Shown: positions 1 through 64,000 of the stretch, piece by piece | How the letters are laid out: each line of letters opens with the position of its first letter | Position numbering within the stretch: position 1 is the first letter of the stretch | Assembly (NCBI GenBank): GCA_023426265.1 | Contig: JAFABA010000165.1 | Coordinates: forward strand, 3,453-67,452 | DNA from: Bacillota bacterium | GTDB taxonomy: Bacteria > Bacillota > Clostridia > Christensenellales > CAG-138 | DNA: 64,000 nt | Direction of reading: 5' to 3' | Position numbers and translations under genes: made by a program | The notes under the pieces: generated by a model | Database searches by the model: none | What the model saw: the letters and a program-made list of their open reading frames with translations, nothing else | What the model was told of the DNA's origin: nothing

Positions 1-887
1 ATCATGAACACCATGCCCATCATCATCAAAGACATCAGGATCTGGGTGGTATAGCTGACAAAGCTCATCAGGTCGCCGGTGAGCATGGTGCCGTTAATGA
101 TGCGCACGCCGCCAAACCAGGAGATGGCGATCATACATGCGTAAATGACGAACATCATCATCGGCATGATCCAGATAACGATGCGTTCTGCCGCATACTG
201 CAGTTTCATCACCTGGGTAGATACCTCGCGGAATTTTTCCGTCTCGTGGTCTTCACGCACAAACGCCTTGACCACGCGGATGCCGATGAGGTCTTCCTGG
301 ACGTTTCGGTTCATTTTATCGTACTCCGCAAGCATTTTCCGAAAGCGCGGATACGCGGAAGACATCACGAATATCAGCGTTGCGGCCAACACCGGTACGG
401 CAATCAGGAACACCGTCGCCAGCTCCGTATTGATGGAGACCGCCATAATGACCGCAAACACCAGCATGACGGGCGCGCGCACCGCCAGGCGCAGCGACAT
501 CATAAATGTGTTCTGCACGCTTGTGACGTCGGTGGTGAGCCTCGTAACTAAGCTTGCGGTGCTGAAACGGTCGATATTGGAAAAGGAAAAGTCCTGTATT
601 TTTGCAAACAGCGCCCGCCTGAGGTTCTGCGCAAAGCCTGCGCCCGCTGTAGAAGAAAGGCGGGACGTGAGCATGCCGAAGCACAGCGACAAAAACGCCA
701 TGCCGATCATCAAGAGCCCGATTTGCGTAATGTAGGCCATATCCCGGTTCGCAACGCCGATATTGATGATACGCGACATCAAAAACGGGATGGTCACTTC
801 CATCGCCACCTCGAGCACCATGGTAATCGGCGACAGAATGGTTTGTTTCTTATATGCGCCCAGGTAGCGCAGCAACGTTTTTAGCAT
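1..887 (-). CDS. ABC exporter (fused permease/ATPase type), N-terminal transmembrane domain only. The rest lies beyond the window start.
   Basis: Hand translation of the minus strand from ATG 887..885 gives MLKTLLRYLGAYKKQTILSPITMVLEVAMEVTIPFLMSRIINIGV...IGIRVVKAFVREDHE..., a typical type-I ABC exporter TMD. It is missing from the ORF track because it runs off the window edge. Its start overlaps the MarR stop (ATGCTAA). Confidence 0.8.
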   Translation of the reverse strand, partial: MLKTLLRYLGAYKKQTILSPITMVLEVAMEVTIPFLMSRIINIGVANRDMAYITQIGLLMIGMAFLSLCFGMLTSRLSSTAGAGFAQNLRRALFAKIQDFSFSNIDRFSTASLVTRLTTDVTSVQNTFMMSLRLAVRAPVMLVFAVIMAVSINTELATVFLIAVPVLAATLIFVMSSAYPRFRKMLAEYDKMNRNVQEDLIGIRVVKAFVREDHETEKFREVSTQVMKLQYAAERIVIWIMPMMMFVIYACMIAISWFGGVRIINGTMLTGDLMSFVSYTTQILMSLMMMGMVFM

Positions 888-1396
888 GTTTTCTCCCCCA
901 GCATATGCTCGTGCATTTTTCGTTTCAACTGCATGAGCGATTCAAAATCCAAATGCTCGACATCGAGCTTGGCGCGATCCGCGGCGCTTTTCACTAGCTT
1001 TCCCAGCAATATGGAAAGCTCATCCATGTCCTCCTTGGAAAGGACGGAAAAGACGTCTCCATCCACTTCAATGTAGCGCTGCTTGCACGCCCTTGAAATC
1101 TGCTCGCCCTTTGACGTCAGGTACAGCCGGTTGCAGCGCTGGTCGTCTTCCGTCTGTTTTTTTAAGAGCCCGTCCCGCTGCATCCGCTTTGTGGACTGCG
1201 CGACCGAGGACGGGGAAATGAGCAGCGCTTCGGCAATCTGCACCTGCGTACATCCGGGGTTCCACCGGATATATTCGAGCACCGGAAGCTGGCCGCGGTG
1301 CAGCGGGGAAGTTTCCGCCGCCTTTCTTTGCAGGATCCGGCGCAGGCAAAAAAGCTGTTCGAGCTGCAGCGCCACATCCGAATAGCGTTCGGGCAT
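881..1396 (-). CDS. MarR family transcriptional regulator
   Basis: 171-aa ORF. The winged-helix stretch PVLEYIRWNPGCTQVQIAEALLISPSSVAQSTKRMQRDGLLKK...RCNRLYLTSKG is MarR-like. It is translationally coupled to the downstream ABC exporter. Confidence 0.85.
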   Translation of the reverse strand: MPERYSDVALQLEQLFCLRRILQRKAAETSPLHRGQLPVLEYIRWNPGCTQVQIAEALLISPSSVAQSTKRMQRDGLLKKQTEDDQRCNRLYLTSKGEQISRACKQRYIEVDGDVFSVLSKEDMDELSILLGKLVKSAADRAKLDVEHLDFESLMQLKRKMHEHMLGEKTC

Positions 1397-1413
1397 TTTA
1401 CTCCTCCTTCATT

Positions 1414-1474
1414 TAGTGAAGTGCTTCATTGTTACGCACTTCACTATTATGCTACCGCAGATTTTCATTGTAAA
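1414..1474 (-). promoter_or_regulatory. Promoter plus palindromic operator of the MarR/ABC operon
   Basis: Perfect 11-bp inverted repeat TAGTGAAGTGC-N11-GCACTTCACTA (1414..1424 / 1436..1446). It lies between a minus-strand TTTACA-17nt-CATAAT promoter (1474..1446) and the MarR RBS. Confidence 0.5.
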
Positions 1475-1530
1475 GAGGCGAATATGGCATGAATGTAAAA
1501 AAAACGTAAGCATGTTCTGGAAGGTCCCCC

Positions 1531-1558
1531 AAAAAATAAAAGGGCGCCGACGGCGCCC
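1531..1558 (-). terminator. Rho-independent terminator downstream of the YhfC-like gene
   Basis: GGGCGCC-N3-GGCGCCC stem followed on the minus strand by TTTTATTTTTT. Confidence 0.6.
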
Positions 1559-1559
1559 C

Positions 1560-1730
1560 AGCTTACTGCATGCCCCTCCTTAGGGGGTGTGGGGGCTCTC
1601 CCCAAGGGGAGCCCCTATTGGATCAAATCTGACGATTGGCTGTGCAGCTTTGGCTGCATATCATTCCTTGCAGAATACCCGAATGTGCCATTCGGTGCAT
1701 GCGCGTCAGATTCAAAGTCCGCAGGACTTT
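1560..1730. repeat. Cluster of consecutive short GC-rich hairpins (intergenic / 3'UTR)
   Basis: Back-to-back palindromes seen by eye: CCCCTCCTTAGGGGG, GGGGCTCTCCCCAAGGGGAGCCCC, TGCAGCTTTGGCTGCA, CGAATGTGCCATTCG, AAAGTCCGCAGGACTTT. Confidence 0.5.
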
Positions 1731-1731
1731 G

Positions 1732-2607
1732 TCAGCGGCCTTCTGGAGACTCCACAAATTCCTCCGAAGAATTCGCGGGTTGTTCGGGCGGAACCTCCTG
1801 CGCGGGGATCACGCCGATCGCATCCGCGGGCAATTCCACCACGGGGAAGTTCTTCTTTGCACGCAACGCGTAGAAAAGGCACAGCACCGCAAACACCAGC
1901 ATGACCCCTTCGAGCGCGAGCGGACCCATGTGCGTATAGGCCGGGACGATCACCGCAAACGCGTCCACAAACGTGTGCGCAAGTATCGCGAGCAGGAGAT
2001 ACTTCCCGGGCCGGTTTCGCACAAAGCCCGTAAATATCATGGCGGAGAAGCCGATGTGCAGCATCACCGCGAATATGCGTTCCGCGCCGCCGAGCACCGA
2101 GAGGATGGGTGTAAGCGCGCCCAGCTGCCCCGCAACGGTGGCGGCAACATCCTCGCCTACCATTGCAACCAATGTGCCGTTGCTCATGGCAAAATAGAGT
2201 ATTAGGGAACTGATGAGCGGAACCCCGGCCAGGAGGATGGCCTCTATTCCGCCGTGGCCGAAGCCAAACGCTATGGCATCCGCATAGCGCCTGTGTTTTT
2301 TGAGCATCAGCTTGCAGAAAAGATACCTTGCGAACTCTTCAAACAGACCCGCGGTAAACCCCATAAACAGCCCGTAGAGGACGATGTTTTGCGAAAGCTG
2401 CTGCATAAAAGGGGTTTGCCCGAATATGCTCAAAAGCGGCATGCGGATGAGCACCTGAGAGACGGTAAACGCAAGAACGCCCGTAAAGAACGCAGGAGCA
2501 ATTTTCAGCTTTTTCCCCTGCATGATAAGGAACGATACGATGGGCAGCCCGAAGCATACGGCAATGCTTGCAATGAGGCCGATAGTGACCAATGTGGTGT
2601 TTTGCAT
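1732..2607 (-). CDS. YhfC-family (CPBP-like) intramembrane metalloprotease
   Basis: Polytopic membrane ORF carrying the motifs GLFEEFARY, FGFGHGGIE and LAHTFVD. The start is refined to MQNTT (ATG 2607), which is preceded by GGAGGG. Confidence 0.65.
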   Translation of the reverse strand: MQNTTLVTIGLIASIAVCFGLPIVSFLIMQGKKLKIAPAFFTGVLAFTVSQVLIRMPLLSIFGQTPFMQQLSQNIVLYGLFMGFTAGLFEEFARYLFCKLMLKKHRRYADAIAFGFGHGGIEAILLAGVPLISSLILYFAMSNGTLVAMVGEDVAATVAGQLGALTPILSVLGGAERIFAVMLHIGFSAMIFTGFVRNRPGKYLLLAILAHTFVDAFAVIVPAYTHMGPLALEGVMLVFAVLCLFYALRAKKNFPVVELPADAIGVIPAQEVPPEQPANSSEEFVESPEGR

Positions 2608-2765
2608 AAAGCCCTCCAATCTGTTGCAGCCCGAAAACATCAAAGCCCGCCTGTAAACAACTACACCATTTCCCTAATTATTGTATCCTGGAAATCCACC
2701 GCATTCAACCGGATGCCAAAAATAAAACCGGCGTGCGCGGATGCGCACGCCGGTAGGTTCCATAT

Positions 2766-2900
2766 CTATTCTTCTTTCTTCTTCTGTTTGCTTCCGATGG
2801 AAACCATCAGTTTGGCGAAAAAGTAAAACAGAATCAGGGATATAAATACGCCCGCCAGGCCAAAGCCCATCACAGACCAACCAGCATCAACTATCGTCAT
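2766..2900 (-). CDS. OadG-like small membrane subunit (44 aa), absent from the ORF track
   Basis: Hand translation gives MTIVDAGWSVMGFGLAGVFISLILFYFFAKLMVSIGSKQKKKEE. AAGGAGGG lies 8 nt upstream. The protein has a single TM helix plus a Lys/Glu tail and starts 15 nt after the OadB stop. Confidence 0.5.
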   Translation of the reverse strand: MTIVDAGWSVMGFGLAGVFISLILFYFFAKLMVSIGSKQKKKEE

Positions 2901-2914
2901 TGTCTTACCCTCCT

Positions 2915-4078
2915 TTATTTAATCAGCGACGCAAGCCATGGCGTAATGGACAGAATGATGCCGCCTGCAATGACGGAACCGATCTGCCCGGAAACATTCG
3001 CGCCCATCGCCTGCATCAGGATGAAGTTCGTGGGGTCCTCCTCCTTTGCCATGCGCTGCACGATACGGGCCGCCATTGGGAAAGCGGAGATGCCCGCTGC
3101 GCCTATCATGGGGTTGACTTTGTTTTTCCCGGAGAACAGGTTAATCAGCTTCGCAAACAACACGCCGCCCGCGGTATCGAATATGAATGCGACCAAGCCC
3201 AATCCAAGTATGGCGAGCGTACCGGCCGTAAGGAAATCCTCATATCTCATGGAAGCGCCAATGGTAATGCCCAGCAGCAGCGTTACAATATTGGAAAGCT
3301 CTTTCTGGGCTGCCTGCGCGAGCCGCTCCACAACGCCCGCTTCCTTAAGCAGGTTGCCAAACATCAGGAGGCCAATCAAGGGAGCGCTGATGGGTGCGAT
3401 GATACCGGCAAGAACCGTAACGCCGATGGGGAACAGGACCATTACCCATTTGGGCAGCGTGACGTCGCTGTACACCATCCGGATTTTGCGCTCTTCCCTG
3501 CTGGTCAGAAGCTTAATAATCGGCGGCTGGATAATGGGTACGAGGGACATATAAGAGTAAGCGGCAACCGTTATGGCGGGAAGCAGCCTTTGAGAAAATT
3601 GCGATGCAACAATAATTGAGGTCGGCCCATCCGCAGCGCCGATAATACCAATGGATACGGCGTCTTTCAACGTGAAATTAAGGATTGGGAACAACTGAGT
3701 GAGGAAAATTGCCGCCATCACCGTAAAGAAAATTCCAAACTGGGCCGCGGCGCCAAAGAACATCATTTTCGGCGTAGAAAGCAAGGGCCTGAAATCCGTC
3801 ATTGCGCCAATGCCTATGAATATGAGCGCGGGAAACAGCTCTGTGAGGATACCGGAGTTGTAAACAAACTGCAGCAACCCTACTTCCGTCCCTTGGCCCC
3901 AAATGATGCTTAACGGCAGGTTGACAAGAATTGCGCCAAATCCGATGGGAAGCAGCAGCACCGGCTCATAATCCTTTGCAATGGCAAGGTATATGAGTAA
4001 CCCGCCAATCGCATACATAATGAGATATTGCCAATGGAATGTGAGTATGCCCTCGAACAAACTTGAAATACCGCTCAT
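2915..4078 (-). CDS. Sodium ion-translocating decarboxylase beta subunit (OadB/GcdB/MmdB family)
   Basis: MSGISSLFEGILTFHWQYLIMYAIGGLLIYLAIAKDYEPVLLLPIGFGAILVNLP... is typical of the family. The start is refined from the track (4192) to ATG 4078. Confidence 0.9.
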   Translation of the reverse strand: MSGISSLFEGILTFHWQYLIMYAIGGLLIYLAIAKDYEPVLLLPIGFGAILVNLPLSIIWGQGTEVGLLQFVYNSGILTELFPALIFIGIGAMTDFRPLLSTPKMMFFGAAAQFGIFFTVMAAIFLTQLFPILNFTLKDAVSIGIIGAADGPTSIIVASQFSQRLLPAITVAAYSYMSLVPIIQPPIIKLLTSREERKIRMVYSDVTLPKWVMVLFPIGVTVLAGIIAPISAPLIGLLMFGNLLKEAGVVERLAQAAQKELSNIVTLLLGITIGASMRYEDFLTAGTLAILGLGLVAFIFDTAGGVLFAKLINLFSGKNKVNPMIGAAGISAFPMAARIVQRMAKEEDPTNFILMQAMGANVSGQIGSVIAGGIILSITPWLASLIK

Positions 4079-4358
4079 TGTCTTTGTTCTTTTCCTTTCT
4101 TCAGTTCGGAGTGGGTAAAGATTGTCCCGCTGATATGATGATTGCCAAAACGATATCGGTTTTATTGTAGCATATTGCAAGATTTCTTGCATAGGTGATG
4201 TGAATTTGATGTGAATTTTTTTTGTTATGAAGCGGATATATGGTATAACCGTAGCTTTATGCCGGGCATATACGGGAAGAGCTGCATTTACCCTTGCAAC
4301 ACAAGAAAATTAGGGGTATACTGGTAAAAACAGCGTATGGTTGGGGGTTATAAGGTAC

Positions 4359-4709
4359 ATGCAGAAGACGCGGGTCACTGTTCATGTAGCCGGGCAAACG
4401 GTTCATTTGTGCGGTACCGAAGAAGAAACGTATATCAAAAGCGTAGCGGCCTATGTGGATGAAAAAGTAAACGAGGTGCAAAAGGCGCACCCTGCGCTGG
4501 GCACCAGCACCTGCGTGATGCTAAGCGCTCTCAATATGGCGGACGAGCTGTTTAAACTAAGGCAGCAGTACGCGGAGCTGGACCAGCGGATTATGGAATT
4601 GAGGAGTCTCTCCTCCCCCGCCATCCTGCCGCGGCCCGGGGCAAAGGCGCCGGTCAAGCATCCGTTTGAAGAAAAGCAGGCGGTTGCAAAGCAGGGCGAA
4701 CAGAAATAA
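4359..4709 (+). CDS. zapA: Cell division protein ZapA
   Basis: MQKTRVTVHVAGQTVHLCGTEEETYIKSVAAYVDEKVNEV...MLSALNMADELFKLRQQ followed by a coiled-coil tail. This is the ZapA pattern. Confidence 0.8.
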   Translation: MQKTRVTVHVAGQTVHLCGTEEETYIKSVAAYVDEKVNEVQKAHPALGTSTCVMLSALNMADELFKLRQQYAELDQRIMELRSLSSPAILPRPGAKAPVKHPFEEKQAVAKQGEQK

Positions 4710-4722
4710 ATTCCAAAATCAC

Positions 4723-4747
4723 AAAAATCCCGAAAGGGATTTTTTTA
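4723..4747 (+). terminator. Rho-independent terminator of zapA
   Basis: AAAAATCCC-GAAA-GGGATTTTT followed by a T-run. A second hairpin plus T-run sits at 4777..4812. Confidence 0.7.
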
Positions 4748-4812
4748 TATGCAACCTGCTTGAAGGTTTCAAGGTATCGGCGCTTTAAAAGCGCCGACGT
4801 TTGTTTTTTTTG

Positions 4813-5130
4813 CTTTGGGGGAACTGCGTTTCCCCAAACCCCTTCCTTAAGAACGCCTGTCTAGGTGACTCTCCTGCTACTACGCCATTCCGCAAGCGGA
4901 ATGCCTTTCAATAAGCGTCCTGTCTGCTGCATGGCGGGGCGCTCCGCCGCCCCGCTCACATTAGTATTTTTAGAGAATACATAAAAATCCGTCAAAGTTG
5001 ACGACACGTGCGTCAGCTTTGACACATTGCACGGCCGCCGCCCGGAAAACGCCACAGCGTTTTTAGGCGGCCGTAGAAAAATCCTCCCCGTAAATGCTCG
5101 CGCAAGTGGCGCATTTGCGCCGCTTGCGCG
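4813..5130. repeat. Cluster of consecutive GC-rich hairpins
   Basis: Serial palindromes: GGGGAA..TTCCCC, ATTCCGC-AA-GCGGAAT, GTCAAAGTTGACG..CGTCAGCTTTGAC, CGGCCGCC..GGCGGCCG with a nested AAAACGC..GCGTTTT, and CGCGCAAGTGGCGC-ATTT-GCGCCGCTTGCGCG. Confidence 0.5.
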
Positions 5131-5132
5131 AC

Positions 5133-5171
5133 CAAAAAAGCGGCAGCGCCCGGGGGGAGCCGGACGCTGCC
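5133..5171 (-). terminator. Rho-independent terminator of the htrA-like gene
   Basis: GGCAGCG...CGCTGCC stem followed on the minus strand by GCTTTTTT. Confidence 0.55.
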
Positions 5172-5221
5172 TTTCTAAGGATGGTTGGGGGTATGTCATC
5201 GCCTTACATGGCGTTATGACC

Positions 5222-6481
5222 TTACTCGGGAACATATTCCCCGAATGTTACGGTAAGGGAAAGTTCTTCATTGCCCCGTTGTATCTCTATTGTTGCCGTA
5301 TCCCCGGCTTTATATTCACTGATTGCCGAAGCAAGTTCGCTTCCGGTGGAAATTTCTTTGCCGTCTACCGTAACGATCAGGTCTCCCGCCTGGATGCCCG
5401 CGCTTTCCGCGGCGCTGCCTTTCACAATCTCAGCGACCTGCACGCGGGTCGCCACGTTCTGGCCGGACCCGAATTCGAATATCCCGAACAGGCCCCCGCC
5501 GTCACGCCCGTCCGCGGCTTCGGGCTGTATGGCCACATTCTGCGTGTATACGCCGAGATAGGCGCGCCCGCTGACATAGCCGAGGTCAATCAAGTCCGAA
5601 ATCACAGCCTTGGCGTCGTTGACCGGGATTGCAAACCCCAGCCCTTCCGTGGCGGAGGAAGCGACCTTCGCGTTAATGATGCCGATCAGCTGCCCCCGGG
5701 CGTTGAACAGCCCGCCGCCGGAGTTGCCGGGGTTGATGGCTGCGTCCGTCTGCAGCAACGTCATCTCCTGGTTTTCGATCGTGATAGTACGGGACAGCGC
5801 GCTCACCATGCCGCTTGTCGCCGTGCCCCGCAGCTCGCCCAGCGGGTTGCCGATCGCCACAACGTCCTCGCCCACCACCAGCGCATCCGAATCGCCCATG
5901 GTCACGGGGGTCAGGTTTGCCGCTTCGATTTTGATAACGGCAAGGTCCGTTTTCTGGTCGGAGCCTACCAATGTGGCGTCGTACTCCGTATCGTCGGAGA
6001 GATATACCTTAATGCCATTCGCGCCTTGGATCACATGGTTGTTGGTGATGATATAGCCATCCGCGGAAATGATAATTCCGCTGCCGCTGCCCATCGTGGC
6101 CTCACTGCGGCCATACCAGTCCGTCTGCGTGCCTTCCACGTCGATTCCCACGATAGAGGGCGCCGCAAGCTGCACGATCTGCGCCTTTGTATAGGTGCCG
6201 TCCACCGCCGCCTGTGTCGACAGGCTGCTTACGGGCTTACTGTCTTCTTCCGGAATTCCTGCCGTTTGATTCACAGCGGCAGGCGCAGGGGTAGCCTGCG
6301 CGTAAAGTCCCGCATCTCCGGTTTTTACAATTTGGCCGCCCAATGCGCCGCCCAACAGCCCCGTGATCAGCATGCAGACGATCAACGTGGTGACGGAAAC
6401 CCTTTTCCCGCGCTGCTTTTTATCCGCATCGCTGAAATGCTGCTGCTTTTGTTCCTCATACCAGTATTGGTTATCCATCAT
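5222..6481 (-). CDS. HtrA/DegP-family trypsin-like serine protease with a PDZ domain
   Basis: N-terminal TM helix, catalytic GNSGGGLFNARGQLIGIINAKV, the ITNNHVI His box, and a C-terminal PDZ-like stretch (GIQAGDLIVTVDGKEI). Confidence 0.9.
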   Translation of the reverse strand: MMDNQYWYEEQKQQHFSDADKKQRGKRVSVTTLIVCMLITGLLGGALGGQIVKTGDAGLYAQATPAPAAVNQTAGIPEEDSKPVSSLSTQAAVDGTYTKAQIVQLAAPSIVGIDVEGTQTDWYGRSEATMGSGSGIIISADGYIITNNHVIQGANGIKVYLSDDTEYDATLVGSDQKTDLAVIKIEAANLTPVTMGDSDALVVGEDVVAIGNPLGELRGTATSGMVSALSRTITIENQEMTLLQTDAAINPGNSGGGLFNARGQLIGIINAKVASSATEGLGFAIPVNDAKAVISDLIDLGYVSGRAYLGVYTQNVAIQPEAADGRDGGGLFGIFEFGSGQNVATRVQVAEIVKGSAAESAGIQAGDLIVTVDGKEISTGSELASAISEYKAGDTATIEIQRGNEELSLTVTFGEYVPE

Positions 6482-6688
6482 TCCAGCCTCCTTTTAAGTT
6501 TGTGAACTTGATACCATTGTTATACACAACAATTTTGAACGGGCATGCGAGCAAATACGGTGATTTTATGGAAAATCATGTACCAATTTTGACATGGCGC
6601 TGATGCTCCCGGCGGGCCCGGCGCATTGACATATACTGCCGCAGGGGGGTACAATCATAACGGTAGCAAGTAAAAAAGGAGCCAATAC

Positions 6689-7552
6689 ATGCGGTTTTTG
6701 CTCAAGCTGCTCAAAGGGGCGCTGATTGGCATCGCGGTAGTCATCCCCGGCGTAAGCGGCGGTTCCATGGCGATGTCCATGGGCATTTATACCCAGATCA
6801 TCGATTTCTTTTCGGCAGGCAAAGGCGCCTCTAAACACGGCCGCGTGCTGCTGCCTTACGGCATCGGCGTGCTGATAGGCGTTGGCCTCTTTTCCTATTT
6901 TATTGAATTGATGTTTCAGCTGTTTCCGCTGCAAACGGCCTGCGCGTTCGTCGGCATGATCGTGGGCGCGCTGCCGATGCTTTTAAGAAAAGTAAAGGGA
7001 ACGCCTTTTCGGCTGACCCATCTTCTGCTCATGCTGGGCACCGCCTCAATTATCGTGGCGATGACCGTCGTAAGCCAACAGTCCGGAAGCACATCCGTGT
7101 TATCTCCCACGGCGCCCCACGCCGTACTTGCGCTAGGGCTTGGCTTTGTTTCCGCCGCCACCATGACGGTGCCGGGCTTGAGCGGCTCCATGCTGCTGAT
7201 TTTGCTTGGTTACTTTGAACCCATGCTCCAGTATGTGAACGGCTTTACCGGGGCCTTGTTCCGGCTGGATTTTCCGGCTCTGCTTGAAAGGGCGGTCATA
7301 CTCATCCCCTTCACGCTGGGCGTCATCATCGGCATCGTATGCATGGCGCGGCTGGTACGCGTGCTGTTACGGCGTTATCCGCTTTCCACGTACTATGGTA
7401 TCATCGGCCTTGTGCTCGCTTCCCCCTTTACGGTGTTTTACCAGCAGCGGTTCATGCAGGCAGATCTCATGACGCTGCTTTCGGGCATATTGTTTCTTGG
7501 AGCGGGCTTCCTATTAGCCATGCTGCTGGGAGGCGGGAAAGATGAACGCTAG
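6689..7552 (+). CDS. DUF368 family membrane protein (putative undecaprenyl-phosphate translocase family)
   Basis: LKGALIGIAVVIPGVSGGSMAMSMGIY and a second VPGLSGSMLLILLGYF repeat. This is the duplicated DUF368 motif. Confidence 0.8.
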   Translation: MRFLLKLLKGALIGIAVVIPGVSGGSMAMSMGIYTQIIDFFSAGKGASKHGRVLLPYGIGVLIGVGLFSYFIELMFQLFPLQTACAFVGMIVGALPMLLRKVKGTPFRLTHLLLMLGTASIIVAMTVVSQQSGSTSVLSPTAPHAVLALGLGFVSAATMTVPGLSGSMLLILLGYFEPMLQYVNGFTGALFRLDFPALLERAVILIPFTLGVIIGIVCMARLVRVLLRRYPLSTYYGIIGLVLASPFTVFYQQRFMQADLMTLLSGILFLGAGFLLAMLLGGGKDER

Positions 7553-8294
7553 CCACACGCTTTCCTGTACGCTGTTGACCAACGATGTGGACGCATTCGG
7601 CCTGTGGCGCCCCAACGCCATGTTCCGCCTGATGCAGGAAAGCGCCGGGGAGCATTCCGCGAAGCTCGGCTTTTCCCGGGAAACGCTGGTTGAAAAGCTC
7701 GGCTTTGTCTGGATGATCGCAAGAGCGCAGTCCGTGATCCACCGCATGCCCGGTTACCGGGATACCATACATGTCACCACCTGGTACGGGGAGCCGAATA
7801 AAATCACATTCCCCCGCTACTTCCGCGTATATGACGAAAACGACACGCTCATTGCCTCCGCCTCCACGGCGTGGACGTTGGTGGATCTTTCCTCGCGCCG
7901 AATCGTGCCGCCGGGAAAATGCGATCTTACATTCCCTCCCGTGGCTTCCCTTACATCCGAACTGCCCGAACCGGGAAAGCTACGCTTAAAAAAAGAAGGT
8001 GCGCCCGAAATCGTCTGCCGCGCTCCGCTGTATGGCGACATCGACGTCAACGGGCATATGAATAATGCAAGCTATGTCAGCTGGGTCATGGATCTGTTCC
8101 CGCTGGAGCACCACAGGCAATTTCGGCTTCGCGCGTTTTCCATCGGCTATTTATCCGAAGCCGTGCCCGGCGAGCAGGTGCAGATAAGCCTGTACCGGGA
8201 TGGCAACGCGTTTGAGGTGCAGGGAGTAGATCTTGTTGACCGGCACCCGGTGTTTGAAGCACAGGGGGAATGGCTCCCTGTTCAAGTTGATTAG
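7542..8294 (+). CDS. Acyl-ACP thioesterase
   Basis: Tandem hot-dog pattern: [21 protein letters not shown]...[17 protein letters not shown]...[16 protein letters not shown]. It overlaps the upstream gene by 11 nt. Confidence 0.8.
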
Positions 8295-8305
8295 GAGGAA
8301 TTTTT

Positions 8306-8809
8306 ATGGTCATTATCACAATGGAAAACGGCGGCAGGATCGAACTCGAACTGGACCGCACGGCTGCCCCCAACACGGTAAAGAACTTTTTGTACCTTGC
8401 GCGCAAAGGCTTTTACAACGGGCTCATATTCCACCGCGTTATCCCCGGCTTTATGATTCAGGGCGGCTGCCCCGAAGGCACCGGCATGGGCGGGCCCGGC
8501 TACGGCATAAAGGGCGAATTCTCTTCTAACGGCCACAAGAACCCGCTCAGGCATGCGCGGGGCGTGATTTCCATGGCGCGCGCGGGAAACCCGAACTCCG
8601 CGGGCTCGCAGTTCTTTATCATGCACAAGGATTCCCCGCACTTAGACGGGCAGTACGCCGCGTTTGGCAAGGTGACAAGCGGCATCGAAGTGGTGGATGA
8701 AATCGCCGCCGCCCCCACGGATATGCGGGACCGCCCGAAGTCCGATATGCGCATCAAATCCATAGAAGTTGTGGACGAAGGCGAAATCGCCGAGCCGGAA
8801 AAGATGTAA
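8306..8809 (+). CDS. Peptidyl-prolyl cis-trans isomerase, cyclophilin type
   Basis: [25 protein letters not shown]...[20 protein letters not shown]. Confidence 0.92.
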
Positions 8810-8888
8810 TGAGCTTTGGAGCCGCTTCTGTTTCATCAGCCGCGGCTCCGTTCTTATACAAAAGAAAAGTGGATAGGGGGAGTATACT

Positions 8889-9458
8889 TTGCAGCGCTGT
8901 GACTGGTGTACATCTGATGAACCGTATATCCGGTACCACGACGAGGAATGGGGCGTGCCCGTACATGACGACCGGAAGCATTTTGAGTTTCTTGTGCTTG
9001 AAAGCGCGCAAGCGGGGTTAAACTGGTACACCGTGCTCAAAAAGCGGGAAAACTACCGCAAAGCATACGACGGCTTCGACCCGGAAAAGGTTGCCCAATA
9101 TGATGAGGTCAAGGTAGAAGCTTTGCTTCAGGATGCGGGGATTATCCGCAACCGAAAAAAGATTGAAGCTTCCATTACAAACGCCCGGGTGTTTCTGGAC
9201 ATCCGGCGCGAATTCGGCAGCTTTGACAATTACATCTGGAGCTTTGTAGGCGGAAAACCCGTGGTGGGCAACTACGACTCGCTTAAGGATGTGCCGGCGA
9301 CCACTGAGCTTTCCGACGCGGTAAGCAAGGATCTGAAAAAGCGCGGCATGCGCTTCTTCGGCTCCACCATCGCATATGCGCACCTGCAGGCCACCGGCAT
9401 CGTGAACGACCATACGAATTACTGCTTCCGCAAAGAGGAATGCATCGCAATGGGATAA
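8889..9458 (+). CDS. tag: DNA-3-methyladenine glycosylase I
   Basis: CDWCTSDEPYIRYHDEEWGVPVHDDRKHFEFLVLESAQAGLNWYTVLKKRENYRKAYDGFD. The start codon is TTG. Confidence 0.9.
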   Translation: MQRCDWCTSDEPYIRYHDEEWGVPVHDDRKHFEFLVLESAQAGLNWYTVLKKRENYRKAYDGFDPEKVAQYDEVKVEALLQDAGIIRNRKKIEASITNARVFLDIRREFGSFDNYIWSFVGGKPVVGNYDSLKDVPATTELSDAVSKDLKKRGMRFFGSTIAYAHLQATGIVNDHTNYCFRKEECIAMG

Positions 9459-9484
9459 ATTTTTTCAAGCTTATATTGTTTTCC

Positions 9485-9517
9485 AAGGCGCAGCTCCGGC
9501 TGCGCCTTAAAATTTTT
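9485..9517 (+). terminator. Rho-independent terminator of tag
   Basis: AAGGCGCAGC-TCCG-GCTGCGCCTT followed by AAAATTTTT. Confidence 0.6.
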
Positions 9518-9734
9518 CAGCCTCAGAAGTGGCAGACTTTTTCCCGAAATGGAAGCGCACGCCATGTAAACATTTGCTGTCCGCGTCCTTCAATAAGCAA
9601 ATTTGCTCTCAGCCATACTAAGGTAGCCTGATGAATCAGGTTTACTTGAAAACGGAGACAGCCGGAACGACCGCTTGAACGCGGATGATCCACGGAGCTG
9701 AATCTTTTTTTCTGTTTTTCGCATAGTATGGGGT

Positions 9735-10511
9735 ATGCCGGTGTTATTTGCCCGGCTTGCCAAGGAGAGTGATCATGTGCTGACGCGCAGGATTGAAATA
9801 GGAGAATACGAAGTAGACGTAAAACGCCTGCTGGAACGGAGGCTGAACCAGACCGCCCACTCTTTCACGCTTACGCCCAATGGACAAAGCGTGATTGCGG
9901 AACTGGACGATCCCGGCGGGCTGGATGCGCTTTCCATCGCGCTTGCGTTGCTGTTGTGCCGCGACCTCTGCCAGTATGAGCTGGCCAAATTCACCAACCG
10001 CCTTCCGCTGACTCTGGTGGAAAAGCAGGCGGTGCTTTCGGACGCCATCCGCTGCGCGCGAAGGGTGGAGCGCCCGGGCGCCGTGCGGCGCGCCATCAAG
10101 AGCTATTTGGAAGAAGAAGAAAGCCTGCATCTTTCGGGCTATATGCGCTTCCGCATGCCGGACACCATGAATTCCTGGCGGCTGTGCGTGCAGAGTGCAT
10201 CCGAAGAGCTGCTGCTGGAAAAGGAATATCTGGAGCTGATGGGCGTGCTGCGCGCGTTCGTGCAGGTGAAGCCGACCAGGGTACGGGAGGTTTCCCTTTT
10301 GCTGCACCCCGACGGCTCCTGCACGTTAACCGATGAAAGCGACGCCCGCATCGATTACGATGCGGCAGCCGACCCGGACCGGCTCATCAGCATGCTGGTG
10401 GATCTGGCGCCCGAACGCCTGACGGTATACGACCTTTCAAGCGAGCAGGGCTCGGAGCTGACGGAAATGCTCGCACGCGTATTTGCGGGGCGGGTCCGGT
10501 TTGTGAGATAA
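9735..10511 (+). CDS. ytxC: YtxC-like sporulation protein
   Basis: Located immediately upstream of T-box-thrS, as in Bacillus. It carries an SGYMRFRM motif, and its size of about 260 aa fits the family. Confidence 0.6.
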   Translation: MPVLFARLAKESDHVLTRRIEIGEYEVDVKRLLERRLNQTAHSFTLTPNGQSVIAELDDPGGLDALSIALALLLCRDLCQYELAKFTNRLPLTLVEKQAVLSDAIRCARRVERPGAVRRAIKSYLEEEESLHLSGYMRFRMPDTMNSWRLCVQSASEELLLEKEYLELMGVLRAFVQVKPTRVREVSLLLHPDGSCTLTDESDARIDYDAAADPDRLISMLVDLAPERLTVYDLSSEQGSELTEMLARVFAGRVRFVR

Positions 10512-10695
10512 CCATTTGAGTGAAGATTGGGCTGTTTAGCGCGCGCTGAATATCCATTCAAAAGCGCGCCAAGACAGCCCGTTTCTGCCTTGTGTTATAT
10601 CAAAGGAGGCCAAGCTATGCCGATTCGTGCCGCCGCGTTCACCAATGCCTGACGCTTAAAACGTCGGTTTTTTCTGAAATCCTTTTTGCTTTTGG

Positions 10696-10724
10696 TTGAC
10701 GGCGCAAAAGACCGGGTATATAAT
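10696..10724 (+). promoter_or_regulatory. Sigma-A type promoter of the thrS leader
   Basis: TTGACG (10696..10701), a 17-nt spacer, then TATAAT (10719..10724). Confidence 0.65.
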
Positions 10725-10730
10725 ACGCAG

Positions 10731-10948
10731 TATATGAGATGACTTTGGAAGAGTACCGCCTATCTTTCGGGCATTCAGAGAGGAAGCGCCCCGGCTGCAA
10801 GCGCATCCTGCCCATCGGACGGGAAAACCACCCAGACGATCATAACGGGTTGCGCCGATATCCGCAAAATGAGTGGTTTTATACAACTAGGGTGGAACCG
10901 CGGGAAAGAATACCCGTCCCTTGGCAGAATTGTCAGGGGACTTTTTTT
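10731..10948 (+). promoter_or_regulatory. T-box riboswitch leader (threonine specifier) with terminator
   Basis: AGATGA K-turn, CAGAGAG AG-box, distal GCTGCAA. The specifier is GAAA-ACC-A (ACC at 10827..10829). The T-box sequence is CAACTAGGGTGGAACCGCG (10885..10903). The terminator stem is GTCCCTTG/CAGGGGAC plus T7 (10916..10948). Confidence 0.85.
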
Positions 10949-10983
10949 ATGAACTGAAAAGAAAACCGTTATTTAGGAGGAGA

Positions 10984-12894
10984 ATGAATATGAAAATCAC
11001 GTTCCCGGATGGAAGCGCGCGCGAATACGCAAACGGTACGACGGCGCTGCAGATCGCGGCGGATATCAGCCCCCGTCTTGCAAAGGCGACCCTCGTATGC
11101 GAGCTGGACGGCAAACTGTATGACGCCTTCCGCCCCATTGAAGGCGACCATACCGTTAAGTTTTTGGATTGGAACGAGGAAGGCGGCCGCTGGGGCTACC
11201 GCCATACCGCCTCGCATATCCTGGCGCAGGCCGTCAAGCGCCTGTTTCCGGATGTGACGCTCGCCATCGGCCCCGCGATAGACAACGGCTTCTACTATGA
11301 CTTTGACAAGCCGGAGCCCTTCTCCGCGGACGACCTCGCGAAGATTGAGGCGGAGATGGAGCGCATTTCCAAAGAGGATTTCAAGCTGGAGCGTTTTGAG
11401 CTGCCGCGTGCGGAGGCGATCGCCTACATGCAGCAAAAGAACGAGCCGTACAAGGTAGAATTGATCAACGACCTCCCCGAGGACAGCATTATCAGCTTCT
11501 ACAAGCAGGGCGACTTTGTAGATCTGTGCGCCGGCCCGCATATGCAGTCTACCGGCAAGGTGAAAAACTTCAAGCTGATGAGCCTGGCCGGCGCCTACTG
11601 GCGCGGCAGTGAAAAAAACAAGATGCTCCAGCGCATTTACGGCACGGCGTTTGAAAAGAAAGCGGACCTTGACGAATACCTGTTCCGCATGGAGGAAGCG
11701 AAAAAACGCGACCACCGCAAGCTGGGGCGCGAACTCGACCTGTTTGACCTCCACGACGAAGGCCCGGGCTTCCCGTTCTTCTACCCCAACGGCATGATAT
11801 TAAGGAACGGCCTGGAGAGCTTCTGGCGCGCCGAGCACCATAAGCGCGGGTACAAGGAGATCCGCACGCCCATTATTTTGAACCGCGACCTGTGGCTCAG
11901 GTCCGGTCACTGGGACCATTACCAGAACAACATGTACTTCACCAAAATAGACGATATGGATTATGCGGTGAAGCCTATGAACTGCCCGGGCGCGATATTG
12001 ACCTACAAGCGCAAAATCTATTCCTACCGCGACCTGCCCGAGCGCCTGGCGGAGCTTGGCCTGGTGCACCGTCATGAGCTTTCCGGCGCGCTGCACGGGC
12101 TGATGCGCGTAAGATGCTTCACGCAGGACGACGCGCACATATTCATGACGCCGGAGCAGATCAAGCCCGAGTTGCTGGGCGTGATTGAAAAGTTCCAGTT
12201 TTTCTACGATACGTTCGGCTTCAAATACAGCGTGGAGCTTTCCACCAGGCCGGAAAACAGCATGGGCTCCGACGAGCAGTGGGAGACCGCCACAGAAGGC
12301 CTACGCGCGGCGCTCGATGCCAGCGGCCTGCCCTATAAAGTCAACGAGGGCGACGGCGCGTTCTACGGCCCGAAGATCGATTTCCATCTGGAGGACGCCA
12401 TCGGCCGTACCTGGCAGTGCGGTACCATACAGCTTGATTTCCAGATGCCCGAGCGCTTTGACCTAACGTATGTGGGGGCGGACAATGAGAAGCACCGCCC
12501 GGTCATGATCCATACGGTTGTATATGGCTCCATCGAGCGGTTTATCGCTGTGTTGACGGAGCATTGTGCGGGCGCGTTCCCCGCATGGCTCTCCCCGGTG
12601 CAGGTCAAGGTTCTCACCATCACCGATCGCGTGAGCGCGCGCGCGGAAGAACTGCGCGACACGCTGCGCGAAAAAGGTATCCGCGCGGAGGCGGATTTAA
12701 GGAACGAGAAGATCGGCTTCAAGATCCGCGAGGCACAGATGCAGAAGGTGCCCTACATGCTGGTGATCGGCGATAAGGAAGCCGAGCAGAATGTGGTGGC
12801 CGTCCGCTCCCGCAGCGAAGGCGACCTTGGCACGATGTCTCTCGAAGATTTCCTTGCCCGTTTGGAGAACGAAATCTCAGGCAAAAAGAACTAA
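10984..12894 (+). CDS. thrS: Threonine--tRNA ligase
   Basis: TGS, editing and class II core motifs (HRKLGRELDLF, FRAEHHKRGYKEIRTP, RVRCFTQDDAHIF). The track ORF start at 10921 reads through the T-box terminator. The true start is ATG 10984 or 10990, downstream of AGGAGG. Confidence 0.95.
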   Translation: MNMKITFPDGSAREYANGTTALQIAADISPRLAKATLVCELDGKLYDAFRPIEGDHTVKFLDWNEEGGRWGYRHTASHILAQAVKRLFPDVTLAIGPAIDNGFYYDFDKPEPFSADDLAKIEAEMERISKEDFKLERFELPRAEAIAYMQQKNEPYKVELINDLPEDSIISFYKQGDFVDLCAGPHMQSTGKVKNFKLMSLAGAYWRGSEKNKMLQRIYGTAFEKKADLDEYLFRMEEAKKRDHRKLGRELDLFDLHDEGPGFPFFYPNGMILRNGLESFWRAEHHKRGYKEIRTPIILNRDLWLRSGHWDHYQNNMYFTKIDDMDYAVKPMNCPGAILTYKRKIYSYRDLPERLAELGLVHRHELSGALHGLMRVRCFTQDDAHIFMTPEQIKPELLGVIEKFQFFYDTFGFKYSVELSTRPENSMGSDEQWETATEGLRAALDASGLPYKVNEGDGAFYGPKIDFHLEDAIGRTWQCGTIQLDFQMPERFDLTYVGADNEKHRPVMIHTVVYGSIERFIAVLTEHCAGAFPAWLSPVQVKVLTITDRVSARAEELRDTLREKGIRAEADLRNEKIGFKIREAQMQKVPYMLVIGDKEAEQNVVAVRSRSEGDLGTMSLEDFLARLENEISGKKN

Positions 12895-12917
12895 GATAAG
12901 CACATAGCATGAGATAA

Positions 12918-12953
12918 GGCCGCGCCGGGCTATAAAGCCTGGCGCGGTCTTTT
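12918..12953 (+). terminator. Rho-independent terminator of thrS
   Basis: GGCCGCGCCGGGCT-ATAA-AGCCTGGCGCGGTC (two G.U pairs) followed by TTTT. Confidence 0.7.
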
Positions 12954-12956
12954 AGC

Positions 12957-13143
12957 TTGTCGAAAAAGTGCCAAGGCACTTTTTCGAGGATTACAGGAAC
13001 AACCTGTGCCCATGGCACGGGCGGTTGTTCCTGCAAGGAAAGCCTTGCGACGCAAGGCTTTCCGCCGCCACCGCACATGTCGCTGGCGGCGGTTGGAAGC
13101 TCCGGAGGCTCCCCGAATCTCCAGGGTCTTTTTGACAGACTGT
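12957..13143. repeat. Cluster of consecutive hairpins bracketed by two copies of the terminator palindrome
   Basis: CGAAAAAGTGCC-AA-GGCACTTTTTCG; GGAACAACCTGTGCC-CAT-GGCACGGGCGGTTGTTCC; GAAAGCCTTGCG-ACG-CAAGGCTTTC; CCGCCGCCA..TGGCGGCGG. A second terminator-like copy lies at 13144..13177. Confidence 0.55.
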
Positions 13144-13369
13144 AAGGCCAGGGCTATAGAGCCCGGCGCGGCCTTTTATTCCAATGCAGCTCGGCAGAGT
13201 TTTATATGCGGATTTCTTAAAATATCATTAGTTGTAATTGTTTTCAACCCTATCATAGCAACTTATAATGAATATAAGTTCACATTCGGTTCACAAAACT
13301 TTTATATCAGACGCACAGGATACCCCGCTGAGGGTTCCAAACAATAACGACCATGAAAGGGTGAAATGC

Positions 13370-14245
13370 ATGCACAAAGGGCCGCGCTACCTCATTTTCT
13401 TACTATTGCTTCCCGTTTTCCTCTTAGCGGGCTGTGTGAGCAACACGTACGCAAAGTTCGACGGCGACCTCGCGCTGATAAAGGAAAACGTCACAAAAAC
13501 AGAGCAAATTTCCGACAAACTTGCGGAAATCTGCAACGACCAGATTGAGGACGCCGAATTATACTGGAAAGCGCATGATTCGGCGCTCCAAAACGGTGAA
13601 ATGTTCGACCCCGAAGACAACTATGACGAAGTAAAAGCGACATACGACGAACTCACGCAGCAGATTGGGCTGCTTGAAACCGTAAGCGGTTCTTACGCGC
13701 CTCCTTCCACGGGGGAGGATTCTTTTGACAAAACCGCTGCGGTCTACTTGCTTTACCTTGGCGATATCCGTCAATCCGCCGAGGATATGAGGCTGGTGTT
13801 CGACTACTATTTTGCCATGCGCGACGCGCTGGAGCCCTTTGAAAATTTCTCCTATGCGGAAAACACCACCGGCTATAACGATTATGCCCTCATGGCCGGG
13901 CAGCTTTCCCAGGTGATTTCACAGACCCAGCAAGCGCTCAAGGAAGTCGATTGCCCGCCCTTTATGCAGAGCAGCCATGATGCGCTTTTGGTCCGGATCG
14001 ACGAAATGCAGGGCTTCAGCCAGGACTTTTCCGTAGCGGTTCAGATGGGCGACGTTCTGCGTCTGACCTCCAGCGTCTATAGATCCGACCGCATCAACAA
14101 GCTCATCAATCAATGCGACCGCAACCTGGACGAGGATTTCACCCTGCAGTTCCAGCACGCCGTCGACCGACTCAATGGCCGCGTGGTGGCCATGCGCAAG
14201 GAGCTTCTTTCCAACATCGACATCCTGCAAAAGGCGACTGCCTAA
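13370..14245 (+). CDS. Hypothetical lipoprotein
   Basis: Start refined to MHKGPRYLIFLLLLPVFLLAGC (lipobox LLAGC). The remainder is helical and acidic, with no recognised domain. Confidence 0.65.
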   Translation: MHKGPRYLIFLLLLPVFLLAGCVSNTYAKFDGDLALIKENVTKTEQISDKLAEICNDQIEDAELYWKAHDSALQNGEMFDPEDNYDEVKATYDELTQQIGLLETVSGSYAPPSTGEDSFDKTAAVYLLYLGDIRQSAEDMRLVFDYYFAMRDALEPFENFSYAENTTGYNDYALMAGQLSQVISQTQQALKEVDCPPFMQSSHDALLVRIDEMQGFSQDFSVAVQMGDVLRLTSSVYRSDRINKLINQCDRNLDEDFTLQFQHAVDRLNGRVVAMRKELLSNIDILQKATA

Positions 14246-14258
14246 GGAGGGAAAATAG

Positions 14259-15719
14259 ATGCATTGCACGAATTGCGGCAGCCGGTTGCCTGAAACCGGA
14301 AAATTCTGCCCCGCCTGCGGCGCGCCGATGCCCGCGCAACCGGTTCCGGAGCAAGAACCCGTAAAACAGGTTTCTCCGCCTGAACCGGCAGTTCCAGAGG
14401 TTGAACCGACCACCCCGCCTCCCGCGCCCCCAGATGCAAGCGCGTGGCGGCAGCCCGAACCTCCCCAACCGATAAGACCCATGGAGCAGGATCTTGTACG
14501 TATGCCGCCGCAGCCCATACAGTCCATGCCTGGGCCGCAGCATCCGGTACAGGCTCCGGGCGCAAGCATACCCATTATGATTACGCCGCCGCCACAGAAA
14601 AAGCGTTCCGCGCTTCCGGCCATACTGATCGCCGCGGTATTGCTCATCGGAGGAGCGGCGGCAGCGTTCCTGCTGCTCAAAGGCGGGGCCGGCGGCAAGC
14701 TGCCCGAGGTCACCTATACCGATTTTTCCGCTGTGACCAATCCCGAAATCGAATATACGGTACAGGAGGCCATATTCCCCTCCCTGTACCGGACGCTTGA
14801 CTCTGTGGTGACGCTTACCGGCTCCAACGAAGTCGGCGAGCGCGACGTGCTGATACATGTGGAAATACCCGGCTTTACGCAGCCGTATGAGCAGACTGTG
14901 ACTTTTTCCCGCCAGATCACCAAGATCGACATCCACCCCCCGCTGCTTACGGGCGAGATGAATCTCAACACCGAAAAGGACGCACAGGTCGTCATCTCCG
15001 TCAAGGACATGGAGACGGATAAGGTCCTGCTGCAGGACAGCAGGAATATCCGTATCATGAGCAAGTACGACGCCGTCTGGTGGACCGAGGAGATGGGCGA
15101 CAGCAACATGGACAACATACTCGCCTGGATGACGCCGGACTCCGCAAGCGTGCTGGAGTTAAAGCGGCAGGCGATTGATTACCTCGACTATGTTTCCGGC
15201 GGTACCGCAAACTCCTTCATCGGGTATCAGGATTATGGCATCTGGGAAAATCCCATGTGGAATACCTGGCTGCAGGCGGTGGCCATACAGGGCGCCATGA
15301 GCGATATCGCGCTGATCCGGTACAACAACGCCGCTTTCTCCATCAGCACCGACGCCCAGCAGCGCGTCATGCTGCCGGAAGACGTCATGAAGAGCAAAAG
15401 CGGCATCTGCATTGAAACATCGCTGCTCATGGCGTCGGCCCTGCAATCCGCAGGTATGCACGTGATGCTGATCTTCCCGCCGGGGCACGCGCAGGTGGCG
15501 GTGGAAGCCTGGCCCGGCACGGGCGAATATTTCCTGATTGAAACCACCACGCTTCCCATGCCCATGAATGAGGAAGCCTGGGATCAAACCGTTATGTACC
15601 TTACCAACGACCAGTGGCAGGGATATATCGACGGCACCGCCGATTATTCGTATGGCGAATGCTATGTGCTCGACTGCGACCTTGCCCAGAAGCTCAACAT
15701 CCTGCCCATGAGCAACTAG
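14259..15719 (+). CDS. Zinc-ribbon / Pro-rich / single-TM protein with an extracytoplasmic transglutaminase-like core
   Basis: N-terminal MHCTNCGSRLPETGKFCPACGAPM zinc ribbon, a Pro-rich linker and the TM helix LPAILIAAVLLIGGAAAAFLLL. The C-terminal GICIETSLLMASALQSAGMHVMLIFPPGHAQVAVEAW resembles a Cys/His transglutaminase-like core. Confidence 0.55.
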   Translation: MHCTNCGSRLPETGKFCPACGAPMPAQPVPEQEPVKQVSPPEPAVPEVEPTTPPPAPPDASAWRQPEPPQPIRPMEQDLVRMPPQPIQSMPGPQHPVQAPGASIPIMITPPPQKKRSALPAILIAAVLLIGGAAAAFLLLKGGAGGKLPEVTYTDFSAVTNPEIEYTVQEAIFPSLYRTLDSVVTLTGSNEVGERDVLIHVEIPGFTQPYEQTVTFSRQITKIDIHPPLLTGEMNLNTEKDAQVVISVKDMETDKVLLQDSRNIRIMSKYDAVWWTEEMGDSNMDNILAWMTPDSASVLELKRQAIDYLDYVSGGTANSFIGYQDYGIWENPMWNTWLQAVAIQGAMSDIALIRYNNAAFSISTDAQQRVMLPEDVMKSKSGICIETSLLMASALQSAGMHVMLIFPPGHAQVAVEAWPGTGEYFLIETTTLPMPMNEEAWDQTVMYLTNDQWQGYIDGTADYSYGECYVLDCDLAQKLNILPMSN

Positions 15720-15753
15720 GTATGCCCGGCTTTTTCAGACTAATCTTATACGT

Positions 15754-15791
15754 AAAACAGGCCGCGCGGCAATCCCGCGTGGCCTGTTTTT
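15754..15791 (+). terminator. Rho-independent terminator
   Basis: AAACAGGCCGCGCGG-CAAT-CCCGCGTGGCCTGTTT followed by a T-run. Confidence 0.7.
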
Positions 15792-15884
15792 CCTATCTTT
15801 ACCCTCCATGCATGCCTCAAAAAAAGGCTTGCAAAGCGTGAGCGGTTTGAGCTATAATATCATCGTTGCCCTGAAAACAGACAT

Positions 15885-15960
15885 GCTGATGTAGCTCAGT
15901 CGGTAGAGCACCTCATTGGTAATGAGGAGGTAGGCAGTTCGAATCTGCTCATCAGCTCCA
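15885..15960 (+). tRNA. tRNA-Thr (anticodon GGU)
   Basis: Cloverleaf folded by hand. Acceptor GCTGATG/CATCAGC, D-arm TAGCTCAGTCGGTAGAGCA, anticodon stem CCTCA/TGAGG with loop TTGGTAA, T-arm GGCAGTTCGAATCTGCT, discriminator T, encoded CCA. A TATAAT box sits at 15854..15859. Confidence 0.95.
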
Positions 15961-15972
15961 GATGAACGAGGG

Positions 15973-16013
15973 TCGGAATCTGAACACTTATGTCCAGATT
16001 CCGATTTTCTTTT
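15973..16013 (+). terminator. Terminator of the tRNA gene
   Basis: TCGGAATCTG-N12-CAGATTCCGA followed by TTTTCTTTT. Confidence 0.6.
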
Positions 16014-16062
16014 ATTTAGAATTGTCGAGAACAACTAGCTTTTTGCGTGGTATGCGTGTGAA

Positions 16063-17540
16063 ATCAAACTGGACACGAAATAGGAAAACCTCGAAAAGGC
16101 GCATGTAAAAACGGAAATCGGGAACTGATCCGAACCCTATTGTCCATTGTCCCAGTACAGCTTTTCAGCTTTATCAGGCGACTTATATTGTAACGCGGAA
16201 TGCGGCCGTTCGGCATTGTAGAATTTCATATAGTCATCGAGGCAACGCAACATATCCGCCGCCGAACGGTATTTATGTCGATAGAGTTCCTCCTTTTTGA
16301 GAATTGAAAAAAAGGCTTCGCATACAGCATTGTCATGAGGCTTGCCAGGACGCGATAGAGATTGTACCACGCTGCTTTGTTTAAGTAACCCTCTGAAGGC
16401 AAATGAAAGATACTGCTTGCCGCGGTCGCTATGAAATATCAAACCGGGTAAAGGCTTCCTTTGTGTGTACGCTTGCTTGAAGGTACCGCAAACAAGCTGT
16501 GTGCTGTTGGTTTTAGAAACTTTATAAGCGACAATTTTTCGTGAGTAAAGGTCAACGATCGCGCAAGTGTAATAATAGCAGTCATGAAATTTGAACGCCG
16601 TAACATCGCTTGCCCATATCTTATTGGGAGCATCTGTTTGAAAGCGTTGCTGCAATATGTTTTTGTTTTCGCCCTTTTCCCATTTCTCATATTCATGCTT
16701 AGCTTGCGGGCTTACGCTATGCAAATCCATTTCCTGCATCAACAATCGCATAAGTTTTGGGCTAACCCGGTAGCCCTGCTCTCGTAACACGGCGGCAATC
16801 TTTCGTGCACCATAAATTTGGCAACTGCCGTCGAAAATCTCCTTGACCATTGGCCGTAGCATTTCCCGCCATTGTGAATTGAGCGATTGATCCCGCCTGT
16901 TTCGCAAAATATGATTATAGAATGTTCCTCGAGGCACCTCTAATGCTTGGCATAATTCATATACGCTGTATTTCTGCCCATGTAGGGCTTCTAGCGCCAT
17001 GAGCCTTTCTTGAAGAGGTGAATCTACATTGCAATCAACAGTTTTTAGGATTTCTAATATGTTTTCGAGTTTTTGTGCATGCCGTTTTACACCGTTATAA
17101 TCTTGAATAGTGATGGCTTTACCATTGTTAGTAACAATTTTATTGTGTTGGCTGATCCATGAATATAAGGTGCTTCGTGCAATTCCCGCCTCTCTGCAAA
17201 TGTGTGCCACGGACTCTCCGCTGTGATAGCGGGTCATTAGCTGCTGCTTGCATTCGGGGGTGTACTTCATGTTACCTCCTATTAGTGAATTATAATATTT
17301 GCCGATATAGAAAGAACCGGCATTATGTTATAATACCAAATGAAGCATAAATAGGCTGTTTGGAAGATGTAGAAAAGCCGCTGCTAGTGATATGAATCTT
17401 TGGCTTAAAATTTATAACCCTAAAAGAAATTAGCGGTCGAAGAATCACTGTGGCCGCTAATCCTACTGTAAATACGCATTGACGGAATATTGGACACTTT
17501 TTAATAGAAATGTCCACTAGTCCGTTAGTCACTTCTATCT
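16063..17540 (-). mobile_element. IS3-family insertion sequence (ends only approximate)
   Basis: Contains the transposase gene. Weakly matching terminal segments are ACTGGACA (about 16066) and the complement of AGTGGACA (about 17530). The inverted repeats could not be defined confidently. Confidence 0.4.
16137..17270 (-). CDS. IS3-family transposase (HTH plus DDE/rve domain in one 377-aa frame)
   Basis: N-terminal HTH (SVAHICREAGIARSTLYSWI), a second HTH (SVYELCQALEVPRGTFYNH), and a DDE core (WASDVT...HSDRGKQY...KPHDNAVCEAFFSILKKE...YNAERPHSAL). Confidence 0.9.
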   Translation of the reverse strand: MKYTPECKQQLMTRYHSGESVAHICREAGIARSTLYSWISQHNKIVTNNGKAITIQDYNGVKRHAQKLENILEILKTVDCNVDSPLQERLMALEALHGQKYSVYELCQALEVPRGTFYNHILRNRRDQSLNSQWREMLRPMVKEIFDGSCQIYGARKIAAVLREQGYRVSPKLMRLLMQEMDLHSVSPQAKHEYEKWEKGENKNILQQRFQTDAPNKIWASDVTAFKFHDCYYYTCAIVDLYSRKIVAYKVSKTNSTQLVCGTFKQAYTQRKPLPGLIFHSDRGKQYLSFAFRGLLKQSSVVQSLSRPGKPHDNAVCEAFFSILKKEELYRHKYRSAADMLRCLDDYMKFYNAERPHSALQYKSPDKAEKLYWDNGQ

Positions 17541-17683
17541 GACTGGTCGTCTGTATAACGCTCCACAAGAAAATGGCGAGAGACTAAAGAATTGGCTTGC
17601 AGCTTTTATCCTTCTTATGTGAGAAACTAGGGCACTAAGGCTCTCATTATTGGGAAGCCTTATAGTTCCCATTTTCCAAACTG

Positions 17684-17822
17684 CGTCAAATTATTACAGT
17701 AAATGATTGTCTTGCTATATACCTTTGGCTTATAATGAGTTAGATGAGATTTCATTTCGATAAAATTACGATTGGATAATACGACGTCTCCTACCCCGCA
17801 TTAAGCGCATAACAGGAAGTCC
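17684..17822 (+). repeat. R1a, a conserved promoter/leader module (copy 1)
   Basis: Direct repeat of 35021..35163. The 34-nt core CGTCAAATTATTACAGTAAATGATTGTCTTGCTA has 2 mismatches between copies. It contains TTGTCT (17707) -18nt- TATAAT (17731) and a TTCG-loop hairpin at 17749..17766. Confidence 0.75.
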
Positions 17823-18103
17823 AATTAAGGCAATATAGCAAAAATGCGAAGGTAAGATTCAGGCGCGCAATGAGTAGTGGATTATCGGAAGCTAGACACA
17901 AAGAATATCCGGGCCTTACCTGTGGCGCTTAACAACACAGTACTCAATAATTGTCTTACCCGCATATTTACGCTGCGAGTCAAATCTAGCATGTGATTGC
18001 TGAGCACATTATGATGTGGTTTACACGGAGCGAAACCTACCGAGACTGTGTACTGATAAAAGGTTTGCTTGAAGAAATGGTCGAAACCTAAGAAGGGATT
18101 CCT

Positions 18104-19012
18104 ATGGGCTATTATACAGAAAGACATGGCATGAGAGCGCCGATTGAGCGTACTTCAACAATCACAATTGGAATGTATGCGTTGTTATTTGACTGCTGCA
18201 CAAAATACTATGATAATATCGCATGGAAATATCCTGCAGAATGCCCTGATGGCAATGGATGTTGTGGGTTAGATTACGAGAAATTTAATGCTGCGATGAC
18301 ATTTGAAATACCAACGCTATGCAGGGATCAGCGTGGTATGATTGAAAAGCCACGTAAAGATTATTACGAAAGCGCAGATGGATATGACCAGTATGCGTTA
18401 TTGGATTTAATCGAGTTCATTGCGTCAAATTGCATAGATATCTCATCCCGTTTTTGGCATGGATTTTTTAGGCATGACGATTTAAGCTTTGGGAAAACCC
18501 ATAAAATTTTTAATGAATTCAGATCCGAAATCAATAGCATATTTGAAAAAACCGGGCTGTTGTATACACTTACTCCCAACAAAGTTGTAGAACGCGTAGC
18601 GGAAAACGATCCTCTCTCCGCAGAGGTCGAAACGCAGGTTCAACAAATTTCCGAACCTGGCACACGAGAATTAATGAAAGAAGCAATTCTATTATACAAA
18701 ACTCCGCACCCCTTAGCTCGAAAAGATTCCGTCGAAAAAATTTGGGATGCTTTGGAACGCCTGAAAACCTACTATGCAAACCTCGATAAAAAGGCTTCTG
18801 CCCAAAAAGTCGTTGAAGACATGAGTAATGGACACGCCGAATTTGTGGAACTGCTTGACACGGAGTTTCGCACTCTGACCAAAATCGGAAACAGTTTTAG
18901 AATTCGCCACCACGAAACAGATAAAACTGAAATTAAAGATGATCGCCATTATGATTACTTTTTTAATCGCTGTCTATCGTTGATTGCGTTGGCGGTCCAG
19001 TATTTGCAATAA
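18104..19012 (+). CDS. AbiJ-like abortive-infection protein, paralogue 1 (variable N-terminal domain plus shared C-terminal domain)
   Basis: The N-terminus MGYYTERHGMRAPIE resembles AbiJ N-terminal-domain families. The C-terminal roughly 125 aa are shared with the next gene (EKIWDALERLKTYY, FRIRHHET, YDYFFNRCLSLIAL). Confidence 0.55.
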   Translation: MGYYTERHGMRAPIERTSTITIGMYALLFDCCTKYYDNIAWKYPAECPDGNGCCGLDYEKFNAAMTFEIPTLCRDQRGMIEKPRKDYYESADGYDQYALLDLIEFIASNCIDISSRFWHGFFRHDDLSFGKTHKIFNEFRSEINSIFEKTGLLYTLTPNKVVERVAENDPLSAEVETQVQQISEPGTRELMKEAILLYKTPHPLARKDSVEKIWDALERLKTYYANLDKKASAQKVVEDMSNGHAEFVELLDTEFRTLTKIGNSFRIRHHETDKTEIKDDRHYDYFFNRCLSLIALAVQYLQ

Positions 19013-19030
19013 TGGGAGCTGCTTTCTTAT

Positions 19031-20416
19031 ATGGGACAAATTTCCGAAGTAACAAGGCACGATTTATTTAATGTCATCCAGGAAGGATTTGCAGGGACAG
19101 GGACCATACAGCGTAATACCGCTGACTATGGTTATATTGACGTTGAAGAGGACATTCACATCTATATGCCGTTTTACGGACGGTTAACTGCGATTGAATT
19201 CCTTGAAAGGCTATATCATTTGGAAGATATGCCTTCGACTGATCATCGCTATAAAAATGCCAAGGGTGATATCTATTGTCATACTGTCAGTTTTGATGAT
19301 TGGCCGGAATTTTGGTTCTTGGATGACGAACGGTTTGAGCTGAAAGACGGGGCTGAGGATGAATCTATACTTAAATTCATCTGTGAGATGCTCCACCCTG
19401 CTGTAAGAGAAGAAGACGGTCCTTGGAAGAAGTACTTAATAAAATTTAATGAGTTACTAAAACCGGACTGTTACGAAATATATGCTTCCTATCGCATTTC
19501 GGGTCGTGATATTTATAAAGCCAGAAAATATGTAGAGCAAAATATAGCTTTTGATGAGAGCCACTTGTTTACAGCAAGATATAAGGAGCTAATTCAAACT
19601 GGAAATGGTTATCCAGTAGATAACATCTGCGGTGAAATTGACTTTCATATTAAAAAACGTCTTGCATCTATCATGATCGAGTTTGCAGAGCCCGCCAAGA
19701 TCAAGCCTAACAGATATGATAACTATGAAATAACAACGGACGCGTTACGGCTGGCAATGGAAAGGGTTTTTACTGTCGTCGCATATCCGGCTATAGATTG
19801 GCATACGAACAACGCATTTGGTATTTCATACGAAGATCAACTTGCAAACCTGTTTAACCCATACTTGTTTGATATTATTGAATTACAATTTAATGAGCTT
19901 TCGCGTTCAGAAAAGGCGGACTTTCAGAAAGCGATAAATGCAGCATTTGATAAAGGCGCAGTGGATTTTATCCTTTCTGATAATGGCATGGTTGTTCAGC
20001 AGCTTCAACACGAAGTGTTGGATAATGCCATTGGAGAAGACATTGGCAAGATTAAAGAGCCTGGATTGAGGGAACTTTTAGATGAGGCAATTGTCTTGCA
20101 TCGTCAGCCCCGTGTGTCTGCACATAAAGATGCTGTAGAAAAAATATGGGATGCATTGGAGCGTCTTAAAACATATTATAGATCTCTGGATAAGAGAGAC
20201 TCTGCTTCAAAAGTCATTAATAACATAAGTAGTGGTAAGACTGAATTTGCTACGCTTTTTAACACAGAATTCAAAGCACTAACTGACATAGGCAATAATT
20301 TTAGAATTCGCCATCATGAAACAAATAAAATCGATATTACAAATGCACGGTATTACGACTATTTTTTTAATCGCTGTCTATCACTGATTGCCTTGGTCGT
20401 TCAATATCTGGACTAA
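19031..20416 (+). CDS. AbiJ-like abortive-infection protein, paralogue 2
   Basis: A different N-terminal domain (ISEVTRHDLFNVI...YGRLTAIEFLERLYHLEDMPSTDHRYKNAKGDIYCHTV..DWPEFWFLDDERF...ILKFICEMLHPAVR) with the same C-terminal domain as 18104..19012. Confidence 0.55.
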   Translation: MGQISEVTRHDLFNVIQEGFAGTGTIQRNTADYGYIDVEEDIHIYMPFYGRLTAIEFLERLYHLEDMPSTDHRYKNAKGDIYCHTVSFDDWPEFWFLDDERFELKDGAEDESILKFICEMLHPAVREEDGPWKKYLIKFNELLKPDCYEIYASYRISGRDIYKARKYVEQNIAFDESHLFTARYKELIQTGNGYPVDNICGEIDFHIKKRLASIMIEFAEPAKIKPNRYDNYEITTDALRLAMERVFTVVAYPAIDWHTNNAFGISYEDQLANLFNPYLFDIIELQFNELSRSEKADFQKAINAAFDKGAVDFILSDNGMVVQQLQHEVLDNAIGEDIGKIKEPGLRELLDEAIVLHRQPRVSAHKDAVEKIWDALERLKTYYRSLDKRDSASKVINNISSGKTEFATLFNTEFKALTDIGNNFRIRHHETNKIDITNARYYDYFFNRCLSLIALVVQYLD

Positions 20417-20554
20417 AAGGGGCATGAGCTTTCCTGTTTGCTTATATTAGACAAGCAATATAGTACAATAATGCGCAGTTTTTTTGTTGTGGTATAAAAT
20501 ATAATTTGTCCGAATGAACATTAGATTAATAAGATTGTTTTTTGGGGTGATAAC

Positions 20555-23500
20555 ATGGAGGATATAAAAACTAATGCAGGAGCGTTGCCTTCTAATGCAG
20601 GTGATGATTTTCATCTTTTATGGGCAGCTCAAAAAATATTGGAAATGCTAAAACCAAGTACAACACTCACAGCTGTGACTGTAGAAGGGCCCGTATGGAA
20701 AGACTCAGTTACTACTGATATAGATAATAGTAAGCTATATGCAATTGACTTAGCTGAATATTATGGAGGCACAGATTTTCAAAATGCGTCAAAAATAGTA
20801 TTCTCTCAATTAAAATATAGTACATATATGGGTGACACGGTATGGACTGCTTCAAGTCTATGTCATTCCGACAATAAGAAGAAAGATAATTCGATTATTC
20901 GTAGACTTGCTGATACTTATAAAGAGTATACAGAGAAGAATGTGAATTCCAAGGATAAGCTTGTTGTGAAATTTGTCAGCAATCGTTCCATTTCTGACAA
21001 TTTAAAACAAGGTATAGGAACAGCGAGAGAGCTTTTAGAAACCAAAAGCTATAAGCAAGCCAATAGCCTTATAAAAAATCTTCCTCCTGAATTCACAACT
21101 GACATTGAAAGGATATATAAAGAATCCAGTCTTAGTTCAACAGCATTTTTGAGCTTTATTAATATGCTTGATTTTGAGGATTGTGGTACAACTACTAGAA
21201 GCATTAAAAAGGCAGAAATCATTAAACAACTGGGTAATTGGGGTATAGATAGTTTACAAAATAAATATAACGAAATAATAATGACTATTCGGGATCGAAT
21301 GATGCCCGGTCGAAATGCCAATGTAGCAATGACTAAAGATTTTGTATGTTCTCTGTTTGGCGGTAATTATGCTCGCTTTTTACCTGCTCCCACCAATATT
21401 CCTGCGTTAAAAACACGTTATATTGAAAGGGAATGCATCCGGGACTTAGTAGATATAGTTTTACAACAAGAAAATGCGCCTATATGTGTCCACGCCACAG
21501 CTGGTATAGGGAAGACTACAATTGTAAGTAATATTGAAAAATACCTTCCTGATGGCTCTGCTTTGGTTTTCTATGATTGCTATGGAGGTGGAACATATCT
21601 GCAGCCTTCTGACTCGAGATATGAATGTGATACTGCTATAACCCAGATTTGCAATAGCCTTGCGCTTGAATGTAAAACCGATTTTTTGTTGGAACGCAGA
21701 TTGAAGGATTCCGAGTTCTTTCAAGAGTTATGTTTACGGCTGGAGCGTGCTATAAAACATGTAAAATTATTCTCTGAAAGCGCTATTATATTACTAATTA
21801 TTGATGCTGCTGACAACGGGATATTTGCGGCAAGGCAGAACGAAAGGAATTGTTTTATTGACAAATTACTCAAACAGCCCTTACCATATGGTGTACGGCT
21901 TCTTTTTACATATCGAACAGAACACGCCGATTATTTTAATTTTCCGGAAGGCTCTAAAACTTATGAAGTTCCTGCATTTAATCTTGCGGAAAGCACAGCA
22001 CATATCCAGTCTTTTTATCCTGCCGCGACAGAAAATGAATGTTTAGAATTTCATCGTTTAAGCAAAGGAATACCACGAGTTCAGGCATATTCATTGAAAT
22101 CACAACGAGAAACATTTCTCGAAGTGGTAGAAATGTTGCGTCCATACGGGAAAACTACCGATGATTTACTCCATGATATACTTAAAGAAATATCTCAAAG
22201 ATATGGGGGAGCAAATGAGAAAATTTCATTTGCTTTCGGAGTCCTTATAAATTTGCCTCGCCCGATACCGCTAATAATTGCTGTCAAAATACTTCAGTGT
22301 ACCCCGGAAATGTTGCAGAGTTTAAGTGTAGACTGTTCCTTTGGCCTTTATATTGAAAATGATTTCATTTACTTTAATGATGAAGATTTTGAAACATTTT
22401 TACGGGATAAATATTGCGATAATTTAAAAGCTGTCAGTGCTATAACGGACTATATGTATCAGCACCGGCACCAAGATGCTTACTGCGCAAAACATGTACA
22501 TAGTTTTCTTGCTAAACAGCCTGACATATCTAAGCTTCTAAATATATCGTTAAATGAATCAATAGATGAATCACTTGTGGATATTACAGAAGCTAGTAGG
22601 ATTATGGTCTCGCGAATTAAAGCCACTTTAAGTATTCCGGTTATAAAAACCCAAGAATACTGGAAAGAATCTTTTCAGTTGATATATAAAATCATTGATT
22701 TTTCGAAAAGTGATGAAGCGATCAATAAACTAATACAAAGCAACCCAGAACAGGCGTATTTGTATTGTGATCAGAATACTCTTTTTGAAGTATTTACCAC
22801 TGATAGAAATGATTTTGACAGCTTAGGGAAAGCAGCATTTATCTTTTCAATGAAATCTGAGACAAAGACGAAGGCCCTTTCCTATTTGGATAGCTATCGG
22901 GGTGCTATTAATTATTATTACAGTAAACCTGAAGAAAAACAAAATCCAGTACAAGGGCCTAAATTTGTAGATATTGTCAATATAGCAGAATCACTGCTCA
23001 GGCTCAAAGACGAGGCGTCAATGAAACGCTGGATAACCTCATGGGTTAGTAGAAAGCTTCAGGCAAACTTATTATTTGAAATTTTGTTCCATCTAATTAA
23101 CCGAAATGATATAAAAACAGCAAACCAAATAGAAAGCCTGCGTTGGTCCGTTTATTGTAAGCTTGCTATAGTAGCTGCCTATTTAAAATGCAAAAAAACA
23201 CCACCAATTAATTTGGTCGAATATCTTAGTAATGTGTTTAATAAAATGCAAACATTAAATTTTACTAATCTTAATAAAGATCATTTTATTCTGTTCCTTG
23301 AATATCTTTGCAAAGATAATACAAATAGAGGTTTGCTCCTTAAAATTATATCAAAGTACCATATTAACTATCGTGTTTCATACCTACCTTACATTCAAGG
23401 AGATGATGAACAAGAACTAGATTGCAATTTAAGATTCTACGTTTTGGAAAAGATATTAAGGGATGAAAAAACTTATTCTGAAGATTTTTGTGATAAGGAT

Positions 23501-26500
23501 AGTCTGCTGAAGGATAAACGATTTACACAGAAAGAAATTGATGAACGAGTAAAAGATATAAGAAAAGTCTATGACTTTCTACTCCCTGCATATATTTATC
23601 GAATTCAAATAATATTAAGAGTTAATAGCGAAGCTACAGAGAAGCTTTATAATAATTGCTTGGTAAAATTAGATCGATTGTATTGGAGCGATCTCGATAA
23701 TCAAAAATCTGGAAGCATTCGTCTTTATTTATTAGCCCTATCTGATGCTGTTTTGAATACGGTTACAACGGATTCCCAAGCAATAAATCAGAATCTTACG
23801 AAAATAGCGAAAGCTACAAAAATATATCGTGATACAAAATTTGCCTTAGCGGACTTATGCTCATATGATCATCGTTCGCAACAATTTGCTTTAGAAATGC
23901 TAAAAGCGATATCTGATGAACTAATTCAACATCCTATATCTGCTATGGAATTATCAGAGGCATATATTAAATGTACTCAGATTGGTCAAAAAGTTGAGTT
24001 AAATGTTGGCCAAATATACTTTAAAAAAGCACTCCAAGCTGCAAAAGGATTGGATTACGAATCATATCGCAAGCTTGAACTTTTTAACGTCTTGTCTAAC
24101 GTTGCTGCTGATGGAAAACATCTTTCAAACGTAGAATTTTCCCATGAATTTGTACGTTTAGCTGAAGATTATTATCGAAAAATGGGCGATTCGAAGAACT
24201 TCCCATATAAAGAGGTTTTTGAAACTGCGACAATATTATGTCCAGAGAATATTTTTTCTATAATGTGCCGGATAGATGATCGTAATGATTGGGATCATTT
24301 TTCCTTACCTGAAAGTGCTTTTTATGTGTTATCTGTTTTGCTGGAAAGAGATATTTATTGCCCTGATATTATATCATCATTGTCGACCATTTTACTTCCA
24401 GAACAGCCGTCTGATTATAATAATCTAGCTAAAAAGATACTACAACATCTTATGAAAGCACCTATTTTTGTTCGCCAAAAGAGTTTAGACAATCTAATTT
24501 CTGATACCTTATACAATGTACCTTTAATTTATAAAGATACATTGGCAAAAGATATTACATCTTACATTACTGAGTATGGAATATCTGGTTATAGAAACAG
24601 CCAAGAGATAAAAGCTTTGTATGATTTTCTTCGCTCTATTGATGTGGAAACGAAGAAAAATCAAATAGAAAGTAAAACAACAGAATTACCCGTTACAGAT
24701 ATAGATATTAAGACTTGCATTATATCCGATTATTTACAATTAATAGGCTATTTAAAAGTGCTAGATATGGATAATCAAGTGATATTTGTCGATTCATGGC
24801 TCGCTGATACTTTGCCGGAAGATTATGTTTCAAGGGCAACCATAATAATAGAAGCATGCTTAAATGGGGCATATTCTATTGAGGCATCAAAAATAATGAA
24901 TGTTTTTATAAAATATATAAGCAAATGGTGCGTATGGCCAACAATAGAAACTTGGAGAAATGGTATTCAGAGAAAAATATTTATAGATCATATGGAAAAG
25001 ATACTAAGTTCCTATCATGATTATTATAATAAGTTAATCAATATTTTTAACGTTCAAGAATTTGATATTCGCGCATTTTTTATAGAATACTTGATATCAA
25101 AAGATAATATTTCAAGTGATTATATCATTGAAATATTAAAAAAATTATCTTCAACTCTTTCTGCCAGTTATGCTGAAGAAGCTTTAAAGTGGTGTATCTC
25201 AACAGAAATTCCTTCAATACATCCACTATCGGGCGATCAACCATATTCCAATAGCTTTTCTCAAATTGATGCGGATTTACTGCCGATTTGCAAGTTGCTA
25301 TGGAGGATGTTGGGGCATCCAGATAAAAAATATCGATGGATTGCTGCACATATAATACGGAACCTATATTCATGTGGGCACTCAAAAATTATAGAGTATT
25401 TCACTACTTTGTATGATGCTCCATTTGATTTGCGATATATGGATAGGAATAATTTCTTTTTTATTGAGTCCGCTAAAGTATATTTCTTAGCTGTATGTCT
25501 TCGCATTTTTAGTAAGGAACCAAAAGGCGGAGTGCCCTTTTATTGCTTCTTTAAAGAAATTGCGTGCGCTGGCCAAACCACTCACGCATTACAAAGAAGG
25601 TTAGCGAAAAATATTAGCCTAAAAATTGCTGAAGTAAATTATTCTGGTGATATTGAACAGATATTGATATCTGACGAATTAAAGCAAAGAAAAATAAAAG
25701 AATCTCCGAGATACGCAAGAGCAAGTTTCTCATCAACTCAAAAACTTCGTTTTCATTTTGATTACATGGATACCCTTCCTTATTGGTATAATGATGTTGC
25801 AGACATCTTTTGTCTTATGCAGGAAGATGTTGCGAGAGACTGTGACGACTATATTCAACAATTTGGTATTGATAATACTAAGACACAAACATGGCAAAAT
25901 AAGTACTTGCATTATAATAGATATCGCAATCGAAATATTAACAATAGTCATGGCTGCTTACCAGAAGTTGAAACATTGGAGAAATATGCTGAGTGGCATG
26001 CAATGTTTTATGTTGCTGACCAATATCGTCGCACCTTGCCCTATTCGGATGATTCTTATAAAAACTACCATGATTGGCTTGATTCATATCTTCCTGGTTA
26101 TCGGGGATATTGGAGTTGTGAGTATCGTGACCATGTCCCATTCGTTCCATTTTTATGGGAGTTTAAAAAATACAAGAATCCCCAAAATGACCATGAATAT
26201 ATAATTCAACATAATCTAGCTACTTCACTAATCATGAATGGTGATTATATAGTTACATATTTGTATTATCACTCTGCCTTCGACCAAAGCAATCAAAGTG
26301 TCAAAATAAAAAGTGCATTAATCAATGAGGAAGATATTTCTAGGTTAATTAGGGAACTTGAGAATCTACATAACATATTTGAGGACTATTATTTTGAACC
26401 GAACCGTGAAGTACGTAAATATCTTAAAAAGGCTGCCGTGATAATTTGGCCATTACATATAAATTTAGATTCTTTAAGTGATAACAGGCTTGACCAGCAT

Positions 26501-26908
26501 GACCCATTTGCAAAAGATGTATATACGGATATCTATTCTTTTTCGCAGGATGTATTGGTTAATTGCGGATATGAATTGAATGTAGAGTTACTTTCGCTTC
26601 CTACAGAAAATAAGAATTTTCCTCTGCATATAGCTAAATGGAGTGAGCCGAGTGAAGAAGGCGGATATACAAAACAAGGAACTTATGGCAGTATCGCAGA
26701 AATAAAGGTCGACCTACTCCTGAAATTTCTTAATAGTACAAATAAAGCTCTTATCTTTGAATATGGCATAGCTTTTGAGGATGCGACTTATCACTTTTAT
26801 GGAACACCAAGCAAAGCAGCTAAAGAAAAAGGTGTATTTATTATTCATTCAAATGGCAGAACAGAATCGCATGTATTAAAACGAGGTTCAGATGTTGGTT
26901 ATGAGTAA
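20555..26908 (+). CDS. Giant STAND-type NTPase (Avs/AVAST-like): N-terminal PD-(D/E)xK (Cap4/DUF4297-like) nuclease domain, P-loop NTPase, roughly 1500-aa helical C-terminal region
   Basis: N-terminal GDDFHLLWAAQKILEML...YAIDLAEYYGG...VFSQLKYS. Walker A is HATAGIGKTT (nt 21494..21520) and Walker B is IILLIIDAADNG (D at 21803). The long alpha-helical tail has no recognised domain. Confidence 0.7.
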   Translation: MEDIKTNAGALPSNAGDDFHLLWAAQKILEMLKPSTTLTAVTVEGPVWKDSVTTDIDNSKLYAIDLAEYYGGTDFQNASKIVFSQLKYSTYMGDTVWTASSLCHSDNKKKDNSIIRRLADTYKEYTEKNVNSKDKLVVKFVSNRSISDNLKQGIGTARELLETKSYKQANSLIKNLPPEFTTDIERIYKESSLSSTAFLSFINMLDFEDCGTTTRSIKKAEIIKQLGNWGIDSLQNKYNEIIMTIRDRMMPGRNANVAMTKDFVCSLFGGNYARFLPAPTNIPALKTRYIERECIRDLVDIVLQQENAPICVHATAGIGKTTIVSNIEKYLPDGSALVFYDCYGGGTYLQPSDSRYECDTAITQICNSLALECKTDFLLERRLKDSEFFQELCLRLERAIKHVKLFSESAIILLIIDAADNGIFAARQNERNCFIDKLLKQPLPYGVRLLFTYRTEHADYFNFPEGSKTYEVPAFNLAESTAHIQSFYPAATENECLEFHRLSKGIPRVQAYSLKSQRETFLEVVEMLRPYGKTTDDLLHDILKEISQRYGGANEKISFAFGVLINLPRPIPLIIAVKILQCTPEMLQSLSVDCSFGLYIENDFIYFNDEDFETFLRDKYCDNLKAVSAITDYMYQHRHQDAYCAKHVHSFLAKQPDISKLLNISLNESIDESLVDITEASRIMVSRIKATLSIPVIKTQEYWKESFQLIYKIIDFSKSDEAINKLIQSNPEQAYLYCDQNTLFEVFTTDRNDFDSLGKAAFIFSMKSETKTKALSYLDSYRGAINYYYSKPEEKQNPVQGPKFVDIVNIAESLLRLKDEASMKRWITSWVSRKLQANLLFEILFHLINRNDIKTANQIESLRWSVYCKLAIVAAYLKCKKTPPINLVEYLSNVFNKMQTLNFTNLNKDHFILFLEYLCKDNTNRGLLLKIISKYHINYRVSYLPYIQGDDEQELDCNLRFYVLEKILRDEKTYSEDFCDKDSLLKDKRFTQKEIDERVKDIRKVYDFLLPAYIYRIQIILRVNSEATEKLYNNCLVKLDRLYWSDLDNQKSGSIRLYLLALSDAVLNTVTTDSQAINQNLTKIAKATKIYRDTKFALADLCSYDHRSQQFALEMLKAISDELIQHPISAMELSEAYIKCTQIGQKVELNVGQIYFKKALQAAKGLDYESYRKLELFNVLSNVAADGKHLSNVEFSHEFVRLAEDYYRKMGDSKNFPYKEVFETATILCPENIFSIMCRIDDRNDWDHFSLPESAFYVLSVLLERDIYCPDIISSLSTILLPEQPSDYNNLAKKILQHLMKAPIFVRQKSLDNLISDTLYNVPLIYKDTLAKDITSYITEYGISGYRNSQEIKALYDFLRSIDVETKKNQIESKTTELPVTDIDIKTCIISDYLQLIGYLKVLDMDNQVIFVDSWLADTLPEDYVSRATIIIEACLNGAYSIEASKIMNVFIKYISKWCVWPTIETWRNGIQRKIFIDHMEKILSSYHDYYNKLINIFNVQEFDIRAFFIEYLISKDNISSDYIIEILKKLSSTLSASYAEEALKWCISTEIPSIHPLSGDQPYSNSFSQIDADLLPICKLLWRMLGHPDKKYRWIAAHIIRNLYSCGHSKIIEYFTTLYDAPFDLRYMDRNNFFFIESAKVYFLAVCLRIFSKEPKGGVPFYCFFKEIACAGQTTHALQRRLAKNISLKIAEVNYSGDIEQILISDELKQRKIKESPRYARASFSSTQKLRFHFDYMDTLPYWYNDVADIFCLMQEDVARDCDDYIQQFGIDNTKTQTWQNKYLHYNRYRNRNINNSHGCLPEVETLEKYAEWHAMFYVADQYRRTLPYSDDSYKNYHDWLDSYLPGYRGYWSCEYRDHVPFVPFLWEFKKYKNPQNDHEYIIQHNLATSLIMNGDYIVTYLYYHSAFDQSNQSVKIKSALINEEDISRLIRELENLHNIFEDYYFEPNREVRKYLKKAAVIIWPLHINLDSLSDNRLDQHDPFAKDVYTDIYSFSQDVLVNCGYELNVELLSLPTENKNFPLHIAKWSEPSEEGGYTKQGTYGSIAEIKVDLLLKFLNSTNKALIFEYGIAFEDATYHFYGTPSKAAKEKGVFIIHSNGRTESHVLKRGSDVGYE

Positions 26909-27244
26909 TATCTTTGATATCTAACTTCGCATTGTGATCAGCACCGCTTAATTAGTGCTATTATCCTAACGCCATATCATACGAGACTTTAAACTGAGCC
27001 TATTCTCCGATGTAAGCCTTATGATAGTCGATACCATCCATATCACCTGTATTGTGGCTCTCGAAATTGCCTTTTAAGAGGGTTATTATCCAAGATCCAC
27101 TGGCATACGGTTATGGATGAACTCGATATTCGCCCCAGCCGCTTTTGCTAGCATTACAAACACACAAACACTTCTAGCCCGGCTACAGCATGCCGACAAT
27201 TGCCAGACATGATATAATTAGTAAAAACAAGTTGGGAAAAAATT

Positions 27245-27769
27245 ATGGATTATTCAATATACATCATCATTGCTATCATCATAGGTGTTGCTTATTTTAT
27301 ATATTACAGAATAAACAAAAATAGTACTATGCATTTTAGACAAGCTGAAGAGTTTATCATTGGTTTATGTAATGCGTATCAAAATGAAGCTGAAGCAGGA
27401 TTAACTAAATATATAGATAGTCACAAGGCGTCAAATAATTGTTGGACTTTTGCCGTTATATTTGCGGGGTATAAGATTGCGCAATTGAATTTTTGCTATC
27501 ATCTTAAAGAATATGAGGATATTCTTCATTTAACATACAAATATATCTACAAGAATGCTGATGAGCATATGAGACGGTATATTCTGATTGTTGATATTCT
27601 TGATATAGCTCTTCCAAAATACGTAGGTAATCAAACAATGGACATACCAAGAACAGAAAAGAGAGTAGGCAGAGAAACAATTCAAGATTGCATAGTTGAT
27701 AAACGATATTATGCTTTATTAAGAGAGTTGTCACATCTTTCGTTAGATATAGAAGGCAACGAGCTCTAA
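27245..27769 (+). CDS. Hypothetical small protein with one N-terminal TM helix
   Basis: MDYSIYIIIAIIIGVAYFIYY followed by a helical soluble part. A TATAAT box lies about 30 nt upstream. The helicase gene follows 75 nt downstream. Confidence 0.5.
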   Translation: MDYSIYIIIAIIIGVAYFIYYRINKNSTMHFRQAEEFIIGLCNAYQNEAEAGLTKYIDSHKASNNCWTFAVIFAGYKIAQLNFCYHLKEYEDILHLTYKYIYKNADEHMRRYILIVDILDIALPKYVGNQTMDIPRTEKRVGRETIQDCIVDKRYYALLRELSHLSLDIEGNEL

Positions 27770-27844
27770 CTCAAACGGCATTATTTATAATCTTCTAAGG
27801 AAGCAAGAGTAAATTAAAGCGGTTATACTAGTGGAGGCAAGTGA

Positions 27845-30800
27845 GTGTTACGACAGATTCTAAAATATTGGTATCAACTAGAGTACTTTAACCCGTGCTG
27901 GCCGATCAACACTTATGAGGACACTAACCTCACTAAGCAAGACTTGCCTTGGCAAAATCAGCAACAAGATTCCAGGATTCGGATAAGCTATGATGTATAC
28001 TTGGGCAAGGCCCGATCGAACGATCTGATTGTTTTGATGCTGAAAGCGCTAAATCTTGATACTGAAGGATCTTCCATCGAAAACGATAATTCATTGGTTT
28101 GCCTTTGTGCAATCAAAATTGATGAGCAAGGGAAATATGTTTCCGATTCCTTTGCAATTTCTAGTTTTGTTTGGGCAATCTTTAAACTTATTAGCGCTGG
28201 TTCAATTAGTGAGAAGCTAGATGTATCTGAATTAGAAATGTTGCAGCGGGAAATAAATAGCCAGCTTTTGCAGGATAATGAAGGCCCTGAGACTTCACCA
28301 GTATCCAAGGATTATTTAAGAAAAGTCTATGAGCTGGTTTGCCATGAAGCTAAGGTAAATCATGAATTATTTGAGGCTTCCTTGTGGTCCCGCCGGAAAG
28401 TTCAGTATGCTAACAAGAGTGGCGATTTCCCCCCGATGGATCCCGCCACTGAATTATTACAAAGCTTTTACCTTAGGGATATGGATAAAATTCAAAAGTC
28501 ACCTACACAAAGAATTAGCCATTACGTCAAGGCCATGATTGAAACCAGTACTGAAGCGCAGCGCATACAGATTGATATCGATGTTAGGCATATGCAGCGA
28601 TGGCTGAAAGCAGACTGCTTTCCGCTTGGCGTATGGCCCTCGCCATACAGTCCAAGTCTGATGCAACAACTAGGAATCAATATCGCGATTGCGGGTGAGC
28701 AGGATATATTTTCGGTTAACGGCCCGCCAGGAACGGGAAAAACAACACTACTAAAGGAGGTCGTGGTTTCAAACATTATTCATAGGGCCGTTGTGATGGT
28801 TGGTTATGATTCGCCTGAGCAAGCATTCACCAAAGCTGAAATGGAAAATCCGCCCGACCAGTTTAATAAATATTTTTATAAGATTAATAAAAAGCTATCG
28901 GGTTATGGCATGGTTGTGGCTTCCAACAATAACGCCGCAGTCGAAAACATATCGGTAGAACTTCCAAAGGCGATAGGGGGAGATAGAACCGGACGATTTT
29001 CCGGTATGGGCGTGGGAACAGCTGATACATATTTTGCGGATATTGCAACCAAGCTGCTGGGCGAGCCTGCGTGGGGGCTTATCTCGGCTAAACTGGGAAA
29101 GAAAAGTAATATAAAGGCTCTCAAGGAACGTCTTTGGTGGGCGGATGATGAGGTGACGCTCAAGCACTATTATGATGAAGCAACCGCACCGGATTGGAAT
29201 ACAGCACGCCAAGATTTTCGGGCAGCGCTGCAAGCTGTGGAAGTTGCCCGAAAAGATATTAAATATGCACAATCTTTGCTAGCTGAGCAAAAACAAGCGA
29301 TGGCAGACCAAATGGCTGCCGAAGTCAAGAATGATGAGACGCAGGCCGAGCTTTTCCGTCAACAGGCAGGCCTACTAGAGCAGCAGCAAAATCTGAGCAA
29401 GTTGGAAGGCAAGCTAGTATTACAGCAGCAAAATATTGCCATGTTACGATCAAGCCTCTCGTTTCTGAAGCTCGTGTTTTGGCGGGTATTCAAGAACAAT
29501 CCTGTTATAAAAGAATGGAAACAGACTGAACAAGATACACAAGAAACGATTATCCTAATTACCCGGCAAAGAACTATCTGTCATACACAGGAAGAAATTG
29601 TGCAGGCGGTACAAATACGTCATCAGATATCCGAGAATGATCTCCATCAAGCCGAGCAAAAACTACATGCTGTCAATGCGGCGATCGTACCATATAAAGA
29701 GCGCTTTGGAGACAATTGGGCAGATGCTGCCTTTTGGGAAAATATCTGTGAAAATGAGCGTTCACAGGCACTCTGTCCATGGACCTACGCTGAGTATGAC
29801 AAAGTGCGGGAAGAGCTGTTCTATCAGGCGCTCATGCTACACAAGGCGTTTGTATTATCCAGCAACCGTGTTAAGCAAAACTTGATGCGTCTCTTCGCCA
29901 TGTGGGACGGAAAGTTTATGACAGGCGATTGTGAATCCGCCTATGGGCACCTATTTAACACTCTGCTCCTTGTAATACCAGTAGTTTCGACTACCTTTGC
30001 TTCGGTACAATCCTTTTTGGAGGGTATACAGGCCGAGGAACTAGGGATTCTAGTGGTGGACGAAGCAGGGCAGGCAACTCCGCAGAGTGCTTTAGGAGCA
30101 TTATGGCGAACAAAAAAAGCAATTATTGTTGGTGATCCGTTGCAGGTTGAGCCGATTGTTACCATTCCAAATGAACTGCGAAAACGCTTTGCTGATGAAA
30201 ACAATATTCCTTCGATATATCGAGTACCAGAATTGTCAGTACAAGTGTTGGCCGACCAGCTTAATTCGTATGGTGGAATTCGGAACCTGGAGGACGAAAA
30301 ACTTTGGTTAGGCTGTCCACTAGTTGTGCATCGCAGATGCCTTAACCCAATGTTTCAAATTTCTAACGAAGTGGCTTATAACGGTAGGATGTTTACCAAA
30401 ACCGCTTTGCCGGATCGAGCAAAGGAATTTCTGCTAGAGCAATCGGTATGGTTCGATGTTAAGGGCGTTGAAAAAGGTAATAAGAATCATGCGGTGCAAC
30501 AACAGCTTGACGTTGTAATTACTCAGGTTGAGAAGGCGATTGATGTTTACGCCGGTTTGCCCGATTTGTATATAATTACGCCCTTTACCTCAGTGGATCG
30601 GGCATTGAAAAATGCAATTCGTCCCGTAATTAAAAGAAGACTGTCGTCGCAGGTGGATGTTAAAGATATCGATGGATGGCTCAACGAAAACTGTGGTACC
30701 ATTCACACCTTTCAAGGCAAGGAAGCAAACGAGGTGCTGCTGGTACTTGGCTGTGATGCTCAAAGGGGGAAAGGTGCTGCACAATGGGTAGGACAGAAAC

Positions 30801-30955
30801 CCAACATAATTAATGTGGCTGTTTCTCGATCAAAATATCGTTTGGGCGTTATTGGCGATTATGACCTATGGAAAAACATACCGTACGTGCGTACGGTATG
30901 CAAATATTTAAAAAAACAGCAAGTCAAGAATAAGCAAGTCACCCGACTAGAGTGA
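27845..30955 (+). CDS. Superfamily 1 (Upf1/DNA2-like, COG1112-type) helicase with an unknown roughly 290-aa N-terminal domain and a coiled-coil insertion
   Basis: GTG start after GGAGG. Walker A NGPPGTGKTT (28721..), VVDEAGQATP (D at 30059), IIVGDPLQVEP, HTFQGKEANEVLLVLG and INVAVSRSKYRLGVIGD. A Q-rich coiled coil lies between motifs I and II. Confidence 0.85.
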   Translation: MLRQILKYWYQLEYFNPCWPINTYEDTNLTKQDLPWQNQQQDSRIRISYDVYLGKARSNDLIVLMLKALNLDTEGSSIENDNSLVCLCAIKIDEQGKYVSDSFAISSFVWAIFKLISAGSISEKLDVSELEMLQREINSQLLQDNEGPETSPVSKDYLRKVYELVCHEAKVNHELFEASLWSRRKVQYANKSGDFPPMDPATELLQSFYLRDMDKIQKSPTQRISHYVKAMIETSTEAQRIQIDIDVRHMQRWLKADCFPLGVWPSPYSPSLMQQLGINIAIAGEQDIFSVNGPPGTGKTTLLKEVVVSNIIHRAVVMVGYDSPEQAFTKAEMENPPDQFNKYFYKINKKLSGYGMVVASNNNAAVENISVELPKAIGGDRTGRFSGMGVGTADTYFADIATKLLGEPAWGLISAKLGKKSNIKALKERLWWADDEVTLKHYYDEATAPDWNTARQDFRAALQAVEVARKDIKYAQSLLAEQKQAMADQMAAEVKNDETQAELFRQQAGLLEQQQNLSKLEGKLVLQQQNIAMLRSSLSFLKLVFWRVFKNNPVIKEWKQTEQDTQETIILITRQRTICHTQEEIVQAVQIRHQISENDLHQAEQKLHAVNAAIVPYKERFGDNWADAAFWENICENERSQALCPWTYAEYDKVREELFYQALMLHKAFVLSSNRVKQNLMRLFAMWDGKFMTGDCESAYGHLFNTLLLVIPVVSTTFASVQSFLEGIQAEELGILVVDEAGQATPQSALGALWRTKKAIIVGDPLQVEPIVTIPNELRKRFADENNIPSIYRVPELSVQVLADQLNSYGGIRNLEDEKLWLGCPLVVHRRCLNPMFQISNEVAYNGRMFTKTALPDRAKEFLLEQSVWFDVKGVEKGNKNHAVQQQLDVVITQVEKAIDVYAGLPDLYIITPFTSVDRALKNAIRPVIKRRLSSQVDVKDIDGWLNENCGTIHTFQGKEANEVLLVLGCDAQRGKGAAQWVGQKPNIINVAVSRSKYRLGVIGDYDLWKNIPYVRTVCKYLKKQQVKNKQVTRLE

Positions 30956-31097
30956 CTGTTAATCATGAGCGTCCGATTATCCATAACCCAAGCAGTTATC
31001 CAAACTTCGCATTATGTCCATCAGAAAAATGTTGAGGTGGAATCGCAAGTTAAAACTAGAGATATCCTTTATAGCGGCAAGCTGGAGGTATTAAGGA

Positions 31098-33017
31098 ATG
31101 GTTAGAGACCGTGTAGAGTATTTTGAAGCAAATGACATGTTATATGGACATAATCTTAACAAAATTGAAACCATGGTAATTCCTTGCATATCTGAAATAG
31201 ATATTAATGATGCGATAGAATTCTATGAAATCAAAAGGTATATTGACGAGGGAACTCGTTCAAATACATGGTCTGACGAAGAAGTGCAAGCATACAAAGA
31301 AAAAAGTCAGAAACTATACGGTCTTACCCTCCGTTTCTTTAATGCGATGGATAACACCACAATTATTCAACATTATACCGCTATAGAACAATCCTACCAT
31401 AAGGAATTTTGGGCGCTGTTTAGCACGTGCAAATTGTTTAACAAGATTTCAGATGATACCTTTGAAAAATTGATTCATACAGACGGAATTGCACCATTTG
31501 ATCTGTTTCGATACAAAAATATAGTGAACCGCTATGGCATAGTCTTGCGTAGCTATATTATGGAATATAATTCAATTCAAATCCTCATGCACGTATACGA
31601 GCAGGACTACAATCAGGAGGAAAAACTGTTCTTGCCTACCAAACTGACAGGTGCCGATATATGCTCTTGTTTAGAAAAATATATTGATGGCGATTTCCCA
31701 AATCCCAATATACTTAATAGTATAGAGCAAATGCGTTGCTCGTCAGTGTTCCCAATCAGCGATGAACTCCGGTTGAAGGCTAAACGTCGATACGCGAAAG
31801 AGATAGAGAAACTATCAATCACTGGTGCTTCCTTTGGGTACGGAATCCAACTTACCTTTTTACCGGATCAACCTGAAGAAAAAACTGCAGAACATATTGG
31901 TAAAGAGTTCAAATTTTCTTATAGCACACGTTGGCTTCTTGACACATTGGATTATCCAAGCATATTGAATAATTTCATTTATATTTTTGAGTTTGTTGAT
32001 GTTCCGCAAATGCGTTCTCTTCACATAAGTAAAGAATCCGATTTCGGAGTATTTGAGCGTATTTCGCGTTCGAAGTCAACACGTATCTATCCGTGCAGTT
32101 ACAACTTTAAATTCATAAACGTATTAGCTACGATACAAATGAACGCATACTATAACTTCCTAAAAGCACAAAATCTGCGTCTTGAAGATGTTTTGAAATG
32201 GTTTTTTACTGGATACCTGCAGTCAGAATATAACTGCCCAGAGATTAGGGTATCTTTTCCGAGTGAGGGTTCCACTTATGCAGAAAAGTGTTCCACAATC
32301 ATTACGGCTTTTGAGTCAATCCTAAAGCAATATTCTTTATACGTAAAGAGCGGGGAGATTGACTTTGGCCTTGTTGGAATGTCCACGACGCCAATTACAT
32401 TTGAAAGTGTGCCCAGCTTAGTTTGCAAAAAGTACATTTACGGTGTCGATAAAGATTATGAAAATTTGACCTTTATGCTCTTTTCAGACCAGTGTATATA
32501 TTCCTTTGTGTCCCGCATTCACGAGCAAAAGAAAGAGTACGCAAGTTTTCTTGATTTGATTCTTAATGAAGAAGTCAATTTATCAGATTACAAAGAGCGG
32601 GAGCATTCGGCATTTAGGTATTTGGCTGACTATGATTTGATAGAGATTGCGCCTGACGGGCTGATCAGAGTAAAAAACAAAGTAAAGGTGGCGGTGCTTA
32701 GAGATCTATATAAAAACGAAGTTGTTAGTAGATGGCATTATCCTGATGCTGCACTTTCGGAAATCCAAGAGCTGATAGACAAGGGGGTTATTATAGAAAA
32801 AAGTAGTTTACTATCTACTCCAGAGACGAATTACTTAAATTATCTGTTAAATCGCTCGGAATATGACAATGGCTTGGAGATTCGGAATAAGTATGTTCAC
32901 GGTATACAACAGGTCAACACGAACGAAAATGAGCACATGCAGAACTACTTGATTCTTTTAAAAATATTTGTTCTTTTGGCGATAAAAATTAATGATGATT
33001 TCGAACTGAGAAAATGA
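31098..33017 (+). CDS. Hypothetical 639-aa protein with a C-terminal HEPN-like domain (Rx4H)
   Basis: The C-terminal sequence ...PETNYLNYLLNRSEYDNGLEIRNKYVHGIQ... contains R596-N-K-Y-V-H601 (nt 32883..32900), the canonical R[N]xxxH HEPN motif. The N-terminal roughly 550 aa are unrecognised. Confidence 0.6.
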   Translation: MVRDRVEYFEANDMLYGHNLNKIETMVIPCISEIDINDAIEFYEIKRYIDEGTRSNTWSDEEVQAYKEKSQKLYGLTLRFFNAMDNTTIIQHYTAIEQSYHKEFWALFSTCKLFNKISDDTFEKLIHTDGIAPFDLFRYKNIVNRYGIVLRSYIMEYNSIQILMHVYEQDYNQEEKLFLPTKLTGADICSCLEKYIDGDFPNPNILNSIEQMRCSSVFPISDELRLKAKRRYAKEIEKLSITGASFGYGIQLTFLPDQPEEKTAEHIGKEFKFSYSTRWLLDTLDYPSILNNFIYIFEFVDVPQMRSLHISKESDFGVFERISRSKSTRIYPCSYNFKFINVLATIQMNAYYNFLKAQNLRLEDVLKWFFTGYLQSEYNCPEIRVSFPSEGSTYAEKCSTIITAFESILKQYSLYVKSGEIDFGLVGMSTTPITFESVPSLVCKKYIYGVDKDYENLTFMLFSDQCIYSFVSRIHEQKKEYASFLDLILNEEVNLSDYKEREHSAFRYLADYDLIEIAPDGLIRVKNKVKVAVLRDLYKNEVVSRWHYPDAALSEIQELIDKGVIIEKSSLLSTPETNYLNYLLNRSEYDNGLEIRNKYVHGIQQVNTNENEHMQNYLILLKIFVLLAIKINDDFELRK

Positions 33018-33310
33018 TAGAGCCTTAGTTTGGAGATATTTCATGCCGAAAATCTTTACTGGATGGACAGATGTTTAGCCCCGGAGATGAAGTTAAGTGG
33101 CATAGTATTTAGCTTACTATACAATTCGGAGCAAAATGATACTCCATAATTCATCTGCACTTCTTTTTTTATCGTAGACGTCGTGGGGAGCCGTTTGCTC
33201 TGTGAAGTAAATGCCAAATAAGAAACAGATTTGAATTTCGCAGTTTGTTTAAATTACGACGATCCGGTAAAGGCGATTGAGCCTTTGGTGATCCTCTCTG
33301 CAAGCATCGC

Positions 33311-33361
33311 CCTTCGGCTTTTTTCTCAAGTCCAAAATATCTAAATTGACAACGAAATCCA
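33311..33361. repeat. R2a, the cassette 3' module (copy 1), followed by a hairpin at 33366..33411
   Basis: CCTTCGGCTTTTTTCTCAAGTCCAAAATATCTAAATTGACAACGAAATCCA compared with 41647..41700: a 3-nt indel and 3 substitutions by eye. It is followed by AGACAAACCTG-N20-CAGGTTTGTCT plus a T-run. Confidence 0.75.
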
Positions 33362-33536
33362 CGGTAGACAAACCTGTTTCTATTGTCGCATAGAAGCAGG
33401 TTTGTCTTTTTGTCTGCCCTAAAACCCCTCAAATAGGGCTTTTTGTTGCTCAGCTCATTGAAAGCGTCTCATCTAACATGCAAATAGTCATGTTTGAAAA
33501 CCCTCATATATTCATGTTTAAAAAGGAGAAAGCGTA

Positions 33537-34181
33537 ATGAAAGGATTGGAGATCGAATCATTCGGGCGTATTTGCTATGGCTTCACCAAAGGCGAGGCCG
33601 AACAAGTGTGCATCAACAAACAGCAAGCGGAAGTCGTATCCATGCTTTTTGAAAAGTATCTCGAAGGCTTCAGCCTGGGTCGGTTAAGCGAATTGCTGCA
33701 AAGCAATCATATTCCCTCCCCTTCCGGCAGGGAGACCTGGACGCGGACAACAATAGATAAGCTTCTATCCAACCAAAGCTATGTTCCTCACATTATCCCT
33801 TGGGATCAATTCTACAGGGTGCAAGATGAGAAGATGCGGCGATGCAATCTGGAATATGGCGAAACAGACGTACAGAGGAAATCTACGCGATACAATTCAA
33901 CGCATATATTGAGTGGGCTTTTGGTTTGTGCTGAATGCGGTGCAAATTACCGCAGGATCACCCGCCCTACTGGTGAAATCGTGTGGCGTTGTGCCAATCG
34001 GGTAGAGCATGGCAGCAAGATCTGCAAGCATTCCCCTTCTATCACTGAAACGGATGCTTTATCGTTCCTCCAGAATAACCTGCATATTACGCAGATCAAT
34101 GCGGAGATGATCCGGAATAAAGTATCTGCAATTTATGTAACTGACGATGAAGTATGCGCATCAAGATTAATAATGCTTTGA
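33537..34181 (+). pseudogene. Large serine recombinase lacking the N-terminal catalytic (resolvase) domain
   Basis: Only the recombinase domain (QAEVVSMLFEKYLEGFSLGRLSELLQSNHIPSPSGRETWTRTTIDKLLSNQSY) and the zinc ribbon (LLVCAECGANYRR...WRCANR) are present. No catalytic Ser/Arg domain is encoded upstream. Confidence 0.7.
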
Positions 34182-34239
34182 GAGCATCACTATAGGGTAT
34201 AATATTCATGCATTCAACTTTTTCGGAAGGACTTACGGC

Positions 34240-34884
34240 ATGAATATTACAGAAGATGAGCTTCAATTATATTGGATGTTTCTCCGAAAGGAAAGGAGCG
34301 CCAGACGCACGTTAAATAAAGGCTTTATTTCAAAAGAAATCTATACGGAGGCAATGAAGCGTGCGATTCAAGATTTAGAGCTAAAGGAGCCTATTGAGCA
34401 ACTCCTGGATGAAGATTATTTGACATATCTGGCGCACAACTGCGATTTTAATGAGGAAAGTGCATCTATCATCTCTCCGCGTGCAAAAGCGCGGGCAGAG
34501 AAGATGGGAGATGTTAATCCTAGATATGCATGCTTGACCGATATAGCAAAAAGACGAAACAGTAGTGTTTTGCCCAGCTATAGTATACAGAGTTGGTTTC
34601 GAAGCCACGGTACAATAGAATTTCTGACGCTTTGGGAGCAAGGGAATAACCCAAACTATAACCCGAAAGAATTCGAGATATCAGAAATAGAGGCGTCCAA
34701 ATCAACCCTGACGTTGAAAAATTGGATTGCACGGACTGGTGCCATTGGTATTACTTCCATGCAAGGCAGGTATGGAGGTACTTATGCCCACCCTGCTATT
34801 GCGTTGGATTTCGAAGCTTGGCTTTCACCAAAGTTCCGACTGACGCTTTTCCAGGGACTGCATATTGTTGAACAGGTAGGTTAA
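34240..34884 (+). CDS. KilA-N domain-containing protein
   Basis: The C-terminal half SWFRSHGTIEFLTLWEQGNNPNYNPKEFE...LTLKNWIARTGAIGITSMQGRYGGTYAHPAIALDFEAWLSPKFRL is the typical KilA-N/Bro-N signature. Confidence 0.75.
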   Translation: MNITEDELQLYWMFLRKERSARRTLNKGFISKEIYTEAMKRAIQDLELKEPIEQLLDEDYLTYLAHNCDFNEESASIISPRAKARAEKMGDVNPRYACLTDIAKRRNSSVLPSYSIQSWFRSHGTIEFLTLWEQGNNPNYNPKEFEISEIEASKSTLTLKNWIARTGAIGITSMQGRYGGTYAHPAIALDFEAWLSPKFRLTLFQGLHIVEQVG

Positions 34885-35020
34885 TTGTCTAATTTCTATT
34901 AGACCAATACAAAATCTATTTTTTTGCATAGCCGCTACTAAAAGCGCTATTAAAGATCAGTGGTCTCGTGCCAGAGCAAGAGAGGCTGAGATCATTATCA
35001 TGTCGCCTCCTCAATTCGTA

Positions 35021-35163
35021 CGTCAGATTATTACAGTAAATCATTGTCTTGCTAAACACGTTGACTTATAATAATTCATATAAGATTTTGTTTCGACAAA
35101 ATTAACGATTAGGCTAATATACGATGTTCTTTTACGCCCACATTAGGCAATAATGCGAAGCCC
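35021..35163 (+). repeat. R1b, a conserved promoter/leader module (copy 2)
   Basis: Direct repeat of 17684..17822. It contains TTGTCT (35044) -17nt- TATAAT (35067) and the hairpin ATTTTGT-TTCG-ACAAAAT (35085..35102), which carries compensatory changes relative to copy 1. Confidence 0.75.
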
Positions 35164-35369
35164 GACCTATCCTGCATTAGACGTATAATGTAAAGTTGTA
35201 AATAAAGCTAAGAGATATCTACGAAGGAAACGAATTATGAATCTACGTGGTAATTGATGACGAAGACGATAGGTATAGGACTACGTAAAAACTGCAAAGG
35301 GCAAAGAAGCAATCCCTAGAGATCCCTGCAGGTTGCCATGTCCAGTATAGAATATGAGGTGAAATTGGT

Positions 35370-36509
35370 ATGCCAACAATGCGTAATATAAAGGCAGATG
35401 TTGAGCGCCTTTTATGGGGTGTCTCTGCTGGACGTTGCGAATTCGACGGATGCAACAAACCACTTTATCGCCATGAAGCTACTGGAACCATTGACAACTA
35501 TGCCGAGAAGGCTCACATCCACGCTGTTAGTCCAGGTGGGGCACGATATGATCCCGAAGCTGAAGACTTTAAGAACAACTTTGAAAATCTGATGCTGGTC
35601 TGTCCGCAGTGCCATATCACAATCGACCGGAATGAAGAGCAATATAAACCTGCCGTTCTGTTTGAAATGAAGCGTAAACATGAACAACGAATTACCACCC
35701 TCACCAATATCGGGGCTAATTTGCACAGCCATATGGTATACTACACCGCAAACCTCGCCGGTACTCACCATTCGGTTAATGACGGGGATGCAAGGAATGC
35801 GTTAGCTTTGTTCGGAAGGTATCCGACTGAAGACTCGCCAATTGATTTAAGCCAAAAGGGTAGTTACGTTGAGGACAGTGAAGTTGGTTTTTATCAAAAC
35901 AATATTCAGAATCTTGATCGAGCAATCAGATCAAGAATTCTCGATGTTATAGAACAAGGTTCAAGTATTGCACTGTTTGCGCTTGCCTCCCAACCACTCT
36001 TAATGTATCTCGGTCGCATACTTAACGACAAATACAACGTAGCAGTGTTTCAGTGCCATCGAAGAGAAAATGATAAATGGAGTTGGGGGCAGCAATACCA
36101 ACCTGTGAAGTTTCTAGTCACGGAGGCGCAGGGAGCAAGCGAATTGAGTCCAGTTGCACTGGTGTTTTCTCTCAGCAGTGATATTGCAGATAATCGTATC
36201 AGGACAGTCCTTGGCGAGAGTGCATCCATCTACATGGTTACTATCGAATCACCTAATCGTCAGTTCGTCGATCATCCATCTGTTATGGATGACTTTGTTG
36301 CGGCAACACGTGAAGTGCTGGAGAGGATTAAGCGTAGGCATGGGAAGAATGTCGATCTGCACATCTTTCCAGCAATGCCCGTTTCGCTGGCGATTCGGTT
36401 TGGAATGGACTATATGCCCAAGGCGGACAATAAATTGATCATCTATGACGAGCGATCGGATAGAGGATTTGTTTTTGCCCTCAGCATAGGAGGATCAAAT
36501 GACGAATGA
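35370..36509 (+). CDS. cap5: CBASS effector Cap5 (HNH endonuclease fused to a SAVED sensor domain)
   Basis: HNH signature: EKAHIHAVSPGG...NLMLVCPQCHITID. The C-terminal roughly 230 aa are SAVED-like (IALFALASQPLLMYLGRIL...LHIFPAMPVSLAIRFG). The gene is adjacent to and overlaps a CD-NTase gene. Confidence 0.8.
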   Translation: MPTMRNIKADVERLLWGVSAGRCEFDGCNKPLYRHEATGTIDNYAEKAHIHAVSPGGARYDPEAEDFKNNFENLMLVCPQCHITIDRNEEQYKPAVLFEMKRKHEQRITTLTNIGANLHSHMVYYTANLAGTHHSVNDGDARNALALFGRYPTEDSPIDLSQKGSYVEDSEVGFYQNNIQNLDRAIRSRILDVIEQGSSIALFALASQPLLMYLGRILNDKYNVAVFQCHRRENDKWSWGQQYQPVKFLVTEAQGASELSPVALVFSLSSDIADNRIRTVLGESASIYMVTIESPNRQFVDHPSVMDDFVAATREVLERIKRRHGKNVDLHIFPAMPVSLAIRFGMDYMPKADNKLIIYDERSDRGFVFALSIGGSNDE

Positions 36510-37941
36510 TCAACTCAATGACCTATATAGGCGAATAGCTGACGAACTGGACATATCCGATGCTCACTTCAAACGAGCCGAAACAAGCTATAACGCGCTT
36601 GGTGAGTATATCGGAAATCACAGCAATTATCCCATTGAGGTTTACACGCAAGGCTCGTTCAGACTTGGTACTGTCATTCGTCCGCTCAGTGATGAAGATG
36701 AGTATGACTTGGACCTAATCTGCGAGATTGCCAACGGTCAATCACTTACGGCCGCCGCCATAAAAACTGGAATTGGTAAAATTTTTAGGGAATCTGATCG
36801 ATATTCTGCAAAACTTGAGGAAAAGAAACGTTGTTGGCGTATTGAGTATGCGGATGAGGCTCAGTTCCACATGGATATTACGCCGGCTAAACCTAATGTC
36901 GAGATGGAACCGTCCATTCTCGTAACAAATAAGAGCGATAATGGTAGCTATTCATTTAGTCCAAGTAATCCTAGAGGGTATGCCGACTGGTTTGATCAAA
37001 GAAAACTTATTGCGAGTGTTGCAAAAAGTGCAGTGTTTGAATCGGCCGCTGCATCAGTTGAGCCGGTTAAACCTAATCGTGTAAAGTTACCTTTGCAGCG
37101 GGCGATACAGATACTCAAACGGCATCGGGATAAAATGTTTGAGACCGATCCTGACGTCAAACCGATTTCGATCATAATAACGACGCTTGCCGCACAAGCA
37201 TACTGCGGTGAGCTTGGCGTATACGATGCTGTGAAAGGCATTCTCGAGACTTTGCCCCAATACATCCAAAGAAATTCAAACGGATATAGAGTTCCGAACC
37301 CATCGAACCCTGCCGAGAACTTTGCAGACAAATGGAATAGTGAACCAAGAAAAGCAAAGGCCTTTTTTGACTGGATAGCACAGGCAAGAAATGACCTTGT
37401 AGTTACCGTGTTATCGATTGGTGATGACTACACTGTTATTGAAGATACATTGGGAGCGGGCGTGGTCGGCCGTGCACTGGTTGGAATAAATCAAGTTCGC
37501 CATGATTCACAACTGGCACTAACTGCATACAGTAATCCAAGCATACGGACTGCATTAAGTGTGCCGCACCGACAACGGCCTCTATTCAGAGTACCTAAAG
37601 CCATTATGCTAGGTATTCAGGCCACCGTCTCCCAGAACGGCCAGCAGTACACTTATAAAAACAATAGCCAGCCTATTCCTAAGCATTGTTCTATAGACTT
37701 TAGCTTAATTGTTTCACCAGCTATACTTAAAGGAGGCTATACGGTATGGTGGCAGGTAGTCAATACTGGCGATGAAGCGAGAGCACAAAACGGACTAAGG
37801 GGTGGATTTGAGAAAAAAGTTAATACCACCCAGCATCATGAAACTTCGCTATATGCAGGGACACATTATGTACAAGCGTTCCTTACAAAGCGGGGTAGTT
37901 GTATCGCGAAATCCAGTGAGTTCATTGTAAATATTTTGTAA
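36499..37941 (+). CDS. CD-NTase (SMODS-type cGAS/DncV-like nucleotidyltransferase) with a C-terminal AGS-C-like domain
   Basis: Catalytic signature QGSFRLGTVIRP...EYDLDLI...FHMDITPA. The C-terminal YTVWWQVVNTGDEARAQNGLRGGF resembles the AGS-C sensor domain. AGGAGG lies 5 nt upstream, and the gene overlaps cap5 by 11 nt. Confidence 0.8.
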   Translation: MTNDQLNDLYRRIADELDISDAHFKRAETSYNALGEYIGNHSNYPIEVYTQGSFRLGTVIRPLSDEDEYDLDLICEIANGQSLTAAAIKTGIGKIFRESDRYSAKLEEKKRCWRIEYADEAQFHMDITPAKPNVEMEPSILVTNKSDNGSYSFSPSNPRGYADWFDQRKLIASVAKSAVFESAAASVEPVKPNRVKLPLQRAIQILKRHRDKMFETDPDVKPISIIITTLAAQAYCGELGVYDAVKGILETLPQYIQRNSNGYRVPNPSNPAENFADKWNSEPRKAKAFFDWIAQARNDLVVTVLSIGDDYTVIEDTLGAGVVGRALVGINQVRHDSQLALTAYSNPSIRTALSVPHRQRPLFRVPKAIMLGIQATVSQNGQQYTYKNNSQPIPKHCSIDFSLIVSPAILKGGYTVWWQVVNTGDEARAQNGLRGGFEKKVNTTQHHETSLYAGTHYVQAFLTKRGSCIAKSSEFIVNIL

Positions 37942-38027
37942 GACAGCGTTGTTATATGCGCTTTCCAAGGTATACGTAAGGCGGACACTTTGTAAAGGGG
38001 CCGAAGCGCAAAAAAGAGGTGGATAAG

Positions 38028-38603
38028 ATGTCAGATGCAAAAAATGCATACAATCAAATCGCTAGTTTTTTAAGCAACGAAACAGAAAAAACTTTGCTGC
38101 TATGTGGTATTGCTGATAAAGAAAAACATCTATCTCTCCTTAGAGCTTTAAATACTAAGGGAAATCTGAAGGGATTGGTTTTCTTAATTCATACAACAAA
38201 AGATGGTATGACAAATTTCTTCCGATGGGCAGGACTTTATAAAGTTAAAGTACCATCAAAATATGGACAGGGAATGAAATTATCCAATCTTACTATCTAT
38301 TTTGATAATTTAACCACCAAGAGCAGCAGTAATAAATATGATAATTACGCTTTTGATTTTATGATCGTATGGCCAATGCAAAGCGTTACTGTAAATAAAG
38401 AAGAGATTCAAATGCTAAAAGAAATGGTAAAGCGTCAAAAAACAAAAAAGATTGTTTTCCTTACCATAAAAGAACCTTGGTGTAATCCTTCCTTATTAAC
38501 GCCCATTGTCGATCGGATAATTAAACTGGATTGTGAGAATGATGATCCGCAGGAATATCAGCGCATTCTTTCTGTCTATGAAGAGGATATTGGAATACTA
38601 TAG
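38028..38603 (+). CDS. Hypothetical protein (alpha/beta, no recognised domain)
   Basis: ORF with GAGGTGG 5 nt upstream of ATG 38028 (the track starts at GTG 38019). TLLLCGIADKEKH resembles a degenerate P-loop, but it is not a Walker A motif. Confidence 0.5.
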   Translation: MSDAKNAYNQIASFLSNETEKTLLLCGIADKEKHLSLLRALNTKGNLKGLVFLIHTTKDGMTNFFRWAGLYKVKVPSKYGQGMKLSNLTIYFDNLTTKSSSNKYDNYAFDFMIVWPMQSVTVNKEEIQMLKEMVKRQKTKKIVFLTIKEPWCNPSLLTPIVDRIIKLDCENDDPQEYQRILSVYEEDIGIL

Positions 38604-38635
38604 AACAATTTGAAGTAATTTGGAACATAAGTGGA

Positions 38636-40804
38636 TTGAATATGATTAATAATTTGAAAATCGCAAGTTCTGAAATACCTATGTCCATAAAACTTGTAGA
38701 CGTAAATTCGAGACTTTTTCATGATGTTTGTGAATTAGGCGATGCAAATCGTTCAACACTGGGTTTTTTGCCTAGCCAGGCGTTTTATGAATATGCTGAG
38801 CGTAAAGGTATTTTTGCTGCAACCGATAAAGGTAAATTGCTCGGATACGTGATGTTTCGTAAAAGGAATAACAATATTGTAATAGTACATTTATGTATAG
38901 CATCGCAATATCGAGGTAAAAACATTTCTAGTGTTTTGATTCAACATATTGACGATCTGTTTTCAGAGGTTACGTGTATCAGTCTGTATTGCCGTAGAGA
39001 TTATCGGCTGGATAATTTTTGGCGGAAGTTAGGATTTACCCCAATCAGTGAGAAAAAAGGACGCGCCTCTAATGAATCAATTTTAACAAGGTGGCAGCGA
39101 ACCAAAAAAACCTTCGATTTACTCCATATGTTTGATGAGCATGACCGACAGGATAAGGTTGTTGCTGCGGTTGATACGAATATAGTCATAGATCTCTATG
39201 AGGGCAAAAATGAGGAATCTATGGCCTTATTTGCTATGCATATGAGCGAGGCATCATATCGTATTACAAACGATGTGTTTAATGAAATTAACCGGAATAA
39301 GAATAAAGTTCAGCGAACGGATTTACAAAGGTTCGTTCAACACCGATTTATGATAATTGAAGAAAACAATTCTCCTGGATATTGGAATTTAATTAATGGA
39401 ATATCCGGAGATATTGATATGGGAAGGCATCATTTTGATGATATATCACACATAACACAATGTATTTTAAGTAATACTATGGTTTTTATTACTCGGGACG
39501 AATGGCTTAGATCAAAAAGAGATTATTTTTATACTCATTATGGACTATCTATACGTTATCCAGCCGAATTTATTTGCGATATCGAAGAATTAGCTCAAGG
39601 GAATCTATATAGTCCAGCAAGTCTAGCGGGATCAGAATTAGTCTATACTACATTAGCAACAGAAGATATTAATAGTATTATTGGCATGTTGTGCAGTACT
39701 ATAATGTTTGCTGGGGAAAATAGTACACGTAAAAAGTTGCGCAACTATATTGCTTGTAGGGACAAATATGATTCTATTGTGGTTAAGCATAATGAGAAAA
39801 GCATTGCTGCATATATAGTAACCAAAAAATCTGATTTGCGAACAATTGAATGTTTTGTTATTGATGAGAAGTATAAGGCCCCACAATGGCGAAATACTTT
39901 AGCCCGCCATTTAGTAATGAGATTAATAAAGCAGGCGTATGTTGAAGGCCATAATATTATTGTTTTCAATAAGAACCTGATGACTAAGCCGATGCTATCC
40001 GCATTTGGAGACTATGGGTTTATTGAGAGCGGCGATATTTGTGTTAAATTATCTATAAAAGGATGCTTACCCCGACACGAAGTTGAGAAAAAGGTTGTTG
40101 AAATAATAGATGAGCTAAGCAATACGTTTGTTAACGATGCGGCAAAGAAGAAGTTGATCGAAACAATCGGGCAAACTAGTCATATGGAACTCGAAAGAAT
40201 CCTATGGCCTGTTAAGATCGCTGAAACCAATATAAACTGTTATATAGTACCTATTCGACCTGATTATGCAATGCAATTGTTTGATGAACAATTGGTTCAG
40301 ACATATCCTATGCTTTTCCCGCTCGAAAGGACTGAAGCGGCATTAAGCGTTGAAAATGTTTATTTTCGGTCGCCTAAACCAAGCATATGCAAAGCTCCTG
40401 CTCGAATATTATGGTATGTCAGCAATGATAGATTTAACCGTGTTAGCGGCGTGTCAAGTATTCGTGCTGTATCATATTTAATTGATTCAAACGTAGGCGC
40501 CGCAAAAGCATTGTATCGAAAATATCAGCGTTATGGTGTGCTGGCATGGGATAGCATCATGAAAATAACTAACAATGATCCAAACGGTAATGTTTCTGCA
40601 ATGACATTTGGATTAACAGAACAATTTGCATCACCTTTGCCATATGCTTTGATAGTTGATATAATTGAATGCACAATGGGTAGAAGACCAACCTTTCAAT
40701 CACCATATCAGGTTGATTCAGAGGTCTTTAATAAAATTTATAATTTCTTGACAGGGGTTCATACAGATGGCAAACAGGAAAGTGATATTGTCGATAAAGC
40801 CTAA
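38636..40804 (+). CDS. Multidomain GNAT - PIN - GNAT-like - ASCH/PUA-like fusion protein
   Basis: GNAT motif A: IVIVHLCIASQYRGKNISSVLIQHI...FWRKLGF. PIN: VVAAVDTNIVIDLYEG...DDISHITQ...VFITRDE. The second acetyltransferase-like fold has IAAYIVTKK...CFVIDEKYK...LVMRLIKQAY...FGDYGF. The C-terminal CYIVPIRPDYAMQLF...ARILWYVS...IRAVSYL parallels the ASCH protein encoded next. The start is TTG 38636 or ATG 38642. Confidence 0.6.
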   Translation: MNMINNLKIASSEIPMSIKLVDVNSRLFHDVCELGDANRSTLGFLPSQAFYEYAERKGIFAATDKGKLLGYVMFRKRNNNIVIVHLCIASQYRGKNISSVLIQHIDDLFSEVTCISLYCRRDYRLDNFWRKLGFTPISEKKGRASNESILTRWQRTKKTFDLLHMFDEHDRQDKVVAAVDTNIVIDLYEGKNEESMALFAMHMSEASYRITNDVFNEINRNKNKVQRTDLQRFVQHRFMIIEENNSPGYWNLINGISGDIDMGRHHFDDISHITQCILSNTMVFITRDEWLRSKRDYFYTHYGLSIRYPAEFICDIEELAQGNLYSPASLAGSELVYTTLATEDINSIIGMLCSTIMFAGENSTRKKLRNYIACRDKYDSIVVKHNEKSIAAYIVTKKSDLRTIECFVIDEKYKAPQWRNTLARHLVMRLIKQAYVEGHNIIVFNKNLMTKPMLSAFGDYGFIESGDICVKLSIKGCLPRHEVEKKVVEIIDELSNTFVNDAAKKKLIETIGQTSHMELERILWPVKIAETNINCYIVPIRPDYAMQLFDEQLVQTYPMLFPLERTEAALSVENVYFRSPKPSICKAPARILWYVSNDRFNRVSGVSSIRAVSYLIDSNVGAAKALYRKYQRYGVLAWDSIMKITNNDPNGNVSAMTFGLTEQFASPLPYALIVDIIECTMGRRPTFQSPYQVDSEVFNKIYNFLTGVHTDGKQESDIVDKA

Positions 40805-41204
40805 ATATGCAGAAGCAATTCTTACTGGAGAAAAAACTGTTGAATTAAGAAGGAGACCCCTCAATCTGCATCAAGGCGATCAGGTAGCCTTGTATGCATC
40901 GTATCCAGTGAAGGCTATAATTGGGGCATTTACTGTCAAGAAGGTTGTAACAAAGAAAATAGTTGATCTATATGATATGATAGAAGCAATGGCCTGTATT
41001 TCTTCTGACGAGTTTAGCTTGTATTTTGCTGGAACCGATACAGGTTGTGCGATATTTATTCAAGGATTTACAAGTATAAGCGAGAGAATTCCTCTGGAAG
41101 CATTAGGTTTAAAAGCACCTCAAAGTTATAGATATGTAGATGACGCAATTTGGTCAGAAATTGAGTCAAAGCTTATCCGCAACCGAGAAGGCATAGCTAA
41201 TTGA
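40767..41204 (+). CDS. ASCH domain protein
   Basis: KVILSIKPKYAEAILTGEKTVELRRRPLNLHQGDQVALYASYPVKAIIGAFTV is the typical ASCH (PUA-like) N-terminus. The gene overlaps the upstream gene by 38 nt. Confidence 0.75.
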   Translation: MANRKVILSIKPKYAEAILTGEKTVELRRRPLNLHQGDQVALYASYPVKAIIGAFTVKKVVTKKIVDLYDMIEAMACISSDEFSLYFAGTDTGCAIFIQGFTSISERIPLEALGLKAPQSYRYVDDAIWSEIESKLIRNREGIAN

Positions 41205-41351
41205 AGAATAGTCTGCGCCATGCAAGAGTTTATAGATTTGGCGTTTATAGAACTTGGAAGTTGTTGCTTACTATAGGTCTTGAACTTCCGATTATGTTTA
41301 ATAATTACGACGATCTGATAAAACGATCCCAAGGTAAATTGATCGCCATTC

Positions 41352-41600
41352 CTATTTCTCCAATTCATCGAACAGGCTGTCGATGCTATCGAAAACAGGC
41401 TGGTTCCCAGCCTTCACCTTGGCCTTCACGTCGTTGATTTCCGTTTTCAGCTCGTCTACGAATTTCTTGGGATAGACCGCCACAGGGATAAGCTGAATCA
41501 CGCCGTCCTTTTCCGTGATCTCCAGCTTGTCACCCTCCTTGATACCGAGCCGAGTTACCACCTCTTTCGGGATCGTAGTTCTTTGTTCCGGCGGAAACAC
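41352..41600 (-). CDS. AbrB/MazE/SpoVT-type DNA-binding protein (antitoxin-like), with no partner toxin gene
   Basis: GTG start. PEQRTTIPKEVVTRLGIKEGDKLEITEKDGVIQLIP is the swapped-hairpin barrel motif. The C-terminal part is helical. Confidence 0.7.
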   Translation of the reverse strand: MFPPEQRTTIPKEVVTRLGIKEGDKLEITEKDGVIQLIPVAVYPKKFVDELKTEINDVKAKVKAGNQPVFDSIDSLFDELEK

Positions 41601-41646
41601 CAGCTCCCTTGGGTGGACAATTTTCAGGATGCTAAAGTCGGACTTG

Positions 41647-41700
41647 CCTTCAGCTTTTTTCTTCTCAAGTCTAAAATATCTAAATTGTCAACGAAATCCA
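41647..41700. repeat. R2b, the cassette 3' module (copy 2)
   Basis: CCTTCAGCTTTTTTCTTCTCAAGTCTAAAATATCTAAATTGTCAACGAAATCCA, the homologue of 33311..33361. It lies just upstream (on the minus strand) of the AbrB-type gene. Confidence 0.75.
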
Positions 41701-41739
41701 AATAGAGCAGGCACCCAAATGGGTGCCTGCTCTATTTGG
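41698..41739. terminator. Perfect 42-bp palindrome (bidirectional terminator-like) at the right island edge
   Basis: CCAAATAGAGCAGGCACCCA-AA-TGGGTGCCTGCTCTATTTGG. The two 20-nt arms are perfectly complementary. Confidence 0.6.
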
Positions 41740-41984
41740 AATTGCTTAGCAGGCTTAAGCTGCTTATCACTGAATCACCAATCGGTAATGGGTTGAGGCC
41801 GATGCCAGCAGCAGCAAACGATCCAGTGGATCGTTTGCAGGCCGAAACGGGCATCCGCTTGCGGATGCCCCGGGCACGAGAAGCCCAGTGAGATAGGAAT
41901 TTATCACCTTAACGTAACAACCTCATCAAGCAATATTGCCATGCTCAGACAGACAAACTCTATTACAGCGAGGCCTTCACCCCA

Positions 41985-43124
41985 CTAGTTATGTTTGCAC
42001 TGACCCCCAATAGCCAATAACAACCTGATAACGGAATCCGCCAGTATGGCAAGGTCCTCATGACAGGTCTTTTTGATGGTATCAAAATCCGACGCGCCAC
42101 GCACGGCGGAGAATATCGCCGTGATCCCCTGCCCGTATACGGCTTCCGCCCCGTCCCCGATCGCGCCGCACAAAGCGATGCAAGGCACGTTTGCCTTTTT
42201 TGCGCGCCTGGCTATTCCGACCGGCACCTTACCGCGCGCGCTTTGCCAGTCTATTTTCCCTTCTCCGGTCAATACAATATCGCAGCCCCGCAGCATTTCA
42301 TCAAAGCCGCAGGTATCCAGCAGCAAATCAATTCCGGGCTTGAGCTCCGCGCCAAGGAACGCGAGCAGCCCTGCGCCCAGCCCGCCTGCCGCCCCGGCGC
42401 CCGGCACATTCGCCACATCCGCTTTTAAATCGCGCAAAATGACTTCCGCCATAGTTTGAATTCCTGCTTCCAGCAAAGCCAGCGTATCGCCTTCCGCTCC
42501 CTTTTGTCTCCCAAAAGTGTATGTCGCGCCAGAAGGGCCATACAGCGGATTATCGACGTCGCACGCGGCCATGACAGGGATTGCAGGCAGCTGGTCGGGC
42601 TTTTCAATATGCCTGATATCAAGCATATTGCATGCCAGCGGTTCGACCGGGTTTTTATTTTCATCCAGGAAGCGATACCCGAGCGCCGCCGCCATGCCGA
42701 TGCCGCAGTCGTTTGTCGCGCTGCCCCCTATCCCCATTACAATGCGCGCCGCGCCTTCCTGTTCCGCAATACGGATCAGCTCGCCGACGCCTTTTGTCGT
42801 TGCATGCAGCGGGTCCCGCCGTCCCTCCACAAGCGGCAATCCCGCGCAGGCCGCCATTTCTATTACGGCGGTGTTGTCCGCAAGCAGGCCATAGAAGGCC
42901 TCCATCGGCCCGCCAAACGGCCCCGATACCCACGCGGTTTTGCGTTCGCCGCCTAAAATGCGCAGATACGCCTCCACCATCCCCTCTCCCCCATCCGCCA
43001 TGGGCAGGCATTTTACTTGGGCGTCCGGAATGTGCGTGAGAATGGCGCTCTGTATCACGGAAGCAGCCTCGTCCGCGGGCATCGTTCCCTTGAAGGAGTC
43101 AGGCGCAATCATAAATCTTTTCAT
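41985..43124 (-). CDS. Glycerate kinase
   Basis: MKRFMIAPDSFKGTMPADEAA...PMADGGEGMV...GGSATNDCGIGMAAALG...VLTGEGKIDWQS. The start is refined to ATG 43124 (the track ORF runs on to 43592). Confidence 0.9.
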   Translation of the reverse strand: MKRFMIAPDSFKGTMPADEAASVIQSAILTHIPDAQVKCLPMADGGEGMVEAYLRILGGERKTAWVSGPFGGPMEAFYGLLADNTAVIEMAACAGLPLVEGRRDPLHATTKGVGELIRIAEQEGAARIVMGIGGSATNDCGIGMAAALGYRFLDENKNPVEPLACNMLDIRHIEKPDQLPAIPVMAACDVDNPLYGPSGATYTFGRQKGAEGDTLALLEAGIQTMAEVILRDLKADVANVPGAGAAGGLGAGLLAFLGAELKPGIDLLLDTCGFDEMLRGCDIVLTGEGKIDWQSARGKVPVGIARRAKKANVPCIALCGAIGDGAEAVYGQGITAIFSAVRGASDFDTIKKTCHEDLAILADSVIRLLLAIGGQCKHN

Positions 43125-43252
43125 GACAGGTTCCTTTCTGTATGGGGACAGCCTTGTTCCAAGAAATTGTTTCTCCGTGTAATAGAAAGAGCCCAAAAGA
43201 AAATATAGCGCGGCGCAACGCGCCGCGCCATATCCCGAACACGAAAAAGAAT

Positions 43253-44209
43253 TTACCGATTTACGACATTGACGGGCTTGCCGTCCGCGTAAGCCTTCAG
43301 GTTGTTTACGGCAATGTCCATCAGGCGCGCGCGGCTTGCCTGGGGCGCCCAGGCGATATGCGGCGTGATAAAGCAGTTCTTTGCGCCAAGCAGGGGATTG
43401 TCCGCCCGGATAGGCTCGGTGGAAACAACGTCCGCCCCGGCGGCATAAACCTTGCCGCTGTTCAGGGCTTCGGCCAAATCGCTCTCGACCACCAGCGGCC
43501 CACGGGACGTGTTGATGAGGATAACGCCGTCCTTCATCTTCGCAATGGTTTCGCGGTTGATGAGCCCCTGCGTAGAAGGCGTCAGGGGACAATGCAGCGA
43601 GATCACGTCGCTTTCCTTTAAAAGCTCATCCAGCGTCACATACTGCCCGTATTGTTTTGCCGCTTCACTTTGGTATTCGTCATAGGCAAGCGCCTTCATG
43701 CCAAGGGCTGCGGCAATGCGCGCCGTATTCTGGCCGATGCGCCCAAACCCGATAATGCCCATGGTTTTCCCGGCCAGCTCAATGAGCGGGTAGTTCCAGA
43801 AGCACCAATCCTGGTTATTGGTCCAGTCCCCGTCATATACCGCCTGGCTGTGGGCGCCAACATGATGGCAGATTTCAAGAAGCAGCGCGAACACGAACTG
43901 CGCCACCGCCGTTGTGCCGTAAGTGGGGATGTTCGTAACGACAACGCCCTTTTCCTTCGCCGCCGCGGTATCCACTACATTGTATCCGGTGGCCAGCACG
44001 CCGATATACTTGACACTGGGGCATGCATCGAGCGTTTCCCTGCTGATGGGCGTTTTATTGATGATGACGGCGCCGGCGTCCCCAATTCGGGTTACGATAT
44101 CGCCCGGAGCCGTCCGGTCATAAACGCGCAGTTCCCCCAAGGCTTCAAACCCGCCCCAGCTCAGATCGCCGGGGTTTTCGGTATAACCGTCCAGAATGAC
44201 AATTTTCAT
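43253..44209 (-). CDS. D-isomer-specific 2-hydroxyacid dehydrogenase (glycerate dehydrogenase / hydroxypyruvate reductase-like)
   Basis: MKIVILDGY...GKTMGIIGFGRIGQNTARIAAALGM...INTSRGPLV...TPHIAWA. Confidence 0.85.
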   Translation of the reverse strand: MKIVILDGYTENPGDLSWGGFEALGELRVYDRTAPGDIVTRIGDAGAVIINKTPISRETLDACPSVKYIGVLATGYNVVDTAAAKEKGVVVTNIPTYGTTAVAQFVFALLLEICHHVGAHSQAVYDGDWTNNQDWCFWNYPLIELAGKTMGIIGFGRIGQNTARIAAALGMKALAYDEYQSEAAKQYGQYVTLDELLKESDVISLHCPLTPSTQGLINRETIAKMKDGVILINTSRGPLVVESDLAEALNSGKVYAAGADVVSTEPIRADNPLLGAKNCFITPHIAWAPQASRARLMDIAVNNLKAYADGKPVNVVNR

Positions 44210-44259
44210 TTACGATCTCCTTTTCATACTATGAGAGTTCCGCCGTACGGGCCGGACCG

Positions 44260-45162
44260 TCAGTCTTCCAGCAGCGCCCACGCGCGGTTCACCACCCGCT
44301 TTGTGTTGGCCAGTATGATATCCCCGTCCTGGTCGGGCCGGAGCGTAACCTCCATGGAAAGCACCATCGGATCGTTTGCGTTAAAGAACCCTTCGCTTTT
44401 CAATACGCGGAAATAGTCCAGAAGCTCTTCGGTATCGTTGGCACTGTTGGGATAACCAAAGCAGGGGTGCAGGTCGCCGTAAGCATCGCAGCCCGGCTTT
44501 ACCACGGCATTTCCAAAATGCAGGTGCGTAATGTAGGGCCGAAGCACCTGGATGACGAACTTGCTGGTTTCGTAGGTGGTGGGAAAATGCGAAAGATCCA
44601 CCAGCAAACCAAAATTGTCGCATGTCGTGCGCATATCGGCCGCAAAGCGCGCGGCGAGCGGGGCGGGGCCTATGAGCGAAGCTTTGTCCATATCATAATC
44701 GAACACTTCGAGCTCCACCATCATGCCTTTGGTCTTGGCGTATGCGCATACCGTGCGCGTGGTTTTTAAAAGCTGCGCATAATTTTGTTCCTTGGTTTCT
44801 TCGCTCCATTTGCCGGATAAAAAGGCGATGCCCTTTGCCCCCAGGTATTCCGCTTCGTCCACCGCTTCCAACAAAGTGGCCTCGGCGGCCTTGCGGCCCG
44901 CTTCGTCGAGATCGTTGGGATTGAGCTTGGGGCCTAAGAGCCGGGGCTGCGCGCCGTAGCATACCTTCATGTGGCTCTGCTCAAGAATTTTTTTCGCAGC
45001 CGCCCGTACGCCGTCATCCTGAATGCGCCCCACCTCTATGGCGTCGAAAAAGTCGTCCGACGCTAGGGTCTTCAGCGATTCCAGAATGTCGTACTTGGCG
45101 GGAGGATGGCTCATCCATTGAATGGTGCCAACTTTGAAATACTTGTGGATAGACTCTTTCAT
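44260..45162 (-). CDS. Sugar phosphate isomerase/epimerase (xylose-isomerase-like TIM barrel)
   Basis: TIM-barrel family pattern (FDAIEV...GAKGIAFLSG...VELEVFD...LLVDLSHF...THLHFGN). The start is refined to MKESIH. Confidence 0.7.
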   Translation of the reverse strand: MKESIHKYFKVGTIQWMSHPPAKYDILESLKTLASDDFFDAIEVGRIQDDGVRAAAKKILEQSHMKVCYGAQPRLLGPKLNPNDLDEAGRKAAEATLLEAVDEAEYLGAKGIAFLSGKWSEETKEQNYAQLLKTTRTVCAYAKTKGMMVELEVFDYDMDKASLIGPAPLAARFAADMRTTCDNFGLLVDLSHFPTTYETSKFVIQVLRPYITHLHFGNAVVKPGCDAYGDLHPCFGYPNSANDTEELLDYFRVLKSEGFFNANDPMVLSMEVTLRPDQDGDIILANTKRVVNRAWALLED

Positions 45163-45207
45163 TGCATATCCCTCCTGTATCATATTTTAGTGATCGTCCC
45201 TCTGCCG

Positions 45208-46227
45208 TTATGAGAGATCCATAACCACTTTCATTTCAAGAGATGCGTTGTCCACACTCTTTGCGAAGCCGTCCACGATGTCCTGTAAGGGGAAACGGCT
45301 TGTAATGATCTCTTTTGCCTGCACGCTGCCGTTTTGCAAAAAGGCGATGGCATCCCTATAATCCTCGCGCACGTACATCATATGGCCGATCAGGTTAACT
45401 TCCCTGCGCTGCAGCAAGGGTACCTCCAACTGCATGGGGTCCTTGTAGTTGCCGGTTATAATGATATCGGAGCTGGGGCGCGCCGCCGCAAGGCAGCTTG
45501 AAAAGCTCGACGCGGTGGCGGCGGCATCGATGATGATATCCGCCTTCTTAGGCCCGAATGCCTGCAATATGGCGTCCTTCAGCGACAGTTCTTTGGTGTT
45601 TACCGCTTTTTCAATGCCGCAGCGCCGCGCAAGGTCCAGCCGCGCATCCGTAATATCCGTAATGAGCACATCGCCCGCGCCAAGCGCCAGTGCGGATTGG
45701 GCAATCAGATTGCCTATTGTCCCGGCGCCGATTACCGCGATGTTGGCGTTTTTGTAGTTGCCGCGTTTCACGGCCCCCACGCCCACAGCCAAAGGCTCCA
45801 CCAGCGCGATCAGGTCCAGATCCATATCGGGCGAGCAAAGATGCAGGTATTGCGGGTCCACCGCCACAAATTCGGCCGCAAACCCGTCCATATGGACGCC
45901 CATTACCTTCAGGCTCTCGCATACGTTGAAGCGCCCTATGGAGCAGGGATGGCATGCGCCGCAAACCACCTGGGGTTCCACCGTAACCTTGTCGCCTTCT
46001 GCATAGCCTTGTACCTTTGCGCCAACCCGGTGGACAACGGCACTGACTTCATGTCCCGGCACGACCGGATAGGTCATATATTTGTGGCGGCCATGGTACA
46101 TCTGAATATCCGAGCCGCATACCCCTACGCGCGCCACACGCAGCAATACCTGCTCCGGCGTGATCTGCGGCACGGGGACGTCGCGCAGCTCGAAGGTATA
46201 GGGGGCGGTCAAAACAGCTTGCTTCAT
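45208..46227 (-). CDS. Zinc-dependent MDR alcohol/polyol dehydrogenase
   Basis: VGVCGSDIQMYHG...GHEVSAVV...CGACHPCSIGRFNVC...VIGAGTIGNL. Confidence 0.85.
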   Translation of the reverse strand: MKQAVLTAPYTFELRDVPVPQITPEQVLLRVARVGVCGSDIQMYHGRHKYMTYPVVPGHEVSAVVHRVGAKVQGYAEGDKVTVEPQVVCGACHPCSIGRFNVCESLKVMGVHMDGFAAEFVAVDPQYLHLCSPDMDLDLIALVEPLAVGVGAVKRGNYKNANIAVIGAGTIGNLIAQSALALGAGDVLITDITDARLDLARRCGIEKAVNTKELSLKDAILQAFGPKKADIIIDAAATASSFSSCLAAARPSSDIIITGNYKDPMQLEVPLLQRREVNLIGHMMYVREDYRDAIAFLQNGSVQAKEIITSRFPLQDIVDGFAKSVDNASLEMKVVMDLS

Positions 46228-46234
46228 ACGTGCT

Positions 46235-47170
46235 TCACTTCCCATTCAACGCCGACTCTACCGTCTTGGCTATGGCCGCGGCATCGAGGCAATATCGCTG
46301 CAGCAGGCCGCCATAAGGGCCGCACTCGGTGTGGCAGTCGTTTGTGCCAATAAATCTCTGGGGCACGCTGCTTCCGGCAGCGCTGAGCACTTCGGCTACC
46401 GCGCCGCCAAGGCCGCCAATGACATTGTGCTCTTCAGCGGTAACAACCAGCCCGGCTTTTGCGGCGCAATCCAGGATCAGCTCCCGGTCTATGGGCTTGA
46501 TGGAGAACATGTCAACCACCCGGACCTCTATACCTTTTCTTGAAAGCTCTTCGGCGGCCTGGAGCGCCTGCCCCACCATCACGCCGCAGGCTATGATGGC
46601 GGCGTCGGCCCCTTCGCGCACCACCATGCCCCTGCCGGGAGCAAACGCGGTGCCGGGGGCGTAAACATCGGCGGTCGCGTCCCTGGAAAGGCGGATGTAC
46701 ATGGGCCCTTTTGTTTCGATGGCATGCTTCACCAGCCAGTCCGTCTGCACCTCATCCGACGGTACAAACACCTCAAACCCCGGCAGCGTGCGCATGATGG
46801 CGATGTCCTCCAGGGAATGGTGGCTGGGCCCGTCGTAGGAATCGGATATGCCGCCATAGGCGCCCATGAATTTCATATTGAGGCCGGAATAGGAGCCGAA
46901 AGCCCGCGCACCAATGAGACCGATGGAGGTCAGGAACACCGCGAAGGTATTGATAAAGGGAATCTTGCCGCTTGCGGCAAGGCCCGCGGCCACCCCCACC
47001 ATATTGGCCTCCGCAATGCCCATATTGAAAAACCGGTCCGGGCATTCCTTGCCGAATATGGACGACTTTGTGGAGGACGCCACGTCGGCGTCCAGCGCCA
47101 CCACATCGGGATTGTCCTTTCCGTATTTGAGCAGGCTCTCGCCGTATGCGTCCCGAATTGTCTTAGCCAT
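46235..47170 (-). CDS. Transketolase, C-terminal (pyrimidine-binding) subunit
   Basis: MAKTIRDAYGESLLKYGKDNPDVVALDADVASSTKS...FNMGIAEANMVGVAAGLA. The start overlaps the stop of the N-terminal subunit gene (ATGGCTAA). Confidence 0.9.
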   Translation of the reverse strand: MAKTIRDAYGESLLKYGKDNPDVVALDADVASSTKSSIFGKECPDRFFNMGIAEANMVGVAAGLAASGKIPFINTFAVFLTSIGLIGARAFGSYSGLNMKFMGAYGGISDSYDGPSHHSLEDIAIMRTLPGFEVFVPSDEVQTDWLVKHAIETKGPMYIRLSRDATADVYAPGTAFAPGRGMVVREGADAAIIACGVMVGQALQAAEELSRKGIEVRVVDMFSIKPIDRELILDCAAKAGLVVTAEEHNVIGGLGGAVAEVLSAAGSSVPQRFIGTNDCHTECGPYGGLLQRYCLDAAAIAKTVESALNGK

Positions 47171-48002
47171 GCTGCACTCCTCCCAGCTCCGCAATCGCCG
47201 CGGCGTATTCCTTGTCGTTAATGGGCTTGCCATGCCATGCGTTTTTCCCTTCCATAAAGGAAACGCCCTTACCCTTTACGGTCTTGGCAAGTATGACTGT
47301 CGGTCTTCCACGCACCTGTCTTGCTTTATCAATGCTCTCCGCAATGCCGGATACGTCGTGGCCATCGCATTGGAGGACTTCGAAGCCGAATGCCGCGAAT
47401 TTTGCCGCCAAGTCGCCCATGGGCATAATGTCGTCGCATGTGCCGTCGAGCTGCACGCCGTTGTGATCTACGATCACAACGAGGTTATCAAGGGAGAATT
47501 TGGCCGCGCTCATGGCCGCCTCCCAAACGGTGCCTTCGTTGAGTTCGCCGTCGCCCATCACGGCATATACGGTGGAAGGAATGCCCGAAAGCCTCATCCC
47601 CAGCGCCATGCCCACCGACGCAGACAGCCCGATGCCAAGGGGCCCTGTGGAAAGCTCCACCCCCGGCGTCTCCACGGAGCAGGGATGGCCCTGCAGACGG
47701 GAATCAAGCTGGCGCAGCGTGCGCATTTCCTCCACCGGGAAGAAGCCTTTTTCCGCCAGCACGCGGTATAGCATAGGCGCCGCGTGGCCCTTGGTCAATA
47801 CGATGCGGTCCCTCTCTTCCCAGCAGGGATTCGAAGGATCCACCGAAGCCTTTTCAAAATACAGAACCGTCAGAATTTCGCATACCGACAGCGAGCCGCC
47901 CGGATGCCCGGTCTGGATACGGTACAAAAGCTCTATTAAATCGGTACGGAATGTTTTGCACAAAGCATTCAGTTGTTCAATTCTTTCAAGTGACAGGCTC
48001 AT
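47163..48002 (-). CDS. Transketolase, N-terminal (TPP-binding) subunit
   Basis: GHPGGSLSVCEILTVLYF...VLTKGHAAPMLY...GPLGIGLSASVGMA...GDGELNEGTVWEA. Confidence 0.9.
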   Translation of the reverse strand: MSLSLERIEQLNALCKTFRTDLIELLYRIQTGHPGGSLSVCEILTVLYFEKASVDPSNPCWEERDRIVLTKGHAAPMLYRVLAEKGFFPVEEMRTLRQLDSRLQGHPCSVETPGVELSTGPLGIGLSASVGMALGMRLSGIPSTVYAVMGDGELNEGTVWEAAMSAAKFSLDNLVVIVDHNGVQLDGTCDDIMPMGDLAAKFAAFGFEVLQCDGHDVSGIAESIDKARQVRGRPTVILAKTVKGKGVSFMEGKNAWHGKPINDKEYAAAIAELGGVQHG

Positions 48003-48024
48003 TTTGCCGCCCTCCTTCTTCTCT

Positions 48025-49077
48025 TCATACCATTGCCCCGGCGCCTTCCGGTATCAGGAAAAACTTGCAGCCGTCTTTGCTTTCAAACCGGCGGAAGGCT
48101 TCCTCCCATTGGGTAATGGGCAAGCACACATCGGCCAGGGGTTCGAGCGTTACCTTCTTTTCTTCCAGCAGCTTGAGCGCGCGCCTCCAGCTATGGTTGC
48201 GGGAGCCAAGGGAGCCGGAAAAATGCAATTCCTTGTAGCATACTTTTTCAATATCAAACGGAATGGTTTTTCCCGGCAGGCCGATCTGGGTAAACCACCC
48301 CCTCTTTTTAATGAGCCGCAGTCCCGTGTCGATGCCGGGCGCGGAGCCGGAGCACTCGAGCACCACATCCGCTCCATAACCGCCGGATAAGGACATGACG
48401 GCTTCCTCAAGGTTTTGCCGCTCCAGGTTAACCACATGGTCCGCCCCAAGCTGTTTGGCGAGTTCAAGGCGGGCCGAATCCCGCTCCATGCCGCTTATCA
48501 CTACGTTTGCGCCATGCGCTTTGGCCACCTGCATGGCCATGAGCCCGATCGCCCCTGGGCCGGAAATTAACACGAGGTCCCCCGGCACGATGCGGCAAAG
48601 ATCATAGACGGCGTGGCACACGCAGGCCAAGGGTTCGGTCATGGCCGCGGCGGTGTCGGATACCGTGGCCGGTATTTTATGTACGCGGCCGGCCGGTACG
48701 ACAGTATAATCGGTAAATATGCCGTTATACCAATAGCCGAGCGTCCTGCGGCTCACGCAGAGGTTGTAGAAACCCTCTCGGCAGTAATCGCATGTGCCGC
48801 AATAGTCATAGGCCGTTTCGGAAACGACGCGTTCGCCCGGAACAAAGCCCGTAACGCCCTCTCCCACTTCGGCCACCACGCCCGAAAACTCATGCCCCGT
48901 CGTTACGGGAGGCCGCACCGGAATGGCGATATCGCTGTGGTAGATATGCAGATCCGAGCCGCATATGCCCGCCATGCGCACCTGAATTTTTATCTGACCG
49001 GGGCCAACCGCGGGTTCGGGGACGTCCCGGATCTCCATATTCCCGGGACCCGCGTCATACTTCACCAATGCTTTCAT
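48025..49077 (-). CDS. Zinc-dependent MDR alcohol/polyol dehydrogenase (second copy)
   Basis: AGICGSDLHIYH...GHEFSGVV...CGTCDYCREGFYNLC...ISGPGAIGLMA. Confidence 0.85.
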   Translation of the reverse strand: MKALVKYDAGPGNMEIRDVPEPAVGPGQIKIQVRMAGICGSDLHIYHSDIAIPVRPPVTTGHEFSGVVAEVGEGVTGFVPGERVVSETAYDYCGTCDYCREGFYNLCVSRRTLGYWYNGIFTDYTVVPAGRVHKIPATVSDTAAAMTEPLACVCHAVYDLCRIVPGDLVLISGPGAIGLMAMQVAKAHGANVVISGMERDSARLELAKQLGADHVVNLERQNLEEAVMSLSGGYGADVVLECSGSAPGIDTGLRLIKKRGWFTQIGLPGKTIPFDIEKVCYKELHFSGSLGSRNHSWRRALKLLEEKKVTLEPLADVCLPITQWEEAFRRFESKDGCKFFLIPEGAGAMV

Positions 49078-49098
49078 TTCTTTTCCTCCGTGTTATTG

Positions 49099-49830
49099 TC
49101 AATGCCGGTTAGCGGCCATCTTCCCCAAATATGCCTGCACCACGCGGGGATCGTTTTTGAGTTCGGACGATGGCCCCTGCAAAAACACCCTGCCGCTGTC
49201 GATGATATAGGCATAGTCGGAGATTTCAAACGCCAGACGCGCGTTCTGCTCCACCAGCAGCACCGGAATGCCCAGTTTATTGATCGCGACGATTTTCTCA
49301 AAAAGCTCGGCCACCACGCGGGGCGCAAGGCCCATGGAGGGTTCGTCCAGCATCAGAATCCTGGGATGGGCCATAATGCCACGGCCAATGGCGAGCATCT
49401 GCTGCTCCCCGCCCGAAAGGCTCCACCCCAGCTGGCTCCTGCGCTGTTTCAAATGCGGAAACAGCGTGTAAACCTCCTCAAGTTCCTTGTCGTAGGGCTT
49501 GCGGCCGAAAAATCCATGCCAGTTGATGGTCCCTGTTTCCAGATTGTCATGCACCGTCAGGCCTGGGAAAATATGGCGTCCCTCCGGCACATGAATGATC
49601 CCCTGCTTAGCGATGTAGTTGGCGTTTTTGTCAATAAGCTCCCCGCAATGCTCCGCCTGAATAGAGCCGGTGCGCCGGATAACGCCTGAGATTGCTTTTA
49701 ACAGCGTTGTTTTGCCCGCTCCGTTGGAACCTATGAGGCAAGTGATGCTCCCCGATTTCACGCGCATGTCGATCCCTTTCAGGGCTTCGATCGGGCCGTA
49801 ATAGGCGTGCAGGTTTTTGATCTCAAGCAT
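49099..49830 (-). CDS. ABC transporter ATP-binding protein, LivF-like
   Basis: GSNGAGKTTLLKAISG...LSGGEQQMLAIGRGIM...LMLDEPSMGLAP. Confidence 0.9.
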   Translation of the reverse strand: MLEIKNLHAYYGPIEALKGIDMRVKSGSITCLIGSNGAGKTTLLKAISGVIRRTGSIQAEHCGELIDKNANYIAKQGIIHVPEGRHIFPGLTVHDNLETGTINWHGFFGRKPYDKELEEVYTLFPHLKQRRSQLGWSLSGGEQQMLAIGRGIMAHPRILMLDEPSMGLAPRVVAELFEKIVAINKLGIPVLLVEQNARLAFEISDYAYIIDSGRVFLQGPSSELKNDPRVVQAYLGKMAANRH

Positions 49831-50584
49831 GCTCCAAATTCCTCCCCAGGTACGCTTCTATTACCGCTTCGTCGCTGGACACGCATTCGGGATTGCCGTT
49901 GCAGATGACTTTGCCAAAGTTGATGACCACAATGTTTTCGCAGATATTCATGATCATATCCATGGAATGCTCGATGAGCAGCACGCCTATGCCCTTATCC
50001 CTTGCCGCATGATTCAGAAGCGCCATCACGTCGTCGATCTCTTTGTTGTTCAGGCCTGCCGCGGGTTCGTCTACCAGCATGATTTTCGGGTGGGACAGCA
50101 TGCTGCGCACGATCTCAAGCTGCTTGCGCTGGCCGTAGGCCAGGGCGTTGATATCGTCCTCCAAGTCAAAGGTGAAGTCCAGATAGCGCATCGCGTCCTT
50201 GAGCTCTTCCTCAAAATTGGCGCCCTTTTTCCCGAAATAGCTGTTCAGATACCCCATCTGGTTATTCAAGTCGGTTCCCAGCAGAAGATTGTCCCGGATG
50301 TTGGAACGCTGCAAAAATCTGGGTGTCTGGAACGTGCGCCCAATACCCATGCGCGCGCGCCTATGGGAAGGATAGGAAGTGATATTCTCCTCATCGAAAA
50401 ATATGTTCCCGGAGTCCGGCGTGTAGATTCCGCTGATGAGGTTCATAAGCGTGCTTTTGCCCGCCCCGTTTGGGCCTATCAAACCGTGGATCTGAGCCGG
50501 CATGACCTGGAAGGTGATCTCGTCGGCAGCTATGACGCCGCCAAAGCGCTTGCATACTTTATCCAGCCTCAATATCGGGTTCAT
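49823..50584 (-). CDS. ABC transporter ATP-binding protein, LivG-like
   Basis: GPNGAGKSTLMNLISG...LAYGQRKQLEIVRSM...MLVDEPAAGLN. Confidence 0.9.
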   Translation of the reverse strand: MNPILRLDKVCKRFGGVIAADEITFQVMPAQIHGLIGPNGAGKSTLMNLISGIYTPDSGNIFFDEENITSYPSHRRARMGIGRTFQTPRFLQRSNIRDNLLLGTDLNNQMGYLNSYFGKKGANFEEELKDAMRYLDFTFDLEDDINALAYGQRKQLEIVRSMLSHPKIMLVDEPAAGLNNKEIDDVMALLNHAARDKGIGVLLIEHSMDMIMNICENIVVINFGKVICNGNPECVSSDEAVIEAYLGRNLEHA

Positions 50585-51603
50585 ACGCTTCCCTCCTCTT
50601 TATCGGCGGGCAAGACGGAAGCCGCCTGCTTCTTTGCCATTTTGCGTCTGAGCGCTTTGAGCAATTTTTTGGCAAGCCCCGCGAGGCCGTCGGGCATGAA
50701 TACCATGAGCAGTATCACGCCCACGCCGTAAATGAGCTGCAGGTAGCTTTGCATAAAGCGCAGCCATTCCGGCAGCATGGTGACAAGCAGCGAGCCGACA
50801 AATATGCCCACCGTGTTGTTCACGCCGCCCAGCATTGCCATAATAATATAGGAAGTAGCCCGTTCGAAGTTGAACATATCGGAAGACACAAACTGGCTGT
50901 GCATCGCGTACAGGGACCCGGCCAAGGCCGCCAGCACACCCGCAATGGTAAAGGCGATCACCTTGGTCATATACACGTTGATGCCAAGGGTTTGCGCCGC
51001 GATTTCGTTGTCGCGTATGGCGGAAAGCGAGCGGCCCAATTGGGTGCGGCGGATACGTTCCACCAGGAGCGCTACCGCAAGTACAAAGCCCACGAGTATA
51101 AAAAACCATTGATTGTAATTTTGTGGCGACCAGCCGAACAGCCGCAGCGTGGATATGCCGGATATGCCGTCCGGACCGCCGAACAGGGGTTTATAGCTCA
51201 GGTAAAACGACCACGCCACCTGCACCAAGCCGATGGTCGCAAACGTGAAATAGGTTCCGCGCAATCTCAGGAGGATCAGCCCTGCCACAAAGGCCACGGC
51301 GCCGCCTACCAAAAGCGAGATAAACAACGCCGCCACAGGCTCCATCCAGAACCCCATGCGGCCGGAGCAGAGGTTTGCAGTCGTATAAGCGCCAAGCCCC
51401 ATAAAAGCCACCGCCGCAAACGTAAGCTGGCCGCCCAGGCCAAGCATTACGGAAAGCCCGTAAGCGGCAATCGCATAGATCAGCGCGAGGTTCAGAACCA
51501 TCATGGAATACCCCTCGTTGCTCAGCGGCGCAACGATGCAAAAAGCAATGCCGACAAGGAGCAGGATCAGGGCGCTTGGTTTTAGCTTGAACGTTCTTTT
51601 CAT
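50581..51603 (-). CDS. ABC transporter permease, LivM-like
   Basis: Polytopic HAAT-family permease (LGLGGQLTFAAVAFMGLGAYT...RSLSAIRDNEIAAQTLGINV). The start is refined to MKRTFK. Confidence 0.85.
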   Translation of the reverse strand: MKRTFKLKPSALILLLVGIAFCIVAPLSNEGYSMMVLNLALIYAIAAYGLSVMLGLGGQLTFAAVAFMGLGAYTTANLCSGRMGFWMEPVAALFISLLVGGAVAFVAGLILLRLRGTYFTFATIGLVQVAWSFYLSYKPLFGGPDGISGISTLRLFGWSPQNYNQWFFILVGFVLAVALLVERIRRTQLGRSLSAIRDNEIAAQTLGINVYMTKVIAFTIAGVLAALAGSLYAMHSQFVSSDMFNFERATSYIIMAMLGGVNNTVGIFVGSLLVTMLPEWLRFMQSYLQLIYGVGVILLMVFMPDGLAGLAKKLLKALRRKMAKKQAASVLPADKEEGSV

Positions 51604-51614
51604 ATGAGCGCACC

Positions 51615-52511
51615 TCACGCCTTATCCGCAATCTTCTCGCCGAACAACCCCTGGGGCCGCACGAGCAAAAAGGCAATGAGCACCAGGAACACCACGGCAT
51701 CCTTGTACTGGGAGAACTGGATGGTGCTGTAGGACTCCACCAGGCCGATGATGATGGAACCCAAAATAGCCCCCTTGATGTTTCCGAACCCGCCGATGAC
51801 CACGCCCGCGAAGGCGCGTAATTGCAGCGAACCTAAGGTGTTGCTTACCATAAAGATGGGCGATATCATATAACCGCCGACCGAAGCGAGGATCACCACG
51901 ATGATATAGGTCGCCAAAGTGGTGACTACTGTGGGAATCCCCAAAAGTTCCGCCGCATATTTATCCTGGGCGGCAGCCTGCATCATGCGGCCGGCATATA
52001 GTTTTTCAAACAATATAAATACCAGGACGATGAGCACGATACCCACGATGATCGTAAGCACGAATTGCCATTGAAGCGATATGGAGCCGATGCGGAACAC
52101 CGCCGCCTTGCCGGTTTCGGGGTTTCTCATAAGCGGCGGCATTGAGCGCGGAAGGCTGCCCCAGATGAGAGTGGCAATTTCTTTGAGCACCATGGCTGCA
52201 CCCATGGTAGAAATGACTGTCGCCGCCGGATAAGTCGCATTCCGAAGCGGCCAGTATACCGTGAACATAAATATTGTGCCGATGAGCGCAAAGGAAACCA
52301 ACGCAAAAGGGATCATCAGGTACAACGGCAGCTTTACATCCACGATCAGCCAGCAGGTTACAAACGCGCCAAACATCAGCAGATCGCCCTGGGCAAAATT
52401 CATAACGCCGATCGCGCGTATGAGCAAAATCAGACCCATTGCCATCAGGGCATATATCATTCCCATGGCGACGCCGTTAACGCCAAGAGAAATTATGGTG
52501 TTTACATTCAT
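51615..52511 (-). CDS. ABC transporter permease, LivH-like
   Basis: MNVNTIISLGVNGVAMGMIYALMAMGLILLIRAIGVMNFAQGDLLMFGAF. The start is refined to ATG 52511. Confidence 0.85.
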   Translation of the reverse strand: MNVNTIISLGVNGVAMGMIYALMAMGLILLIRAIGVMNFAQGDLLMFGAFVTCWLIVDVKLPLYLMIPFALVSFALIGTIFMFTVYWPLRNATYPAATVISTMGAAMVLKEIATLIWGSLPRSMPPLMRNPETGKAAVFRIGSISLQWQFVLTIIVGIVLIVLVFILFEKLYAGRMMQAAAQDKYAAELLGIPTVVTTLATYIIVVILASVGGYMISPIFMVSNTLGSLQLRAFAGVVIGGFGNIKGAILGSIIIGLVESYSTIQFSQYKDAVVFLVLIAFLLVRPQGLFGEKIADKA

Positions 52512-52731
52512 ATTTTTACCTCGTTGCGCTTTCCCGGAATATTTCCATACAAGGGGCACATTTCGATGCAGCCTGCCCGCAGCCGCCCGGTGCTTGCCTG
52601 TTTGCCTTTCAAGCAGGCAAGCATCGGGCGGCACTCTGGACAGGTCCGGCAGTCCCCGCAATTTGGGTCTCCCCTCATATAGGGAAGCCCGCAGTAAAAC
52701 CGCCGGAAGCACCTTCGTGTGATCTCCCGCT

Positions 52732-53973
52732 TTACCGGGTGGTCACGGTATCCAACATGGTGGCTTTCCCGTCCACATTCAGCGTAAGGAACTGGCTCGA
52801 ACTGAAGCAGCGGTTCGGGGAATAATAATAGGTGGACATAGCGCCTTTATAGCCCTCGATTTTTTCCAGCGCGCTGTTGATCGCCTCTTTATCCTCGGTG
52901 GTGCCCGCAAGTTCGCAGGCCTGCTTGAAGAGCATAATGGAGTCGTAAGCCGTTACGGCAGGCATATCCGAGTCCGCGCCGTAAGAGAGACGATAAGCTT
53001 GTGCAAAGGTTTTCCCTTCGGGGGTGGCCACTTCGACCGTCCAGTCCGCCACGGCATACCAGCCGTTGGCGGTAGCGCCCGCGTTTTCACGGCAGACAGC
53101 AGAAGCCCAGGAGGAGGATCCCAATAAGGGGATATCAAGACCGGCTGCGTCTACTTGCTGGCAGATGATGGCGGCAGGCATCTGGTGGCCAATCGCGATC
53201 AGCCCGTCCGCGTCGGAGTTCTGGATCTGGGTGATGATAGGCGCAAAGTTTTTCTCATCCACCACAAAGCCAAACTGCTTTTCGGCGGGAACAACGATAC
53301 CGAGTTGCTCAAGCGAAGCGACGGTCTGGGCGCGCAGGCCTTCGCCAAAGCTTTCCGTAGAGTATAGGATGGCGGGGTTTTTCATCTCCAGGTTTTCAAC
53401 GGCAGCTTTCGCGAGCAGCAGGCCTGATTTGTCGTCCGTCATGCGGGCCTGCCACATGTACGGGTTGTTTTCCTTGGGAATGTTGGCCGAGGAACCGCCC
53501 GCAAACATGGTGATTTTTTTCTCCAGCACGTTTGGCGAAGCCGCAATGCAGTTGGAGGAATATGTCGATCCGAAAAACGCCACCACTTCGGGATAGTTCA
53601 TGATTTTCACCATGGCGTTTACCGAGGACTGGAGGTTATCCACTTCGTCTTCGAACACCAATACCAGTTCCTTGCCCAGGATGCCGCCATTGGCATTGAT
53701 GTGCTGCACCGCAAGATTGGCGCCGTTTACCACATATTCGCCAACCATCTTATTCGTTCCGGTAATAGGTGCGACTACGCCGAATGTGACGGAGCCCTCC
53801 AGGGCCTTGCCCGGCTCACCCTCCGATGCAGCGGGTTCGGGGGTGGTTACGGGCGCGGGTGTGGACTCCTGGGGGGGAGTGGTCGTGCTGGACGCCGGCG
53901 GGGTTGTGGAGCATGCCGTTGCAAACAGCAGCACCATAGCAAGGAAACATATGCCCAATTTTAGCCTCTTCAT
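52732..53973 (-). CDS. ABC transporter substrate-binding lipoprotein (type-1 PBP, Liv/Peripla_BP_6-like)
   Basis: Start refined to MKRLKLGICFLAMVLLFATAC (lipobox), followed by a Thr/Pro linker and a PBP1 fold (FGVVAPITGTNKMVGEY). Confidence 0.85.
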   Translation of the reverse strand: MKRLKLGICFLAMVLLFATACSTTPPASSTTTPPQESTPAPVTTPEPAASEGEPGKALEGSVTFGVVAPITGTNKMVGEYVVNGANLAVQHINANGGILGKELVLVFEDEVDNLQSSVNAMVKIMNYPEVVAFFGSTYSSNCIAASPNVLEKKITMFAGGSSANIPKENNPYMWQARMTDDKSGLLLAKAAVENLEMKNPAILYSTESFGEGLRAQTVASLEQLGIVVPAEKQFGFVVDEKNFAPIITQIQNSDADGLIAIGHQMPAAIICQQVDAAGLDIPLLGSSSWASAVCRENAGATANGWYAVADWTVEVATPEGKTFAQAYRLSYGADSDMPAVTAYDSIMLFKQACELAGTTEDKEAINSALEKIEGYKGAMSTYYYSPNRCFSSSQFLTLNVDGKATMLDTVTTR

Positions 53974-54454
53974 TTTCTTTCTCCCTCTTTCCTGATTTTT
54001 GGAAGCGTTCCTTTTATTCGTTTTCACTCCACACGTATTTGCCACACGTGAAGCGTAAACTTCGCTGGTAGATGCGTACGGAAGCATTCGGGATTTTAAT
54101 ACATACTACGTAGGATGTCTTTTAAGAAAAATAGAGGTAAGCTTTGACTTATTTCAGTAATGATGCCGGTATTCAGGTTAAAAATCTAAGGTCAAAAAGT
54201 CTATTCAATAAATTAGGGCTAATAATTGGGAGTAATCGATACGACATCACACGTCGGATTAATTTGATGGGCTCATTATAGCATGCCCCTCCAAAGCTTG
54301 TCAAACCTCATTTTTAAATCAAATTTATTAGATTTCGGAGCCCTATGCAAATGCCGCTTGCTGACCAGACAAAAACCTGCTATGATAAATAAAAAGCAAA
54401 TTATGTCATCATACGTCGGATGTGATTATTCACATGCGAATGGAGGCAGGATAT

Positions 54455-55183
54455 ATGTTATTTAAAACGGTGAACGAGGGACAAAAACTGTTGCCTGAAA
54501 AGGTTGCCGAGCAAATTATCCGTTTGATTGCCAACAACAACTTGGTAGCGGGCCAAAAATTGCCGAACGAATTTCAGCTGGCCGACGAGCTTCAGGTCGG
54601 CCGCAATACCGTGCGGGAGGCCGTAAAGCTGCTCGTCTCACGCAATATTTTGGAGATTGAGCACGGCCGGGGAACCTTTGTATGCGAGAACCCCGGTTTG
54701 GTAGACGATCCGTTGGGACTGGCCTTTTTTCAGGATAAATACAAACTTGCGCAGGATCTGATGCAGATCCGGTGGATTTTGGAGCCCCAGATCGCCGCCC
54801 TCGCGGCGGATAACGCCAAAGAGGAAGATATCGCCGCCATGAAGCGCATCAATGAGGCAATTATGGAAAAAGCCGTTGCTGAAGAGGATTATATTCCCTT
54901 GGACAGGGAGTTGCACATCCGTATTGCACAGAGCACCCAAAACCAGGTGATACCCAACCTCATCCCGATTATCGACAGCGGTATTCAGCTTTTTAACATA
55001 CTGCCCTATAAAGTGGAGCGTCTTAAGGCGTTAGAAGTGCACAACGAAATTATTGAAGCGATCGAGCGTCATGATCCAGGCGCTGCTGATCAGGCGATGC
55101 GAAAGCACCTTGAATTCAATGTGCGCAATTTTAATAAGCTGAACGAGCAGCAGTACGGCAAATTCTCCGCAATAAAAAGGTAA
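54455..55183 (+). CDS. GntR family (FadR/FCD subfamily) transcriptional regulator
   Basis: KLPNEFQLADELQVGRNTVREAVKLLVSRNILEIEHGRGTFV followed by an FCD-type C-terminal domain. It is divergent from the ABC/catabolic operon. Confidence 0.85.
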   Translation: MLFKTVNEGQKLLPEKVAEQIIRLIANNNLVAGQKLPNEFQLADELQVGRNTVREAVKLLVSRNILEIEHGRGTFVCENPGLVDDPLGLAFFQDKYKLAQDLMQIRWILEPQIAALAADNAKEEDIAAMKRINEAIMEKAVAEEDYIPLDRELHIRIAQSTQNQVIPNLIPIIDSGIQLFNILPYKVERLKALEVHNEIIEAIERHDPGAADQAMRKHLEFNVRNFNKLNEQQYGKFSAIKR

Positions 55184-55324
55184 CGGCACTGCAATAGAGG
55201 TTTGAAAAGAGGGCCGCAACGTTCGAGCCATTTTTCACAGCGCTTTCTTTCAACAAGCGCCTTCATCTTTTAAGCAAACCATGGCTCAGCACCCAACTCT
55301 GTAATAATTTCGTTTTACTACAGT

Positions 55325-55426
55325 GTTACAGTTGGAATCCTTGCGTCCGCCATGCTTGTGAATCATATGGTGGGAAGAAAGTTCAGAAGCATTGATATGG
55401 TGGCGTCGCTGAAAAGCGTGGGATAA
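55325..55426 (+). pseudogene. Relic: last roughly 33 codons of an FtsX-family ABC permease
   Basis: Hand translation gives VTVGILASAMLVNHMVGRKFRSIDMVASLKSVG*, a typical FtsX/MacB C-terminus. Stop codons lie immediately upstream, and no upstream gene body is present. Confidence 0.35.
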
Positions 55427-55559
55427 TTGTACTGCTTACTTTGCAGTCGCTTCGGGCTGAGCACTTACGAAGATGCAAAAGCTATGGCCTGGACATTTCG
55501 TTCTTCTGCTTGCGAACCAATAGAAATATTGTGAGCATCTCCCTACACCAGTAACTGTA

Positions 55560-55617
55560 GATCAATATTTTTTAGTATCTAAAAAATATTGATCTTTTTG
55601 TTTAGCAGCTATATAAT
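55560..55617 (+). promoter_or_regulatory. Perfect palindromic operator overlapping the -35 of the suf-operon promoter
   Basis: GATCAATATTTTTTA-GTATC-TAAAAAATATTGATC (55560..55594). TTGATC (55589..55594), a 17-nt spacer, then TATAAT (55612..55617). Confidence 0.6.
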
Positions 55618-55636
55618 ATTTCCGAGGTGATGCGCA

Positions 55637-56170
55637 ATGTGTAAAAAAGAGGAGCTTATCAAAAAGCTGTACCAGTCCCTGAACATCATGATCTGCGAAT
55701 CGAAAATCGCCAGGAGCTACGGGACGGGCCACAAGCTGACCTATTCGGATATCAGCCTCTTAAAGTGCGTGCAGCGCAACGGGAACGCAAAAGCAGGCGA
55801 GTTGTCCCAATTCCTGGGCATCACCAACGGCGCAGTGGCGCAGCTTGCAAAAAAGCTGGAGGAAAAGGGATATTTGGAGCCATACCGCATCACCGGCAAC
55901 AAGAAGGAAGTGTATTACAGGCTGACGCCCGACGGAGAGGAAGCCTGCCTGGGGTATGACGAGCACTACGGGAAAATGCGCTCCAGCGCCGAGGCATATA
56001 TTTCCACGCTGGACGATGACACCATCGAAAAGATCACCAAATTATTCGATCTGGTCGCCGGCAGCACCGCGGTTTCCGACCGATGTTCGATCCGCCATGC
56101 GGCGGACAAAACCGGTCCCTCTCACGAGGGGGCGATAAAGAGGTGCGAAAAATGCCAGAGACTCTATTAA
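55637..56170 (+). CDS. MarR-like winged-helix regulator with a Cys-containing C-terminal tail (candidate suf regulator)
   Basis: SDISLLKCVQRNGNAKAGELSQFLGITNGAVAQLAKKLEEKGYLEPYRITGNKKEVYYRLTPDG. The tail is ...SDRCSIRH...KRCEKCQRLY. The gene overlaps sufC by 19 nt. Confidence 0.7.
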   Translation: MCKKEELIKKLYQSLNIMICESKIARSYGTGHKLTYSDISLLKCVQRNGNAKAGELSQFLGITNGAVAQLAKKLEEKGYLEPYRITGNKKEVYYRLTPDGEEACLGYDEHYGKMRSSAEAYISTLDDDTIEKITKLFDLVAGSTAVSDRCSIRHAADKTGPSHEGAIKRCEKCQRLY

Positions 56171-56892
56171 GCATCAGCAGGTTATGCGCGTCCGCCGGCG
56201 GGCAGCGCATATTGAACGGCGTAGATCTTGAAATAAACAAAGGCGAGGTGCATGTGCTCATGGGCCCCAACGGAGCGGGAAAATCCACGCTCGCCAACGT
56301 CGTGATGGGCGACCCGCGCTACCTGGTGGACGAAGGAAGCATCGTTTTTAATGGCGAGGACATCACGGATGAAAAACCGGACGCTCGCGCCAGAAGGGGC
56401 ATGTTCCTTTCCTTCCAGGCGCCGGAGGAGATCGCCGGAATCACTGTGGAAAATTTCCTGCGCGCCGCAAAGGCGGCGTATACCGGAGAGGATGTGAAAC
56501 TCCTCCCCTTCCGTAAGGAACTCCAGTCCAAAATGAAGGAACTGGAGATGGACCCTTCCTACGCGGCGCGGTATCTCAACGTCGGTTTTTCGGGCGGGGA
56601 AAAAAAGAAGAACGAGATTTTGCAGCTCTCCGTGCTCAACCCGAAGCTCGCGATACTGGATGAAACGGATTCGGGCCTCGATATCGACGCCGTAAAGACG
56701 ATATCCGAAAGCGTGGACCGCTACAGGAATGAAGAAAACGCGGTGCTCATCATCACGCACATCACGCGGATTTTACAACGGCTCCCCTTAAACTACGTGC
56801 ATATCATGGCGGATGGGCGCATCGTCAAAACCGGCGGCGCGTCCCTGATCGAAACAATCAACCGGGACGGCTTCGCCTCGGTCCTTGGATAA
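56152..56892 (+). CDS. sufC: Fe-S cluster assembly ATPase SufC
   Basis: GPNGAGKSTLANVVMGDPRY...GFSGGEKKKNEILQL...AILDETDSGLDIDA. The start is refined to MPETLLSI. Confidence 0.92.
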   Translation: MPETLLSISRLCASAGGQRILNGVDLEINKGEVHVLMGPNGAGKSTLANVVMGDPRYLVDEGSIVFNGEDITDEKPDARARRGMFLSFQAPEEIAGITVENFLRAAKAAYTGEDVKLLPFRKELQSKMKELEMDPSYAARYLNVGFSGGEKKKNEILQLSVLNPKLAILDETDSGLDIDAVKTISESVDRYRNEENAVLIITHITRILQRLPLNYVHIMADGRIVKTGGASLIETINRDGFASVLG

Positions 56893-56907
56893 CGGGGTGA
56901 AACGGGG

Positions 56908-58314
56908 ATGGAAAAGCAGAAAACGAGAATAGACGATATCGACAGGGAACGCTTCGATTTCCGGGATGCGGACAGGAGCGGCTATAAGACAAACAAGGGC
57001 CTTACCGCCGAAATCGTGACGGAAATATCCAAATTGAAGAACGAGCCCTCCTGGATGCTCAACCATCGGCTCCGTTCGCTGGAAGTGTATGATCGGCTGC
57101 CCCTGCCAACATGGGGCCCGCCGCTCGATGAACTCGATATGGACCAGATCGTCACCTATGTGAAGCCGGATACGAATTTGAAAAGCGACTGGAACGAGGT
57201 GCCCGATTATATCAAAAACACGTTCGAACGCCTCGGCATTCCCAAGGCGGAACGGGATTCCCTCGCGGGCGTGGGAGCGCAGTACGATTCGGAAGTGGTC
57301 TACCACAACATCCGGCGCGAACTTTTGAACCAGGGCGTGATCTATACCGACATGGAAACGGCCGTGCGGGAGCACGAGGACATCGTGCGGCAGCTTTTCA
57401 TGAAGCTTGTGCCGCCGGAGGACCACAAGTTTGTGGCGCTGCACGGGGCCGTCTGGTCGGGCGGCTCGTATGTGTATGTGCCGGAAGGGGTGCGCCTTAA
57501 AATCCCCCTGCAATCCTACTTCCGCCTCAACGCGCCGGGCGCCGGGCAATTCGAGCATACGCTCATCGTCGTGGAAAAGGGCGCAAGCGTCCACTTCATA
57601 GAGGGCTGCTCGGCGCCCAAATATAACGTAGTGAACCTGCACGCTGGGTGCGTAGAGTTGTATGTACGCGAGGGCGCGACGCTGCGGTATTCCACCATTG
57701 AAAACTGGTCCAAGAACATGATGAACCTGAACACCAAGCGGGCGCTTGTGGAAAAGGACGCGGCCATAGAATGGGTCTCCGGAACATTCGGCTCGCACAC
57801 CACCATGCTCTATCCCTCCAGCATCCTAAAGGGCGAGGGCGCGCGCTCCACGTTCAATGGCATCACGTTCGCCGGGAACGGACAGCATCTGGACACCGGA
57901 ACCAGGGTGGTGCACGCCGCTCCCAACACCTCGTCCACCATCAGCTCCCGCTCCATCTCCAAGGACGGGGGCATCGCCATCTACCGCAGTTCCATCAACA
58001 TCCTGCCCGAGGCCGCCGGATCAAAATCCTCCATCGTCTGCGAATCGCTGATGATGGACAGCGCGTCGAGGACGGATACGATTCCCGTCATGGATATCCG
58101 CAGCGACCGGGTGGATATCGGGCACGAGGCCAGGATCGGCCGCATCAGCGACGCCGCCATATTCTACCTCATGACCAGGGGGCTCTCGGAACAGGAGGCC
58201 AAGGCGATGATCGTCCGGGGGTTTGTTGAGCCCATCGCAAAGGAGCTCCCGCTGGAGTACGCGGTTGAAATGAACCGGCTCATCAGCCTTGAGCTGGAAG
58301 GGACCATCGGTTAG
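56908..58314 (+). CDS. sufB: Fe-S cluster assembly protein SufB
   Basis: 468 aa with conserved SufB blocks (FEHTLIVVEKGASVHFIEGCSAP...MDIRSDRVDIGHEARIGRIS). Confidence 0.92.
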   Translation: MEKQKTRIDDIDRERFDFRDADRSGYKTNKGLTAEIVTEISKLKNEPSWMLNHRLRSLEVYDRLPLPTWGPPLDELDMDQIVTYVKPDTNLKSDWNEVPDYIKNTFERLGIPKAERDSLAGVGAQYDSEVVYHNIRRELLNQGVIYTDMETAVREHEDIVRQLFMKLVPPEDHKFVALHGAVWSGGSYVYVPEGVRLKIPLQSYFRLNAPGAGQFEHTLIVVEKGASVHFIEGCSAPKYNVVNLHAGCVELYVREGATLRYSTIENWSKNMMNLNTKRALVEKDAAIEWVSGTFGSHTTMLYPSSILKGEGARSTFNGITFAGNGQHLDTGTRVVHAAPNTSSTISSRSISKDGGIAIYRSSINILPEAAGSKSSIVCESLMMDSASRTDTIPVMDIRSDRVDIGHEARIGRISDAAIFYLMTRGLSEQEAKAMIVRGFVEPIAKELPLEYAVEMNRLISLELEGTIG

Positions 58315-58324
58315 GAGGCGTGAT

Positions 58325-59428
58325 ATGCGGCAATTGGCAACAACCATCAACCGGATGCCCGTGCGCACGTGGCGCTGGCTCCGTGTAAACGACGCCGCGC
58401 TCGATCTTGTTGGGCCGGACAACGCATCCTTTATGGAAGACGTTTCCATCCGCGTGTCCCGACAGATCATAGTCAAACGGGATTTTGACGGATTAACGTT
58501 GGGCAAGGACCTGACAGGACCCTTCGTCCCCCCGGAAATGGGGACGTTTATAGAGGAAAGCGCGAACCTTAAGTATCTGATCCGGATTCCCAAGGGCCAC
58601 GCGGAACAGGAGCCGATCGTCCTCATGCTGCGCCTGGACGCGGAAAACCCGATCCTTGTGGACGATATCGTGATAGAGGCGGAGGAAGGTTCCAGCGCCG
58701 AAGTGATCCTATATTATATGTCCGAACAGAACACGCCTGTACGCCACTGTGGGCGGACGCGCGTCATTGCCCGCCGGAACGCCATGGTGAAGCTCGTAAA
58801 GGTGCAGATGCTGAATAGCACGGCCGCCCATACGGATGTGGTAGGAGGCGTCGCAGAGGAAGGGGCACGGCTGGACGTGATCCTGACGGAATTGGGCGCG
58901 GCCCGCCCGCTTTCGAGCTGCAACCTGACCCTTGTGGGCGAGGGCGGCGGCGCAGATCTCGATGTGCTCTACCTTGGCGACGGCGAACGGACGCTGGATC
59001 TATCCTGCCGCGTGGAGCACCGGGGCAAAAAGACGTCTTCCCGCATCCGCGCAAAAGGAATCCTGCTGGAGCGGAGCAAAAAGGTCCTCCGCGACACGCT
59101 GGATTTTATAAGCGGCGCATCCGGCTCCAAAGGGCGCGAGGAGGAAAGCGTGCTGATGCTCAGCCCCGAAGTGCAGAACGTCTCGGTCCCCCTGCTGCTG
59201 TGCGGGGAGGACGACGTCGAGGGAGAGCACGCGGCGACCTCGGGAAGGCCGGACGATAAAATCCTCTTTTACCTGATGAGCCGCGGGATCGACGAACTGG
59301 AGGCAAAAAAGCTGCTGGCGCAGGCCGCGTTTTCCTCTACTGTGGAAAAGATACCGGACGCGTCCGTGCGGGAAAGCATCCTTACCGCCGTGCGGGAGTC
59401 CATTGAACGGGGAGGAAAGACGGTATGA
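58325..59428 (+). CDS. sufD: Fe-S cluster assembly protein SufD
   Basis: SufB/D beta-helix paralogue following sufB. The start is refined to ATG 58325 after AGGAGG. Confidence 0.85.
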   Translation: MRQLATTINRMPVRTWRWLRVNDAALDLVGPDNASFMEDVSIRVSRQIIVKRDFDGLTLGKDLTGPFVPPEMGTFIEESANLKYLIRIPKGHAEQEPIVLMLRLDAENPILVDDIVIEAEEGSSAEVILYYMSEQNTPVRHCGRTRVIARRNAMVKLVKVQMLNSTAAHTDVVGGVAEEGARLDVILTELGAARPLSSCNLTLVGEGGGADLDVLYLGDGERTLDLSCRVEHRGKKTSSRIRAKGILLERSKKVLRDTLDFISGASGSKGREEESVLMLSPEVQNVSVPLLLCGEDDVEGEHAATSGRPDDKILFYLMSRGIDELEAKKLLAQAAFSSTVEKIPDASVRESILTAVRESIERGGKTV

Positions 59429-60654
59429 GCGAATATCTCAATGATTTTCCGCTGCTGCTTCAAACGGATGAAAAAGGCCGCAGGCTCGCTTACCTTGACA
59501 ACGCCGCCACGACCCAGAAGCCGCAGGCGGTGTTGGACGCGGTAACGGCATATTATCAAACCTCCAACGCCAACCCGCACCGGGGAGCTTATGACCTGAG
59601 CGTTGCGGCCACGCAGGCGCTGGAGGACGCCCGGGAGAATGTCCGCGCGTTTCTCGGGGCAAAAAAGGCGGCGGAGATCGTCTTTACCAAAAGCGCGACC
59701 GAATCGCTGAACCTTGCCGCCTACAGCTACGGGATGGCTAGCCTTGAACCCGGGGACGAAATTGTTTTGGCCATTTCCGAGCACCACAGCAACCTGGTGC
59801 CGTGGCAGGCGGTGGCGCGGGCCAAGCGGGCGATCCTCTCCTATCTGTACACGGACGGGTCCGGGCGTATCCCCTCCACCGAGATCAGGAATAAAATCAC
59901 CGATCAAACGAAGCTCGTCGCAATCGCGCACGCTTCCAACGTGACCGGCGTGATCAACCCCGTTGGAGAGATCATCGAACGGGCGCATGCGGTCGGCGCG
60001 ATCACGGTTGTGGACGGCACGCAGGCCGTGCCCCATATGGCGGTGGACGTACCCACGCTGGATGCCGACTTCTACGCGTTTTCCGCCCATAAAATGCTGG
60101 GGCCGATGGGCGTCGGCGTGCTCTACGGCAAGGAGGCGCTGCTTGAAGCTATGCCTCCGTTTTTGTACGGCGGCGATATGATCGAATATGTGGAGGAGCA
60201 GAGCTCCACCTTCGCGCCCCTGCCGCAGAAATTTGAGGGCGGCACGCAGAACGTGGGCGGCGCCGTCGGGCTTTCCGCCGCCATCGATTATCTTAAGGCG
60301 GCGGGCATGGCACATATCCAATTCATTGAGAAGGAGCTTACTTCGCATCTGCTTGATCGGCTAAGCAGTGTGCCGCATCTTAGGATCGTGGGGCCGGATA
60401 TGCTTGAAAGCCGGACCGGCGTCGTCTCGTTTGTGCTCGACGGCGTCCATCCGCACGATATCGCGACGATACTCAACGCAGACAAAATCGCCGTACGCTC
60501 CGGCCACCATTGCGCGCATCCGTTCCTCCGGCATCTCGGCGTGCAGGCCACCTGCCGCGCAAGCATTTATTTGTACAACACGAAAGAGGATATCGACCGT
60601 TTGGCGGAGAGCTTAAAGGGCGTCAGGAGGTGGCTTGGCCATGGAATTGGGTGA
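59425..60654 (+). CDS. sufS: Cysteine desulfurase SufS
   Basis: YLDNAATTQKP...NPHRGAY...AFSAHKMLGPMGVGVLYG...RSGHHCA. Confidence 0.92.
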   Translation: MSEYLNDFPLLLQTDEKGRRLAYLDNAATTQKPQAVLDAVTAYYQTSNANPHRGAYDLSVAATQALEDARENVRAFLGAKKAAEIVFTKSATESLNLAAYSYGMASLEPGDEIVLAISEHHSNLVPWQAVARAKRAILSYLYTDGSGRIPSTEIRNKITDQTKLVAIAHASNVTGVINPVGEIIERAHAVGAITVVDGTQAVPHMAVDVPTLDADFYAFSAHKMLGPMGVGVLYGKEALLEAMPPFLYGGDMIEYVEEQSSTFAPLPQKFEGGTQNVGGAVGLSAAIDYLKAAGMAHIQFIEKELTSHLLDRLSSVPHLRIVGPDMLESRTGVVSFVLDGVHPHDIATILNADKIAVRSGHHCAHPFLRHLGVQATCRASIYLYNTKEDIDRLAESLKGVRRWLGHGIG

Positions 60655-61087
60655 GCTTTACACGGAGATCGTCACGCAGTACAGCCGCTCGCAAAAGCAC
60701 CGGCATCCCTTGGAACGCCCCGACGTCACGATGCGGGGCGTCAACCCGAGCTGCGGGGACGACATCAGTCTGGAGTTGGAGATAAAGGACGGGACCATTC
60801 AAAAAGCCGCGATTTCCGGAAGCGGCTGCGCGATTTCGGAAGCGTCCGCCGCCATCATGGCCGACCTGGTCGAAGGAAAATCAGCTGAAGAAGCAAACCG
60901 CCTGGCGGAGCTGTTCCTGGGTATGATCAAAAAAACCGTGATCGATGAGACCGAACTGGAAGAACTGCAGGACGCGCTGGCGCTCCAAAACATCTCCAAC
61001 ATGCCCGCGCGGGTCAAATGCGCGACGCTTGCCTGGCATACGCTGGAGGAGGCGCTCAAAAAGCTGGAGGAACCGCCCCACGCCTAA
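60635..61087 (+). CDS. sufU: Fe-S cluster scaffold/sulfur-transfer protein SufU (NifU-like N-terminal domain)
   Basis: NPSCGDDISLEL...GSGCAISEASA...PARVKCATLAW. Confidence 0.9.
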   Translation: MAMELGELYTEIVTQYSRSQKHRHPLERPDVTMRGVNPSCGDDISLELEIKDGTIQKAAISGSGCAISEASAAIMADLVEGKSAEEANRLAELFLGMIKKTVIDETELEELQDALALQNISNMPARVKCATLAWHTLEEALKKLEEPPHA

Positions 61088-61224
61088 GCGGCCCCACAAC
61101 TTCTGAGAGGGGTGCCTGATATAGCTGGTCTGTGCGAAACACATTTGTTCTAGTATAATTGCCGGGCGGCAAACGAGATCTACTATCATAGATACGAGTC
61201 TGATGCTGTCCAGCACCATGCCGC

Positions 61225-61425
61225 GTGCAGCGGCTTACCATTGAAGAAGATACCCGCCTGCAATCGAATATGGCAGCAACGGGCCTCTCACGCGAAAGCT
61301 ACCCGCGTAGTCTGATTAACGGCTACATTCCTAAACAACTTCCTCCGCTCGATTACCATACCCTAATCCGAGAACTCCACGCCATCGGTAACAACCTGAA
61401 CCAGCTTGCGGCCAAGCATCTATAG
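61225..61425 (+). pseudogene. Relic of a MobC-family mobilisation (relaxosome accessory) gene
   Basis: ...GLSRESYPRSLINGY...LDYHTLIRELHAIGNNLNQLAAK matches the MobC core (IGxNLNQxA) but ends prematurely. No relaxase gene is adjacent. Confidence 0.5.
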
Positions 61426-61492
61426 TTTTTTCGCTCATGCCTTTACGCGATGACGACTGCCTACAGGGCGAACACAGCAGGTAAATTCACTA

Positions 61493-62413
61493 TTACATTG
61501 ATAGCATATGTTCGCGTACAAGCTCAAAAAAGTGTTTCGTATAGGAGGGCAGATACCGCCCTTTCTCATAAAGCGCATACAATGTAATCTCGATATTTGG
61601 CGTCCCGACAGAAAAGCACTTAAGCTGGTTGTCGGAATTAAGTTTTTTTACATATGTTTCGGGTGCAAAGGCGATTGCCGTACCGGCAGCCGCAAGATGT
61701 ATGGGGATCTCAGTATTGAAGGTATACAAGAGAACATTTGGCGTAAAGCCCGCAGATTCCAAAAGCCGGGCCGATATACGGCCCGTAGTCTGGTCCGGAG
61801 GGTTTAACGCAAAGGATTCATTTTTTAGCAGCTTCAGGTCGAACCAAGGATACCGGCACCCGGGCCGGGATTCGCCGCGGCCCGCAAGCGGATGCGTCTG
61901 CGACATAATCAATATGACCTCTTCCGTGCCAAGATTTTCATGCATCAATGTGCTTTGGGGGCCCGTATCGCTGTAGATGACAATATCTATTTCATCCCTT
62001 AATGACATCCAATGTTTCTTTACCAGATGTGATTCTTCCATAACAATGACCTGCACATTGGGATATTTTTCATAGAACCTCGGAAGGACATGCGGCATGA
62101 TGCAAGCGCTGCGCATGGGCGGCATTGCCAGAGAAAGCACGCCTTTCTTTTCCCCCAATAGTTCCCTGTGTTCTGTGTTCCAGTCGCTTTGCAGGTGGGC
62201 GATCTGGGCCGCATAGGCGAGATAACGGCTGCCGATATACGTAGGAACAAGCTCTTTGCCGATACGGCTGAAGAGCTGCGCGCCAACCTGGGTTTCAACG
62301 CTTTTTAAATATTTACTCAGCGCCGGCTGGGAGATAAAAAGCTCTTCGGCCGCTTTTGTGATGCTGCCGCATTTTTGTATTGTGAGTAAATAATTGATTT
62401 CCTTGATATCCAT
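61493..62413 (-). CDS. LysR family transcriptional regulator
   Basis: MDIKEINYLLTIQKCGSITKAAEELFISQPALSKYLKSVE. The start is refined to ATG 62413. Confidence 0.9.
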   Translation of the reverse strand: MDIKEINYLLTIQKCGSITKAAEELFISQPALSKYLKSVETQVGAQLFSRIGKELVPTYIGSRYLAYAAQIAHLQSDWNTEHRELLGEKKGVLSLAMPPMRSACIMPHVLPRFYEKYPNVQVIVMEESHLVKKHWMSLRDEIDIVIYSDTGPQSTLMHENLGTEEVILIMSQTHPLAGRGESRPGCRYPWFDLKLLKNESFALNPPDQTTGRISARLLESAGFTPNVLLYTFNTEIPIHLAAAGTAIAFAPETYVKKLNSDNQLKCFSVGTPNIEITLYALYEKGRYLPSYTKHFFELVREHMLSM

Positions 62414-62651
62414 CTGCCGCACCCCGCACAAAAAACTTGCCGCTAAGCCTCTATCTATTGGCATCAATTTATCATAACTTTAGGTTATTGTAAACATAAT
62501 ATATATAATATTGTGATTATGGGATACCGCTTGTATAATGAAGTATAAAAAATCAAGACTTGCATCATATCCGATCAAAGGCTTTTTTATAGACATTCAG
62601 GACAGAATATTGTTGTTTCGGTAGTGGGGGAGATTACAGGAGGGCTAGGGT

Positions 62652-63488
62652 ATGAAAAAACAAAAGATATGGATCTTGTTGCTTGTACCTGGCCTGGCGC
62701 TGATCGTGCTGTTTTTAATCGTGCCAATCCTTCGCGTGATATTCCCATCCTTTGTAGCAGATGGGCAGCTATCGCTTTCCCTATATACGGACTTTCTGAC
62801 AGACAGCTTCTATCTTGGCATTTTGGCGCGCACCATACGCGTGGCGCTCATAACCTGCCTGATCTGCGTTGTGCTCGCGCTGCCGGTTTCCTACTATATA
62901 TCCCGCATGAAAAGCGGCCGTAAGGGGCTTATGATCGCTTTAGCGACCTTCCCGCTGCTGACAAACACCGTTGTGCGCGCCTTTGCATGGATTGTCATAC
63001 TCGGCCAGCAGGGAATCATCAACCAGCTGCTCACGGCTATCGGAATTTTGGACGAGCCCCTGCGCATGCTTTTCACAGAAGGCGCGATCGTAGTAGGCTC
63101 CGTCTACCTGTTTTTACCCATTATGTTAACGTCGCTCGTAAGCGTTATGGAGAATATCGGCGAAGAGGTACAGGAAGCCGCATTAAGCCTTGGGGCCAAC
63201 CGCTTTGTTTCTTTTCTGCGCGTGGTTATACCTTTGAGCATGCCCGGCATCATTGTGGGGAGCGTTCTTGTGTTTGCCGGCACGGCATCCGCCTATAGCA
63301 CGCCGCTGATGCTTGGCGGCAACCGCAACATGATGATGTCAACGCTTGTTTACCAGCAGGCGATGCTGCTCAATAACTGGGATGCCGCTTCAGTAATCTC
63401 GGCGCTGATGATTGTCATCTCCTATGTTGTGGTCGGCGTCTTGAACGGGATCTCCTCCAAGATCAACAGGACGGAGGCGGCGAAATGA
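62652..63488 (+). CDS. ABC transporter permease (PotB/CysT-like)
   Basis: Six TM helices and an EAA loop (EEVQEAALSLGANRFVSFLRVVIPLSMPG). Confidence 0.85.
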   Translation: MKKQKIWILLLVPGLALIVLFLIVPILRVIFPSFVADGQLSLSLYTDFLTDSFYLGILARTIRVALITCLICVVLALPVSYYISRMKSGRKGLMIALATFPLLTNTVVRAFAWIVILGQQGIINQLLTAIGILDEPLRMLFTEGAIVVGSVYLFLPIMLTSLVSVMENIGEEVQEAALSLGANRFVSFLRVVIPLSMPGIIVGSVLVFAGTASAYSTPLMLGGNRNMMMSTLVYQQAMLLNNWDAASVISALMIVISYVVVGVLNGISSKINRTEAAK

Positions 63489-64000
63489 GAAAGAATAAAT
63501 TTCTACTTGGCGTAACGGTACTTGTTTACTTTTTTATATTCGCGCCACTGGTAATGATCGCGCTTACCTCCTTCACGACCGAGAGTTACATCAGCTTCCC
63601 GCCGGTTGGTTTCAGCCTGAAATGGTATTGGAAGGTCTTTGAAACCAAGAGTTTTATGGATTCCTTTCAGCTTAGCATTGTTGTTTCAACAGCGGCAACC
63701 GTACTTGCCCTGCTTGTTGGCATTCCCGGTGCGTATGCGCTAAGCCGCTATCACTTCCGCGGCAAGCAGTTTATCAAAGATTTGTTTTTCTCTCCCAATA
63801 TGGTACCCCAGGTGGTCGTCGGCTTCTCCCTGTTTGTATTTATCATTGTGGCTTTACGGCTTAACATGCGCATCGCGCTGCTGGTTGGCCTTGCGGTCTC
63901 AGTGGTTACCTATGCTTTTCGCATTGTGGGCGCAAGCATAGACAGCCTTGATTTCGCCATAGAAGAGGCCGGGATGAGCCTTGGGGCAACGAGGGCGACG
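63485..64000 (+). CDS. ABC transporter permease (PotC-like), 3' end beyond the window
   Basis: Hand translation from ATG 63485 (ATGA overlap with the upstream gene) gives MRKNKFLLGVTVLVYFFIFAPLVMIALTSF...IEEAGMSLGATRAT. It is not in the track because it is open at the window edge. Confidence 0.8.
   Translation, partial: MRKNKFLLGVTVLVYFFIFAPLVMIALTSFTTESYISFPPVGFSLKWYWKVFETKSFMDSFQLSIVVSTAATVLALLVGIPGAYALSRYHFRGKQFIKDLFFSPNMVPQVVVGFSLFVFIIVALRLNMRIALLVGLAVSVVTYAFRIVGASIDSLDFAIEEAGMSLGATRAT

What the first reader, a model, noticed from the sequence alone, without database searches (positions are those of the whole stretch)
17684..17822. Conserved promoter/leader module (R1) heads two unrelated defence operons, with hairpin covariation
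R1a (17684..17822) and R1b (35021..35163) are direct repeats with a 34-nt core carrying 2 mismatches, then looser similarity. They sit 280 and 205 nt upstream of the AbiJ-like operon and the CBASS operon respectively.

Both copies carry TTGTCT-17/18nt-TATAAT and, about 12 nt after the -10 box, a 7-bp hairpin with a TTCG loop. The second stem pair changes from A-T in R1a to G-C in R1b, which is compensatory. The neighbouring C/A mismatch in R1a becomes T-A in R1b.

This looks like a portable expression or regulatory leader, or a small RNA, shared by different cargo.
Basis: seen in the sequence. Interest (0 to 1): 0.7.

Follow-up and report, generated by a model that had tools for sequence, protein, structure and literature searches.

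The report
Shared promoter module heading defence islands

Summary
The repeat is real. R1a (17684-17822) and R1b (35021-35163) share a 34-nt core with 2 mismatches and about 78% identity over about 125 nt. No shuffle of the window reproduced the match.

Both copies carry TTGTCT-N17/18-TATAAT. I found two more copies in other Bacillota MAGs:
- R1d (L008) lies right after a tRNA-Ala and heads a dGTPase defence gene.
- R1c (L015/L039) lies after a housekeeping methyltransferase gene at the edge of a low-GC island, but faces a convergent gene.

Across the four copies both promoter hexamers are invariant, and 18 of the 23 bases upstream are too. The spacer and flanks vary, which is the pattern expected of a selected sigma-A promoter.

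R1a, R1c and R1d belong to a larger unit of about 330 nt: a strong terminator hairpin, about 200 nt, then R1, sitting at the island's left edge. R1b is a promoter-only fragment inside a second, KilA-N-headed island.

The TTCG hairpin is not conserved (dG +0.1, -2.2, +1.2 and +3.4 kcal/mol). Its covariation is not significant. There is no Rfam match and no excess folding energy.

I found no evidence for an IS, MITE or invertible switch. The family is rare and restricted to one lineage.

Verdict: a plausible portable promoter/leader, a new member of a known kind, of moderate interest.

The parts
17684..17822 (+). Detectable homology runs from about 17660 to 17854.
   Evidence: The nhmmer envelope is 17665-17846. 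BLAST to L015 and L008 covers 17660-17812.
17707..17736 (+). Sigma-A-type promoter of R1a: -35 TTGTCT (17707-17712), 18-nt spacer, -10 TATAAT (17731-17736). The inferred start of transcription is about 17743.
   Evidence: This is the only promoter-like site on either strand in 17200-18200. Both hexamers are invariant in all four copies. The start of transcription is inferred, not shown.
17749..17766 (+). It is not supported as a structure.
   Evidence: dG is +0.1 kcal/mol. It is absent from the minimum-energy fold. Covariation is not significant.
17461..17683 (+). Upstream part of the island-head unit 'M', shared with L008 and L015 but not with R1b. It begins with a strong hairpin at 17478-17529.
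   Evidence: The nhmmer match has E = 2.5e-41. See the alignment. The hairpin folds at -20.5 kcal/mol, z = -4.0.
35021..35163 (+). R1b. Detectable homology runs from about 35002 to 35190. It lacks the M upstream part.
35044..35072 (+). Sigma-A-type promoter of R1b: -35 TTGTCT (35044-35049), 17-nt spacer, -10 TATAAT (35067-35072). The inferred start of transcription is about 35079.
   Evidence: No terminator-like site lies between it and 35370.
35085..35102 (+). It overlaps the motif TTTGTCGAA at 35092-35100 on the minus strand, which contains the Spo0A '0A box' consensus TGTCGAA.
   Evidence: dG is -2.2 kcal/mol. This is the only TTTGTCGAA in the 64-kb window. The 0A-box consensus is taken from PMC2731898.
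15885..16017 (+). tRNA-Thr (15885-15960) and the strong terminator hairpin directly after it (15960-16017). Together they mark the left boundary of the low-GC island. The hairpin region resembles the 5' end of unit M.
   Evidence: The hairpin folds at -27.4 kcal/mol, z = -4.7. There is a weak nhmmer match to the 5' end of M.
16137..17270 (-). IS3-family transposase gene lying between the tRNA and M/R1a. Its inverted repeats were not found.
   Evidence: Pfam rve, rve_3, HTH_21 and HTH_Tnp_1. No terminal repeats were detected.
18104..26908 (+). Cargo downstream of R1a: two PDC-S32/AbiJ-N-terminal-domain proteins (18104-19012 and 19031-20416) and an Avs3-like protein of 2117 aa (20555-26908).
   Evidence: Pfam AbiJ_NTD4 and AbiJ_NTD3. 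PADLOC PDC-S32 at 1.6e-128 and Avs3a at 1.2e-155.
35370..37941 (+). Cargo downstream of R1b: a CBASS pair made of an HNH-SAVED effector (35370-36509) and a CD-NTase with an AGS-C domain (36499-37941).
   Evidence: Pfam SAVED, SMODS and AGS_C. PADLOC effector at 1.9e-127 and cyclase at 5e-147.
33537..34884 (+). Gene pair directly upstream of R1b: a recombinase/Zn-ribbon fragment with no resolvase catalytic domain (33537-34181) and a KilA-N protein (34240-34884). This pair forms the head of 'island B'.
   Evidence: Pfam. Homologous pairs head other defence cargo in L028-L030, without R1.
33311..33362 (+). Copy 1 of the D3 direct repeat (54 nt aligned, about 93% identical), marking the left border of island B. 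It is followed by a strong hairpin at 33363-33418.
41647..41701 (+). Copy 2 of the D3 direct repeat, at the right border of the whole low-GC island. It is followed by a host terminator and the glycerate kinase gene.

Best explanation
R1 is a conserved sigma-A (sigma-70-type) promoter together with the first 75-120 nt of the transcript it starts.

Proposed layout of the promoter:
- An A/T-rich stretch at the UP-element position (-37 to -59).
- A -35 hexamer, TTGTCT.
- A 17-18-nt spacer.
- A perfect -10 hexamer, TATAAT.

Proposed place in the island. In its full form R1 is the 3' part of an 'island head' of about 330 nt. That head consists of a strong intrinsic terminator, which insulates the island from the upstream tRNA or housekeeping gene, then about 200 nt, then R1 reading into the island. 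Whatever cargo lies next is transcribed from it:
- PDC-S32/AbiJ-like plus Avs3 behind R1a.
- dGTPase behind R1d in L008.

R1b is a promoter-only fragment of the same unit. It has been recombined into a different island type, headed by KilA-N, where it drives CBASS through a leader of about 290 nt.

What is shown: the homology, the copy contexts and the position-specific conservation.

What is inferred: promoter activity, the start sites (about 17743 and about 35079), read-through into the operons, and any regulation through the conserved early transcribed block TTTCGAYAAAATT..ACGAC.
For: 1. There are four independent copies in three genomes, with unrelated flanks.
2. Three of the four are co-oriented with, and immediately upstream of, different defence systems: PDC-S32 plus Avs3, CBASS and dGTPase.
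3. The conservation profile over the four copies fits a promoter:
   - -35: 6 of 6 positions invariant.
   - -10: 6 of 6 invariant.
   - 23 nt upstream of the -35: 18 of 23 invariant.
   - Spacer: 11 of 18 invariant.
   - Upstream part of M: only 41-53% identical between the window and the other genomes.
   - Distal leader: about 50% or less.
4. R1a's site is the only promoter-like match on either strand in 17200-18200. No terminator-like site lies between R1 and either start codon.
5. The host uses canonical sigma-A promoters. For example, TTGCAA-N18-TATAAT lies in front of tRNA-Thr (sequence).
6. In L008 and L039 the unit is a sharply bounded 332-nt block, 86% identical. It starts with a terminator hairpin of -23 to -31 kcal/mol, z = -3 to -6.
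7. There is no sign of RNA structure, coding potential, dyad symmetry or terminal inverted repeats that would point to another function.
Against: - There is no transcript evidence of any kind.
- A 10-of-12 promoter match is common by chance: about 2-3 per kb in shuffles. The case therefore rests on conservation in only four sequences, two of which (R1c, R1d) are close relatives.
- R1c faces the 3' end of a convergent 321-aa gene and a type I RM operon. So R1 does not always head an operon.
- The -35 is only 4 of 6 to consensus, and there is no extended -10.
- The long leaders (about 290-360 nt) and the conserved first 100 nt of transcript are unexplained by a plain promoter.
- Three of the four copies lie at an island edge. 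Selection for a recombination function cannot be excluded.
Confidence: 0.6

Rival explanations
1. R1 and the M unit are the conserved terminal arm of an integrative island: an att-proximal or recombination-proficient sequence. Under this reading it is kept because it is needed for integration, excision or homologous cargo exchange. The promoter-like hexamers would be incidental or secondary.
For: - Three of four copies lie within about 350 nt of the island/host junction. R1d is right after tRNA-Ala. R1c is after a RumA-like gene. R1a is after tRNA-Thr with an IS in between.
- The unit has sharp borders in unrelated contexts.
- R1c does not head a co-oriented gene.
- A partial M-like sequence also follows tRNA-Thr directly (E = 0.007).
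Against: - R1b is internal to an island and lacks the arm.
- Conservation peaks on the promoter hexamers rather than at the junction. The junction-proximal hairpin region is only 41-47% identical between the window and the other genomes.
- The core has no dyad symmetry.
- No tRNA 3'-end duplication is present.
- No intact integrase was found in the window island.
Confidence: 0.15
2. R1 has no function of its own. It is a neutral remnant carried along by recent recombination between related islands, and its apparent conservation reflects short divergence time.
For: - Only four copies are known, all in what appear to be related high-GC Bacillota MAGs or metagenomes.
- R1c and R1d are 86% identical over the whole unit, without obvious peaks.
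- There are no homologues in phage, plasmid or viral collections.
Against: - Between the window copies and R1c/R1d, identity falls to 41-53% in the adjoining M sequence, while the hexamers stay 100% and the upstream core 78-100%.
- R1a and R1b, in one genome, are only about 78% identical, so this is not a recent duplication.
- The same fragment is retained in front of three different cargo sets.
Confidence: 0.12
3. R1 encodes a structured cis-regulatory leader or a small RNA. The TTCG hairpin or another fold would control the downstream defence genes.
For: - The first 75-120 nt after the -10 are conserved in front of different genes.
- There is one double (A-T to G-C) change in the proposed stem.
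- The 5' UTRs are long.
Against: - Hairpin dG is +0.1, -2.2, +1.2 and +3.4 kcal/mol in the four copies.
- Only 78.6% of cells are paired, and 119 of 500 shuffles reach the observed covariation.
- The RNAalifold consensus is only -4.9 kcal/mol, with a covariation term of -0.44.
- Single-sequence z-scores are 0.0, -0.1, +0.4 and +1.4.
- No Rfam match lies within R1 even at E up to 5.
- No terminator follows, so a short transcript is not predicted.
- R1c and R1d carry 5-nt and 13-16-nt deletions in this region.
Confidence: 0.08
4. R1 is a miniature mobile element or an invertible promoter switch bounded by short inverted repeats (CGTCAGATTATT ... AATAATsmGAAG).
For: - Imperfect inverted repeats coincide with the edges of R1b (35016-35032 and 35149-35165, 71% complementary) and of R1c (13 nt, 85% complementary).
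- For R1c the match is nominally unusual, reached by 26 of 2000 shuffles.
- One Logan contig ends inside R1c.
Against: - The same test is not significant for R1a (302 of 2000), R1b (279 of 2000) or R1d (1979 of 2000).
- Among 185,579 species-representative genomes only two matched beyond the seed pattern, each at a single site. That does not fit a multi-copy element.
- All three copies that have the M part are in the same orientation relative to it.
- No target-site duplication is visible by eye.
- No invertase with a catalytic domain lies nearby.
Confidence: 0.05

Closest known systems
Integron expression platform (Pc promoter next to attI, driving promoter-less cassettes)
   Same: A fixed promoter-bearing platform sits at one end of a variable array. 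It supplies transcription to interchangeable cargo, and in published cases that cargo includes anti-phage systems (from my own knowledge of the integron literature).
   Different: There is no IntI tyrosine recombinase and no attI/attC-like palindromic sites. The cargo units are whole multi-gene systems with long leaders of their own. Membership is not met.
Defence hotspots of mobile islands and satellites (P2/P4 hotspots, ICE/SXT hotspots, tRNA-adjacent defence islands)
   Same: - A low-GC island sits next to a tRNA.
- It is packed with defence systems: PDC-S32, Avs3, a Mokosh-like helicase, PDC-S56 and CBASS.
- Conserved non-coding or edge sequence flanks variable cargo.
   Different: The conserved element here is a non-coding unit of about 330 nt, not flanking core genes. 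No integrase or phage/satellite genes were found. The sequence has no match in phage, plasmid or IMG/VR collections.
Canonical Bacillota sigma-A promoters with an upstream A/T-rich (UP-like) element
   Same: The hexamers, the spacing and the A/T-rich (17 of 23) upstream block are at the expected positions. The hexamers are invariant among homologues.
   Different: Activity has not been tested. The -35 is 4 of 6 to consensus and there is no TG extended -10. The conserved block downstream of the -10 is not part of a standard promoter.
Spo0A-controlled promoters with 0A boxes (for example the phi29 early promoters, PMC2731898)
   Same: R1b, R1c and R1d carry an exact TGTCGAA (TTTGTCGAA) on the minus strand, about 7-19 nt downstream of the inferred start. 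That is a position from which a bound protein could repress. It is the only TTTGTCGAA in the 64-kb window.
   Different: - R1a has TATCGAA.
- The neighbouring box-like repeat (TACGACG) is 5 nt away, not the 3 nt described for Spo0A dimers.
- Spo0A in these hosts and its binding are untested.
- This is a resemblance found after the fact and should be treated as a lead only.

Membership tests
Sigma-70/sigma-A promoter | -35 and -10 hexamers close to TTGACA/TATAAT, separated by 16-18 nt | tested here: met
   TTGTCT-N18-TATAAT at 17707-17736 and TTGTCT-N17-TATAAT at 35044-35072. Each matches 10 of 12 positions.
Sigma-70/sigma-A promoter | Hexamers conserved among homologues more than the spacer and flanks | tested here: met
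   Both hexamers are 6 of 6 invariant in four copies. The spacer is 11 of 18. The flanks are 41-53% identical between genomes. This rests on four sequences only.
Sigma-70/sigma-A promoter | Experimentally mapped transcription start and promoter activity | not testable with these tools
   No transcript data are available. The predicted starts are about 17743 and about 35079.
   119 of 500 shuffles reach the observed covariation. Three of seven pairs are broken in one or more copies. The alifold energy is -4.9 kcal/mol.
   z-scores are 0.01, -0.14, 0.38 and 1.44. Hairpin dG is +0.1, -2.2, +1.2 and +3.4 kcal/mol.
   No Rfam match lies within R1, even at E up to 5.
IS element or MITE end | Terminal inverted repeats bounding the unit | tested here: not met
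   Weak inverted repeats are seen only in some copies. They are not significant in three of four.
IS element or MITE end | Multiple dispersed copies per genome, or similarity to known mobile-element ends | tested here: not met
   The two other genomes each matched at a single site in a whole-genome scan. There are no matches in the plasmid, phage or IMG/VR collections. The window's own full genome could not be scanned.
Integron platform | Adjacent intI tyrosine recombinase, with attI/attC recombination sites flanking the cassettes | tested here: not met
   No Phage_integrase-type domain was found in the island's ORFs. R1 has no dyad-symmetric site.
tRNA-targeting integrative island arm (attL) | Direct repeat of the tRNA 3' end at the distal island border, and an integrase gene | tested here: not met
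   The tRNA-Thr 3' 24-mer occurs once in the window, even allowing 3 mismatches. No intact integrase was found.
tRNA-targeting integrative island arm (attL) | Position at the island/host junction | tested here: inconclusive
   Three of four copies lie within about 350 nt of the junction. R1b is internal.
Spo0A-regulated promoter | 0A box TGTCGAA near the promoter | tested here: inconclusive
   An exact box is present in R1b, R1c and R1d, with one mismatch in R1a. The tandem box with a 3-bp spacer described in PMC2731898 is not present. Binding cannot be tested here.

The most novel reading that the evidence does not exclude
R1 may be more than a promoter. It could be a dedicated, regulator-controlled expression platform that a lineage of spore-forming Bacillota passes between defence islands. 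In that reading, unrelated immune systems (Avs/PDC-S32, CBASS, dGTPase) would be placed under one common switch. The conserved early transcribed block, with its 0A-box-like repeats TTCGACA-N5-TACGACG, would be the operator. Immunity expression would then be tied to cell state, for example Spo0A~P and entry into sporulation, or to infection.
Probability: 0.1. Interest if true: 0.7.

Novelty: new member of a known kind. Interest (0 to 1): 0.35.

Why it matters
If R1 is an active promoter, it shows how defence islands in these little-studied Bacillota solve the expression problem for horizontally acquired immune systems. A short insulated cassette of terminator plus promoter at the island head, or a fragment of it, is reused for whichever cargo is dropped behind it.

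That would have two practical uses:
- It would give a handle for finding new cargo, by looking downstream of R1/M copies.
- It would provide a native promoter for expressing defence systems from this lineage.

If the conserved leader block turns out to be an operator, several unrelated defence systems would share one regulatory input. That is of wider interest for how immunity is coordinated.

As it stands, the element is rare: four copies in three genomes. Its function is inferred from sequence alone.

Tried and rejected
- **Searches for more copies.**
  - An exact-pattern scan of 185,579 species genomes gave 11 hits, of which only L008 and L015 extend beyond the seed.
  - The JGI metagenome scan gave 4 hits, all chance matches of 20-28 nt.
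  - Two IMG/VR scans gave 0 and 6 chance hits.
  - BLASTN against the phage and plasmid collections found nothing.
- **Does R1 travel with its neighbouring genes?**
  - Cap5/CBASS homologues at 65-71% identity (L031-L038) have no R1-like or M-like sequence by nhmmer.
  - The same holds for KilA-N homologues at 41-45% identity (L028-L030).
  - It also holds for homologues of the L015 321-aa protein (L042, L043).
- **A third, weaker copy in the window.** None was found (nhmmer --max).
- **Leader peptide.** A short frame (M/I-x-x-R/H/C-F-D-K-I...) is open in all four copies. However, R1b and R1d have no canonical start codon. In R1c the ATG begins 3 nt after the -10, upstream of any plausible start of transcription. 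I rejected this by inspecting the alignment.
- **Recombinase site.** There is no dyad symmetry of at least 9 of 14 in the core.
- **MITE or inverton.** The inverted repeats are not consistent between copies. A contig break inside R1c does not coincide with them.
- **IS3 borders.** I found no inverted repeats and no plasmid-database match. Where the IS ends relative to M is therefore unresolved.
- **tRNA 3'-end duplication** that would mark a classical att site: none.
- **Host taxonomy** from cluster names: no names were returned.

Full report
**1. Checking the observation**

Positions 17684-17717 and 35021-35054 differ at two places, and similarity continues with small indels for about 125 nt at about 78% identity.
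- A 28-nt core pattern, allowing three mismatches, finds only these two sites in the window. None of 100 dinucleotide-preserving shuffles gave any match.
- The consensus scan finds TTGTCT-N18-TATAAT at 17707-17736 and TTGTCT-N17-TATAAT at 35044-35072.
- In 17200-18200 the R1a site is the only promoter-like match on either strand. No terminator-like site lies between either R1 and the first start codon (18104 and 35370).
- The hairpins lie at 17749-17766 and 35085-35102, and the base changes are as described.

**2. Genomic context**

- The window holds a low-GC island of about 26 kb (32-47% GC against 51-61% in the flanks), from about 16.0 to 41.9 kb. It starts right after a tRNA-Thr at 15885-15960.
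- It is a genuine defence island. In order it contains:
  - an IS3-family transposase gene (minus strand);
  - R1a;
  - two PDC-S32/AbiJ-N-terminal-domain proteins;
  - an Avs3-like protein of 2117 aa;
  - a 174-aa ORF;
  - a Mokosh MkoC-like helicase;
  - PDC-S56;
  - a recombinase/Zn-ribbon fragment and a KilA-N protein;
  - R1b;
  - an HNH-SAVED effector and a CD-NTase (CBASS);
  - a 194-aa ORF;
  - a GNAT-domain protein;
  - an ASCH-domain protein;
  - a MazE-like gene.
- The same island is present unchanged in three metagenome assemblies. These add no variation.

**3. Homologues elsewhere**

- R1b has no BLASTN match in 50,697 phage or 72,556 plasmid records, and R1a/M has none in the plasmid records.
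- There is no true match in IMG/VR or in the JGI metagenome contigs.
- A 19-position pattern (18 specified bases) run over one genome from each of 185,579 species gave 11 hits. Nine match only the seed. Two extend over 136-158 nt at 73-83% identity.
- Both true homologues are in high-GC 'Bacillota bacterium' MAGs, L008 and L015.
- L008: R1d lies about 215 nt after a tRNA-Ala. It is followed within about 45-110 nt by a dGTPase defence gene that an IS fragment has truncated.
- L015 (longer versions L039 and L040): R1c lies after a RumA-like methyltransferase gene, at the edge of a low-GC island. The next gene, of 321 aa, and the type I RM operon behind it are on the other strand and converge on R1c.

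**4. R1a is part of a larger unit**

- L008 and L039 share one sharply bounded 332-nt block at 86% identity, with unrelated flanks.
- The block begins with a strong hairpin followed by a U-run: -23 to -31 kcal/mol, z = -3 to -6. About 200 nt follow, and then R1.
- Window 17461-17683 is homologous to that upstream part (nhmmer E = 2.5e-41; alignment). It has its own hairpin at 17478-17529.
- The sequence directly after tRNA-Thr (15960-16017) is another such terminator. It matches the start of the unit weakly.
- R1b shares only the promoter-proximal 150-185 nt.

**5. Conservation pattern**

- Over the four copies the -35 and -10 hexamers are invariant (6 of 6 each).
- The 23 nt upstream of the -35, which is the UP-element position and is 74% A/T, are 18 of 23 invariant.
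- The spacer is 11 of 18 invariant. The 35 alignment columns after the -10 are 19 of 35 invariant.
- Between the window and the other genomes, the upstream part of the unit is only 41-53% identical.
- Conservation therefore peaks on the promoter elements. This is the main argument for a functional promoter rather than a neutral remnant or a junction sequence.

**6. The hairpin and RNA ideas**

- Forced into the proposed 7-bp stem, the four copies give +0.1, -2.2, +1.2 and +3.4 kcal/mol.
- On the four-sequence alignment, 78.6% of cells pair and one pair shows a double change. 119 of 500 shuffles do as well.
- RNAalifold finds only a -4.9 kcal/mol consensus, with a covariation term of -0.44.
- The leaders fold no better than shuffles, with z from 0.0 to +1.4.
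- Rfam gives nothing within R1, even at E up to 5.
- R1c and R1d lack 5 nt and 13-16 nt that R1a and R1b have in this region.
- I conclude that the hairpin is not a conserved feature.

**7. Other readings tested**

- The core has no dyad symmetry.
- Short inverted repeats coincide with the edges of R1b and R1c. They are not significant in three of four copies. All copies that have the upstream part are in one orientation. The two other genomes each matched at a single site. This argues against a MITE, an IS end or an inverton.
- The tRNA-Thr 3' end is not duplicated in the window, and no integrase with a catalytic domain is present. A classical tRNA-att arm is therefore not supported.
- Even so, three of four copies sit at an island edge, and I keep that as the main rival.
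- R1 does not accompany CBASS or the KilA-N module elsewhere.

**8. A lead**

- The invariant block after the -10, TTTCGAYAAAATT, reads TTTGTCGAA on the other strand in R1b, R1c and R1d. That contains the Spo0A 0A-box consensus TGTCGAA (PMC2731898).
- It is the only TTTGTCGAA in the window. TGTCGAA itself occurs only twice, against about 7 expected.
- A second box-like repeat (TACGACG) follows after 5 nt.
- R1a has a mismatch, and the spacing differs from the 3 bp described for Spo0A dimers.
- I found this after the fact and could not test it.

**9. Verdict**

- R1 is real and more than chance. It is best read as a sigma-A promoter with the start of its leader.
- It forms the business end of an insulated 'island head' unit. 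A fragment of it has also been recruited inside a second island.
- It is reused in front of three different defence systems in three genomes.
- This fits a known kind of arrangement, in which a conserved expression or edge module flanks variable island cargo. As a sequence family it is new.
- It is rare, restricted to one lineage, and functionally untested.
- Confidence in the promoter reading is 0.6. Interest is 0.35.

Noticed in passing
window 33537-34884; L028 7554-8663; L029 7561-8657; L030 348-1678: A gene pair recurs at 41-45% identity in other genomes and is fused in P0013. It consists of a 'Recombinase/Zn-ribbon' fragment that lacks the resolvase catalytic domain, plus a KilA-N protein. 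In L028 and L029 it is followed within 20-40 nt by different defence-like cargo; in L030 a 77-aa ORF overlaps the KilA-N gene and the cargo starts about 290 nt on.
- L028: TIR/QueC-like plus DprA-like genes.
- L029: an MmeI-like type IIG RM.
- L030: an AIPR/Abi-like gene.
- The window: CBASS.
It looks like the head of a family of small defence islands that has no obvious catalytic recombinase. A paper on serine recombinases as defence markers (PMC13552941) does not mention KilA-N.
   Followed up: partly
window 33311-33362 and 41647-41701; L029 11691-11718: A 54-nt direct repeat (D3, core AAAATATCTAAATTG) brackets the KilA-N/CBASS part of the island. Its core also sits at the right end of the cargo in L029. 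The reverse complement of the core (CAATTTAGATATTTT), and related TTAGATGTC/GACATCTAA motifs, occur in L043. The related motif GACATCTAAATTAGTCAC also follows the gene next to a serine recombinase in L042. This could be an att-like site.
   Followed up: partly
window 15960-16017, 17478-17529, 33363-18; L008 about 2565-2510; L015 about 1345-1290; L028 about 7350-7395: Every island left border starts with a strong hairpin, in most cases followed by a U-run (z = -3 to -7). It lies directly after a tRNA or housekeeping gene. The stems differ in sequence between copies while the flanks and loop (ATGAAC..., ATGTCCAG) are similar, so the stems appear to covary. This is better evidence for a selected hairpin than the TTCG one. 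Note: the third window range above should read 33363-33418.
   Followed up: partly
window 35092-35100 (minus strand); same position in L008 and L015: An exact Spo0A 0A-box consensus, TGTCGAA (TTTGTCGAA), lies just downstream of the predicted start of transcription in three of four R1 copies. It is the only such 9-mer in the 64-kb window.
   Followed up: partly
window 18722-19019 and 20126-20423: A 298-nt direct repeat at 71% identity lies within the two adjacent AbiJ-like genes. It reflects a shared C-terminal PDC-S32 domain: the PADLOC profile positions 131-300 match residues 291-460 of the second protein.
   Followed up: no
window 16137-17270 (minus strand): An IS3-family transposase is encoded as a single 377-aa ORF between tRNA-Thr and R1a. 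No terminal inverted repeats were detectable and there was no match in the plasmid collection, so its borders are undefined.
   Followed up: partly
window 17388-17411: A 24-nt stretch, TGATATGAATCTTTGGCTTAAAAT, is 79% identical to the spacer and -10 of R1a (17713-17736). It may be a remnant of another R1-like promoter, or it may be chance.
   Followed up: no
L008 about 2745-2700: A partial 5' copy of the tRNA-Ala (GGGGCACTGGCACAGCTGGTAGAGCG...) lies about 65 nt upstream of the intact tRNA-Ala that precedes R1d.
   Followed up: no
L039 10001-10966; L042 6960-8939: The 321-aa protein of unknown function that converges on R1c has many homologues. In L042 its homologue sits next to a 325-aa serine recombinase (Resolvase plus Recombinase domains). 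It may therefore belong to a mobility module rather than to defence.
   Followed up: no

What the first reader, a model, noticed from the sequence alone, without database searches (positions are those of the whole stretch)
20555..26908. 2117-aa STAND NTPase with an N-terminal Cap4/DUF4297-like nuclease and an unassigned roughly 1500-aa sensor region
The architecture is a PD-(D/E)xK-like head (GDDFHLLWAA...AIDLAE...SQLKYS), a Walker A/B NTPase (GIGKTT, LLIIDAADNG) and a very long helical tail. This matches the logic of Avs/AVAST antiviral STAND proteins, but the tail has no recognisable TPR or other motif by eye.

The protein may recognise a new phage trigger, or it may define a new Avs-like clade.
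Basis: partly seen in the sequence, partly recalled or inferred. Interest (0 to 1): 0.7.

Follow-up and report, generated by a model that had tools for sequence, protein, structure and literature searches.

The report
Divergent Avs3 antiphage sensor-nuclease gene
This 2117-residue gene is an intact but divergent member of the already characterised Avs3 family of bacterial antiviral sensors, which detect a phage DNA-packaging enzyme and respond by cutting DNA, so it is a routine defence gene and not a new kind of system.

Summary
It is not an unassigned Avs-like protein. It matches the PADLOC and NCBIfam Avs3a models end to end (E about 1e-155). A profile of its family aligns in one unbroken stretch with 2077 of the 2092 residues of SeAvs3, the cryo-EM structure bound to phage terminase (PDB 8DGC). 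No other Avs or STAND model or structure scores. AlphaFold models of residues 1-300 and 1450-2117 both find SeAvs3 as best structural match, and the head also matches Cap4, HamA and LmuA nucleases. The nuclease residues D65/Q85/K87 and Walker A/B are invariant in the family. The two SeAvs3 residues that read the terminase-bound ATP are conserved here as Y1743 and H1799. The gene stands alone, with no conserved partner. It is 34% GC and lies in a 26-kb low-GC defence island next to tRNA-Thr, in a spore-forming Bacillota genome of about 55% GC. It probably senses the phage large terminase, tetramerises and degrades DNA. Verdict: a new, divergent Bacillota member of a known kind, and of low interest.

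The parts
20555..26908 (+). Complete avs3 gene (2117 aa plus stop), a single-gene system
   Evidence: ORF. PADLOC Avs3a E=1.2e-155 over residues 12-2073. NCBIfam Avs3a E=1.2e-157. Family profile against PDB 8dgc_A: 1051 bits, one stretch covering 9-2085 of 2092. Neighbours are not conserved in L001-L009.
20555..21409 (+). N-terminal Cap4-like PD-(D/E)xK nuclease effector (residues about 1-285), with candidate catalytic residues D65, E68, Q85 and K87, plus invariant D17, H20 and E44
   Evidence: AF2 model pLDDT 81.8, pTM 0.80. Foldseek: SeAvs3 head E=5e-13, TMq 0.66, then Cap4 7yia/7yib/6wan/6vm5, HamA 8zue and LmuA 9hr5. These residues are 36/36 invariant. They align with SeAvs3 D62/E65/Q82/K84.
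20684..20743 (+). Loop between E44 and the catalytic D65, aligned with the flexible loop (residues 41-60) that regulates the Cap4 domain in SeAvs3
   Evidence: Alignment. Low-confidence segment 55-57 in the model. The loop's regulatory role in SeAvs3 is stated in PMC13581612. A role here is inferred only.
21422..22234 (+). STAND NTPase module (residues about 290-560): Walker A GIGKTT 317-322 (nt 21503-21520) and Walker B LLIIDAADN 413-421 (nt 21791-21817)
   Evidence: Weak Pfam NACHT/AAA_22/NPHP3_N hits at 306-476. K320, D417, D420 and R454 are invariant 36/36. K320 aligns with SeAvs3 K293.
22235..26209 (+). Long helical (TPR-like) sensor, residues about 561-1885. The most variable part is 700-1500. 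Conserved motifs are GHPDKKYRW (1587-1595), FDYMDTLPYWY (1735-1745) and KYAEWHAMFYVAD (1810-1822)
   Evidence: Continuous profile alignment to SeAvs3. Identity to distant family members is 14-19% over 700-1100 and 1300-1500, and 23-27% over 1500-1900. Model of 1450-2117 is helical up to about residue 1870.
25781..25783 (+). Y1743, equivalent to SeAvs3 Y1714, which contacts the ATP bound in the terminase ATPase site
   Evidence: Alignment. Role of Y1714 from bioRxiv 10.64898/2026.08.25.746987. Conserved in 33/36 family members.
25949..25951 (+). H1799, equivalent to SeAvs3 H1770, in a loop reported as essential for ATP binding and Avs3 immunity
   Evidence: Alignment. Lies in a loop of the model, segment residues 337-358. 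Role. H in 26/36 members, otherwise Q, Y or K.
26210..26905 (+). C-terminal mixed alpha/beta domain (residues about 1886-2117), the end of the sensor
   Evidence: Beta-rich secondary structure in the model. Included in the 678-column structural alignment to 8dgc_A, E=1.8e-22, TMq 0.60.

Best explanation
The gene encodes a stand-alone Avs3-family antiviral STAND protein. By analogy with Salmonella SeAvs3, the long C-terminal helical sensor binds the large terminase subunit made by an infecting tailed phage. It reads conserved features of that protein, including the ATP in its ATPase site, through Y1743 and the loop containing H1799. Binding releases autoinhibition. The central NTPase (Walker A K320, Walker B D417/D420) binds ATP and drives tetramer formation. 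This brings the N-terminal Cap4-like nuclease domains (D65, Q85, K87) together into active units that degrade double-stranded DNA without sequence specificity, which stops phage replication at the cost of the infected cell. Shown here: the intact gene, full-length homology and fold similarity to SeAvs3, conservation of the catalytic and ATP-reading residues, the lack of a conserved partner gene, and the defence-island context. Inferred, not shown: the trigger, the oligomeric state, the nuclease activity and the abortive-infection outcome.
For: Only Avs3a scores in PADLOC and NCBIfam, over the full length. phmmer against the PDB finds only SeAvs3, at 6e-88. The family profile gives 1051 bits in one stretch covering 9-2085 of 2092 residues, and no other Avs or STAND reaches E<=0.01. 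The head model matches SeAvs3 and then Cap4, HamA and LmuA. The model of the C-terminal 668 aa matches only SeAvs3, at E=1.8e-22 and TMq 0.60. The nuclease and Walker residues are invariant, and Y1743 and H1799 are conserved. The SeAvs3 mechanism is taken from PMC13601566 and PMC13581612. The gene is flanked by PDC-S32, a MkoC-like helicase, PDC-S56 and CBASS. The family has at least 1008 representatives at E<=1e-30 with the same length and layout.
Against: Divergence from SeAvs3 is large: 17-23% identity in the structure-based alignments. The NCBIfam equivalog cut-off is missed by a wide margin, 527 against 2800 bits. The central sensor (residues 700-1500) is only 14-19% identical even within the family, so specificity could have shifted. 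H1799 is replaced in 10 of 36 relatives, so that contact is not universal. Sensor residues 560-1450 were not modelled. The structural alignment of the tail has a high rmsd of 14 A, presumably from hinge differences. No experiment has been done on this protein or on any Bacillota Avs3.
Confidence: 0.85

Rival explanations
1. The protein has the Avs3 fold but a shifted specificity. This Bacillota clade would keep the Avs3 scaffold, but its divergent central sensor would recognise a different phage protein, or only terminases of a restricted phage group.
For: The sensor region 700-1500 is 14-19% identical among family members. The H1799 position varies in the family. Related Avs2 proteins are known to respond to more than one trigger (abstract of PMC11564622; Ksap1/2).
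Against: In this protein both ATP-reading residues are retained. Length and collinearity with SeAvs3 are preserved without large indels. SeAvs3 itself recognises terminases with less than 10% pairwise identity, so sensor sequence drift does not imply a new target.
Confidence: 0.1
2. The protein belongs to another Avs family that carries a Cap4 head or resembles Avs3, for example capsid-sensing Avs7 or terminase-sensing Avs1, and was misassigned because PADLOC 2023 lacks the newer families.
For: Cap4 heads occur in several Avs families. [quoted passage not shown] PADLOC v2.0.0 predates Avs6-24.
Against: The homology to SeAvs3 runs through the NTPase and the whole sensor, not only the head. No other STAND in the PDB copy reached E<=0.01 by sequence or E<=0.001 by fold for the tail. 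No PADLOC model other than Avs3a scored on the NTPase or sensor, even at E<=10.
Confidence: 0.03
3. The gene is a decaying or non-defence STAND ATPase that only resembles Avs3.
For: Sources annotate the relatives only as hypothetical, ATP-binding or NACHT proteins. One relative, in Alkalibaculum (L004), is frameshifted.
Against: The reading frame is intact at full family length. All catalytic and nucleotide-binding residues are invariant. The gene lies among at least six other defence systems. The identical sequence is found in a second assembly.
Confidence: 0.02

Closest known systems
SeAvs3 (Salmonella enterica Avs3; AVAST type 3; PDB 8DGC, bound to phage PhiV-1 large terminase)
   Same: Nearly the same length (2117 against 2092 aa) and the same order of Cap4-like nuclease, STAND NTPase and long TPR-like sensor. 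The profile alignment is continuous over 99% of the chain. It is the best structural match for both the head and the tail. The nuclease residues (D62/E65/Q82/K84 to D65/E68/Q85/K87), the Walker A lysine (K293 to K320) and the ATP-reading residues (Y1714 to Y1743, H1770 to H1799) are conserved.
   Different: Identity is only about 17-23% in the structure-based alignments. The gene is from a Bacillota host, not an enterobacterium, and is 34% GC. It scores far below the NCBIfam equivalog cut-off. The central sensor is strongly diverged. The trigger has not been tested.
Avs1 and Avs2 (the other terminase-sensing Avs families)
   Same: Same three-part logic. According to the literature, the same trigger class, with an ATP-mediated contact to the terminase ATPase.
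   Different: No Avs1 or Avs2 model or structure scored against this protein. Avs2 has a shorter TPR, lacks the H1770 loop and needs only the terminase ATPase domain.
SeAvs7 (Cap4-STAND that senses the major capsid protein together with EF-Tu)
   Same: Cap4 nuclease head fused to a STAND NTPase and a TPR sensor, activated by tetramerisation.
   Different: The sensor and trigger are unrelated, the Cap4 tetramer is arranged differently and the regulatory loop differs. No sequence match was found here.
Cap4 (the CBASS nuclease effector with a SAVED domain), Hachiman HamA and Lamassu LmuA
   Same: Same DUF4297/Cap4-type PD-(D/E)xK nuclease fold as residues 1-285. There is a marginal PADLOC SAVED_PDDEXK hit on residues 15-147.
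   Different: Those nucleases are activated by cyclic oligonucleotides or by partner proteins, not by a fused STAND sensor. Similarity is limited to the head.

Membership tests
Avs3 (AVAST type 3) | Three-part single polypeptide: N-terminal effector, central STAND NTPase with Walker A/B, and a long C-terminal helical sensor | tested here: met
Avs3 (AVAST type 3) | Full-length collinear match to Avs3 profiles, and to no other Avs profile | tested here: met
   PADLOC Avs3a 1.2e-155, residues 12-2073 against profile 9-2053 of 2090. It is the only Avs model scoring at E<=10.
Avs3 (AVAST type 3) | Homology to the experimentally characterised member SeAvs3 across both the NTPase and the sensor | tested here: met
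   phmmer 6e-88. Family profile 1051 bits, one stretch covering 9-2085 of 2092.
Avs3 (AVAST type 3) | Sensor in the same structural cluster as the SeAvs3 sensor (criteria of the 2026 STAND survey: Foldseek E<=1e-10, TM>=0.40, 80% coverage) | tested here: inconclusive
   The last 668 aa meet the E and TM criteria (1.8e-22, TMq 0.60, 678 columns). Sensor residues 560-1450 were not modelled, so the 80% coverage criterion for the whole sensor was not tested structurally. The sequence profile does cover that region.
Avs3 (AVAST type 3) | Residues that read the terminase-bound ATP (SeAvs3 Y1714 and the H1770 loop) | tested here: met
   Y1743 and H1799 align with them. Their roles are and their conservation.
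Avs3 (AVAST type 3) | Cap4-like nuclease effector with an intact active site | tested here: met
   Fold. D65, E68, Q85 and K87 are invariant.
Avs3 (AVAST type 3) | Activation by the phage large terminase subunit, tetramerisation and dsDNA degradation | not testable with these tools
   Needs co-expression toxicity assays, biochemistry, or complex structure prediction.
Avs3 (AVAST type 3) | Placement of the NTPase domain in the Avs3 clade of a STAND phylogeny | not tested
Only profile discrimination was done.
NCBIfam NF041816 Avs3a (equivalog naming model; an annotation threshold, not a biological criterion) | Score at or above the curated cut-off of 2800 bits | tested here: not met
   526.7 bits. 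The cut-off is so high that only near relatives of the seed sequences can pass, which fits with this clade being labelled hypothetical or ATP-binding in public records. It limits the claim to 'Avs3 family member' and does not support 'equivalog of enterobacterial Avs3a'.
Two-gene AVAST type 3 (Avs3a plus a partner) | A conserved adjacent partner gene | tested here: not met
   The 174-aa downstream ORF and the other neighbours have no tblastn match next to homologues in L001-L006. The nearest homologue has different neighbours. No family hit for the 174-aa ORF. The gene is filed as a single-gene system, as SeAvs3 is treated in the papers read.
Avs7 | Bilobed TPR sensor homologous to the SeAvs7/Dsr1 sensor | tested here: inconclusive
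   No solved chain other than SeAvs3 matched by sequence or fold. I could not confirm that the SeAvs7 coordinates are in the PDB copies searched.

The most novel reading that the evidence does not exclude
The Bacillota branch of Avs3 to which this gene belongs is about 20% identical to SeAvs3 and has a highly variable central sensor. It might have re-tuned the scaffold to a different phage protein, or to the terminases of a particular group of Clostridia phages. That would make it a natural example of specificity change on a fixed Avs3 architecture.
Probability: 0.1. Interest if true: 0.45.

Novelty: new member of a known kind. Interest (0 to 1): 0.17.

Why it matters
The value is mainly in annotation. 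A whole clade of roughly 2100-aa Bacillota proteins, labelled in public records as hypothetical, ATP-binding or NACHT proteins, can be named Avs3-family terminase sensors. The window also shows one of them carried on a low-GC defence island into a genome of about 55% GC. It does not open a new question. The architecture, structure, trigger class and mechanism of the family have been published since 2022.

Tried and rejected
1. Avs3b-type partner: the 174-aa ORF at 27245-27769 is not conserved beside homologues and has no family hit. A literature search for 'Avs3A' and 'Avs3B' found nothing.
2. A tRNA-derived attachment repeat marking the island's right end: there is no second copy of the tRNA-Thr 3' end, even allowing 3 mismatches.
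3. Promoter and terminator scan of 17800-28000: no better than shuffled sequence.
4. Rfam scan of the window: only the tRNA.
5. Megablast of the gene against complete E. coli genomes: no match.
6. Host identification: exact look-ups of YtxC and OadB returned only short metagenome contigs. The genome-contig scan returned relatives but not the source genome. The host is known only as a spore-forming Bacillota (ThrRS and YtxC).
7. The original SeAvs3 paper (Science 2022) could not be read, by DOI or by a guessed PMC id. SeAvs3 residue roles are taken from later papers that cite it.
8. A first attempt to search the window with a malformed pattern failed, as did one literature query.
Full report
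Observation. A GGGGTG Shine-Dalgarno-like element lies 5 nt upstream of the ATG. In DNA of this composition, an open frame of that length has a chance probability of about 1e-74. Every quoted motif is present: GDDFH 16-20, IDLAE 64-68, SQLKYS 84-89, GIGKTT 317-322 and LLIIDAADN 413-421. Pfam gives only sub-threshold NACHT, AAA_22 and NPHP3_N hits at 306-476 and nothing in the tail, so "no recognisable motif by eye" is a fair description for ordinary domain libraries.

Identity. Defence-specific and structure-linked searches settle what the protein is. The PADLOC Avs3a model matches residues 12-2073 against profile positions 9-2053 of 2090, at E=1.2e-155. NCBIfam Avs3a (NF041816) matches 12-2072 at E=1.2e-157. 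Even at E<=10 no other Avs model scores. The only other PADLOC hit is a marginal Cap4-type SAVED_PDDEXK match on residues 15-147. phmmer against all PDB chains finds a single protein, SeAvs3 (8dgc_A, 2092 aa), at E=6e-88 in three collinear pieces. A profile built from 36 family members spanning 23-85% identity (alignment A1) aligns to SeAvs3 in one unbroken stretch, profile 12-2123 to chain 9-2085, at 1051 bits. The next best PDB hits are generic P-loop matches at E>0.02. The "unassigned roughly 1500-aa sensor" is therefore homologous throughout to the terminase-binding sensor of SeAvs3.

An AlphaFold2 model of residues 1-300 (pLDDT 81.8, pTM 0.80) finds the SeAvs3 head first (E=5e-13, TMq 0.66). 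It then finds true Cap4 receptors (7yia, 7yib, 6wan, 6vm5), Hachiman HamA (8zue) and Lamassu LmuA (9hr5, 9nxx). All of these are Cap4-type PD-(D/E)xK nucleases. A model of residues 1450-2117 (pLDDT 81.5, pTM 0.74) has only one significant PDB match, again SeAvs3 (E=1.8e-22, TMq 0.60, 678 aligned columns). The next hit is a generic helical repeat at E=0.24. The high rmsd of 14 A fits hinge differences between an unliganded prediction and a terminase-bound structure, but I did not test this. These values pass the E-value and TM thresholds that the 2026 STAND survey used to define sensor clusters. The 80% coverage criterion for the whole sensor was not tested structurally, because residues 560-1450 were not modelled.

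Functional residues. In alignment A1 the nuclease candidates D17, H20, E44, D65, E68, Q85 and K87 are invariant in 36/36 sequences. So are Walker A G317/G319/K320, Walker B D417/D420, and R454. D65, E68, Q85 and K87 align with SeAvs3 D62, E65, Q82 and K84, and K320 aligns with K293. A recent Avs2 study states that SeAvs3 Y1714 contacts the ATP bound in the terminase ATPase site. It also states that the H1770 loop is essential for that contact and for immunity. Through the pairwise alignment these map to Y1743 and H1799, and H1799 lies in a loop of the model. Y1743 is conserved in 33/36 family members and H1799 in 26/36. Within the family, conservation is highest in the head (48% identity to distant members) and the NTPase (40%). 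It is lowest in the central sensor (14-19% over 700-1100 and 1300-1500) and rises again over 1500-1900 (23-27%), where the ATP-reading motifs lie.

Family and context. The word-indexed search found 753 relatives at E<=1e-10, nearly all about 2100 aa. The closest are 85% identical, and the nearest named ones come from Clostridia and Paenibacillus (Geosporobacter, Alkalibaculum, Tissierella, Lacrimispora). Sources label them hypothetical, ATP-binding or NACHT. An exhaustive profile search with the C-terminal sensor found 1602 cluster representatives at 50% identity, 1008 of them at E<=1e-30. Full-length hits are 2050-2220 aa with the sensor at about 1440-2150. The shorter hits nearly all match up to their own C-terminus, as expected for proteins cut off at contig ends. 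None of this gene's neighbours is conserved beside homologues in six genomic loci. The nearest homologue sits in a different mobile element, with serine recombinases, ArdA and AbiH. The gene therefore works alone, and the 174-aa downstream ORF is not a partner. That ORF is a predicted membrane protein with no family hit.

Island. The gene is 34% GC. It lies in a 26-kb island of 39% GC (about 16.0-41.9 kb) that begins just after tRNA-Thr (15885-15960). The flanks are 55% GC and encode ThrRS, the sporulation protein YtxC, HtrA and glycerate kinase, so the host is a spore-forming Bacillota. Close relatives reside in genomes that are natively 30-34% GC, which points to horizontal acquisition from low-GC Clostridia. 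The island also carries an IS3-type transposase, two PDC-S32/AbiJ paralogues, a MkoC-like helicase, PDC-S56, a KilA-N/PDC-S22 protein, a CBASS pair and a PDC-M11-like pair. The identical protein with identical neighbours is found on a 25-kb contig of ENA assembly ERZ27268959.

Mechanism. This follows published work on SeAvs3 (PMC13601566 and PMC13581612). The sensor binds the phage large terminase, engaging both its ATPase and nuclease domains and the ATP in its active site. The NTPase binds ATP and the protein tetramerises. The Cap4 domains assemble and degrade dsDNA, aborting the infection. For the present protein, the scaffold and residues needed for each step are shown to be present. The trigger, the oligomerisation, the cleavage and the outcome are inferred. 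I put 0.85 on this explanation. The main rival (0.10) is that the scaffold is Avs3 but the divergent central sensor has shifted specificity.

Comparison and novelty. The protein works like an Avs3 and, on every biological criterion I could test, is an Avs3 family member. The one failed test is the NCBIfam equivalog cut-off (527 against 2800 bits). That is an annotation threshold so high that only near relatives of the model's seed sequences can pass, and it fits with the family going unnamed in Bacillota records. It limits the claim to family membership and does not support equivalence with enterobacterial Avs3a. Avs1, Avs2 and Avs7 share the logic, and Avs7 shares the Cap4 head, but none scores against this protein. 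I could not confirm that SeAvs7 coordinates are in the PDB copies searched, and I built no NTPase phylogeny.

Verdict. This is a new, divergent member of a known kind. It is useful for annotation and for studies of Avs3 diversity, but it is not surprising. Interest 0.17.

Noticed in passing
window 15885-41900: A 26-kb low-GC island (39% against 55% GC) starts right after tRNA-Thr(GGT) and holds at least seven defence modules: two PDC-S32/AbiJ paralogues, Avs3, a MkoC-like helicase, PDC-S56, KilA-N/PDC-S22, CBASS and a PDC-M11-like pair. It also has an IS3-type transposase at its left edge (16137-17270, - strand). No tRNA-derived direct repeat marks the right edge.
   Followed up: partly
window 33319-33361 and 41658-41700: A 43-nt direct repeat (93% identical, 8339 nt apart) brackets the block from the truncated serine recombinase through KilA-N, CBASS, the GNAT fusion and the ASCH gene. 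The second copy runs into a near-perfect 24-nt hairpin (41694-41743) at the island's right edge. This may be the ends of a nested element, or a repeated intergenic module.
   Followed up: no
window 17684-17725 and 35021-35062: A 42-nt direct repeat (88% identical) lies upstream of two different defence operons, the PDC-S32 pair and the CBASS effector. It may be a shared regulatory region.
   Followed up: no
window 18104-19012 and 19031-20416: Two tandem PDC-S32 paralogues share a C-terminal domain (298-nt repeat, 71% identical) but have different AbiJ N-terminal domains (NTD4 and NTD3). This looks like N-terminal domain swapping on a common C-terminal domain.
   Followed up: partly
window 27245-30955: A 174-aa predicted membrane protein with no family match is followed by a 1036-aa SF1 helicase that matches PADLOC MkoC (7e-63). 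No MkoA or MkoB is nearby, so this is not a canonical Mokosh system and may be an undescribed two-gene module.
   Followed up: partly
window 33537-34181: A serine-recombinase remnant has the Recombinase and zinc-ribbon domains but lacks the catalytic Resolvase domain. It is probably a relic of the element that delivered part of the island.
   Followed up: no
window 35370-37941: A CBASS pair: an HNH-SAVED endonuclease effector (PADLOC 2e-127) overlapping a CD-NTase with an AGS-C domain (5e-147). A 194-aa ORF of unknown family follows at 38019-38603.
   Followed up: partly
window 14259-15719: [quoted passage not shown]
   Followed up: no
L011 (ENA ERZ27268959 k141_65428) and L010: In an independent assembly the island sits on its own 25,262-bp contig, about the size of the island, while the flanking OadB gene is on a separate 2.3-kb contig. 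The island borders may therefore be assembly break points, from the IS copy or a coverage difference. The nearest homologue (85%) comes from a sample with a nearby accession number (ERZ27269101), possibly the same study.
   Followed up: no
L004 10001-16365 (Alkalibaculum sporogenes): The Avs3 homologue there is split into two overlapping tblastn pieces (query residues 1-1669 and 1636-2117), which suggests a frameshifted, probably inactivated, copy.
   Followed up: no
window about 54000-54500 and 55500-55750: Two short low-GC patches (38-40%) lie in the otherwise 55% GC right flank. They were not examined.
   Followed up: no
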